Shown here: positions 1 through 32,000 of the stretch, in pieces | Numbering within the stretch: the first letter of the stretch is position 1 | How the letters are laid out: each line of letters starts with the position of its first letter | Notes under the pieces: model-generated | Databases searched by the model: none | Seen by the model: the letters and a program-made list of their open reading frames with translations, nothing else | What the model was told of the DNA's origin: nothing | Made by a program: the position numbers and the translations under genes | NCBI GenBank assembly: GCA_000091165.1 | Contig: FP565575.1 | Coordinates: 2,670,001 to 2,702,000 of the forward strand | Length of the DNA stretch: 32,000 bases | Direction: 5' to 3' | From: Candidatus Methylomirabilis oxygeniifera | GTDB lineage: Bacteria > Methylomirabilota > Methylomirabilia > Methylomirabilales > Methylomirabilaceae

Positions 1-172
1 TATTCACGTTCAAGAGCGGCAGGGACTATATCCTGTGGAAGATCGAACGACATTCCGGCATGAAAGTAGAAGTGCCGCCGTTCTACGAGCGTTACCCATG
101 GTTCGCAACGGCGTTGATCCTCGGAAGGCTCTATCGGCGCGGGGCGTTCCGTTAGGGGACGATCGGTCAGCC

Positions 173-688
173 ATGAATCGCGTACCGGCTATCTTATCCA
201 GCCTTTTGCTCGCGTACCTGCTCTTACTGCCATGGAATGTGCAAGCCCTGATCGAAGCAACCGAGGGGGCATGCACCCGCACTTCCGCCGCCATCGATGT
301 TCGAGTACAGGGGGTGAGGAGCGATCGCGGCAACATTATGTTCGTCCTGTACGGCGACAATCCAGACGATTTTCTGGTAAAAGGGAAGAGGATCTTTAAG
401 CAACAGTTTGCCGCGAAGCGCGGAACCGTGGCGTTCTGCGTGATCGTCCAAAAGGCGGGCGCCTATGCCGCCAGTGTGTACCACGATGAAAACGGCAACA
501 AGAAATTTGATAGGAACTGGATCGGAATACCCGCCGAGGGCGCCGGTTTCTCGAATAATCCCACGCTGCTGTTAGGCCCACCCAGCCATGCGCAAGCGGC
601 GTTTCAGGTCTCGAACGGCCCCAAGCGCGTGGAGATCCAGCTCAATTATTCCATCGTATCCGGACGACAAAGCCCTAATCTGCCATAG
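173..688 (+). CDS. DUF2141-family secreted protein
   Basis: Within ORF 35..688. Internal ATG at 173 begins a signal peptide (MNRVPAILSSLLLAYLLLLPWNVQA). HDENGNKKFDRNWIGIPAEGAGFSNN matches the DUF2141 signature as I recall it. Confidence 0.7.
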   Translation: MNRVPAILSSLLLAYLLLLPWNVQALIEATEGACTRTSAAIDVRVQGVRSDRGNIMFVLYGDNPDDFLVKGKRIFKQQFAAKRGTVAFCVIVQKAGAYAASVYHDENGNKKFDRNWIGIPAEGAGFSNNPTLLLGPPSHAQAAFQVSNGPKRVEIQLNYSIVSGRQSPNLP

Positions 689-968
689 TCAAGGACCGGT
701 CGCTTTCGAAGTTGAAGATTGCCCCATATTCCAAAGTAGATTATCAACATGCACCAAAAGTATATGAATGGCGGCGCAGGAGCTCCGGTACATGTTGGAG
801 AGGTTCAGTCCTCTGGCCGGAGGAATGAAGGTGTTACCGAAAGGTCATCTGCTTGCCGTTATCTCGATATGGGCGGGTAGGTATTAGGTTCCCCCGCGTA
901 CACTCCTTATTTCCGGGGAGAGGCGCACCCCGGCTGGCGAACGAGACGACTGCGCCCCACTATGGCTC

Positions 969-992
969 GCGGGCCGCACGGCCCGCCTTTTT
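969..992 (+). terminator. Intrinsic-terminator-like hairpin (GCGGGCC-GCAC-GGCCCGC then C+TTTTT) just upstream of the RBS of the 1007 gene
   Basis: Perfect 7-bp GC stem 969-975/980-986, 4-nt loop, T5 run 988-992. GGAGG at 995-999 and ATG at 1007 follow. Confidence 0.45.
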
Positions 993-1006
993 ACGGAGGC
1001 TCCATA

Positions 1007-1450
1007 ATGTTGCAACAATGGGTGAGACTCGCTCTACTCCTCGCTTTGGTTGTGATGCTCCCACTTCTCGATCCGAATCCTGCACTTGCCGGTCAGGAGA
1101 TCACGGCCGCAGTCGCCTATGCGGGGAGCCCATCCTTTGCGGATACCATGGCAAATTCCCGAACTACTTTCGCCTCCAGCGACGGCATCAGCTTTGCGGC
1201 ATTCATCGATACCGATGGCCTGTCTTGGTCCTCAGTAACCATACAGGCGTATATCTTCGACCAACTGGGTAAACTGCGACATGTGGAAACCACCTCGTTT
1301 AGCAACTCGTTTAGTGGAGGGCTCTGGCGTTTGGGAGTGACCGTGGGCGCTGGAATACTTCCGACCGGACAGTATCGGTGGCTGGTGGCCGTGATCGGGA
1401 ATGACGGGACCACCTTTGCCTCGACGCTTCAACCTCTCGTAATTCAGTAG
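1007..1450 (+). CDS. Hypothetical secreted protein
   Basis: ORF 962..1450. Internal ATG 1007 is preceded by GGAGG (7-nt spacing) and starts a signal peptide (MLQQWVRLALLLALVVMLPLLDPNPALAGQ). No family recognised. Confidence 0.55.
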   Translation: MLQQWVRLALLLALVVMLPLLDPNPALAGQEITAAVAYAGSPSFADTMANSRTTFASSDGISFAAFIDTDGLSWSSVTIQAYIFDQLGKLRHVETTSFSNSFSGGLWRLGVTVGAGILPTGQYRWLVAVIGNDGTTFASTLQPLVIQ

Positions 1451-1778
1451 CGGGGAGCGTAGTTGGGCTAATGAGGGTACAACAACACGAGCTGCCGGCA
1501 ATGCTCGCGCATGTACATCGTCACATGGCCCTTGTGGAGTAAGAGTTCGTTCCTCACCGCGGGCCAATCGTATCCTGGAGGCGACAATACGACGCGACTC
1601 AGTAGTACCCGGTTCATTTTAAGTACAACTTACGCAGAGTTTTTATTGATGGGGATTTCCGAGCATGTCAAGGTGTAAACCATTTCGAGCTACGTCAGAA
1701 AACTGTATCCTTATAACACAAGAAGTTACAAACCTCGAAATGCTGATGTTACATTTAACCGGACACTACTGGACGCGG

Positions 1779-1880
1779 CTATTTAATGAATATCGCGAAG
1801 ATCGCTCCGATAATGAGGAGAGCGATCAATGCCACGAACGGAAGAAGCAGCAGTGGGTAATCTCGAAGCTTGAGGCGCAT
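1779..1880 (-). CDS. Possible 33-aa hydrophobic single-TM peptide (MRLKLRDYPLLLLPFVALIALLIIGAIFAIFIK)
   Basis: Hand-translated; below the ORF-track length cutoff. ATG at 1880 is preceded by GGAG with 5-nt spacing. It sits in a visibly AT-rich patch. Confidence 0.25.
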   Translation of the reverse strand: MRLKLRDYPLLLLPFVALIALLIIGAIFAIFIK

Positions 1881-2045
1881 ACGATCTCCGAAGCTAAATA
1901 TTTAAGTGCTGTAGGCTGGGATGAGTGATGCGAATCCCGGCAGTTGGCTTACTTCCATCGATACGCCGCAACGTCCGGTGATACCGCCAAGGTCATTGAG
2001 CCAAGTTTCTCGTCTCAACCCAGACCTACTTGGCCTATTTGCTTA

Positions 2046-3578
2046 CTACCACCCGGTACGGCGGTCCAGGGTGCGGTACTGGATGGCCTCGGCCAGATGG
2101 TCGGTCCGGATCGTCTCGTGACCTTCGAGGTCGGCAATAGTACGAGCCACCTTGAGGATCCGATCGTGTGCCCGCGCGGACAGCCCGAGCCGCTCGATGG
2201 CGGTTTCCAGGAGCGCCTGTCCATCGGGTCCGATCTGACAGTGCCGCCGAAGCTGCTTCACGCCCATCTGGGCGTTACAGAAGGTCCGGGTTCGCCTGAA
2301 CCGCTCCTGCTGGAGAGCCCTGGCCTCCTTCACTCGCTCTCGTACCTGCTCAGAGGGTTCCCCCTGGGAATCGGTCGTAATTTCCCGATAACGCAGCGGC
2401 GGTACATCGAGGTGCAGGTCGATCCGGTCCAGCAGCGGGCCGGAAATCCGCGACCGGTACCGCTGAATCTGTGGAGGGGAGCAGGTGCACGGTCGCTGCG
2501 GGTCGGTGAAGTAGCCGCATGGGCAGGGATTCATGGCAGCGACTAGCATGAAACGAGCCGGATAGGTGACGGAAGTCGCCGCGCGCGCGATGGTCACCGT
2601 GCCGTCCTCCAGCGGCTGACGCAACACCTCCAGAACCGACCGCTTGAACTCCGGCAGTTCATCCAGGAAGAGAACCCCGTGGTGTGCCAGACTTACCTCG
2701 CCTGGGCGCGGGTTCGTGCCGCCGCCGATCAGCCCGGCATCCGAGATGGTGTGGTGAGGCGCCCGGAAGGGTCGCGTCGCGACCAGCGCCGCACGGGAAG
2801 GTACAAGGCCGCAGATGGAATGGATCTTTGTCACCTCGATCGCTTCCTCCAGGATCAGATCGGGCAGGATAGTGCCGAGTCGTTTGGCAAGCATCGTCTT
2901 GCCGGAGCCGGGCGGTCCGATGAAGAGGATGTTGTGGCCGCCGGCCGCCGCCACCTCAAGTGCCCGCTTTGCGTGGGCCTGTCCTTTCACATCGGCCAGA
3001 TCGACGCCGTAGCCGGCGTGCTGCGCAAAGACCTCCTGGAGATCGACCCGCGTGGGCGAAATCTCCTGCGCGCCGTTCAGAAACTCCACCACCTGCGGCA
3101 ACGTCTCAACCCCGAAGACCTGGATCCCCTCCACCACGGCCGCCTCTGGGGCATTCTCTGCAGGCAGGACCATCCCGGTCAATCGGGTGCGTGCGGCCGC
3201 GACCGCCATCGGCAGGGCGCCGTTGACCCCCCTGATACCGCCGTCCAGCGCCAATTCGCTCAGAAGCAGATGGTTCTGGAGCCGATCGGATTTAATCAGG
3301 CCTATGGCCGCCAGGATGGCGCAGGCGATAGGGAGGTCGAAACAGGCGCCCTCCTTCTTGATGTCGGCCGGCGCCAGGTTGACGGTGATCCGTCGTGCGG
3401 GAAAGTCGAAGCCGCAGTTCTTAATAGCTGCCCTCACCCGGTCACGGCTCTCTTTGACCGCCGCATCCGGCAGCCCGACGGTGTTGAAGTTGGGCAGGCC
3501 CTGGGCGATGTCGACCTCTACATCGACCAGATAGGCCTCGACCCCCAGCACTGCACTGGATAACACCTTGGCCAGCAT
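2046..3578 (-). CDS. comM: YifB/ComM-family Mg-chelatase-like ATPase
   Basis: ORF 2046..3668. Likely start is the internal ATG at 3578 ([16 protein letters not shown], the usual family N-terminus). Walker [17 protein letters not shown]. About 510 aa, as typical. Confidence 0.9.
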
Positions 3579-3588
3579 TCTGTCTCCG

Positions 3589-3978
3589 TCAAAAGAGGGC
3601 GGTTCCCTCACTGCCGAACGCATCCCGGATGAGAAGGATCTCAGGTCGCCCTGCCTGACTCCCTGCAAACGTTACGGCGACAACATCGAAGCGGCACGCT
3701 GCCCTAGAGAGTCTGTGACGCTGCAAAAACAGCTCCGCTACCTTGACGATCTGGTGCTGCTTCCGACGTGTGACCGAGGCTTGCGGCGGACCGAACTCTC
3801 CCGACGTGCGTGTCTTGACCTCTACGAATACCACGACGCCGCCGTCCTGCGCAATCAGGTCGATCTCGCCCAGTGGAGTTGCGTAGTTCTCGTGGAGGAT
3901 CCGGAATCCTTTGGCCTGCAGATACGCCTTCGCTGCGTGCTCTCCCTCTGCTCCCAGAGCCGACCGTCCGGTCGTCAT
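3589..3978 (-). CDS. yraN: YraN-family (UPF0102) endonuclease
   Basis: [21 protein letters not shown] motif. ATG at 3978 has GGAGG 7 nt upstream and lies 13 nt after the rnhB stop. Alternative start at 4011 would overlap rnhB. Confidence 0.85.
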
Positions 3979-3991
3979 CCGCAGGCCTCCG

Positions 3992-4627
3992 TTACACGTA
4001 TTCCCGGACACCTTTGAAGCTTTTCCGATGGATAGGGCTCACACCGAACCGCGCAATGGTCGACAGATGTTCCGAGGTCCCGTACCCTTTGTGTCGGCCG
4101 AAGCCGTAGTGCGGGAGCGCCAGGTCGTACGCCCGCATGATCCGGTCCCGGGCAACCTTCGCAAGGATGGATGCCGCAGAGATGGAGAAGCAAAGACGAT
4201 CCCCGGAAGGGATCAATCGACAAGGGATGGCGCAGCGTGGGGATTGGTCGCCGTCGATCAGGACGAAACCGGGGGGTGGGTTCAACGCCTCGACGGCGCG
4301 CCGCATGGCAAGCATTGTTGCCTGGAGGATATTGAGGGCATCGATCATCTCCTCCTGGACCACGCCGAAGCCGACGGCGACCGCTTCGGACATGATCGCC
4401 AGGTCGAGTCGCTCGCGTTGCTGCGCGCTGAGCGCCTTGGAGTCATCCACCCCTTTGATCGCACACGTCGGCGAAAGAATCACGGCGGCAGCGACGACCG
4501 GCCCGGCCAGCGACCCGCGACCGGCCTCATCAACCCCCGCAATAAGGCGATACCCCGCAGCACGGAGACACGATTCCATCTCTACGGGCGGTACCGCAGC
4601 GATCCTCTTTACGTCAATACCGTTCAC
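3992..4627 (-). CDS. rnhB: Ribonuclease HII
   Basis: IAGVDEAGRGSLAGPVVAAAVIL catalytic motif. GTG start at 4627; alternative ATG at 4579. Confidence 0.9.
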   Translation of the reverse strand: MNGIDVKRIAAVPPVEMESCLRAAGYRLIAGVDEAGRGSLAGPVVAAAVILSPTCAIKGVDDSKALSAQQRERLDLAIMSEAVAVGFGVVQEEMIDALNILQATMLAMRRAVEALNPPPGFVLIDGDQSPRCAIPCRLIPSGDRLCFSISAASILAKVARDRIMRAYDLALPHYGFGRHKGYGTSEHLSTIARFGVSPIHRKSFKGVREYV

Positions 4628-4632
4628 TGTAG

Positions 4633-4699
4633 CCGTTCATGGTGAGCCCGTCGAACCAGGCACGGGAAAGCCGCCCTTCGACAAGCTCAGGGTGAACGG
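4633..4699. repeat. REP-like imperfect palindrome between rnhB and rplS
   Basis: Arms CCGTTCATGGTGAGCCCGTCGAA (4633-4655) and TTCGACAAGCTCAGGGTGAACGG (4677-4699) pair at 18 of 23 positions around a 21-nt loop. Confidence 0.6.
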
Positions 4700-4749
4700 A
4701 TTCGTGGGTGTAGTTATGAAGCGTTGCACGAAGTGAACAGAATTGCTCT

Positions 4750-5097
4750 TTACCTCAGCTTGCGCTCTGAGATCCGAGCGGCCTTGCCCTTCAGCTTCCG
4801 CAGGTAGTAGAGTTTGGCTCGACGGACACGACCCCGTCTTGTGCACTCGATCTTCTCGATCATAGGGGAATGGACAGGGAAGATGCGCTCCACGCCGACA
4901 CCGTACGTCACCTTGCGGACCGTAAAGGTGGCGCCAAGGCCGCTGCCGCGTTTGCGAATGACTGTCCCTTCAAAGGCCTGGAGTCGTTCCTTGTCCCCTT
5001 CCCGCACCTTCACCTGCACCTTAATCGTGTCGCCGGGCGAGAAGCTCAGGGTCTGCGCCTTCAGCGAGGGTACTTCGACGCTTCTGATGACATCCAT
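4750..5097 (-). CDS. rplS: 50S ribosomal protein L19
   Basis: MDVIRSVE...[32 protein letters not shown] at 5097 preceded by GGAGGCGGCAAT. The ORF-track start at 5169 is an upstream extension. Confidence 0.95.
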
Positions 5098-5165
5098 ATT
5101 GCCGCCTCCACCGTACAAAACGTGCGAGCTATTTCGCACCGTACCAAAATCGACTCTCGAATCGT

Positions 5166-5906
5166 TCAACCGGTCCCTTGTTCTTCTTCGATCTCTCTCA
5201 GGAGATCACGATCCTCTTCGCTCAGCGACGCATGCTGCAGGAGATCGGGCCGACGCACCTTGGTGCGCCGGAGGGCTTCCTTCCGACGCCACCGCCTGAT
5301 CCGCTCATGGTCGCCGGACAACAACACGTCAGGAACCGCAAGCCCCTGCACATTCGGTGGCCGTGTATACTGTGGAAAGTCCAGCAACGCGTCCACAAAT
5401 GAGTCGTACCGGGCCGAGTCTTCATCGCCCAGCGCGCCGGGCAGTAACCGGATCACGGCATCCAGGAGCACAAGCGCCGGCAACTCTCCCCCTGTCAGGA
5501 CGTAGTCTCCAATCGAAATCTCGTCGGGCGACAGGAGGTCTCTCACCCGCTCATCGAACCCCTCGTACCGGCCGCAGACTAACAGCAGGTGCCGGTGCTC
5601 GATAAGCTCTCGGGCAATTGCCTGCTTAAACGGGCGACCCTGTGGGGTCAGGAGGACCAGATAAGACTCCGGTCCCTGTCGGAGGCTCTCGACCGCCTCA
5701 AAGATCGGCTCGGGTTTGAGCACCATGCCGGCGCCGCCCCCGTACGGCCGATCATCCACGACGGCATGGCGATCATGCGTATAGCCCCGAAGATCGTGAA
5801 CTGTGATCTGCACGATGCCGCGCTGCTGGGCTCGCTTGAGGATGCTTTCCGACAGAGGTCCCTGAAAAAAGCCAGGGAAGAGGGTGAGGATATCATATCG
5901 CCTCAG
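5166..5906 (-). CDS. trmD: tRNA (guanine37-N1)-methyltransferase TrmD; non-canonical start
   Basis: Conserved N-terminus [25 protein letters not shown] lies in frame upstream of the track's GTG at 5813. An in-frame stop sits at 5913-5915. No ATG/GTG/TTG lies between, so CTG at 5906 is the most plausible start. Confidence 0.85.
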
Positions 5907-6420
5907 TTTCGATCATCCCTTCCAGGAGATGGATCAGCATCATCTTCCGCGCAAGATCGACCTTTCTCACGACCTCCCTGGTGGCGGGCACCAGCCATTC
6001 GGAACCTCCACCGTGGACCACGTACACATCGTTGGCGCCCGTTTCCAGGATGTCGACGATCCGTCCAAGCTCTCGTCCGTCCTCCGTCACGACCCGAAGG
6101 CCGATGAGATCGGCATGGTAATACGTTCCATCCGGAAGCGTTGGAGCAGTCGATTTGGAGATGAGCAGCTCGCGGCCAACCAGTTGTTCCGCCTGCTCAA
6201 TCGTCTGTACGCCCCGTAACTGTAGAACCCAGGCGCGGCCTACCTGTCGAACCCGCTCTACGACGTACTCGACAAGGTCGCCTGTGGCCGCCCTGAGGTG
6301 CAGGGTCGCCGCCCCTGCTGCAATCACGATCGAGTCGGCGTAGGGCTGTACTTTTACTTCCCCATTCAGCCCCCAAGCCTTGACGACTCTCCCCAGCGCA
6401 AGGTGCGGCGCGTCATTCAC
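5893..6420 (-). CDS. rimM: 16S rRNA processing protein RimM
   Basis: Position between the KH gene and trm[18 protein letters not shown]-terminus and PRC-barrel-like C-terminus. GTG start directly after the KH gene's TAG stop. Confidence 0.9.
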
Positions 6421-6705
6421 CTATTCCAGTATCTCCAGGACGGCCCGGCGCTTCGACCTCGCCGCGATGGCGTGCAACACTGTACGCATCGCCTTGGCGG
6501 TCCGGCCCTGCTTGCCGATGACTCTGCCGACATCGGAGGAGGCCACTCGCAGGCGGAGGACCATCGCGTTATCCTCCTCTGTCGCTTCGACGGTTACCTG
6601 ATCCGGACTGTCCACCAGCGCCCTGGCCATCCGTTCCACCAGCTCTTTGAGTGCCTGCGCTTCCTCCATTGGACTCTGATTCGGAACCGACGGACCGCCT
6701 TCCAT
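6421..6705 (-). CDS. KH-domain RNA-binding protein (UPF0109/YlqC-like)
   Basis: GRVIGKQGRTAKAMRTVL (GXXG KH motif). ATG 6705 preceded by GGAAGGAGG at 5-nt spacing. Confidence 0.85.
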   Translation of the reverse strand: MEGGPSVPNQSPMEEAQALKELVERMARALVDSPDQVTVEATEEDNAMVLRLRVASSDVGRVIGKQGRTAKAMRTVLHAIAARSKRRAVLEILE

Positions 6706-6744
6706 GTGTCCTCCTTCCGGTGCGTTGGCCCAACAACCCCAGCG

Positions 6745-7026
6745 TTATTGGCCCTTGCCGGCGGCTTTCAGCTCAGCCAACTGACGCATGACGCCTGCCC
6801 GACGCAAAAGCTGCCTGGCGCTGTCGGTAGGCTCAGCGCCCCGTTGCAACCAATGCAATGCGCGCTCGGCCTGTACGGACAGCGCAGGCGGATCGCCGTG
6901 AGGATCGTAGGTGCCCAGAGTCTCCAGGACCTTGCCGCCCACCGCGACCGGCGCATCTCCCACCACCAGGCGATAGAAGGGATGCGCCTTAGCCCCCATC
7001 CGCCGCAACTTAATCTTTACGGACAT
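6745..7026 (-). CDS. rpsP: 30S ribosomal protein S16
   Basis: MSVKIKLRRMGAKAHPFYRLVV, the canonical S16 N-terminus. Confidence 0.95.
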   Translation of the reverse strand: MSVKIKLRRMGAKAHPFYRLVVGDAPVAVGGKVLETLGTYDPHGDPPALSVQAERALHWLQRGAEPTDSARQLLRRAGVMRQLAELKAAGKGQ

Positions 7027-7081
7027 ATGTATCTCTCCCTTTTACTCTTCTGCGTCTCCCGCACAGGCAGTCTGCCCGGCG

Positions 7082-8425
7082 TCACACGCCCATGAAGGAC
7101 CGAAGGCGCTTTGCCATTTTTGCCTTCGCCCCGCTACCCCCAGGCATGACCCGTTTCATCAGTTTCCTGGCCTGGACAAACTGTTTGAGCAGACGATTCA
7201 CGTCTGCCACTGATGTGCCGCTTCCGGAGGCGACCCGTTGGCGTCGGCTCCCGTTCAGGATCTCGGGAACCTCCCGCTCCCTCCTGGTCATCGAGTTCAT
7301 AATCGCCTCGGCCCGCTTGAACTCCTGCTCTGCTGAAAAGGTGTCGGCCAGGCCCTTGTGCCGCGACAACCCCGGGATCATCTCCATCACCTGATCGAGG
7401 GGCCCGATATCCTTCAACTGCTGGAGTTGCAGACGAAAATCCTCCAGCGTAAAGCCCTCAGAACGAACCTTCCTGACAAGCTCCTGGGCCTGTTTCTGAT
7501 CGACCCTCGCCTGCGCCTTTTCCACGAGGGTCAGGATATCGCCCATCCCGAGGATCCGGGAAGCCAGTCGTTCGGGGTGGAACGGTTCAAGGGCATCCGG
7601 CTTCTCGCCGACACCGATGAACTTGATCGGCTTTCCCGTGACGGACCTGATCGAGAGGGCTGCGCCGCCTCTGGAATCCCCGTCCAACTTCGTGAGGATG
7701 AACCCTGTCAGGTCAAGATCCGCATTGAACCGGACGGCGGAATTGACCGCATCCTGTCCGGTCATGGCGTCGGCAACCATCAGCCGCTCGGTCGGTCCGG
7801 TGGCCGCGGCGATCGCCACCAGCTCCTGCATCAGCGGCTCATCGATATGGAGTCGCCCGGAGGTGTCAAGAATCACCGGATTCTGCCCGCGCTCCTTCGC
7901 CAGTTTTCTCGCCTCCTGGCACACCTGCAGCGCAGAACCCGGCCCCGCGTATACGGGCACCCCAAGGGCGCGTCCCAACGTCTGGAGCTGCTCCCTGGCC
8001 GCGGGTCGCACGGTATCGGCCGCCACCAGAAGCGGCGACCGCCCTTCCGACACGAACCATCGGGCCAGCTTCGCCGACGTGGTCGTCTTGCCGGATCCAT
8101 GCAGGCCGACCAGCATGATGGTGGTCGGGGAATCCGACGCATAGGTCAGCGGGGCGCGTGTCTTGCCCAGCACCTCGACCAGCTCTTCGTAGACGACCTT
8201 GACGACCTGCTGGCCTGGGGTTAGACTCTCTAACACGTCGCGGCCGACAGCACGTTCGCGGACGCGCTCAATGAATCCCTTGACGACCTTAAAATTGACA
8301 TCGGCTTCGAGGAGCGCAAGTCGCACCTCTCGAAGCGCCTCGGTGATGTTCTCCTCGGTGAGCCGCCCGTGGCCACGAAGCTTTTTCAGGACGCCGCTTA
8401 ATCGTTCTGTGAGCCCTTCAAACAC
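7082..8425 (-). CDS. ffh: Signal recognition particle protein Ffh
   Basis: MFEGLTERLS N-terminus (GTG start), GTPase P-loop LVGLHGSGKTTTSAKLA, Met-rich M-domain C-terminus. Confidence 0.95.
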   Translation of the reverse strand: MFEGLTERLSGVLKKLRGHGRLTEENITEALREVRLALLEADVNFKVVKGFIERVRERAVGRDVLESLTPGQQVVKVVYEELVEVLGKTRAPLTYASDSPTTIMLVGLHGSGKTTTSAKLARWFVSEGRSPLLVAADTVRPAAREQLQTLGRALGVPVYAGPGSALQVCQEARKLAKERGQNPVILDTSGRLHIDEPLMQELVAIAAATGPTERLMVADAMTGQDAVNSAVRFNADLDLTGFILTKLDGDSRGGAALSIRSVTGKPIKFIGVGEKPDALEPFHPERLASRILGMGDILTLVEKAQARVDQKQAQELVRKVRSEGFTLEDFRLQLQQLKDIGPLDQVMEMIPGLSRHKGLADTFSAEQEFKRAEAIMNSMTRREREVPEILNGSRRQRVASGSGTSVADVNRLLKQFVQARKLMKRVMPGGSGAKAKMAKRLRSFMGV

Positions 8426-8454
8426 CTCCCACTCTACTCCTTCCGCAGCGCCTA

Positions 8455-8483
8455 AAAATAGTCCTCTCGCCGCCCCTTGTCAA
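8455..8483 (-). promoter_or_regulatory. Sigma70-like promoter for ffh (TTGACA-17-TATTTT on minus strand)
   Basis: Minus-strand TTGACA = 8478-8483, 17-nt spacer, TATTTT = 8455-8460, about 30 nt upstream of the ffh start. Confidence 0.45.
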
Positions 8484-8502
8484 GGTTAAAACTGCATAAC
8501 TG

Positions 8503-9027
8503 CTAGGGCGCGTGTTGGAGCCGGATCACAGACGTGCCTGCCGGCATGTCGTGCATGGCGCGTTTGTGCCGGGTCCAAGCGATCATCAGAAAACCAAGGC
8601 CGAAAAGCAGCAGCGAGAGCATCCAGCACAGTGAGCGAAGGAATGCCTTGCTGTAGGTTATTTCCCGACCGTCCATTCCGACGACCTTCAGGCGGAAGAG
8701 CATCTTTCCCGGCGTCTGCCCACACGATCCGACGAAGATGGTGAAATACACCACACCGCTGAACAGGACGATGGCCGCGCTTGTATAGCCGGCCAATGCG
8801 ATGACCTGGTCATTGATCTCGCCGCCCAACTGACCGCCGAAATAGATAGTTGTCAACGCAACAAACGTGAGAGCAATGGTAATTAACACGAGGCAGGTAA
8901 GATCGGCGATCCAGGCCGCCAGTCGAATCCAGAATCCGGCCTTACGCTCTTGAGGCCCTGCGATAATCTGCGCACTATCGATCGGTGCGGTAGAATCGCA
9001 GCATTCAACGTCACTCACCGCTCCCAT
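8503..9027 (-). CDS. RDD-family membrane protein
   Basis: ORF 8503..9201. Internal ATG 9027 avoids overlap with the upstream gene. RKAGFWIRLAAWIADL and GQTPGKMLFRLKVV resemble RDD-domain motifs; several TM segments. Confidence 0.7.
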   Translation of the reverse strand: MGAVSDVECCDSTAPIDSAQIIAGPQERKAGFWIRLAAWIADLTCLVLITIALTFVALTTIYFGGQLGGEINDQVIALAGYTSAAIVLFSGVVYFTIFVGSCGQTPGKMLFRLKVVGMDGREITYSKAFLRSLCWMLSLLLFGLGFLMIAWTRHKRAMHDMPAGTSVIRLQHAP

Positions 9028-9044
9028 GAATACCCGCCCACGTC

Positions 9045-9380
9045 TCAGCTCCTGCCTTTGGACACCTGTTCCGCACGCCTGCGTCCATCGGGCGTGTTCG
9101 CCAAAATGAGCGTTGCGCTTCCGCACGCTGGGCATACCTTCTTGCGGGTTGACTGGCGCCACAGGCTGTAGAGAAGGCCGGGAATGATAAACGCCAACCA
9201 CAGTACAATCTCGACGGCAAATGAGCCTTTGGCTTTTGATTGAGGTGTGTCAGTCTGAGCGCCGCAGGTTGTGCAGATCAGGGACTCCTCAGAGCGTCTT
9301 AACGACAGGACGGCGCGCACACCCACCACAAAGATCGCCACGACTGCCAGTAACGGAATCAGCCAACGGAGCACTTCCAT
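9045..9380 (-). CDS. Membrane protein with split CxxC...CxxC zinc-ribbon
   Basis: TM helix, then CTTCG...CPACG flanking a second TM. ATG 9380 (the track's M at 9383 is TTG). GGAGG lies 9 nt upstream. Confidence 0.6.
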   Translation of the reverse strand: MEVLRWLIPLLAVVAIFVVGVRAVLSLRRSEESLICTTCGAQTDTPQSKAKGSFAVEIVLWLAFIIPGLLYSLWRQSTRKKVCPACGSATLILANTPDGRRRAEQVSKGRS

Positions 9381-9481
9381 CAAGATATTCCTCCTTCACT
9401 CCAGCGTAAGGCGCGGTGGGCTTGACGATCATTCGACCGGTCCAGTTGTTCGGACTCGTGAAACATCTAAGAAACGTTGTG

Positions 9482-9510
9482 ATTCTCTCGCCTTTGCGGG
9501 GAGTTGTCAA
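9482..9510 (-). promoter_or_regulatory. Sigma70-like promoter (TTGACA-17-GAGAAT, minus strand)
   Basis: Minus-strand TTGACA = 9505-9510 and GAGAAT = 9482-9487, upstream of the 9380 gene. Part of a 44-nt module repeated at 12092-12135. Confidence 0.4.
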
Positions 9511-9605
9511 GATGTGCCATGATGCGGTGGTGACCTGGATATCGAGGCTATCTGTTGCCACGTCGCCTCAGATCTCTGGCAACGCGCTCGAAGGAGAGGT
9601 GTGAC

Positions 9606-10031
9606 TTAGATGAACACGGCGGGTGACACCTGAAACCGCTTTGCCAAAAGACGAACCTGCCGAATGTTCAATTCCCGCTTGCCATTCAGGATTTCGGATA
9701 CAACGCCCTGAGAGCCGATATCCGACAAGTCCGATTGGTTCAACCCATGCTCTTCCATGAACAACCGAAGCATGTCGGCTTCAGCACATTCAGGCATGGG
9801 ATGATGCGTTTCTTCGTAATCATGAATCAATGTGCCTAGCGTATCTAACAGCCCATACAGGGGATGACGCTCGTTATTACCGATTTCATCCAATAACTCG
9901 TTTAGCCGCTCAATCGCAGTATCATATTCACGCTCATTGCGAATCGTGAGGATAGAACGGATATTGGCCCAATGACTGTGGAGGTCTTTCGTGAGCGTGC
10001 TCATTGTCCCAAAAGTCTCCTCAGTGGTCAT
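9606..10031 (-). CDS. higA: HigA-like XRE-family antitoxin (COG5499 type); no cognate toxin present
   Basis: C-terminal HTH LNQSDLSDIGSQGVVSEILNGKRELNIRQVRLLAKRF. N-terminal IRNEREYDTAIERLNELLDEIG...HPLYGLLDTLGTLIHDYE is typical of this antitoxin class. Alternative start at 10004. Confidence 0.75.
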   Translation of the reverse strand: MTTEETFGTMSTLTKDLHSHWANIRSILTIRNEREYDTAIERLNELLDEIGNNERHPLYGLLDTLGTLIHDYEETHHPMPECAEADMLRLFMEEHGLNQSDLSDIGSQGVVSEILNGKRELNIRQVRLLAKRFQVSPAVFI

Positions 10032-10136
10032 TGCGAGGAAGCCGCAGCAACCGCGGCAATCTCACTGTAGTATTCGGCGTCATGGTATTGGGCCGGTAAG
10101 ACCAGGGAGATTGCTTCGCCTATGCCTCGCAATGAC
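10027..10136. repeat. 110-bp nested palindromic element occupying the slot where higB would be
   Basis: Outer 12-bp arms GTCATTGCGAGG (10027-10038) / CCTCGCAATGAC (10125-10136). Inner 8-bp arms GCAATCTC (10056-10063) / GAGATTGC (10107-10114). Confidence 0.6.
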
Positions 10137-10171
10137 GAGCGGGAGGTGATGGTCTCGGGTTCCTGTGTAAC

Positions 10172-10495
10172 TCAAAGCTCCGGTGCCTGCTCGCGTCGCC
10201 ATTTAGAAAAGTCACGAGCACCGTGAAGAAAGGCGCGGATGATCACTCTGTCCTCGTACACCTTATACAACATGCGGTAGTCGTACACGAGCAACTCACG
10301 GAGGGCTGAGTCGCCGACTTCCTTTACCATTCGGCCTCGCTCCGCAAGTGTCGAGAGACTTGCAGCCGTATCCAGAGCACGGGTGAGTACACGGACCGCA
10401 CCGTCTGGCGATTCCTGCGAGATGTACGCGACAACCTCGTCGAGCGCTTGACGCGCCGACTCGGCCCAGATTACCCGGCGCGTCCGAGCAGCCAC
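10172..10495 (-). CDS. parE: ParE/RelE-family type II toxin
   Basis: VIWAESARQALDEVVAYI...RELLVYDYRMLYKVYEDRVIIRAFLHGARD fits ParE architecture. GTG start overlaps the upstream antitoxin gene by 25 nt. Confidence 0.8.
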   Translation of the reverse strand: MAARTRRVIWAESARQALDEVVAYISQESPDGAVRVLTRALDTAASLSTLAERGRMVKEVGDSALRELLVYDYRMLYKVYEDRVIIRAFLHGARDFSKWRREQAPEL

Positions 10496-10668
10496 TTGCG
10501 GCGCAACTCTGCGTCAACCTGTTCGTGGGGAACAGTCCGACCCGCCTTCTCGTCCCCTTCGCCACGGGCGGCGGCTTGCACGACATAGAGGTGGTATTGC
10601 ACGTCGTCGAGGGTGCAATCGTCCGGGAGACGATCCAAAAGCGCCCGCACTGTGTCTTTGGCTGTCAT
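10471..10668 (-). CDS. Putative antitoxin partner of ParE
   Basis: 65 aa, immediately upstream of and overlapping parE. GGAAGGAG upstream of the ATG. LLDRLPDDCTLDDVQYHLYV resembles small antitoxins paired with RelE/ParE. Confidence 0.65.
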   Translation of the reverse strand: MTAKDTVRALLDRLPDDCTLDDVQYHLYVVQAAARGEGDEKAGRTVPHEQVDAELRRKWLLGRAG

Positions 10669-10776
10669 GAAAACTCTTCTCCTTCCTGCTATCTATCTTC
10701 AAGCATACAAGCCCGCGACCGCGAACTCAACCGTGTCGAATCCGGGAGCGCCCGTTTGGCGGGCTAACACCGGATC

Positions 10777-11026
10777 TCACCGGCGTACGGCAGCGCGTCC
10801 GCGGGAAGTCGCCGGTTCGACCTTCCGCTGTCGCTTCTTGACGATAGCGGCCGGCCCGCGCAGCGCTTCATTGACCGTGTCGTGATCTGAGAAATAACTC
10901 CGCTACGTCGGGATCAATGACGACCACGTTCGCGCCTTCGGCGTATCGTTTGGCATGCTCACCTCGCACGCCGCCGCTGAAATCGTACTCTTCCAGCATG
11001 TCGGGGTCACGCTTTGCTCTCTTCAT
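10777..11026 (-). pseudogene. BrnA-like antitoxin, disrupted by a 1-nt frameshift
   Basis: Frame 1 gives MKRAKRDPDMLEEYDFSGGVRGEHAKRYAEGANVVVIDPDVAEL, stopping at 10868. The conserved tail FSDHDTVNEALRGPAAIVKKRQ continues in the +1 frame to 10777. The shift lies in GAGTTATTTC (~10891-10900). Confidence 0.6.
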
Positions 11027-11292
11027 GTGTCACCCTTTCATAGTTGGTTGCAAGCCTCGTGCTGATGAGTCGTATTCGGTCACCCCGTTTGGTATGCACA
11101 ACGACCACGAGACGATTTCGTTCGATGGGAGTGGCCAAGCAGAACGAAGCGCTCCTCGTCTTCAGAATGCAGGGGATCGTCGATCGTCTTCGACAGGGGA
11201 TCTCGAATGCCGTACTGGCCTCATCGAGGAGACCCCGTGCATTGCGAGGTTCCTGCGAGCCTTCTACAGGCCCATTCAAACACCAAGGTCAT
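11007..11292 (-). pseudogene. BrnT (DUF497) toxin, at least 3 frameshifts
   Basis: Hand translation shows family segments in alternating frames: MTLVFEW / PVEGSQEPRNARGLLDEASTAF / DPLSKTIDDPLHSEDEERFVLLGHS / RNRLVVVVHTKRGDRIRLISTRLATNYER. Confidence 0.7.
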
Positions 11293-11527
11293 CGGATGTC
11301 AACCATCCTTCATAACTCGCTGATTCGTCCAGCGTGGGGTATGGCTCGTGACCTCCAGGATGTGGGGGCCTGGTGCTCATCGATCCGCGGTAACGGCTTT
11401 ATCGCTCGCCTGCCCAGGATGTCGCCTGAGAAGAATCACAACGCGGCTTCAAGAATATGGAATAGTTACGGCTCGATAGAGGTGCCCAGCGCCTTTTTAC
11501 TTACGGTTAACATTTTCTCACTTGGGA

Positions 11528-12010
11528 CTACCAGTCACCAATGATTTGCCGGGTTTTGCCAGCGGAGATCGGAATTGATTTTCGTGGGTTGACAGGAAAC
11601 TCCGCCTTGCAGTTCGGACAATCGAAGACTCCCGTTATCATACGTCGGTCCTGGAGGATCTGCGCTGAGCCTTTCACAAAGCAGACTGGACACGCATAGT
11701 GCTTCGGAGGTCCGCTCGACTCGTAGACGACTGCACCGCCTGGCGTCTCGCTGAGCCGGTACTGAGCTTTCACCGCATTCCATTCATCGCGAGCGGCAAG
11801 GTCCTGGCGGAGGCGGTCGTTCTCGCTTTGGAGTCGGAACAGCTCCTCTCGCAACTCGAAGAGGGTGTCCAGTGCCGTGCCCAGCTTTTCGAGCACCGCC
11901 GTCACCTGGATCTGTGTCTCTTTTTCAATCTTGTACCCGAGCGCTGCTTGCAAAGAGTCCTTCGCGAACTTGATCCCAGTGATAGCTGCGCCGACCGTGG
12001 CGATGTCCAT
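11528..12010 (-). CDS. Hypothetical coiled-coil protein with C-terminal CPxC...CPxC zinc ribbon
   Basis: 160-aa ORF with a heptad-rich middle (LFELREELFRLQSENDRLRQDLAARDEW), then CPVCF...CPNCK. Own promoter-like module upstream. Confidence 0.55.
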   Translation of the reverse strand: MDIATVGAAITGIKFAKDSLQAALGYKIEKETQIQVTAVLEKLGTALDTLFELREELFRLQSENDRLRQDLAARDEWNAVKAQYRLSETPGGAVVYESSGPPKHYACPVCFVKGSAQILQDRRMITGVFDCPNCKAEFPVNPRKSIPISAGKTRQIIGDW

Positions 12011-12092
12011 ATCGAGTTCCCCCTCCTGCCGCTAACTCTTGACGAGATCGGTTAACCCCTCTCGCATGTAGAAACCTTCAACGTTTGGGGCA

Positions 12093-12121
12093 ATTTTCCC
12101 GCCTTTGCAAGGACTTGTCAA
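12093..12121 (-). promoter_or_regulatory. Sigma70-like promoter (TTGACA-17-GAAAAT, minus strand)
   Basis: Minus-strand TTGACA = 12116-12121 and GAAAAT = 12093-12098, upstream of the 12010 gene. Homologous to the 9481-9524 module. Confidence 0.4.
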
Positions 12122-12264
12122 GATTCGCCATGACTTTGGGAACCGGCCGGTCTTGACAGCGGCGGGGTGATCTGATAACTGCTTACACGAGCAGAGGGTT
12201 GTGTCCGCCCATGCCGGGACTTGGCGGCGTCTTACGGTGACAAGCAGCAGCAGACACGAGGTGA

Positions 12265-12618
12265 ATGATGCCGATCTATGAATACGCGTGCAGCAGTTGC
12301 AGGAAGCGGGTAAGCCTGCTGATCCGGAATATCCATCACCCCGCTACGCCCGTCTGCCCACGCTGTGGGGGTCGGGAGTTGACGCGGCTGCTCTCCCGGT
12401 TCGCCGTGGTCAAGTCTGAAGAGAGCCGCTTTGAGCGGATGGCCGACCCCAGCAATTTCGGCGATCTTGACGAGAACGATCCGAAGAGTGTGGCGCGCTG
12501 GGCCAAGCGGATGGGGAAAGAGATGGGCGAGGATGTCGGCGAGGACTTCGACCAGATGATGGAAGAGGCAGCGGAGGAAGAGGGGGCGGCCGGAGGGGGA
12601 GCAGAGACCGAGGAGTAG
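12265..12618 (+). CDS. FmdB-family zinc-ribbon protein
   Basis: MPIYEYACSSC...CPRCGG N-terminal zinc ribbon and an acidic C-terminal tail. Confidence 0.8.
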   Translation: MMPIYEYACSSCRKRVSLLIRNIHHPATPVCPRCGGRELTRLLSRFAVVKSEESRFERMADPSNFGDLDENDPKSVARWAKRMGKEMGEDVGEDFDQMMEEAAEEEGAAGGGAETEE

Positions 12619-12659
12619 GTGACGGATGTGCGCCCGGCCTTCCCGAACCGCGTTTCACC

Positions 12660-12689
12660 TTGACATTGGCGCGCCGTTTTGGATATAGT
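12660..12689 (+). promoter_or_regulatory. Sigma70-like promoter (TTGACA-18-TATAGT)
   Basis: TTGACA 12660-12665, TATAGT 12684-12689, about 50 nt upstream of ATG 12741. Confidence 0.45.
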
Positions 12690-12740
12690 CGCCACGGATT
12701 AAAGAGACATATCGGCGTCATCATAACGTTAGAGGCAGCG

Positions 12741-13880
12741 ATGAAAAAGCGACATTTACTAGCGCCAGGCCCGACTCCGGTCCTTCCGGAGGCCTTGCTG
12801 GCGATGGCCAGGCCGATTCTGTACCATCGCGGTCCTGAGTACGAAGTGCTCCTTGCCTCCGTCCGGGAAGGGCTCAAATTTCTCTTCCAAACCAAAAACG
12901 AGGTGCTGTTGTTCACCTCATCCGGTACCGGTGGGATGGAGGGGACTGTGGTGAACACGCTCTCACCCGGCGATCATGCCGTGGTCATCAGGAGCGGTAA
13001 GTTCGGCGAACGCTGGGGAGAGATCTGCGAGGCCTATGGCCTTCAGCCTCAGTACATCGATGTCGAGTGGGGGCGAGCGGTAGAGCCCGACCTCGTGGCG
13101 GCGGCGCTTGCGGCTGATCCCTCGATCAAGGCGGTCTTTGCCACGCACACAGAGAGCTCCACCGGCGTCATACACGATATTGAGGCGATCGCCCGGATCG
13201 TGGGGAGGACGCCGGCCATCCTGGTCGTTGACGCCATTATGAGTCTGGGGGTGGCAAGTTTGCCGATGGATACCTGGGGGGTGGACGTCGTTGTGGGCGG
13301 ATCTCAGAAGGGCTTGATGATCCCGCCGGGTCTCGCCTTCTGCGCGGTCTCCGACAAGGCCTGGGCGATGGTGCGACAATCCCGCCTTCCGAAGTTCTAC
13401 TTCAACTTCCTGGCAGAGCGGAAGAGCCTGGAGAAGAACCAGAATACCTTCACGCCGGCGGTGTCGTTGGTCATGGCGCTTCACGAGTCCCTCGCCGCGA
13501 TCAGGGCGGAGGGTCTCACTGCGCTGTTCGCGCGGCATGATCGGCTTGCGCGGGCGACCCGTGCCGGCGTGCGCGCGCTCGGACTCGAACTATTCACCGA
13601 CCGGCCTACCCCGGCGCTGACCGCCGTTGTCGCCCCGTCGGGTCTCGAGGCCGGCGCCATCGTAAAGAGGCTTCGAGCGGCTCACGGTATCACCATCTCG
13701 GGCGGACAGGCGCAGCTTAAAGGGAAAATCTTCCGTTTGGCTCACCTGGGATACGCCGACGAATCCGATGTTGTGATCTGCCTCGCGGCACTGGAACGAA
13801 CCCTTACCGATCTCGGCTACCCGGTCAAGCTGGGCGAGGGGGTACGGGCGGCCCAAGAGGTGCTGAGTCAGGCGGGCTGA
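12741..13880 (+). CDS. Class-V (AGT/serine-glyoxylate-type) pyridoxal-phosphate aminotransferase
   Basis: ORF 12660..13880. ATG 12741 gives MKKRHLLAPGPTPV, the typical family N-terminus. PLP-lysine motif VVGGSQKGLMIPPG. Confidence 0.9.
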   Translation: MKKRHLLAPGPTPVLPEALLAMARPILYHRGPEYEVLLASVREGLKFLFQTKNEVLLFTSSGTGGMEGTVVNTLSPGDHAVVIRSGKFGERWGEICEAYGLQPQYIDVEWGRAVEPDLVAAALAADPSIKAVFATHTESSTGVIHDIEAIARIVGRTPAILVVDAIMSLGVASLPMDTWGVDVVVGGSQKGLMIPPGLAFCAVSDKAWAMVRQSRLPKFYFNFLAERKSLEKNQNTFTPAVSLVMALHESLAAIRAEGLTALFARHDRLARATRAGVRALGLELFTDRPTPALTAVVAPSGLEAGAIVKRLRAAHGITISGGQAQLKGKIFRLAHLGYADESDVVICLAALERTLTDLGYPVKLGEGVRAAQEVLSQAG

Positions 13881-13888
13881 GGAAGAGC

Positions 13889-13923
13889 AGCTCTCAGCTA
13901 ACAGCCGACAGCTAATAGCTGAC
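13889..13923. repeat. Five tandem heptamers CAGCTCT CAGCTAA CAGCCGA CAGCTAA TAGCTGA, flanked by AAGAGCA/TGCTCTT inverted repeat
   Basis: Read directly in the aminotransferase-serA spacer. Flanking inverted 7-mers at 13884-13890 and 13927-13933. Confidence 0.6.
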
Positions 13924-13946
13924 TGTTGCTCTTGATAGGGGAACGA

Positions 13947-15527
13947 ATGCGAATCCTTGTAAGCGACGGCTTGTCGCCGCGCGGCATCGAGGTGTTGCGC
14001 CAGGCCGAGGGGTTTGAGGTCGATGAGCGGCGCAAGTTGACACCGGAGGCGCTGCAGGAGTGCATCGACAACTACGACGGCCTGATTGTCCGTAGCGCCA
14101 CCAAGGTCACCGCGCCGATCCTGCGAGCTGCGCACCACCTTAAGGTGGTAGGGCGGGCGGGCGTCGGGGTGGACAATATCGACGTCGAGGCGGCGACCGC
14201 TCGCGGTGTCCTGGTGATGAATGCCCCAAGCGGCAATACTCTGGCCACCGCCGAACATACCTTCTCACTCCTGCTGTCGCTTGCCAAGAATATCCCGCAG
14301 GCGACCGCCTCGATGAAAGGCGGTCGGTGGGAGAAGGGCGCATTTCTCAGTGTCGAGTTGGGGGGGAAGACGTTGGGGATCATCGGCTTGGGGCGGATCG
14401 GCGGCGAGGTGGCTCGACGCGCCAAAGGGTTTGCCATGCGCGTCATCGTCGCTGATCCCTTTGTGTCCGAAGAGACCGCGACCGCGCTGGGGGTCGAACT
14501 GGTGGAACTCCCGGACCTGTTCCAACGGTCGGATTTTATCACCGTTCACACCCCTATCACCCCGGAGACGTACCATCTCATCGATCGCGACGCGATCGCG
14601 CGGATGAAAACAGGGGTTCGGATCATCAATTGCGCGAGGGGCGGGATCGTCGACGAGACGGCGCTGTATGAGGCGATGAAGGCCGGCAAGGTTGCGGGCG
14701 CGGCGATGGATGTGTTTGAACAGGAGCCGACGACCGACTCGTCGCTGTTTTCGCTCAACAACTTCATCTGCACCCCGCATATCGGCGCAGCGAGCGAGGA
14801 AGCGCAGGAGAATGTCGCCGTCGAGATCGCCCAGCAAATCGTCGAGTATCTCCAGAAAGGGCTGATCAGGAACGCCGTGAATGCCCCGTCGATCGATCCG
14901 GCGCTGTACAAGATGCTTCAGCCGTACCTCACCCTGTCCGAGAAACTGGGCCGCCTGGCCTCTCAGCTTGCCGAGGGGGGGCTGCGCCAGATTCGGATCG
15001 ATTACCGGGGTGAGATTGCGGGCTATGACCCGGCGGCGCTCACCGCATCCGTCATCAAGGGGGCGCTGGACCCCTTCCTGGGCGATGAGGTCAACTACGT
15101 CAACGCCCTGGCTCTGGCGAAAGGACGCGGCATCCGGATCATCGAGAGTAAGGTGCTGGAGGAAGCCGACTACGCGAGCCTCATCACCGTCTCGATTAAA
15201 GGCGACCGTGGCACGAGTGAGGTGGCAGGGACGCTCTTCAGCCGCCGCGAGCCTAGGGTCGTCCGGATCAACGAATTCCGTCTGGAAGCCATTCCGGAGG
15301 GTTATCTCCTGATCTTTTCCAATTTGGACGTACCTGGAGTTATCGGGACGATCGGCACCTTGCTCGGAAAGCACCGGGTCAACATCGCCGGAATGCAGTT
15401 GGGGCGGGAGCAACCCGGCGGTCGGGCCGTATCGGTGGTGAATGTCGACAATCCTGTTCCTGCTCATGTCATCGATGAGATCCGGCGGCTTCCCAATATC
15501 GTCTTCGTCAAGCTGGTGAAGGCCTAA
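13947..15527 (+). CDS. serA: D-3-phosphoglycerate dehydrogenase (long form with ACT domain)
   Basis: MRILVSDGLS start (ATG 13947, AGGGGA upstream). NAD fold GIIGLGRIGGEVARRA. C-terminal ACT-like LLIFSNLDVPGVIGTIGTLLGKHRVNIAGMQLGR. Confidence 0.95.
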   Translation: MRILVSDGLSPRGIEVLRQAEGFEVDERRKLTPEALQECIDNYDGLIVRSATKVTAPILRAAHHLKVVGRAGVGVDNIDVEAATARGVLVMNAPSGNTLATAEHTFSLLLSLAKNIPQATASMKGGRWEKGAFLSVELGGKTLGIIGLGRIGGEVARRAKGFAMRVIVADPFVSEETATALGVELVELPDLFQRSDFITVHTPITPETYHLIDRDAIARMKTGVRIINCARGGIVDETALYEAMKAGKVAGAAMDVFEQEPTTDSSLFSLNNFICTPHIGAASEEAQENVAVEIAQQIVEYLQKGLIRNAVNAPSIDPALYKMLQPYLTLSEKLGRLASQLAEGGLRQIRIDYRGEIAGYDPAALTASVIKGALDPFLGDEVNYVNALALAKGRGIRIIESKVLEEADYASLITVSIKGDRGTSEVAGTLFSRREPRVVRINEFRLEAIPEGYLLIFSNLDVPGVIGTIGTLLGKHRVNIAGMQLGREQPGGRAVSVVNVDNPVPAHVIDEIRRLPNIVFVKLVKA

Positions 15528-15530
15528 AAG

Positions 15531-15572
15531 CAGCGGTCAGTGATCACGAAACGCTGAACGCTGATAGCCGAT
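15531..15572. repeat. 7-nt-periodic CAGC/GCTG repeat in serA-hisZ spacer
   Basis: CAGCGGT CAGTGAT CACGAAA CGCTGAA CGCTGAT AGCCGAT. Shares the exact 16-mer GCTGAACGCTGATAGC with 18263-18278. Confidence 0.55.
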
Positions 15573-15577
15573 CTTCA

Positions 15578-16891
15578 ATGAGCGACTTCGAATATTCCCC
15601 CAAGACCGCCATCCCGAAAGGGGTTCGGGTCTTTCCGCCGGAGGAGACCGCACTGCGCCGCTGGGCGGAGCGCCGGATCCTGACGGTTTTCGAGAGATGG
15701 GGGTTCCAGGAGGTCATCACCCCGACGTTCGAATATCTGGAGGTCTTCTCGGGAGAGCCGGAGCGGGAGGGCGGAGACAAGATCTTCAAGTTCGTCGATC
15801 GGCCGACCGGCCGTCTGCTCGCGCTGCGGTACGACCCGACCCCTCAGGTGGCGCGCCTCGCCGCGACCACCCTTCGGCACCGGTCCTTGCCGTTGCGTCT
15901 TTCGTACGCGACAAATATCTTTCGCGATGAGGCCCCTCAGACCGGTCGGCAACGCGAGTATGTCCAGCTTGGCGTGGAACTGATCGGGCTGGAGCGGCCG
16001 GAGGCCGATGCCGAGATGGTGGCGATGGCGATAGAAGGCTGCCGAGCCCTCGGCCTGCAGCGCTTTCAAATCGATGTGGGGCAGATCGAGTATGTGCGGG
16101 GGCTCGTCGATGCCCTGGGGCCTCCACCTGATCGACGCCGGGCGTTGGTTTCGGCCATCGATAGGAAGGATACTGTCGAGATTGAACTGCTCGTCCGAGG
16201 TCTGGACGCGGACGACAAGTCCAAGCAGGCGGTGTTGGAACTGCCGATGCTCTATGGAGGGAAGGAGGTCCTGGCTCGTGGGCGGGATCTGGCGCCTAAC
16301 CGCCGGTCGCAAGAGGCCCTGCGAAACCTCGCCCAGGTCTATGAGGTGCTGGAGCAGTACGGTCTGGCGGATCAGGTCATCATTGATCTCGGTGAAGCGA
16401 GAGCCTTCGAGTACCACACCGGCGTCACCTTTTCGGCATTCGCGCAGGGCCTGGGTTCCGAGATTTCGCGCGGCGGCCGATACGACGACCTGATCGGTGG
16501 GTTCGGGTATCCGTGTCCCGCCACCGGCTTCGCCTTCGATCTGGACAAGGTCATGGAGGCGGTCGCGACCGAGAACCGGCCTCCGCCGGCGACCGGTCAG
16601 AGGTTCCTGATTATCGACTTCAACCCCGATAAGCGGAACGCCCTTCGCGTCGCGCGGCTTCTGCGGGAACAGGGTTACACGGCAGCGAGAGACATCATTA
16701 CGCGGGGCCTGGAGGGCTCATTTGACTATGCCAAAAGATCCGGGATCGGCCGAGCGATCGTGCTGGGCCTTCCTCATCTGCCTCAAGATGAATTGCTTAT
16801 CAGGGATCTTGCCTCTGGGACTGAGGAGCGGGTCCCGGTCGAGCGGTTTTGCGGCGAGGTCGAACGTGGAGAGCGGCGATGGCTAATGTAA
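15578..16891 (+). CDS. hisZ: ATP phosphoribosyltransferase regulatory subunit HisZ (HisRS paralogue)
   Basis: HisRS-like core (FEYHTGVTFSAF...RGGRYDDLIGGFG...ATGFAFDLDKV), with DLD where HisS has G-x-ER. Located directly upstream of purA. Confidence 0.8.
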   Translation: MSDFEYSPKTAIPKGVRVFPPEETALRRWAERRILTVFERWGFQEVITPTFEYLEVFSGEPEREGGDKIFKFVDRPTGRLLALRYDPTPQVARLAATTLRHRSLPLRLSYATNIFRDEAPQTGRQREYVQLGVELIGLERPEADAEMVAMAIEGCRALGLQRFQIDVGQIEYVRGLVDALGPPPDRRRALVSAIDRKDTVEIELLVRGLDADDKSKQAVLELPMLYGGKEVLARGRDLAPNRRSQEALRNLAQVYEVLEQYGLADQVIIDLGEARAFEYHTGVTFSAFAQGLGSEISRGGRYDDLIGGFGYPCPATGFAFDLDKVMEAVATENRPPPATGQRFLIIDFNPDKRNALRVARLLREQGYTAARDIITRGLEGSFDYAKRSGIGRAIVLGLPHLPQDELLIRDLASGTEERVPVERFCGEVERGERRWLM

Positions 16892-18189
16892 TCGTTGTCG
16901 GCACGCAGTGGGGCGATGAAGGGAAGGGGAAGATCGTCGATCTTCTCTCCGAGTATTTCGATGCGGTGGCCCGGTACCAGGGTGGGTCCAACGCCGGCCA
17001 TACGGTCGTTGTAGAAGAGGAGAAGATTGTCCTGCATCTGGTCCCGTCAGGCGTGCTGAGGAAGGGGAAGGTCTGCATTCTGGGGAACGGTGTGGTGATT
17101 GATCTGATCGCCCTCATCCAGGAAATGGATCAGCTCGGAAGGCTGCACGTCAAGATCGAGGAGAACTTTTTTATCAGCAAAAACGCGCATCTGGTGCTCC
17201 CCTATCATATGATCCTCGACGCGGAGCTGGAGCGGCTCCGAGAGGGTCGGCAGATCGGGACGACCCGACGCGGAATCGGGCCGGCCTATGTCGATAAGAT
17301 GGCGAGGGCAGGGATCCGGGTGGGCGACCTGGCCGACCGCGACCGCTTCAAGGAGCAGCTCCGCAGCAACCTTGAAGCGAAGCGAGCCCAGTTTCCCCAC
17401 CATCAGGAGTTGCAAGAGCTGGATCTCGAAAAGATGGCGGTGGAGCAGCTTGAACTGTTCGAGCGCATTCGCGGCTTCGTGGTAGACAGCTCCCTCGTGA
17501 TTCACGACCTGATTAAAACCGGGAAGCGCGTCCTGTTTGAGGGGGCACAGGGGACCCTCCTGGACGTTGATCTTGGGACCTATCCTTATGTCACCTCATC
17601 GAGCGCCACGGCCGGAGGCGCCTGCACCGGGACCGGGGTCAGTCCGCTGACGATCGACGGTGTCCTCGGCGTCACCAAGGCCTATGCGACGCGAGTCGGC
17701 GAGGGTCCGATGCCGACGGAGCTGACGGATAGCATCGGTCAGATACTGCAGACGCGCGGGCAGGAGTTCGGGGCCACAACGGGACGACCGAGGCGCTGCG
17801 GCTGGTTCGATGCCGTGGCCGTCAGGTACAGCGCCAGAATCAACGGCCTCTCGGCTCTCGCGTTGATGAAGCTGGACGTCCTGGATGCCTGTGACCCGAT
17901 CCGGATCTGTACGGGCTACCGACACAACGATAGGATTCTCCGAGAGTTTCCGAACGAAATCGGTCTGCTGCAGGCGTGTGAGCCGATCTATGAAGAGGTG
18001 CCGGGCTGGAACCAGAGTATTGCGGGTATCACCTCATACAAACATCTGCCGGCCAACTGCCGGGCCTATATCGAACGGATTGAGGGACTGACGGGGGTCA
18101 AGGCCGGGCTCATTTCGACAGGGCCCCGGCGGGACCAGACGATCCTTCGCTCGACACCGGCCTTGCGGCAGTGGGGGCTGACACGCTAA
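16879..18189 (+). CDS. purA: Adenylosuccinate synthase
   Basis: [21 protein letters not shown] N-terminus (ATG 16879, 13-nt overlap with hisZ). [11 protein letters not shown] and TGRPRRCGW motifs. Confidence 0.95.
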   Translation: [436 protein letters not shown]

Positions 18190-18204
18190 GCTGCCGTAGA
18201 ACGA

Positions 18205-18280
18205 GCATTCAGCGCTCAGCCATCAGCTTCAGACAATACCGTAATTACCGGAAAAGCTGACTGCTGAACGCTGATAGCTG
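18205..18280. repeat. Large imperfect hairpin built from 7-nt-periodic TCAGC/GCTGA units, downstream of purA
   Basis: Left arm GCATTCAGCGCTCAGCCATCAGCTT pairs with the reverse complement of the right arm AAGCTGACTGCTGAACGCTGATAGC at about 20 of 25 positions. About 24-nt loop. Confidence 0.55.
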
Positions 18281-18290
18281 CCCTTTTCAC

Positions 18291-18366
18291 GACCCGTTAG
18301 CTCAGTTGGCAGAGCTCCTGCCTTTTAAGCAGGGAGTCTCGGGTTCGAGTCCCGAACGGGTCACCA
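18291..18366 (+). tRNA. tRNA-Lys (anticodon UUU)
   Basis: Hand-folded cloverleaf: acceptor GACCCGT/ACGGGTC, D arm GCTC-AGTTGGC-AGAGC, anticodon stem CCTGC/GCAGG with loop CTTTTAA, T arm TCGGG-TTCGAGT-CCCGA, encoded CCA. Confidence 0.95.
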
Positions 18367-18400
18367 CTCCACCCTCGCTCTCCTTCATGGAAAAGAATTC

Positions 18401-19411
18401 ATGCGCATCGGTCCCCACCAGCTCCAAAATAACCTGATTGTCGCCCCCATGGCTGGCGTGACGGATCGGCCTTTCCGCATGTTGTGCAGGAGCATGGGCG
18501 CAGGCATGGCGGTTAGCGAAATGGTGGCCTCCAACTCGCTGCTGTATGGTTCGGAAAAAACCAAACGGCGCGCCAATCACGAGGGCGAAACCGATCCGAT
18601 CTCGGTGCAGCTCCTCGGCGCCGACCCGAAAATGCTGGCACAGGCCGCCCGTTACAACGTGGATGCGGGGGCGCAAATCATAGACATCAATATGGGCTGC
18701 CCGGCGAAAAAAATCTGCAATGTGATGGCCGGTTCCGCGCTGTTGCAGAATGAGGCGCTGGTGGCGCAAATACTTGAAACGGTAGTGGCGGCGGTGAGCG
18801 TACCGGTCACCTTGAAAATCCGCACCGGATGGGATACACAAAACCGCAATGCGGTGCGCATCGCGCAGATCGCCGAAATCAGCGGTATCCAGGCGCTTGC
18901 CATTCATGGCCGCACGCGCGCCTGTGCCTACACCGGCGAGGCGGAATATGACACCATCGCGGCAGTGAAAGCCAGCGTGAAGATTCCCATCATCGCCAAC
19001 GGTGACATCACTACCCCGGAAAAAGCCCACTATGTTGTGCAGCACACCGGTGCAGATGCCGTGATGATAGGCCGCGCCGCGCAGGGCCGTCCGTGGCTGT
19101 TCCGCGAAATCGCACATTTTCTTGATACCGGTCTACACCTGCCCGCGCCACAAGTGGTTGAAATCCAGCGCGTGCTGCTCAATCATCTGCACGGCCTGTA
19201 CGATTTGTACGGCGAACATACCGGCTTGCGTGTGGCGCGTAAACACATCTCCTGGTACACCAAAGGGCTGGCCGGTTCGGCGCAGTTCCGTCGCTGCATG
19301 AATCAACTGGAAAGCATTGCGGAACAATTGAAGGTAGTAAATGATTTTTTTGATGGTCAGTTGCAGCGCGGGGAACGCCTGCACTATGCCGAGGAACAGA
19401 TTGGACAATAG
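18401..19411 (+). CDS. dusB: tRNA-dihydrouridine synthase B
   Basis: APMAGVTDRPFR, DINMGCPAKK, IANGDI motifs and the C-terminal helical domain (ARKHISWYTKGL). Confidence 0.9.
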   Translation: MRIGPHQLQNNLIVAPMAGVTDRPFRMLCRSMGAGMAVSEMVASNSLLYGSEKTKRRANHEGETDPISVQLLGADPKMLAQAARYNVDAGAQIIDINMGCPAKKICNVMAGSALLQNEALVAQILETVVAAVSVPVTLKIRTGWDTQNRNAVRIAQIAEISGIQALAIHGRTRACAYTGEAEYDTIAAVKASVKIPIIANGDITTPEKAHYVVQHTGADAVMIGRAAQGRPWLFREIAHFLDTGLHLPAPQVVEIQRVLLNHLHGLYDLYGEHTGLRVARKHISWYTKGLAGSAQFRRCMNQLESIAEQLKVVNDFFDGQLQRGERLHYAEEQIGQ

Positions 19412-19412
19412 G

Positions 19413-19500
19413 GACAGTGACTATTTGTGTAGATTTGCCTGCATTGGCTGATAACCAAGGCATCAACTCAGTACGGATTTGCCGCGCCGATTATGCTCGC
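19413..19500 (+). repeat. R repeat, copy 1 (homologous to 22607-22690)
   Basis: GACAGTGACTATTTGTGTAGATTTGCCTGCATTGGCTGATAACCAAGGCATCAACT aligns with GACCGTGACCATTTATATAGATTTGCCTGCATCGGCTGAGAACTAAGGCATCAACT at about 85% by eye. Weaker similarity continues for about 30 nt. Confidence 0.7.
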
Positions 19501-19664
19501 CGTTATACCGGATTTCAAGGACAGACGCAAACGGTAACGCTTCTTAGGCTACACCCGCTTGGGCCTTCCCGGTCCCGGCAGTAGCCGGCCTACATTCAGG
19601 ATTCGGCTGCGCCGGTAGAGACCCCACGGATACATGAGGTTTGTGCCCTCCTTTGGGGACCCCA

Positions 19665-19791
19665 TGAAGTTCTTCTGCAGTACAAGCATACAACGCTCAT
19701 CATGCTGCCACCTTCCCCGAGAAGAGAATCGTCAGATCGAGGTGTCGGAGCGCGACATATATATTTAGATCGAATCCCGGACGGGTCACCA
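19665..19791 (+). repeat. C repeat, copy 1, ending in a tRNA-Lys 3'-end-like core
   Basis: GCAGTACAAGCATACAACGCTCATCATGCTGCCACCTTCCCCGAGAAGAGAATCGTCAGATCGAGGTGTCGGAGCGCGACATAT..TCGAATCCCGGACGGGTCACCA aligns with 24616-24722 at roughly 80% with small indels. Confidence 0.7.
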
Positions 19792-20303
19792 ATTTTTCCA
19801 ATTTCCTGCTCACCCCCGCCATTGCCTTTCTATGGCTCGCGGCCCATCTATTCACGGTAGCCGTAGCGTAGGGTAGATCGTGCAGGTTAGTGGTTGAAAT
19901 CGACACTGCCGGACTCACCATCGGGACCCTCAAGGCGCTCAGTTTATCCGGTCCAGTCCGCTCATTCTTTTCCATTGACACCCTTGCAAGCTGAATGCTA
20001 CAAGCCGGATACTCGGTTCTATGCTTCATTACTTCCCGCAGATAAACAGGATGTCGGCATGGCTCGCGGCGGGAATCCGGTCCTAGAAGGTCCTGTGACA
20101 ACCTGATGGAGGGGACGTCAGAGCGATGCGCAAGAGCCAGCTTTGTGAGCCTGTCGAAGAGACATCACCGCTAGGTAAGTTCTGCGAAAGACGTGGATGC
20201 TTTAGTGTTCGTGAGTTGGACCATTAACAAGGAGCGTCACGCATGGATGACTGGCTCTTAACCGCGCAGGAGGTAGCCCCAAGATGAAGACGGAGGCGAC
20301 AGT

Positions 20304-22559
20304 ATGTATCTATTGAGCAGCATACAAAAGACCTGGGCGGGTTTGCGTTGGTTTGTCGGCGGTGTGGCAGTTATGACCATACTGGCGGCGTCTGGGGTCG
20401 CCGCTGGCCAGGATATGGGTGGCGCAGCCTACCCTGGGGCACACGTCGAAGGCGAGTTTGCACCTGCCCTTCCCAGCGTGCGCGCTCTGCCGCAACGGCG
20501 GCTGCCACAATCCCGACAGCCAGCGCAGGTGGCTCTCGACCGTGTCGAGGCGGCGCACTTGAAGATGGAGGCGACAGACCAGCCATCTAAACCTGGGGTG
20601 CCGCTACAGATCGGCGTCAGCCGCGATGTACCGATGCTGCGTAATGCCGCTCGAACCTCGGTGCTCATGTCTTGGACGTCCATTCCCGGCGGGCAGATTG
20701 CCGCGATCAGCATTACTTCTCCTGACGCCCTCGGCTTGCGTCTGGGCTTGTTGGTTGAAAAGCTGCCTCGTACGGCTCTGCTGCGGTTTTATGCCCAGGG
20801 GGCGGAGCAGGTGTTCGAGGTGTCGGGCGGGGAGATTATGGACACCATCGCCCGCAATCTCGCCGCCGGCGACGCAAGCGATGACGCCCGGACTTACTGG
20901 TCGCCCGTCATCGACGGCCAGGAAATGACGGTGGAAATCGAGCTGCCTGCCGGGGTGTCTCCGGATGAGGTGATGTTTTCCATACCGCGTATTTCCCATT
21001 TGTTTTCATCGCCTCTGGATCCCCGCGCCTTGCCAAGACAAATTGGCAGTGCGGAGTGGTGCAATCTCGATTCCATGTGCTATACATCGACATGGGGAAA
21101 CGAATCCCTGGCGACCGCCAAAATGACATTCACGGAAGACGGTTCGAGTTATCTCTGTACGGGCAGCTTAATGAATGATAGCGATCCCTCCACGTTCATT
21201 CCCTATTTCCTGACTGCCAACCATTGTATTTCGACGCAAACTGTGGCCTCAACCCTGCAAACCTATTGGTTTTATCGTGCCTCAAGTTGCAACAGCGGTA
21301 CGTTGAGTCCCAGCACCCAGACATTGACCAGCGGGGCCACACTGCTCTATGCCGGTTCGAATACCGATACGAGCTTCTTGCGACTGAACAGCTCAGCCCC
21401 TCCTGGGGCTGGGTATTCAGGGTGGTCGGCGGGTCTGCCGGTGCTCTCCACCCCGATCATTGGCATCCATCATCCGAATGGCGATTTGCAAAAGATCAGC
21501 GCTGGAAACATCACAGATTACTCCAGTTGCTCCAATGGCAATTCTTTCACTTGCAGTTCGGCGTCCTCTGGCAGCGCCGACCATCTCAAGGTTGTCTGGG
21601 GCCTTGGCATTACCGAGGGCGGCAGCAGCGGTTCCGGTCTTTGGATTGTATACGGCAGCAGCCACTACTTGGTGGGCCAGTTACATGGTGGAAACTCTTC
21701 CTGCGTCACGCCCACTGCTCCAGATTACTACGGTCGTTTCGATGTAGCTTACAACGCGGCGTTGTTTCAATGGCTGGGAACCACCCCGGCGAACTACACG
21801 TTGTCGGTGACGGGCGCCGGCACGGGCCAGGGCACGGTGACGGGGCCTGGAATTAACTGCACGATCAGCGCTGGGAGCACGAGCGGGACGTGCAGTGCGA
21901 ACTACGCGTCTGGAACGGGGGTCTCGCTGACCGCAACGTCCATCGGAGTCTCGACATTCAGTGGCTGGAGTGGGAACTGCGCCGCCGATGGGACCGTCAC
22001 GCTGGAGGCGAACAAGATCTGTACGGCCACCTTCACTAGACCGCTCATACTCTCGACCACCTCCCTGTCCGCAGAGGAGCAGGGAGTCGCCTATTGGTAC
22101 GCGCTGCAGGCCGAAGGCGGAATGCCCCCTTACACCTGGAGCCGTATCAAGGATAAGCTCCCCAAAGGCCTGACCCTGGATGCCGCAGGCACCCTCAGCG
22201 GGATCCCGACCAAGGCCAAGACCGCGACCTTTACCGTCCAGGTGACGGATGCCGCATGGGCCTCAGCGACGCAGAACCTCTCTCTGCAGATCGTCAAACG
22301 TGTCGATCTCAAGACCAAAAAACTGAGTCGGGGTACGGTCGGGATGCCGTACGCAGCCATGCTCAAAACCAATGGCGGGATTCCGCCGCTGACCTTCAGC
22401 CTGGTCGGCGGGGCGCTCCCGCCAGGCCTTACCTTCGACCCGGGTACGGGGCAGATCTCTGGGACCCCTACGCTAGCCGGAACCTTCGACTTCCAGACGA
22501 TGGTAACCTCGAGCGGCGGCTCCAGCGATCAGGGGAACATTCGGATCAAGATCAAGTAG
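20304..22559 (+). CDS. Secreted S1-family (lysyl-endopeptidase-like) serine peptidase with C-terminal InlB-B-repeat-like and two Ig-like (He_PIG-type) domains
   Basis: GGAGG lies 7 nt upstream of the ATG; hydrophobic signal region. Triad contexts LTANHC (His), DTSFLRL (Asp), GGSSGSGLW (Ser). Repeats LPKGLTLDAAGTLSGIPT and LPPGLTFDPGTGQISGTPT. Confidence 0.85.
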   Translation: MYLLSSIQKTWAGLRWFVGGVAVMTILAASGVAAGQDMGGAAYPGAHVEGEFAPALPSVRALPQRRLPQSRQPAQVALDRVEAAHLKMEATDQPSKPGVPLQIGVSRDVPMLRNAARTSVLMSWTSIPGGQIAAISITSPDALGLRLGLLVEKLPRTALLRFYAQGAEQVFEVSGGEIMDTIARNLAAGDASDDARTYWSPVIDGQEMTVEIELPAGVSPDEVMFSIPRISHLFSSPLDPRALPRQIGSAEWCNLDSMCYTSTWGNESLATAKMTFTEDGSSYLCTGSLMNDSDPSTFIPYFLTANHCISTQTVASTLQTYWFYRASSCNSGTLSPSTQTLTSGATLLYAGSNTDTSFLRLNSSAPPGAGYSGWSAGLPVLSTPIIGIHHPNGDLQKISAGNITDYSSCSNGNSFTCSSASSGSADHLKVVWGLGITEGGSSGSGLWIVYGSSHYLVGQLHGGNSSCVTPTAPDYYGRFDVAYNAALFQWLGTTPANYTLSVTGAGTGQGTVTGPGINCTISAGSTSGTCSANYASGTGVSLTATSIGVSTFSGWSGNCAADGTVTLEANKICTATFTRPLILSTTSLSAEEQGVAYWYALQAEGGMPPYTWSRIKDKLPKGLTLDAAGTLSGIPTKAKTATFTVQVTDAAWASATQNLSLQIVKRVDLKTKKLSRGTVGMPYAAMLKTNGGIPPLTFSLVGGALPPGLTFDPGTGQISGTPTLAGTFDFQTMVTSSGGSSDQGNIRIKIK

Positions 22560-22606
22560 GATGAGCAAGCGACCGGGCTCGGGTCTCAGCAAGCATTTAA
22601 AATAGC

Positions 22607-22690
22607 GACCGTGACCATTTATATAGATTTGCCTGCATCGGCTGAGAACTAAGGCATCAACTGGGGGTGTAGATTATGCCCCCGATCGCC
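22607..22690 (+). repeat. R repeat, copy 2
   Basis: See copy 1. Contains TAGATTTGCC (22624-22633) and a second degenerate copy TAGATTATGCC (22670-22680), mirroring 19430-19439 and 19475-19483 in copy 1. Confidence 0.7.
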
Positions 22691-22847
22691 GAGCAGTGGT
22701 TGAAATCTCCACACTGCAATGTCAAAAGGGCACTCCCCGCTGTCACTTGGTCCGTCCTTTCCCACGATGACGAACTACTTGGTCGTCGGATACCAGAATA
22801 TCGGGAAACCGAGAAACGGATCACAGAAACTGAGGCGGCAGGGGAGT

Positions 22848-22877
22848 CCAAAGCCCAGTCAATTGACTGGGCTTTGG
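22848..22877. promoter_or_regulatory. Perfect 30-bp palindrome CCAAAGCCCAGTCAA|TTGACTGGGCTTTGG
   Basis: Verified base by base. No flanking U-tract on either strand, so an operator or RNA hairpin is more likely than a canonical terminator. Confidence 0.5.
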
Positions 22878-23013
22878 TTCGGGCGATTCGCTGTCAGAAA
22901 ACTGGATGGGCGGATACAGGTACAACGTTTTCCGTCGTCCGCCTTCATACAAATATTTTATTGCGTACTGGAAAGGGTTATAGAGTGTTAGGCTAACTTC
23001 AAGAAAGGAAGAG

Positions 23014-23829
23014 ATGGACTTCATTGATGTGAGCTGGGCAAATTTCATTGCCGCGATCAAGCCAGACCTGCTCCATGATCGCCGGTTTATCTACAGGGGC
23101 CAGGAGTCCAGCAACTGGCGTCTCCAGACAAGTCTCCATAGAACCGGACAATGGCGTACGCCAGAGGACATTTCCTCCTATATTCAACATATTGTCCCGC
23201 TCGCGCATGAAGCCGTAGCGTCATGGGAGGGGGTCCGTCGAGATCTGTCCAACGGTTTTCAGCTGGCAGAATTCCTGGCCTATCTGCAACACAATAGTTT
23301 CCCTACGCCTCTCCTGGATTGGACCTATTCCCCTTACATTGCTGCATTTTTTGCTTTTGAGTGTATCAATCACTATCAACCCGAGCACGACTACGTATGC
23401 ATCTACCGGTTTGATAAGGGAGGCTGGATTCGCTCTTACAAGCAGAGCTATGACTACAGTGACAAGAACCTACACGTATCGATTATTGAGCCATCCTCAG
23501 TGGGGAACCCGAAGCTCATGCTTCAGCAGGGACTCTTCATGTATACGAATCAGGACGATATCGAAAGCCACATCGAATTGAACAGCAAGAACCCCAAGGA
23601 GCCCTATCTCAGGAAGTTCCGGATTCATTGTCGAGAGCGGCAGGTTGCGTTGCGGGAGCTACGGCTCATGAATATCACGCGCATGCAGCTCTTTCCATCG
23701 GTCGAAAGCGTCTGTCGCAAGGTCGCAACCGATGTCTCTCTAATGTTCCCAATGGGCAAGACACGGTCCGAGATTAGCAAGGAAATCTTTGAACAATTCC
23801 TTGCGAGCTATAAGACCGGCGAAAAATGA
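23014..23829 (+). CDS. FRG-domain protein
   Basis: FIYRGQESSNWRLQTSLHR (F/Y-R-G motif) and LQHNSFPTPLLDWTYSPYIAAFFAF match the FRG domain as I recall it. AAGGAAG RBS. Visibly lower G+C than the flanks. Confidence 0.85.
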   Translation: MDFIDVSWANFIAAIKPDLLHDRRFIYRGQESSNWRLQTSLHRTGQWRTPEDISSYIQHIVPLAHEAVASWEGVRRDLSNGFQLAEFLAYLQHNSFPTPLLDWTYSPYIAAFFAFECINHYQPEHDYVCIYRFDKGGWIRSYKQSYDYSDKNLHVSIIEPSSVGNPKLMLQQGLFMYTNQDDIESHIELNSKNPKEPYLRKFRIHCRERQVALRELRLMNITRMQLFPSVESVCRKVATDVSLMFPMGKTRSEISKEIFEQFLASYKTGEK

Positions 23830-23948
23830 CCGCACAGCAAGATATCGTAGCCGATCTGTCACGCTTGCACTTGAGCCCTTTGAGCGGGCAGAAGCTCAGG
23901 CGAATTGAAACAGGCGAATACGGGCTAGCAAGCGCGCCAGGCGGCTAA
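23826..23948 (+). CDS. Possible 40-aa ORF translationally coupled to the FRG gene (ATGA overlap)
   Basis: Hand-translated MTAQQDIVADLSRLHLSPLSGQKLRRIETGEYGLASAPGG. Its ATG overlaps the FRG TGA stop. No recognisable family; could be a gene remnant. Confidence 0.2.
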   Translation: MTAQQDIVADLSRLHLSPLSGQKLRRIETGEYGLASAPGG

Positions 23949-24058
23949 ACACAACATTGCAGAAGGCGATCAGTGAGGCCGCCTGCAAGCCGCGGCAAAT
24001 CAGCCCATTGTGGGGGATAAGCCGCCGACGCGGCTGGCGTGGGTGGGTCAGAATCATC

Positions 24059-24087
24059 TTGACCGGTTGGGCTCACGATAGGATAGT
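24059..24087 (+). promoter_or_regulatory. Sigma70-like promoter for the TA pair (TTGACC-17-GATAGT)
   Basis: TTGACC 24059-24064, GATAGT 24082-24087, about 70 nt upstream of ATG 24158. Confidence 0.4.
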
Positions 24088-24157
24088 ATGAATAAATTCG
24101 CTATTGGAACGTGGAGTTGTCCTGAGAGACACGCTGCCGGTTTCGGAGGTTTCAGCT

Positions 24158-24358
24158 ATGAGCAAAGTGGAGTCGATCGAAGAACAGATCAAGACGCTGT
24201 CAGCGGAAGAGGTCGCGAAGCTTCGGGAGTGGTTTCTTGGATTCGACTGGACGCTGTGGGATCAGCAGCTCGAGCGCGACGTTGCAGCCGGGAAACTCGA
24301 TGTCTTGGCGGACAAGGCGCTTCGGGATCACGCGGCCGGAAAGACGACCCCTCTTTGA
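24158..24358 (+). CDS. Type II antitoxin (partner of RelE/ParE toxin)
   Basis: ATG 24158 preceded by GGAGG at 7-nt spacing. MSKVESIEEQIKTLSAEEVAKLREWF...DVAAGKLDVLADKAL resembles antitoxins of this pairing. Its stop overlaps the toxin start. Confidence 0.7.
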   Translation: MSKVESIEEQIKTLSAEEVAKLREWFLGFDWTLWDQQLERDVAAGKLDVLADKALRDHAAGKTTPL

Positions 24359-24609
24359 ATCATCATGCGTCCCCGGACTTCTGGGCCTGCTACCGGTCTT
24401 TACCGGAGGATATCCGGAAGCTCGCGGATCACGCCTACGAACACCTTAAACACGATCCGCAGTATCCATCGCTGCATTTCAAGAAAGTCGGGCGTTTCTG
24501 GTCTGCGCGCGTGGGAGGCGGCTATCGCGCGGTGGCAGTGGAAGGTGCTGACAGTTTCATCTGGTTCTGGATCGGCACCCATACGGACTACGAGAAGTTG
24601 CTTAGCTAA
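24355..24609 (+). CDS. RelE/ParE-family type II toxin
   Basis: TTG start at 24355 overlaps the antitoxin TGA. YRSLPEDIRKLADHAYEHLKHDPQYPSLHFKKVGRFWSARVGGGYRAV...WFWIGTHTDYEKLL fits the family. Confidence 0.75.
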   Translation: MNHHASPDFWACYRSLPEDIRKLADHAYEHLKHDPQYPSLHFKKVGRFWSARVGGGYRAVAVEGADSFIWFWIGTHTDYEKLLS

Positions 24610-24615
24610 CCCATT

Positions 24616-24722
24616 GCAGCACAAGCCTCCACCGCTCATCATGCGCCACCTTCCCGGAGAAAGGGATCGTCAGATCGAGGTGCGGAGCGCTACATATTTG
24701 CATCGAATCCCCGACGGGTCAC
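24616..24722 (+). repeat. C repeat, copy 2, ending in a tRNA-Lys 3'-end-like core
   Basis: See copy 1. Core TCGAATCCCCGACGGGTCAC at 24703-24722. Weaker similarity extends left into the last codons of the toxin gene (GAGAAGTTGCTT vs GAAGTTCTTC). Confidence 0.7.
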
Positions 24723-24735
24723 TATTCTCGGAGGA

Positions 24736-25248
24736 CTATTCCGTTGCCCCGGCTTCCTTGAGGAGTCGTACGACCTCGTCCTCGCTCCTATTAAACGCTA
24801 TCTTCATGGCCGTGACGCCATTGTTGGTTTTGGCGTGCACATCCGCACCCGCTGCGAGCAGCGCTTTCACGACCTCGCACTGGCCTTCCTGAGACGCCCA
24901 CAGCAAGGCCGTTGCGCCATTGTCCTGTCTGGCGTTCACATCCACGCCCTGGGCGAGCAGCGCCTGTACGACCTCGAGATGGCCGGCTAGGGACGCTCTC
25001 ATCAAGGCCGTCCAGCCTGCATCGGATTTGACGTGTACCCACGCGCCCGCCGCAATCAGCGCCTGTACGACCTCGAGATGGCCTCTGAGGGACGCTCTCA
25101 TCAAGGCCGTCCAGCCATATTCATCTCTGGCGTTCACATTCGCGCCCGCCGCAATCAGCGCGTGCACGGCCTTGGGAGAGCCGTCCTGAGCCGCTCTCAT
25201 CAAGGCTGTCATACCGTGTTTACCTGCGGCGTTCACATCGTCGCTCAT
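24736..25248 (-). CDS. Ankyrin-repeat protein (about 5 repeats)
   Basis: Repeats G-TALM-A---GH-EVV-ALIAAGA-VN. ATG 25248 preceded by AAGGAGGAG at 5-nt spacing, 20 nt after the queC stop. Confidence 0.85.
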   Translation of the reverse strand: MSDDVNAAGKHGMTALMRAAQDGSPKAVHALIAAGANVNARDEYGWTALMRASLRGHLEVVQALIAAGAWVHVKSDAGWTALMRASLAGHLEVVQALLAQGVDVNARQDNGATALLWASQEGQCEVVKALLAAGADVHAKTNNGVTAMKIAFNRSEDEVVRLLKEAGATE

Positions 25249-25268
25249 GTTCGCTCCTCCTTCATCGA

Positions 25269-26012
25269 TCACAGGTGTGCCGGCTTATCTTCGTCCTTCG
25301 CCTCTCCAAGGCCGGGGTCCGCGATGCCGGCTTCGGCGAAGCCTTTCTCCCTCAGTATACAACTGTCGCAGGCGCGGCAGGGCCGTCCATCCTGGGTCGG
25401 GTCGTAACAGCTCCAGGTCAGCCGGAAATCGATCCCGAGGGCAGCGCCCCGGCGTATGATCTCGGCCTTGGACAGGTGGATCAGCGGAGTGTAAATGGTG
25501 AGCGTGGATCGGCCTTCAGCGCCGGCGCGGGTTGCCAGATTCGCCATACGCTCGAAGGCCGCGATATATTCAGGACGACAATCCGGATACCCGCTGTAGT
25601 CGATTGCGTTGACCCCGAGCACAATATCTTCCGAGCCGATCACCTCGGCCCAGGCCAGCGCATAGGAGAGAAAGATGGTATTGCGGGCGGGAACGTATGT
25701 TACGGGGATACCGGAGCCGATCTCGTCCATCTCACGACCCTTCGGCACCGGGATCTCAGCGGTCAGCGCCGACCCTCCGATCCGGCGAAGATCAAGGTCG
25801 AGGATCAGGTGCTGCGATGCGCCGAGGGCCGCCGCGATCCGCGTCGCGCTTTCCACCTCGCGCGCGTGACGCTGGCCGTAGCGAAAGGTCAGGGCATGAA
25901 GCTGATACCCCTTGGCCTTTGCCAGCGCGGCTGCCGTTGCGGAGTCGATCCCGCCGCTCAGCAGGACCACTGCAGGCTTGCCTGCCTGTGCGCTGCGCGC
26001 AGACAGGTTCAC
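25269..26012 (-). CDS. queC: 7-cyano-7-deazaguanine synthase
   Basis: PP-loop [13 protein letters not shown] and C-terminal Zn cysteines [20 protein letters not shown] at 26012 overlaps the queE TAG by 1 nt. The track's longer ORF overlaps queE. Confidence 0.9.
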
Positions 26013-26659
26013 TACACCCCCCGCCGGTTCGGATCCCACAGATACTTGTGAAGCTGAATCTGAAGCCTGACATTCAGTCGGTCCGTCAAGATCCATTCAG
26101 CCAGCTCCCTCGGATGGAGTTCGCCGAGAACCGGCGAGAAGAGGACGTGGGCCTTTTCAGCCAGGGCGTGCTCCGCCATCACTCGTCTGGCCCATTCGTA
26201 GTCGCGGCGATCCGCCACGACAAATTTGATCTGATCCTTCCTGTCGAGATGCCGGAGGTTCTCGAGATTGTTGTGAGGGTCCATCCCACTCCCAGGAGCC
26301 TTGAGGTCCAGGATCTTGACCACCCTCCGGTCGAGGCGATCGATGCTGAGGCTCCCCCCTGTTTCGATCAGGACTTCGTACCCCTCGAGGAGCAAGCGAT
26401 CAATCAGAGGATGCACCGCTTCCTGCAACAGCGGCTCCCCTCCGGTAATCTCGACCAGCGGGCACTTATAGCCTCGCACTTGTTCCAGTACCTGCTCGAT
26501 CGAGCGTTGCTCGCCCTCGTGGAACGCATAGGTCGTATCGCACCACCGGCACCGAAGATTACACCCGGTCAGGCGAACAAAGACGCACGGCCGACCGGCA
26601 TAGGTCGATTCTCCCTGGATACTGTAGAAGATTTCGTTTACGCGGAGGCTCATCATCAC
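26012..26659 (-). CDS. queE: 7-carboxy-7-deazaguanine synthase (radical SAM)
   Basis: [12 protein letters not shown]...[10 protein letters not shown] (Cx3Cx2C cluster). Start is GTG 26659 or ATG 26656/26653. Confidence 0.9.
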
Positions 26660-26675
26660 CTTGACTTCAGGATGT

Positions 26676-26721
26676 CATAAAAATAGAAGGGCAGGCTCTC
26701 CTCCCTGCGAAAGCCTGCCCT
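26676..26721 (-). terminator. Intrinsic terminator after htrA
   Basis: Perfect 10-bp stem AGGGCAGGCT (26688-26697) / AGCCTGCCCT (26712-26721), followed on the minus strand by TCTATTTTTAT. Confidence 0.55.
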
Positions 26722-26771
26722 GAGCGACGTCGAAGGGCCTGCCTACCAGATAGCACAGAAGCCCGGTACGC

Positions 26772-28256
26772 CTACCCTTCCGACCCGATTACCACATACC
26801 GCGTTCCACCGTCCCGCTTGACCAGAAGAAGTGTCGGTTCATCCGGCTTGGTTTTCTCCAGGACACGCCTGACCTGGTTTACTGTTGTCACCCTGACACG
26901 GTTAATCTCCAGGATCAGATCCCCGGGTTGCAACCCGACCGAGTCGCCCGGACTATCCGGTTCAACCTCTGTGATCACGACCCCTTTTTCACCCTTTAAT
27001 CCAAACTTACGTGCGAGTGCCGGCGTGAGCTCCTGAATATCGATCCCCAGCTTCGTTTTCGGAGAAGTCGCCGCCATGGCCGCCACTTGCTCTTCTTTAA
27101 GCTCCCCAACCTTGACCTGCAGCGTGACGTCGGCTCCGTCGCGGACAACCTTCATGGGGACCTCTTTTCCTACCGGCGTACTGGCCACCATATGAGGCAG
27201 ATCAGTGGAGGACTTGATCGTTTTACCGTCAAACTCGACGATGACGTCCCCCTGTTTGACTCCAGCCTGTTCGGCCGGCGATCCCTCCATCACATCCGAC
27301 ACCAGGGCGCCATTGGCCTGCTTGAGGGAGAATTTCTTACCGAGGTCCGGGGTAATCGGCTGGATCGCTACTCCAAGCCATCCGCGGGTCACCTGCCCAC
27401 GCTCCTTCAACTGGGGTAGGACCTCCTTCGCCATCTCGATGGGAATCGCAAAGCCGATCCCGATCGAGCCGCCCGTTGGGCTGAAGATCGCGGTGTTGAT
27501 TCCCACCGCCTCGCCGTTCGTGTTGATCAGCGGTCCGCCGCTATTGCCTCGATTAATCGAGGCATCGGTCTGGATGAAGTTGTCATATGGGCCTTCGCCG
27601 ATGAACCGGCCCTTGGCGCTGACGATGCCGGTGGTGACGGTCTGGTTCAGGCCGAATGGATTGCCGATTGCCATGACCGGCTCGCCGACTTCCAGCCTAT
27701 CCGAGTTGCCAAACGGGATCACCGGTAAGCCGGAGGCCTCGATTTTGATGATGGCGATATCAGTCTTCGGATCCCTCCCGATCACCTTCGCCTTGAACTC
27801 TCGACTATCACCCAGCTTGACGGTGATGTCCGTCGCATTTTCGACCACGTGGTTATTCGTCAGGATGTAGCCGTCTTTGTTGACAATGAAGCCGGATCCC
27901 AGACTGGTCGCCTTAAACTGCCTCGGCTGATCGCCGAAGAACCGTTTGAAGAACTCGTTGAAAGGGTCATCTTCGCTGTAAGGGCCACGGGACTGGACGC
28001 CCCTTTTGACTACCTGGGTAGTGCTGATATTCACCACAGCGGGGGTCAACTCCTTTGCCAGTTTGACCCAGAGCTTTCCGTCTGAGATCTGGCTCGAACT
28101 GAACAGCCCGCTCTCTCCTTTTTCGGTCCACACTTGAGCAGTCGTGGCCTTTGTGAGCGGGACCAGATTCAAGGAGGCCGTAATCAGCACTCCAAGAATC
28201 AAACAGGACGCTGCAACGACGATTAAGGTCCTGGTGTGAAACCGTCCATTATGCAT
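26772..28256 (-). CDS. htrA: DegP/HtrA-family periplasmic serine protease with two PDZ domains
   Basis: Triad contexts TNNHVV, DIAIIK, GNSGGPL. N-terminal TM/signal segment. Two PDZ-like segments (GSPAEQAGVKQGDVIV and DSPGDSVGLQPGDLIL). Confidence 0.9.
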   Translation of the reverse strand: MHNGRFHTRTLIVVAASCLILGVLITASLNLVPLTKATTAQVWTEKGESGLFSSSQISDGKLWVKLAKELTPAVVNISTTQVVKRGVQSRGPYSEDDPFNEFFKRFFGDQPRQFKATSLGSGFIVNKDGYILTNNHVVENATDITVKLGDSREFKAKVIGRDPKTDIAIIKIEASGLPVIPFGNSDRLEVGEPVMAIGNPFGLNQTVTTGIVSAKGRFIGEGPYDNFIQTDASINRGNSGGPLINTNGEAVGINTAIFSPTGGSIGIGFAIPIEMAKEVLPQLKERGQVTRGWLGVAIQPITPDLGKKFSLKQANGALVSDVMEGSPAEQAGVKQGDVIVEFDGKTIKSSTDLPHMVASTPVGKEVPMKVVRDGADVTLQVKVGELKEEQVAAMAATSPKTKLGIDIQELTPALARKFGLKGEKGVVITEVEPDSPGDSVGLQPGDLILEINRVRVTTVNQVRRVLEKTKPDEPTLLLVKRDGGTRYVVIGSEG

Positions 28257-28675
28257 CGTATCCCCCTGCGATGGTGTGGCCTGACTCCGTTTCCGGTCGG
28301 CAAACCCAGATATGCACCTTTATTACGACACGGTAAATGCGGGAGCGTTTAGGAGAACCTTCCCGGGGTTGACCACAACGCCCCCGCCTTTATTGCTCCT
28401 AGCTTAGCAGACTCATTGCTCAAATTCAACAGACCCCTCTGTACCGAAAGTGGAGTGATCATACATGGGTAACGCTCACTGGTACGGCAAAGATATGATC
28501 GACCGGAAACCATGGACGGCAAATCATGTATCACGGGACGACCGGGTAGTATATTAATAGTAGGGTCTTCGATGGCGAAGACCCGATCAACACCAAAGGG
28601 AGCATGCCCCCGCGTGCTGCAGGTACCGATGACGGTAAGGCGGCAATGGGTACAACGTAGACGGGAGGGTAAAAA

Positions 28676-29644
28676 GTGGGGCGGATCCGTAGTCTTCTCC
28701 TGCTCCTGGGTCTCGTGCTCTTGGGGGTGCTCCTCGTCAGGATTGACTTGCGCCCGGTCCTCTATCAGGTGCGATCTCTCTCATGGGGATTGTTGCTCCT
28801 TCTTTTCCCGTGTGGGCTTACCGTGATTCTGGATACCTTCGGATGGCGATACGCCTTTCGAGGACGCCTTCTACCCGCTTCTACTCTTTTACCTGTTCGC
28901 CTGGCGGGTAAAGCTTTCAATATGACAAGTCTCACCGCCACTCTGGGGGGTGAGCCGGTCAAGGTCTATCTCCTCCGCGCGTGGGTATCCGTAGAAGAAG
29001 GTGTAGCCTCGGTGGTCATCGATAAGACGACGTCGCTTCTGGCCCAGGTATGCGTGCTCCTGCTTGGCCTCGTTTTCTCCCCTCTGCTCTTACCGGCAGG
29101 ATCTCCCTTTCTGAATGGAATGGTGGGCCTGGCGCTGCTGGGGGTGTTGGCGACCGGAGGATTTATCATGGCGCAGCGACGCGGGCTCTGCAGTCGATCC
29201 CTGATGATGCTCAATCGCCTGGGCCTTACGTGGCATCGGGGGGTCGAGGCCGCTCAGGGACTGGATGACGCCATTGCCGCGTTCTACTCGATCCACCGCC
29301 CGCGCCTCATCCTGTCGTATCTCTTTCACCTGATGGCGTCTCTGGTCGGGATCCTGGAGGTCTACCTGATCCTCTGGCTGCTCGGACTTCCGATCTCCTT
29401 GACGACAGCCCTGATGATCGAGGCCTTCAGCTCGGCCATCAGGGCCGCCGGTTTCCTGGTCCCTGGCGCCATCGGCGTGGAGGAGGGCGGCAATGTGGCC
29501 GTCTTCCTGGCCTTGGGGTTAACGGCGGAGGTAGCGCTTTCTTTCAGTGTTATCCGCCGGATACGAGAGCTGGTCGTGATAGTCGCCGGCTTGGCGGCCT
29601 TGGCGGTTGTTCGAAGGGGCCGCCCCATTCCGCATCCGGGGTGA
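28676..29644 (+). CDS. Flippase-like / LPG-synthase-TM (UPF0104) family membrane protein
   Basis: GTG start with GGGAGGG upstream. Multi-TM protein. GWRYAF...LAGKAFNMTSLTATLGGEPVKVYLL resembles the family signature. Confidence 0.7.
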   Translation: MGRIRSLLLLLGLVLLGVLLVRIDLRPVLYQVRSLSWGLLLLLFPCGLTVILDTFGWRYAFRGRLLPASTLLPVRLAGKAFNMTSLTATLGGEPVKVYLLRAWVSVEEGVASVVIDKTTSLLAQVCVLLLGLVFSPLLLPAGSPFLNGMVGLALLGVLATGGFIMAQRRGLCSRSLMMLNRLGLTWHRGVEAAQGLDDAIAAFYSIHRPRLILSYLFHLMASLVGILEVYLILWLLGLPISLTTALMIEAFSSAIRAAGFLVPGAIGVEEGGNVAVFLALGLTAEVALSFSVIRRIRELVVIVAGLAALAVVRRGRPIPHPG

Positions 29645-29820
29645 TCAGGTTCGGGCGTTATGTCAACGTCAGAGGATCTCAACGGTCGAAGAATCCTTCT
29701 ACCGGTGTTGCCCTGCAAATCACCGCGAGCGGCCGAGGACGGCTTGACGCAGCTTCTCACCTGGCCTACACTTCACCTGAACCCCGTATTGTTTCTTTGT
29801 CGACAAGGAGGAAGGAACCT

Positions 29821-30561
29821 ATGAAGAGACGGTCACGCTGGATCCAAAGCCTGTCTTTTACCGTTCTTCTTCTCGCCTTTGTAGGTGATCCCCTGAACGC
29901 CGAGGAGATTCGCAACGATCCGGAGGCCCGTACCCTGCTGGAGGAGGCCCGCGGGCGCGTTGTCGTGTGGGACCGCTTCCCGGGCTTTGAGGCGACACTC
30001 GAGGTAGACCATGATGGAAAAAGATCGGGCGGCGAGCTGACGGTCCTGCCTTCCGGAAAGGTGGAGGTTACGCTTCAAGACCGCGAGGCGCAAGAGTGGG
30101 TCGGGGGGATCCTGAAGTCGCTCGTTAACCATCGACTGAAAACGGACACACACAAGCACGAGGAGGCGCCGATTGCCTTCGGTTCTGAGGATCGGCATCC
30201 GTTGGGACGCCTGGTGAAGAAAGGCGACCGCTTCTCATCGACGTACCGCATCAAGGATCGACAGATTCTCCAGGTCAACCAGAAAACCGAAAAAGGATGG
30301 TTGAGCCTGAACGTCTTAGAGTACGTCCAGACGCTTCATGGCTTCTTGCCCAGGCAGGTGGCTGTCTTTCAGTTCGACGAAAAGGGTGCGCTCGAGAAAA
30401 GCACCGTCTTTACTGATGAGTATATCGAGGTAGAAAAGTTCTGGCTTCCTAAGTCCCGCGTGATCTTCGTCGCCCACGGGGCGAAGATCGAGGTCTCGAA
30501 GATTTACTTCCAAAAGCACCGCCCGCTTCCGAAAGAAGCGGCTAAGGTCCCCGCTTCCTGA
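29821..30561 (+). CDS. Hypothetical secreted protein
   Basis: ORF 29641..30561. ATG 29821 preceded by AAGGAGGAAGG. Signal peptide MKRRSRWIQSLSFTVLLLAFVGDPLNA. No family recognised. Confidence 0.6.
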   Translation: MKRRSRWIQSLSFTVLLLAFVGDPLNAEEIRNDPEARTLLEEARGRVVVWDRFPGFEATLEVDHDGKRSGGELTVLPSGKVEVTLQDREAQEWVGGILKSLVNHRLKTDTHKHEEAPIAFGSEDRHPLGRLVKKGDRFSSTYRIKDRQILQVNQKTEKGWLSLNVLEYVQTLHGFLPRQVAVFQFDEKGALEKSTVFTDEYIEVEKFWLPKSRVIFVAHGAKIEVSKIYFQKHRPLPKEAAKVPAS

Positions 30562-30573
30562 TCCCGGGCGTCG

Positions 30574-31380
30574 TTAATGCCCCTTTTCAGCGACGAGCAT
30601 GAGCGCCGCAAGGTTCCGGTCGTACTGACGGAATACGCGCCGCATTGCGTGTATCCGCTGGCGCGCCGCCGGATTTCGCAGAACATTCCAGGCGATTCGC
30701 GCCATCCCCGCCAGCCCTTCATTCCGGATCATCTGAGACGGTTCGAGCAGGTGCATCGGAGTAGTGGCCTGCGCCTTGATCATGAACCCTTCGCCTTGCA
30801 GCAGCGCCTTCCATTCCGACACGGTCATCGGACGCACCCCCACATGAATGGACTGCGAGAGTGCGCGGTTGATGGCGTCTCTGGTCGCGCTGTCGATATC
30901 GTCGGGAGCTAAAGCCAGTTCATGAATGCCGCAACGGCCGCCTGACGCCAGTACACGCTTGGCCTCCTGAATAATCCTGGCCTTGTTCTCCGGTGTCTTC
31001 ATACTCAACATCGCTTCGCAGTACACCACCGTGGCGCTACTGTCCGGTAAACCTGAGTGTTCCGCCTGGCCGACAACACACCGCTGATTATCGCCTTTCA
31101 GATAGCCCTGTACTCGTTTTGCGGCGGCATCGTCAGCTTCTACCGCGGTGTAGACGGACGGGGATTTCGCCAGCACCAGTTGCGCCGTCACACCCAGCCC
31201 TGGCGCAAATTCGACCACCCTGTCCGTTGGGCCGATCGTGAGTGCGTCCAGCATCCGGCGGGTTAATTCAAGGCCGCCGGGACGCAACACCCGTTTTCCC
31301 ATCTGTGCCAGCAGCCAGTGCCCCGGCATCTTCTCAACGTGCAGTCCGTGTCCCGGCAGGATCTCCTCGTGTTCACTCAT
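30574..31380 (-). CDS. Class I SAM-dependent methyltransferase
   Basis: Motif I VVEFAPGLGVTA. Start taken at ATG 31380 (MSEHEEIL); the track's start at 31434 is possible. Confidence 0.8.
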   Translation of the reverse strand: MSEHEEILPGHGLHVEKMPGHWLLAQMGKRVLRPGGLELTRRMLDALTIGPTDRVVEFAPGLGVTAQLVLAKSPSVYTAVEADDAAAKRVQGYLKGDNQRCVVGQAEHSGLPDSSATVVYCEAMLSMKTPENKARIIQEAKRVLASGGRCGIHELALAPDDIDSATRDAINRALSQSIHVGVRPMTVSEWKALLQGEGFMIKAQATTPMHLLEPSQMIRNEGLAGMARIAWNVLRNPAARQRIHAMRRVFRQYDRNLAALMLVAEKGH

Positions 31381-31595
31381 GAGCTTTTCCGCTTTTCCTC
31401 TCGAATGGTTAGCCAGCAACCAGGAGTCACACACCCACAGTGGCTCATCGATGATCGGTTGCCTGGTTCATCTTTGTGAACAAGTCACAACTACTATTGT
31501 AGATCGTAGTCTCATAGTAGGGCAATCATATGCAAAGCGCAAGATACCTGGGAAGCGGTTGCGGCGTACGTACTCTGAGATCGCGCGGGGACCGC

Positions 31596-32000
31596 TCAAC
31601 TCGTGAACTGAAGCCGCGACAGGAGGGCATAGAGGGCAAAGTTGTAAGGCGCGTGAAGACCGTATTCGGCTGCTTTTTTTATGATAACGCCATTCAAGGC
31701 GTCATGCTCCAACGGTTTCCCCGCCTCATGGTCCTGACGCATTGATGTCTTCACGCCGTAGTGCCGGGAGAACTTGACGTTTCGTTCCCACACCTCTTCA
31801 CAAGCAAGGCTGACCCCTGACGCGTTCGCCACAGCGACAACCTCCGCCGTCACCAGCTTCGCCAGCTCAAGGGTGTGGGGATTCTCGAGAATGACCTTGA
31901 CGGGACCGCCGACCAGTGTATTGATCGCGTTAAAAGGGGCGTTCCAGGCGAGCTTCGTCCAGAGGACCGCCTGTATATTGGACGATATTTCAGCCGGAAG
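31596..32000 (-). CDS. panE: 2-dehydropantoate 2-reductase (PanE/ApbA), 5'-truncated by the window edge
   Basis: C-terminal domain TSMRQDHEAGKPLEHDALNGVIIKKAAEYG. The frame stays open to position 32000 (LWTKLAWNAPFNAINTL). Confidence 0.8.
   Translation of the reverse strand, partial: LPAEISSNIQAVLWTKLAWNAPFNAINTLVGGPVKVILENPHTLELAKLVTAEVVAVANASGVSLACEEVWERNVKFSRHYGVKTSMRQDHEAGKPLEHDALNGVIIKKAAEYGLHAPYNFALYALLSRLQFTS

Follow-up and report, generated by a model that had tools for sequence, protein, structure and literature searches.

Repeated 3' ends of tRNA-Lys(UUU) in a Methylomirabilis chromosome as the probable remains of successive integrations

Islands carrying a tyrosine integrase reportedly insert at tRNA genes with the crossover lying between the T-loop and the 3' end of the tRNA. 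Methylomirabilis comprises nitrite-dependent methane oxidisers of the phylum NC10 that are uncultured in pure form and in which little mobile DNA has been described; our literature search found no paper on the islands of this genus. Among the closest described systems are the ssrA islands of Dehalococcoides, which are stacked downstream of a small-RNA gene and are each bounded by a direct repeat of ~20 nt from its 3' end (McMurdie et al. 2011, PMC3146451). The ssrA region is hypervariable between Dehalococcoides strains, and some of its islands lack integration genes and have been suggested to be cis-mobilizable (PMC3146451). A second group of comparable systems includes CIMEs and the tandem accretion of ICEs and IMEs, such as ICESt1/CIME in Streptococcus thermophilus and IME_Sag2603_tRNAlys (Guedon et al. 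2017, PMC5704250).

Here, we analysed a window of 32,000 nt (positions are counted from its first letter, and features lie on the forward strand unless stated otherwise) from a host chromosome of the Candidatus Methylomirabilis oxyfera type (NC10). With a probability of about 0.85, the segment behind its tRNA-Lys(UUU) gene is what decay has left of two or more elements that integrated site-specifically, one after another, into the 3' end of that gene. This is a well-known kind of scar and a new example in Methylomirabilis, and it leaves the view of how islands work unchanged. As in the tyrosine-integrase islands, one boundary is an intact tRNA and the opposite one a partial copy of its 3' part, running from the T-loop to the discriminator/CCA; in two related genomes (L096 and L114) an integrase gene also adjoins this tRNA, whereas the window has none. 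With the Dehalococcoides islands the window shares the stacking at a small-RNA gene, the 3'-end repeat, the inferred insertion point in the T-loop and a conserved non-target motif immediately 5' of each repeat (PMC3146451). It differs from them in its target (tRNA-Lys versus tmRNA), in the length of the conserved arm (~95 nt versus 15 nt) and in its cargo (dusB, a peptidase and defence/toxin-antitoxin genes versus reductive dehalogenases), and its integration module is gone, while a serine-recombinase module beside attL persists in many of the Dehalococcoides islands (PMC3146451). Compared with the CIME/IME systems, the two islets described below belong to an NC10 host, their att copies have diverged (2 and 4 mismatches, with CTA for CCA in copy 3), genes for conjugation or mobilisation are absent, and mobility in cis is only putative (PMC5704250). 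Because no such genes remain, the parent elements may have been ICEs, IMEs, prophages or satellites. Both islets are bounded by copies of the tRNA core and are devoid of a recombinase, in keeping with CIMEs that arose by tandem accretion.

The integration target, on the attL side, is an intact tRNA-Lys(UUU) gene at 18291-18366, the one gene of this kind, called by both ARAGORN and Rfam (RF00005, 69.6 bits). The related genomes L113, L088, L008 and L108 have exactly this tRNA (100% identity). The repeated core is formed by its final 22 nt (18345-18366, TCGAGTCCCGAACGGGTCACCA), and the window contains two further copies on the same strand: core copy 2 at 19770-19791 (TCGAATCCCGGACGGGTCACCA, 2 mismatches to the tRNA, 20/22) and core copy 3 at 24703-24724 (TCGAATCCCCGACGGGTCACTA, 4 mismatches, 18/22). 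An earlier note on this DNA had described these direct repeats correctly, but its repeat length of 22 nt was too short: each extra copy forms the 3' end of a longer repeat, B (19676-19789 versus 24615-24722, 114 nt, 84% identity), so the actual repeats measure ~114 nt. Identity of the copies with the tRNA extends from within the T-loop to the CCA end, and the sequence 5' of it is conserved between the two extra copies and has no relation to the tRNA.

Core copy 2 is a displaced former 3' end of tRNA-Lys, reaching from the T-loop to CCA, with the T-stem half CCCGG; in Ca. M. lanthanidiphila (L115) it aligns to the intact tRNA 3' end, which runs on into the leader of a peptidase gene. Core copy 3 is an older displaced 3' end with the T-stem half CCCCG and with CCA changed to CTA; over its first 20 nt it agrees fully with the 3' end of tRNA-Lys in L094/L095. 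The T-stem 3' half thus reads CCCGA in the current tRNA, CCCGG in copy 2 (the present tRNA state of L115, L090, L117 and L120) and CCCCG in copy 3, and these three states match the tRNAs of increasingly distant relatives. Since the states differ and are phylogenetically ordered, the core copies are not recent copies of each other.

Comparison with related genomes revealed both an empty site and an intermediate state. In L113, a related Methylomirabilis, purA is followed by the identical tRNA-Lys, 20 nt and then queC-queE-htrA. Homology of L113 to the window covers 15001-18366 and continues at 25307-28438, with breakpoints at 18366/18367 and 25306/25307; therefore, the window carries a 6.94-kb insert (18367-25306), whose left edge is at the last base of the tRNA and whose right edge lies within the tail of queC. 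Such an empty site had been anticipated in the earlier note, and in L113 it comes without ank. The L113 site is possibly a secondary loss and not the ancestral state, because this genome shares the derived tRNA variant of the window. The GC profile agrees with an insertion as well, with 56.7% in the insert versus 59-62% in the flanks and a regional minimum of 50.4% in an FRG-domain gene.

The intermediate state is found in L115, where the counterpart of window positions 19770-22559 consists of the intact tRNA 3' end, the leader and the peptidase gene (87.7% identity). This peptidase islet is closed by a B arm and a tRNA 3' core copy, and a further core-like copy is present before queC. The segment between the tRNA and core copy 2 in the window (islet 1) is missing from L115, in which the equivalent of 19770 onward is an intact tRNA 3' end. 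Thus, islet 1 came later and displaced the old tRNA end. The L115 arrangement shows that two integrations followed one another and that the newer lies beside the tRNA. The order of accretion follows from the same comparison, as L115 has islet 2 alone, the window has islet 1 interposed and the order of the T-stem states agrees. Together, the empty site and the intermediate state document that tRNA-Lys serves as a hotspot of integration throughout the genus Methylomirabilis.

The history that we propose is as follows. Each incoming element would bring along an attachment site that includes the T-loop-to-CCA part of the tRNA. By recombination inside the 22-nt block of identity, a complete tRNA would be restored at the left junction, and the 3' end present until then would be moved beyond the element, behind its arm B. 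The peptidase islet (19792-24724), which is common to Ca. M. lanthanidiphila, would have entered first, and the dusB islet (18367-19791) would next have entered the rebuilt tRNA. The resulting order would be tRNA, islet 1, copy 2, islet 2 and copy 3, with a third piece containing ank (24725-25306) between copy 3 and queC. These insertions were presumably made by a tyrosine integrase, with B as the likely attP arm. Later, in an order of secondary rearrangements that we infer, the integrase genes would have been lost, and deletions as well as recombination with related elements would have remodelled the islets.

The same site is variable in many other relatives. In 11 distinct genomes, homology to the window ends at 18366-18371 (0-5 nt from the tRNA end), and the content 3' of the breakpoint differs among them; the match of L108 also stops at 18366. 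Tyrosine integrases are located directly 3' of tRNA-Lys in L096 and L114, large serine recombinases follow the tRNA in L117/L118, and in L088 a different island (dusB, tex and APH) is flanked by the tRNA on one side and, immediately ahead of queC, by a degenerate tRNA fragment on the other. The tRNA-Lys locus offers a practical marker of strain-level variation in enrichment cultures and metagenomes. No B-like arm was observed in the integrase islands of L096 and L114 within the stretch covered, the far ends of these islands lying beyond it.

In the window, no recombinase domain was detected in the called genes within about 10 kb on either side or in the scanned ORFs. No excisionase or recombinase remnant was found in the window, and a tblastn search with the L096 integrase for a remnant there matched only the antisense overlap of the tRNA. 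As an integrase is absent here and present at the same tRNA in L096 and L114, the window holds remnants and not an intact island. Taken together, the region has an intact tRNA, a direct repeat of its 3' end, an empty counterpart and foreign content, and lacks an integrase. The integrase-free, decaying island of the earlier note is borne out by these searches, by a truncated ParE-like gene in L108 and by the absence from islet 1 of the toxin-antitoxin cargo that L008 has; its proposal of two integrations into the tRNA 3' end likewise agrees with L113, L115, L096 and L114.

On the other hand, the missing integrase might also suggest that the insert was built without a tRNA-specific integrase, through IS-mediated or illegitimate recombination together with local segmental duplication that accumulated accessory genes beside the tRNA, the 22-nt copies being by-products of the duplication of the B segment. 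IS elements or their fragments do occur in the hotspot (ISL3 and IS1595 in L008, IS21 and Mutator in L090, IS3 in L108), L090 has duplicated the 3' end of purA together with the whole tRNA-Lys, three repeat modules (A, B and C) are duplicated inside the array, and the right edge of the insert lies away from any core copy. However, such a process would have to place the breakpoints of 11 distinct relatives within 0-5 nt of the last base of the tRNA and to generate core copies with different, phylogenetically ordered T-stem states. Copy 2 is also positionally orthologous to the intact tRNA 3' end of L115, as predicted by integration, and integrases adjoin the tRNA in L096 and L114. We thus consider this explanation to be very unlikely. 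The contents of the segment are described below.

Islet 1 (18367-19791; dusB, module A1, a spacer, arm B1 and core copy 2) is the newest insertion, and its GC content is 56.6% versus 59-62% in the flanks. The dusB gene (tRNA dihydrouridine synthase B, 18401-19411; Pfam Dus, E=1.5e-107; NCBIfam DusB equivalog) lies between tRNA-Lys and core copy 2 and is of foreign origin. Its product is 83-89% identical at the amino acid level, and the gene up to 87% at the nucleotide level, to dusB of Gallionellaceae/Nitrosomonadales, the foreign segment extending over about 18375-19397, and PurA assigns the host to NC10. In Gallionellaceae/Nitrosomonadales genomes, dusB is followed by fis (dusB-fis operons), and no fis is present next to dusB in the window. 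The dusB of the window is a xenolog of betaproteobacterial type that was horizontally acquired by the NC10 host; a tRNA-modification gene has thus crossed phyla, from iron- or nitrite-oxidising Betaproteobacteria to the NC10 lineage. Among the accessory genes between the copies, the earlier note had recognised the peptidase, the FRG gene and the ParE-like pair and had overlooked dusB, which is inserted too.

Islet 2 (19792-24724) is the older insertion and contains the leader, the peptidase gene, module A2, orf106, the FRG gene, module C, a toxin-antitoxin pair, arm B2 and core copy 3. Its GC content is 56.2%; it does not occur in the L113 empty site, and a shorter form (leader, peptidase, B and core) is common to Ca. 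M. lanthanidiphila. The peptidase gene (20304-22559) encodes a secreted-type protein of 751 aa with Ig-like repeats (Pfam He_PIG, E=2.1e-23; PF27052 Lysyl_endopep_N in precomputed annotation), and its ortholog in L115 lies directly 3' of tRNA-Lys. The FRG-domain protein (23014-23829; Pfam FRG, E=3.3e-22; PADLOC PDC-S15, E=1.7e-49) is a candidate single-gene anti-phage defence system of the PDC-S15 type. It is followed by a type II toxin-antitoxin pair (24104-24609), in which the antitoxin gene (24104-24358, no Pfam match) overlaps the ParE-like toxin gene (24355-24609; Pfam ParE_like PF24732, E=3.6e-6) by 4 nt. This pair would stabilise the islet; in its L108 ortholog the toxin is truncated. 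The hotspot thus carries candidate defence and toxin-antitoxin genes.

The third inserted segment (24725-25306, reverse strand) includes the ankyrin-repeat gene ank (24736-25272, reverse strand; Pfam Ank_2, E=7.9e-38) and a replaced C-terminal tail of queC (25269-25306). It is missing in L113, L088 and L115, in which homology restarts at 25307-25310, and no core copy is left on its right side next to queC. The right edge of the insert therefore lies ~580 nt beyond copy 3 and takes in ank. The gene order ank-queC-queE-htrA given in the earlier note stands, but ank is inserted DNA as well and not part of a conserved flank, and the accessory stretch, real as it is, has to be extended from 6.4 kb to the 6.94 kb given above.

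Three modules recur within and between the islets. A non-tRNA arm of ~95 nt is present directly 5' of each extra core copy: B1 (19676-19769), immediately upstream of core copy 2, is probably the element-side arm of attR, and B2 (24615-24702) is 83.7% identical to the B arm that closes the peptidase islet in L115. Upstream of the T-loop, repeat B shows no similarity to tRNA. Across the alignment of five copies from four genomes, indels and shifted reading frames argue that B is non-coding. Module A is a non-coding 62-nt repeat (87% identity) with one copy starting at the dusB stop codon (A1, 19407-19468; 98% identical to L008 5856-5917) and another 41 nt past the peptidase stop codon (A2, 22601-22662). 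It follows dusB or the peptidase gene, whereas an attL-side arm should follow a core copy, and it has no significant similarity to core-plus-flank sequences. Module C (23993-24140) is a conserved segment of ~150 nt 5' of the toxin-antitoxin module and may represent a promoter/leader. It is 75% identical to L008 6212-6360, which precedes a toxin-antitoxin pair of another kind (DUF433 with a PIN-like toxin), and L108 1860-1357 is 89.7% identical to window 23993-24497. The sharing of A, B and C around different toxin-antitoxin cargo is due to recombination with related elements, so that the modules common to the islets show such recombination besides decay in place. Across the cargo, the identity between the window and L008 falls to 80%, from 97%, a sign that modules have been replaced.

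The same observations raise the question of whether A, C and B are functional elements under selection, namely a promoter/leader on one side and, on the other, an element for 3' processing or termination that ends like a tRNA, the two framing an exchangeable toxin-antitoxin/defence cassette. Two unrelated toxin-antitoxin pairs do occupy one C...B frame (ParE-like in the window and L108, DUF433 with PIN-like in L008), B begins within 2-6 nt of the toxin stop codon both in the window (6 nt for B2) and in L008, and the drop in identity coincides with the cargo. However, B has no 5' half of either the T-arm or the acceptor stem and is therefore unable to fold as a tRNA-like domain, and no Rfam family, tRNA or tmRNA was called over A or B. 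A scan of metagenome contigs for B gave only one additional true copy, at the same tRNA-Lys locus, five copies are insufficient for covariation, and islet 1 of the window keeps A and B with no cargo between them. Selection on these modules is compatible with an integrative origin, yet as an explanation of the repeats it seems quite improbable.

Two other identities for the repeats were rejected. The A1...B1 segment (385 nt, ending ...GGGTCACCA) is not a tmRNA or tRNA-like RNA: ARAGORN found no tmRNA, Rfam gave 0 matches at the gathering threshold and only noise at E<=10, and no T-stem 5' half is present upstream of the tRNA fragment. The region is also not an integron cassette array, an option raised by the conserved flanks around the toxin-antitoxin cargo, as there is no integrase of any kind near the window, the 3' end of B is a tRNA-Lys 3' fragment and not attC, and the copies are restricted to this tRNA locus.

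Returning to successive integration into tRNA-Lys, one extension may be considered, although it is speculative and rather unlikely. The stacked tRNA 3' ends might form a dated record in which each integration overwrote the 3' half of the T-stem with the variant of the incoming element, the host then compensating in the 5' half, and the islets with their A, C, B frame might also be exchangeable or mobilisable in cis. In living relatives, the T-stem 5' halves that match the 3' halves CCCCG, CCCGG and CCCGA are CGGGG, CCGGG and TCGGG, respectively. If this is true, mobile elements drive the compensatory evolution of an essential tRNA stem.

Finally, that the repeats reflect chance resemblance or an assembly artefact is hardly credible, since, although the core is short (22 nt) and copy 3 has four mismatches, which is all that favours this explanation, dinucleotide shuffles never reproduced the matches (0/100 with two matches at <=3 mismatches; 0/200 with any match at <=4 mismatches), and orthologous copies exist in L008, L108 and L115. 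Four independent assemblies are 100% identical and colinear across 18000-25500, which clears the worry of the earlier note about a chimeric assembly, and three more are identical to the window up to their contig ends.

A single tRNA gene is present in the window, a tRNA-Lys(UUU) at 18291-18366 on the plus strand that was called concordantly by ARAGORN and Rfam. Its last 22 nt (TCGAGTCCCGAACGGGTCACCA, 18345-18366) recur twice downstream on the same strand, as had been noticed before, at 19770-19791 with 2 mismatches (core copy 2) and at 24703-24724 with 4 mismatches (core copy 3). Two matches at ≤3 mismatches were reached by no dinucleotide-preserving shuffle, and a match to the 22-mer at ≤4 mismatches was found in 0 of 200 shuffles. 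The region 18000-25500 is 100% identical and colinear across four independent assemblies, and three shorter contigs are likewise identical over their extent; thus, the repeat structure is not a misassembly. The 22-nt match is real but is not the whole repeat: each copy forms only the 3' tip of module B, a longer direct repeat (114 nt, 84% identical, 19676-19789 and 24615-24722). Identity to the tRNA starts only in the T-loop (TCGA...), and the ~95 nt upstream of it are conserved between the extra copies and unrelated to the tRNA.

To place these copies in an evolutionary frame, the purA/tRNA-Lys site was compared in thirteen further distinct lineages. In the related Methylomirabilis locus L113 (GCA_023249055.1, PurA 89%), purA is followed by a 100% identical tRNA-Lys, 20 nt and then queC-queE-htrA; the window is homologous to this locus over 15001-18366 and again from 25307 onward. 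Compared with this empty site, the window carries a 6,940-bp insert that begins at the base after the tRNA CCA and takes in the ankyrin-repeat gene (ank; 24736-25272, minus strand) as well as a replaced C-terminal tail of QueC. The right edge of the insert therefore lies beyond copy 3; the earlier note was right that an ank-queC-queE-htrA block follows the last copy, but ank belongs to the insert and not to the flank. Since L113 has the derived tRNA variant of the window, the array may once have been present there and been lost, in which case its empty site would not be ancestral. None of L113, L088 and L115 has ank, which in the window overlaps the stop codon of queC; the last ~13 queC codons (25269-25306) come from inserted DNA, and this tail is unlike those of the same three loci.

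An intermediate state was observed in Ca. M. lanthanidiphila (L115), where the 3' end of an intact tRNA-Lys and the DNA downstream of it (11406-14189) align at 87.7% to window positions 19770-22559, comprising copy 2, a 512-nt leader and the peptidase gene. This implies that copy 2 is a former tRNA 3' end, and the segment 18367-19769 (dusB and the modules A1 and B1) entered the tRNA later. The peptidase islet of L115 closes with a B arm and core (14538-14651), past which a second islet (DUF2950/DUF3300), a third core-like copy (17390-17411) and then queC were found.

The T-stem offers a record of the order of insertions. Its 3' half reads CCCGA in the current tRNA gene; copy 2 has CCCGG and copy 3 has CCCCG. 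In living tRNAs with these three states, the 5' halves are compensated (TCGGG, CCGGG and CGGGG, respectively). CCCGG is the living tRNA state in L115, L090, L117 and L120, and CCCCG is that of the more distant L094, L096 and L114. Because these states match progressively more distant relatives, age increases outward from the tRNA, as entry of every new element into the intact tRNA would predict, and the displaced tRNA ends serve as a fossil series for the stem. In the T-loop, all five displaced copies have TCGAAT and most resident tRNAs have TCGAGT. Either this base is derived from the element, which would put the crossover on its right-hand side, or it preserves an older state of the tRNA, as the TCGAAT of L094 would allow.

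Repeated site-specific integration at the T-loop-to-CCA part of tRNA-Lys, followed by integrase loss and erosion, is the best-supported explanation for this array. The successive integration into the tRNA 3' end that had been proposed is supported by the L113 empty site, the L115 intermediate and breakpoints shared among relatives, all directly observed, as are the foreign dusB and the integrases of relatives described below. According to this scenario, islet 2 (19792-24724, with the peptidase) was in place before M. oxyfera and M. lanthanidiphila diverged, the dusB-bearing islet 1 (18367-19791) was inserted after it, and the ank segment (24725-25306) is a third piece with no surviving core copy. 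The enzyme that made these insertions would presumably have been a tyrosine integrase.

All accessory genes previously listed between the copies were found, including genes encoding a 751-aa peptidase with Ig-like repeats (20304-22559), an FRG-domain protein (23014-23829), an antitoxin (24104-24358) and a ParE-like toxin (24355-24609); dusB (18401-19411), located between the tRNA and copy 2, is also inserted and had been omitted. The FRG gene is a defence candidate, its product matching the PADLOC candidate defence family PDC-S15 (E=1.7e-49), and a stabilising effect on the islet would be expected from the toxin-antitoxin pair. The GC content of the insert is 56.7% (50.4% in the FRG gene) versus 59-62% in the flanks, which modestly supports a foreign origin. 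An additional orf106 (22676-22996) is unsupported. Within it lies a perfect 15+15-nt palindrome (CCAAAGCCCAGTCAA/TTGACTGGGCTTTGG, 22848-22877), and 22877 is the exact endpoint of two contigs from independent samples (L005 and L006), a hint that the population is heterogeneous or the assembly broken here.

The reported lack of an integrase was borne out: no recombinase domain was detected in any called gene within ~10 kb on either side, and tblastn with the integrase of L096 revealed no remnant. The idea of a decayed integrase gene, whether in the 512-nt gap that follows copy 2 or at another position, was rejected on the same search. As one defining feature of an intact island is absent, the array is best filed as a remnant array rather than an active island.

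Comparison across the genus shows that the tRNA-Lys 3' end is a genus-wide integration hotspot. Homology to the window ends at 18366-18371 in eleven distinct relatives, the exception being L088/L089, where it continues through dusB to 19408. These two loci contain dusB, tex, APH and then, just before queC, a degenerate tRNA-Lys fragment beginning at the anticodon loop. L008 has an ISL3 fragment, dusB, modules A and C, a DUF433/PIN-like toxin-antitoxin pair, B plus core, and IS1595; L108 has an IS3 fragment, two toxin-antitoxin pairs, C, a ParE-like pair with a truncated toxin, B and a degenerate core. In L090 (11353-20198), 8.7 kb with IS21 and Mutator transposases lie between two complete tRNA-Lys genes. 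The second of these is preceded by a ~160-nt fragment of the purA 3' end, a structure unlike the 22-nt scars. An RHH-PIN pair occupies the site in L120, and unrelated genes occupy it in L094/L095.

With regard to recombinases, a tyrosine integrase directly follows tRNA-Lys in L096 and L114, and three large serine recombinases were found at the site in L117/L118, implying that at least two recombinase classes use this hotspot. L117 and L118 represent another Methylomirabilis species, in which adjacent serine recombinases and an excisionase-like HTH_17 protein are encoded downstream of tRNA-Lys (L117 12680-20288, L118 9636-12624). The L008 contig (DATMXF010000265.1) is labelled 'Patescibacteria group bacterium' and was probably mis-binned, being 92-97% identical to the window over 4.5 kb that cover hisZ, purA, tRNA-Lys and dusB.

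The most noteworthy by-products of this analysis are the ordered T-stem series and a cross-phylum transfer of dusB. Homologs of DusB were found almost only in Gallionellaceae, Nitrotoga and Nitrosomonadales genomes (73-89% identity; 83-89% at the amino acid level and up to 87% at the nucleotide level for Gallionellaceae/Nitrosomonadales), and the foreign stretch (~18375-19397) reaches 87% nucleotide identity with a betaproteobacterial MAG. The closest homologs of PurA, whose gene lies 100 nt before the tRNA, are from NC10/Methylomirabilaceae, and the proteins of the window group with those named Candidatus Methylomirabilis oxyfera, Ca. M. lanthanidiphila and Methylomirabilis sp. The host is therefore of the Ca. 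M. oxyfera type within NC10, and a Gallionellaceae host, suggested at first by the DusB hits, was rejected. A betaproteobacterial-type DusB in an NC10 host makes dusB a case of horizontal transfer, and the gene is a xenolog; a gene for tRNA modification seems to have crossed phyla and landed in a hotspot at a tRNA gene, beside queuosine genes. Based on tblastn with E. coli Fis, fis follows dusB in 77 of the 87 loci compared, all among L009-L087, which is the canonical proteobacterial operon order; the same search found no fis remnant in the window. In L008 (4237-4823) and L009 (2263-2620), the foreign dusB segment is bordered on its left by ISL3-family transposase fragments, at the equivalent of 18375-18382, and in L009 dusB-tex-APH adjoins an acyl-CoA synthetase gene and not purA and tRNA-Lys.

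Besides B, the islets share module A (62 nt, 87% identical), found at the dusB stop codon (A1, 19407-19468) and 41 nt past the peptidase stop codon (A2, 22601-22662), and module C (23993-24140), upstream of the toxin-antitoxin pair. B is most simply interpreted as the element-side arm of attR, and would correspond to an attP arm. The 3' end of a gene, such as an integrase, does not fit B, whose copies differ in reading frame and carry single-base indels. Nor is B a dispersed repeat: only one of 14 metagenome pattern matches was truly B (L108), and it is located at this same tRNA-Lys locus. ARAGORN and Rfam were negative for a tmRNA, permuted tmRNA or other structured RNA in the 385-nt A1...B1 segment. 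The possibility that A is a degraded core plus left-end arm was rejected after three A copies had been aligned locally, with shuffle controls, to 16 core-plus-flank sequences; the one weak 18-nt hit (z=3.6, equalled by 2 of 200 shuffles) is not significant over 48 comparisons, and the placement of A differs from that expected for an attL-side arm. Neither A nor B was found in viral contigs (pattern scans) or plasmids (BLAST).

Unrelated toxin-antitoxin pairs occupy one C...B frame in the window and L008, between which identity falls across the cargo from 97% (dusB, A) to 80% (B), and all B copies are ~80-84% alike regardless of how related their hosts are. Both patterns point to recombination among related elements and not to simple in-place decay. 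Two short sequences are also shared near the starts of islet modules, GTGTAGATT at 19427 (inside A1) and 22667 (just past A2), and AGTGGTTGAAATC at 19889-19906 (~100 nt past copy 2) and 22695-22712 (33 nt past A2); they may reflect chance or protein-binding sites.

The array matches the pattern reviewed in PMC5704250, in which integrative elements accumulate in tandem and decay to att-flanked remnants that lack an integrase (CIMEs). A close parallel is provided by the stacked ssrA islands of Dehalococcoides, whose repeats have a conserved upstream motif that B parallels (PMC3146451). No description of such islands in the host phylum was found in the literature searched. The array is a new example of a known phenomenon, solid but mechanistically ordinary. 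A second variable, toxin-antitoxin-rich stretch (HTH_3, ParE_toxin and small ORFs) was observed at ~9200-12250, between an RDD-family gene and a Zn_ribbon_8 gene; its content also varies among relatives, with Fic in L088, DUF4258 in L090, and differences in L115 and in L117 (HicAB).

Follow-up and report, generated by a model that had tools for sequence, protein, structure and literature searches.

How did two copies of the same pair of repeats, R and C, come to lie in tandem behind a tRNA-Lys gene of Candidatus Methylomirabilis oxygeniifera, the first pair bounding a short module of 379 bp and the second a module loaded with genes? The initial annotation of this locus had suggested that the pairs belong to a mobile cassette family bounded by R on the left and by C on the right. 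We examined the whole 32,000-nt stretch of DNA around the locus (hereafter the window; features in Table 1), together with loci collected from elsewhere, which carry L numbers below. The repeats are real and stand in the order and orientation originally given. R1 (19407-19468) and R2 (22601-22662) are 87% identical over 62 nt (blastn E 1.5e-16), with weaker similarity running on to about 19505 and 22695, respectively; the alignment of C1 (19676-19789) with C2 (24615-24722) spans 114 nt at 84% identity and contains two indels (blastn E 2.6e-28).

Table 1. Features of the inserted region and its tRNA anchor, in window coordinates.
Feature	Position	Strand	Remarks
tRNA-Lys(UUU)	18291..18366	+	ARAGORN; Rfam 69.6 bits; anchor (attB/attL side) of the inserted region
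dusB	18401..19411	+	first gene of the inserted DNA; Pfam Dus E 1.5e-107
R1	19398..19505	+	two direct GTGTAGATT-type sites, at 19427 and 19472
C1 arm (P-arm-like)	19676..19769	+	nhmmer E 2.6e-23 to the 275-nt element profile
C1 core	19770..19791	+	apparently displaced end of tRNA-Lys (T-loop through CCA), 20/22
X (flank after C1 core)	19792..19865	+	homologous to sequence 3' of intact tRNA-Lys in L065
Rp (third R copy, partial)	19866..19907	+	AGTGGTTGAAATC..CAC; 75 nt after C1
Cargo: 751-aa secreted protein (Lysyl_endopep_N, He_PIG)	20304..22559	+	
R2	22601..22715	+	left 62 nt match R1; right half with further sites
Cargo: FRG-domain protein	23014..23829	+	Pfam FRG E 3.3e-22
Cargo: antitoxin (66 aa) and ParE_like toxin	24158..24609	+	
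C2 arm	24615..24702	+	
C2 core	24703..24724	+	apparently displaced tRNA-Lys 3' end, 18/22 to the resident tRNA
Ankyrin-repeat gene and replaced queC 3' end	24736..25306	-	still within the inserted region

Islands targeted to tRNA genes are a well-known route by which bacteria collect foreign genes. In L073 and L075 the corresponding site is empty: the order is purA, tRNA-Lys, queC, with queC directly 3' of the tRNA gene. Homology between the window and these empty sites ends at 18366 and returns from 25307, so everything from 18367 to 25306 is inserted DNA. The extra DNA begins directly 3' of a tRNA gene, and the 3' segment of that tRNA is directly repeated at the distal boundaries, in the same orientation as the tRNA itself. 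What a tRNA island would also carry, an integrase gene, is absent: the window ORFs scanned contain no Phage_integrase, transposase or recombinase domain. The same tRNA-Lys carries differing islands in relatives. In L067 this is a dusB-Tex-APH island closed by a partial tRNA-Lys repeat (17525-17563), in L069 an IS-rich island flanked by two full tRNA-Lys copies, in L065 a set of PIN and toxin-antitoxin genes followed by C, and in L053 IS debris and toxin-antitoxin genes, again followed by C. Among these islands only that of L074 has an integrase, a 436-aa tyrosine integrase (Phage_integrase) adjoining the tRNA, and it has no arm sequence in common with C, R or X.

The link of the C repeats to the 3' end of tRNA-Lys is real and is tied to this integration hotspot. 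The initial annotation had each C end in a tRNA-Lys-like core, and both C copies do finish in the 3' 22 nt of tRNA-Lys (20/22 and 18/22 identical positions), where the chance expectation for core matches, at no more than three mismatches, is 0; the C2 core agrees with the family consensus, TCGAATCCCCGACGGGTCACCA, at 21/22 positions. The C1 core and its right flank X together match the 3' end and flank of an intact tRNA-Lys in L065 (window 19770-19844 against L065 2452-2515, 75% over 75 nt, blastn E 8e-8), and X opens like the native tRNA-Lys flank in L073 and L075 (TTTTCC). This junction homology places the recombination point at the core and not at R, and the two sequences would, on their similarity, stand to each other as attR to attB. 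A tRNA-like core repeat was sought in R and no significant copy was found, so no classical attL is visible to the left of either R..C module. The proposal that R..C is the unit of integration accordingly gives way to units that go from core to core. On each strand of the T-stem the resident tRNA-Lys departs from the C cores, which speaks for a history that went beyond a simple replacement of the 3' end; lineages probably also traded larger segments by homologous exchange.

The first gene of the inserted DNA, dusB, is common to the L067 island up to 19397 (95% nucleotide identity over 18289-19397) and follows a different tRNA in each of three genomes. R1 comes after dusB rather than beside the tRNA, and homology with the other dusB loci breaks off at the left edge of R1. 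A domain scan confirmed the FRG, antitoxin and ParE_like toxin genes that had been listed as cargo. The antitoxin (24158-24358) and the toxin (24355-24609) form a pair in which the TTG start of the latter overlaps the stop of the former, and the same pair stands before C in L053 and L065 as well. Every annotated cargo gene that lies between a tRNA or R copy and a C copy points the same way as C. The earlier observation that no recombinase is encoded extends from the window to every module in the C-bearing loci, and in none of the loci read does a C or R copy have a linked integrase.

The origin proposed for the short module was not borne out. Similarity between the C copies had been said to reach into the last codons of the toxin gene, but it starts 5-6 nt past the stop codon (24607-24609). 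The 76 nt before C1, which had been read as a toxin relic, score no better against the 3' end of the window's toxin than 921 of 2000 shuffles, and their similarity to the L065 toxin is marginal (32 of 2000 shuffles score as well). With no significant relic, and with the short form being the standard one in four other contexts, the sequence does not show the 379-bp module to be a deletion derivative of a cargo-bearing one.

C occurs with differing cargo in at least six further contexts, all Methylomirabilis-type (L040, L047, L052, L050/L044/L049, L053 and L065/L066), a lower bound drawn from a family sample of few independent copies, mostly on short contigs. In four of these contexts C is the 3' end of a conserved noncoding element of ~275 nt, laid out as an R-like hairpin, ~170 nt and then C. 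In the full copies, GTGTAGATT sites in direct and inverted orientation make up an 11-bp hairpin (GTGTAGATTAC-ACCCCC-GTAATCTACAC), and R-type hairpin sites are present in L040, L047, L050 and L052. Across unrelated contexts the C arm is nearly invariant for ~75 nt, ATCGAATCCC being kept in all C copies collected and ATCGAATCCCCG in most. In the orthologous loci L040 and L052 the sequence right after the core is non-homologous (589 versus 167 nt). In L050 divergence begins right after CCCCG, a break that is consistent with a putative crossover point in the T-stem.

R consists of iterated GTGTAGATT sites, and the paired sites described in the initial annotation are present: TAGATTTGCC lies at 19430-19439 and 22624-22633, with a degenerate second copy 45-46 nt downstream (CGGATTTGCC at 19475 in R1, TAGATTATGCC at 22670 in R2). 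R2 reaches 22715 and contains a third, inverted site, GTGNAGATT; in its right half, GTGTAGATT (22667) and inverted GTGGAGATT (22704-22712) stand around AGTGGTTGAAATC. R2 is similar to R-like sites found before cargo in L040 and L050. Rp (GGGTAGAT ... AGTGGTTGAAATCGACAC) precedes the next cargo gene and is kept together with X in L065 (6301-6490, 76% over 213 nt). These are candidate protein-binding sites and, by analogy with arm-type sites, may bind a recombinase or accessory proteins.

We believe that 18367-25306 is a composite island, composed of integrase-less modules that accreted in tandem between tRNA-Lys(UUU) and queC, and we assign this reading a probability of roughly 0.6. Most likely, one element after another would have integrated site-specifically at the 3' end of the tRNA gene, and the resulting array would later have decayed and been reshuffled. 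C1 and C2 would then be attR-type junctions, in which an element arm (about 90 nt in the window, reaching about 275 nt where the copy is full) is fused to the T-loop-to-CCA segment of tRNA-Lys, the part that recombination within the tRNA would displace or duplicate. Read from core to core, a putative unit 1 would comprise dusB, R1 and C1 (18367-19791), and a unit 2 would comprise X, Rp, the endopeptidase gene, R2, the FRG gene, the toxin-antitoxin pair and C2 (19792-24724), with an ankyrin remnant after it. R would be a second conserved landmark of the same element family, found both ahead of co-oriented cargo genes and at the start (5' end) of the 275-nt element. Because no recombinase is left, the modules would be integrase-less remnants in the sense of cis-mobilizable elements (CIMEs), and if still mobile they would need a tRNA-Lys-specific tyrosine integrase in trans, for example of the L074 type.

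Other explanations account for parts of these data. Two copies within 5 kb and in the same orientation could reflect nothing more than a local segmental duplication confined to this genome, without a wider family, a reading to which we give next to no credence: the further contexts of C, with their different neighbours, refute it, and R-type hairpin sites occur in four of the other loci. The original proposal of live, non-autonomous R..C cassettes, moved to tRNA-like ends by a recombinase encoded elsewhere, was correct in its family with variable cargo, its lack of a recombinase and its tie to the tRNA-Lys 3' end, and wrong in its R..C unit. A short unit of R-like hairpin plus C does recur with 80-93% identity between unrelated flanks, and a relative (L074) has an integrase specific for the same tRNA. 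Against live cassettes stand the lack of a core repeat in R, the homology of the C1 core and X with the L065 junction, which puts recombination at the core, and the contigs spanning R and C from several samples of the window's species, which have one arrangement throughout and among which no empty or alternative cassette-level junction was seen. We consider it unlikely that such cassettes are live.

Still less probable, in our judgment, is an undescribed hairpin-site system, whether integron-like or run by a DEDD recombinase of the IS110 type, in which single co-oriented cassettes are exchanged at R hairpins and the C/tRNA-like end serves as platform. Co-orientation of the cargo is strict, and in L040 R-like sites bracket the genes (a site at 4902-4838, an MBL hydrolase, a weaker, non-hairpin R-like variant at ~3254-3189, a lipoprotein, and a hairpin at 2612). 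In L050 sites at 11391 and 5446 lie around three defence-type genes, share about 95 nt and diverge directly after CCCCCGTAA. An IS110 DEDD transposase fragment lies near the hairpin in L052, on the opposite strand at a distance of about 340 nt; however, the gene is truncated, it occurs in 1 of 7 contexts and in neither the window nor the other copies, and it is more simply explained as an IS that landed there. Nor are there intI or attC-type R/L boxes, the fit of the window's R copies to the hairpin consensus is poor, and the copies are too few to show cassette exchange. An equally long shot is that the R hairpins and the ~275-nt element are recombination sites of an undescribed tRNA-Lys-anchored cassette exchange in NC10 bacteria, functionally integron-like but served by another, trans-encoded recombinase. 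If so, co-oriented genes would be moved one at a time from one tRNA-adjacent site to another, whether for defence, toxin-antitoxin systems or even the housekeeping function of dusB. Finally, the element (and C) might encode a structured noncoding RNA that finishes in a tRNA-like 3' segment, or a guide-type RNA that matches tRNA-Lys at its 3' end. Conservation without coding is strong, as the sole ORF through the element in L040 is closed by a stop in L050; C1 and C2 differ by frame-breaking indels; G-U pairs are tolerated in the 5' hairpin of some copies; and there is one compensatory change, between an internal GTCGG and the junction base after CCCCG in L050. Yet by alifold covariation is seen in only 3 of the 73 pairs predicted for the full element, several of the 73 being broken, and in 0 of 19 for the C arm, where variation breaks pairs. 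An Rfam search of C and the element returned no family and matched only the true tRNA, ARAGORN found no tRNA or tmRNA at the element, and the T-loop fragment has no 5' partner for the T-arm or acceptor stem. The want of covariation in the C arm and of an Rfam family points to a site that acts as DNA rather than RNA, and an RNA gene seems very improbable; a known structured RNA or tRNA-like gene was rejected on the Rfam and alifold results.

Among known systems, integron arrays share with this family short, co-oriented cargo units and conserved hairpin-capable sites between them. Toxin-antitoxin cassettes are common in integrons. The family, however, is without intI, attI and Pc, its array has the 3' end of a tRNA as its anchor, and the R hairpins GTGTAGATTAC/GTAATCTACAC are without R''/L''-L'/R' boxes (GTTRRRY); an integron was rejected for want of intI, attI and a GTTRRRY core in the hairpin sequence read. 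An IS110 element with bridge or seek RNA was also rejected, the only trace being the truncated DEDD_Tnp_IS110 fragment, in L052 only.

No described element with this layout was known at the initial annotation, but comparable islands exist. The site-specific, ssrA-targeted genomic islands of Dehalococcoides are reported (PMC3146451) to lie in tandem behind a small RNA gene, each delimited by a direct repeat of that gene's 3' end; the target there is tmRNA rather than tRNA-Lys. In the tRNA-seeded tycheposon islands of Prochlorococcus (Hackl et al., bioRxiv 10.1101/2020.12.28.424599), partial tRNAs occur throughout and newer elements push older ones inward. The likeness lies in the tRNA-proximal, hypervariable position, the scattered full and partial tRNA repeats with older insertions displaced inward, the degenerate integrase-less remnants, and the defence and metabolic cargo. 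The differences are that the window and the C-bearing loci have no hallmark tyrosine recombinase, replication or packaging module, that there is no excision or packaging evidence here, and that the conserved arm sequence is unrelated.

CIMEs are decayed, integrase-less elements that accrete in tandem at a tRNA 3' end, including that of tRNA-Lys (PMC5704250). Compared with CIME/ICE/IME accretion (Pavlovic et al. 2004; PMC5704250), the window is without conjugation or relaxase remnants and without a demonstrable attL core at R, the host belongs to the NC10 phylum, and the right arm of the family is long (~275 nt), noncoding and highly conserved, with a terminal hairpin. No cis-mobilization has been observed here, and no related autonomous element was found among the loci collected. 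Integration and transfer genes are lost, as in CIMEs, with no recombinase domain in the window ORFs scanned, and junctions of att type are kept: the C arm and core are attR-like, while a candidate attL would be the tRNA for unit 1 and the C1 core with X for unit 2. One target gene has several tandem units behind it, every one of which ends in a copy of the target 3' end, and tRNA-Lys is also a target among the streptococcal examples (PMC5704250). The conserved end sequence, C, is itself undescribed; the mode of island gain is well known.

The tRNA-Lys site of the window is a classical tRNA integration hotspot. Two related genomes, L073 (GCA_023249055.1) and L075 (GCA_028869615.1), have an empty site in the order purA-tRNA-Lys-queC. 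Homology of the window to both ends at the 3' end of the tRNA and restarts at 25307, and therefore the whole of the intervening stretch, dusB and an ankyrin gene included, is inserted DNA. Over its last ~38 nt queC departs from the empty-site genomes, and a 4-nt overlap joins the queC stop to the ankyrin start; we take this to mean that the insertion replaced the end of queC and made a queC-ankyrin operon.

Relatives carry varied islands. In L074 a 436-aa Phage_integrase gene lies directly beside tRNA-Lys, followed by SLFN_AlbA_2. The L067 island at tRNA-Lys (dusB-sORF-Tex-APH) ends in a partial tRNA-Lys that spans anticodon loop to CCA but lacks the T-arm. In L069, two complete tRNA-Lys genes enclose an IS-rich island of 8.7 kb (TPR, DnaJ, DUF433, IS21 and an IS256-type transposase); a duplicated purA 3' end stands ahead of the second, making the repeat much longer than the usual att core. 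In L065 and L066, PIN and two small ORFs are followed by the antitoxin/ParE_like pair also found in the window, then by C and an IS; in L053, C comes after IS debris, Phd/ParE, CopG and the window's toxin in truncated form.

The window itself reads hisZ-like, purA, tRNA-Lys, dusB, R1..C1, a gene for a 751-aa lysyl-endopeptidase-like secreted protein, R2, FRG, antitoxin, ParE_like toxin and C2, followed on the opposite strand by ankyrin, queC, queE and degP. Integrase and transposase domains are absent from every ORF scanned in the 32 kb, in agreement with the initial annotation, which found no recombinase in the modules. DNA and proteins identical to the window occur in NCBI assembly GCA_009026205.1 (contig WBTX01000001.1) and in several Logan assemblies, and those covering R and C have the same arrangement. 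We considered population heterogeneity as the reason why several Logan contigs begin or end at one point between R2 and the FRG gene; these breakpoints coincide exactly with a perfect 30-nt palindrome (CCAAAGCCCAGTCAATTGACTGGGCTTTGG), and the breaks are probably a k=31 assembly artefact and not strain variation. An additional HTH_3/ParE_toxin pair in the window brings the ParE-type toxin-antitoxin loci of the window and its right flank to three, all within 34 kb. A long imperfect palindrome (TCAGCGCTCAGCCATCAGCTT ... AAGCTGACTGCTGAACGCTGA) between purA and tRNA-Lys, one arm of which recurs in L031 and L029, looks like a REP-like intergenic repeat.

Coordinates of the features discussed, by locus
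Locus	Feature	Position	Strand
Window	HTH_3/ParE_toxin pair	9606-10495	minus
Window	purA/tRNA-Lys palindrome	18200-18275	
Window	Resident tRNA-Lys(UUU)	18291-18366	
Window	Inserted DNA	18367-25306	
Window	dusB	18385-19399	
Window	R1 left edge	19398	
Window	R1, aligned to R2	19407-19468	
Window	C1	19676-19789	
Window	C1 core and flank, aligned to L065 tRNA-Lys	19770-19844	
Window	X, flank between C1 core and Rp	19792-19865	
Window	X-Rp, aligned to L065	19814-20026	
Window	Rp, partial R copy	19866-19907	
Window	R2, aligned to R1	22601-22662	
Window	R2 right limit	22715	
Window	30-nt palindrome	22848-22877	
Window	C2	24615-24722	
Window	Changed queC end	25269-25306	
L001	R-like copy	20264-20283	minus
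L029	dusB	9973-10997	
L029	Palindrome arm	7275-7302	
L031	dusB	9985-10999	
L031	Palindrome arm	16170-16206	
L040	Decayed C end	~638-660	minus
L050	tRNA-Glu	4561-4637	plus
L050	Diverged C arm	4617-4703	minus
L052	Truncated IS110-family gene (start at 636) with its upstream noncoding region	88-975	minus
L067	dusB	11462-12469	
L067	Partial tRNA-Lys	17525-17563	
L069	Complete tRNA-Lys copies	11353-11428, 20123-20198	

The R and C repeats are genuine, and the observation that introduced them was largely borne out overall. R1 and R2 are 87% identical over 62 nt, with a weaker likeness for ~35 nt further, and C1 and C2 share 84% identity across 114 nt, interrupted by two indels. The paired sites described for each R are present in both copies, as TAGATTTGCC and, 45-46 nt downstream, a degenerate repeat of it. 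Overlooked initially were the partial third copy Rp, 75 nt past C1, and the rightward reach of R2, which includes an inverted GTGNAGATT site. From its iterated direct and inverted 9-mers, their conserved spacing and the variable sequence between them, R would most simply be a protein-binding site cluster of the same element family. Homology to the dusB loci of L067, L029 and L031 ends exactly at the left edge of R1, and R1 therefore marks a recombination junction, by whichever process. The left 62 nt were found in no other locus, the sole exception being a weak 18/20 match just outside the window. It corresponds to the first 20 nt of R (AATAGGGACAGACACTATTT), lies ~1.3 kb past the right end in L001 and has borderline statistics (E 0.07); a Phd-like antitoxin fragment directly precedes it, and an Unstab_antitox/ParE pair lies downstream.

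C behaves as an attR-type junction. The tRNA-Lys-like end reported initially consists of the last 22 nt of tRNA-Lys, from T-loop to CCA, matching the resident gene at 20/22 positions in C1 and 18/22 in C2, where chance would give none. The C1 core with the ~55 nt after it aligns to the 3' end and flank of an intact tRNA-Lys in L065 (75% over 75 nt, E 8e-8), and the flank after the core opens TTTTCC, like the native flank of empty sites. The same right-hand sequence stands on a whole tRNA in one genome and on a C arm in another, which is the pattern produced by recombination inside the tRNA 3' end. X-Rp also follows C in L065, past an inserted IS (76% over 213 nt), so that the junction C/core/X/Rp is common to both loci with a different left side. 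The C arm, TTATGCCGCCACCTTCCCCGAGAAGGGGATCGTCAGATCGAGGTGCCGGAGCGC..AAATATTTAGATCGAATCCCCG, is almost invariant in all copies; the L050 copy departs immediately past CCCCG, and the L053 end is degraded, with CCCAG replacing CCCCG. These divergence points make a crossover in the 3' strand of the T-stem likely. Past the core, the orthologous loci L040 and L052 contain non-homologous stretches of 589 vs 167 nt, and homology returns in an OmpA-like gene.

A core-pattern scan of GTDB representative genomes recovered L040 (Ca. Methylomirabilis sp.), and an arm-pattern scan of JGI metagenomes recovered L047, L052, L050 (the same as L044 and L049) and L053. In L040, L047, L052 and L050, C is the final ~90 nt of a conserved ~275-nt noncoding element, whose 5' hairpin, GTGTAGATTAC-ACCCCC-GTAATCTACAC, has the same GTGTAGATT motif as R. 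R-like sites stand ahead of co-oriented cargo in L040 (R-like site, MBL hydrolase, weaker non-hairpin variant site, lipoprotein, full element) and in L050 (R-like site, DUF3800, alpha/beta hydrolase, SIR2_2, full element). The two R-like sites of L050 have ~95 nt in common and diverge right past CCCCCGTAA. The hairpin motif is absent from the remaining Methylomirabilis contigs examined and hence is no general REP sequence. The proposal of a non-autonomous, tRNA-end-linked family holds in that a variable-cargo family exists, but the kind of element is already known. Nor is the 379-bp module obviously a deletion derivative of a cargo-bearing one, as had been suggested; it resembles instead the ~275-nt element in its standard short form. 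The C similarity said to extend into the toxin codons starts 5-6 nt past the toxin stop codon. For the toxin relic claimed ahead of C1, 921 of 2000 shuffles aligned as well to the window's own toxin, and 32 of 2000 to that of L065, a marginal result; a tblastn search with toxin and antitoxin as queries found no match in module 1 or the element body.

Three of these loci have further features nearby. The noncoding region upstream of a truncated IS110-family (DEDD) transposase gene in L052 abuts the element hairpin; that region holds a piece of another tRNA 3' end (TTCGAATCCCCTACCCTCCACCA) together with a hairpin-arm-like motif (GTGCAGATTAGTG), and this IS may target the hairpin. L050 has, 460 nt from the full element, a diverged copy of the C arm (by eye ~71% identical; nhmmer E 2.5e-4) that lies, inverted, right against a genuine tRNA-Glu. 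In L040 a decayed C end (GGAGCGAGCCCGACGGGTCACCA) that has lost its T-loop part follows an OmpA-like gene, 1.7 kb downstream of the full element, indicating an array of units in that genome too.

The dusB gene is 93-95% identical in nucleotide sequence across the compared Methylomirabilis genomes, and is found behind three different tRNAs (Lys, Gln and Arg) with flanks that are non-homologous between locations. The tRNA-Lys location is common to the window and L067, where dusB lies within the island closed by the partial tRNA-Lys, and the dusB-sORF-Tex-APH block is common to L029 and L067. At the protein level, DusB shares 85-89% identity with that of Nitrotoga/Gallionellaceae (Betaproteobacteria). 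Sequence comparison thus suggests cross-phylum transfer of dusB and its travel as island cargo. No direct repeats of tRNA-Gln or tRNA-Arg ends were found downstream of dusB in L029 and L031.

Several other readings of the repeats were weighed. The tRNA-like core might suggest an RNA gene; the T-loop fragment in C lacks a 5' partner, ARAGORN called no tRNA or tmRNA on C, and Rfam, run at gathering and E-value thresholds on the window and four loci, returned true tRNAs only. As for a structured RNA, alifold found covariation, none of it convincing, in 3 of 73 pairs for four full elements and 0 of 19 for eight C arms, and the variation breaks pairs. A coding role is contradicted by indels between C1 and C2 that break any reading frame, and the only ORF through the L040 copy of the ~275-nt element is closed by a stop in L050. 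The R left part aligned locally to the cores and the tRNA no better than shuffles; having no significant core copy, R does not form an attL..attR pair with C. Ends of dif/Xer-like, Tn7-like, IS200/IS605-like or IS91-like elements were likewise rejected on sequence grounds, since none of the terminal motifs, inverted ends or target duplications expected of them is seen. Scans of viral contigs with four C or R patterns gave nothing real, the 17-mer matches being chance and confined to one family of related phage genes, and the ~275-nt element had no match among plasmids and phages in a blastn search set for distant similarity.

Candidatus Methylomirabilis, a nitrite-dependent methane oxidiser of the NC10 phylum, is known only from enrichment cultures, and we know of no genetic tools for it. 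The locus is a well-resolved tRNA-seeded hypervariable island in this genus, for which the comparison set covers the unoccupied site, an island with an integrase, decayed modules and the conserved junction element. The C arm (~90 nt; 275 nt in full) with the tRNA-Lys core is a usable tag for islands and their cargo in metagenomes, the cargo so far comprising FRG protein, ParE toxin-antitoxin pairs, SIR2, DUF3800, a secreted protease and dusB-Tex. If the matching integrase were identified, it could serve together with the C/core pair as an integration tool for the lineage. Conceptually, the findings mostly confirm that an already known form of genome plasticity also operates in a new phylum.

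The best-supported explanation is that integrating elements would have accreted in tandem at tRNA-Lys, after which the integrase would have been lost and the units reshuffled, leaving core-to-core units whose right ends retain the element arm, C. In three respects the locus goes further than the textbook case: the long, very conserved arm with its terminal hairpin, the single co-oriented genes bracketed by R-like sites, and the island-cargo behaviour of dusB. On their account we allow a small chance that a distinct cassette-exchange system is hidden at the locus. Tandem accretion with integrase loss has precedents: the window's units match the schemes described for cis-mobilizable elements (CIMEs) and accretion (PMC5704250) and for the remnants in tycheposon islands, the tRNA-seeded islands of Prochlorococcus (bioRxiv 10.1101/2020.12.28.424599), and the initial claim that no described element has this layout therefore fails.
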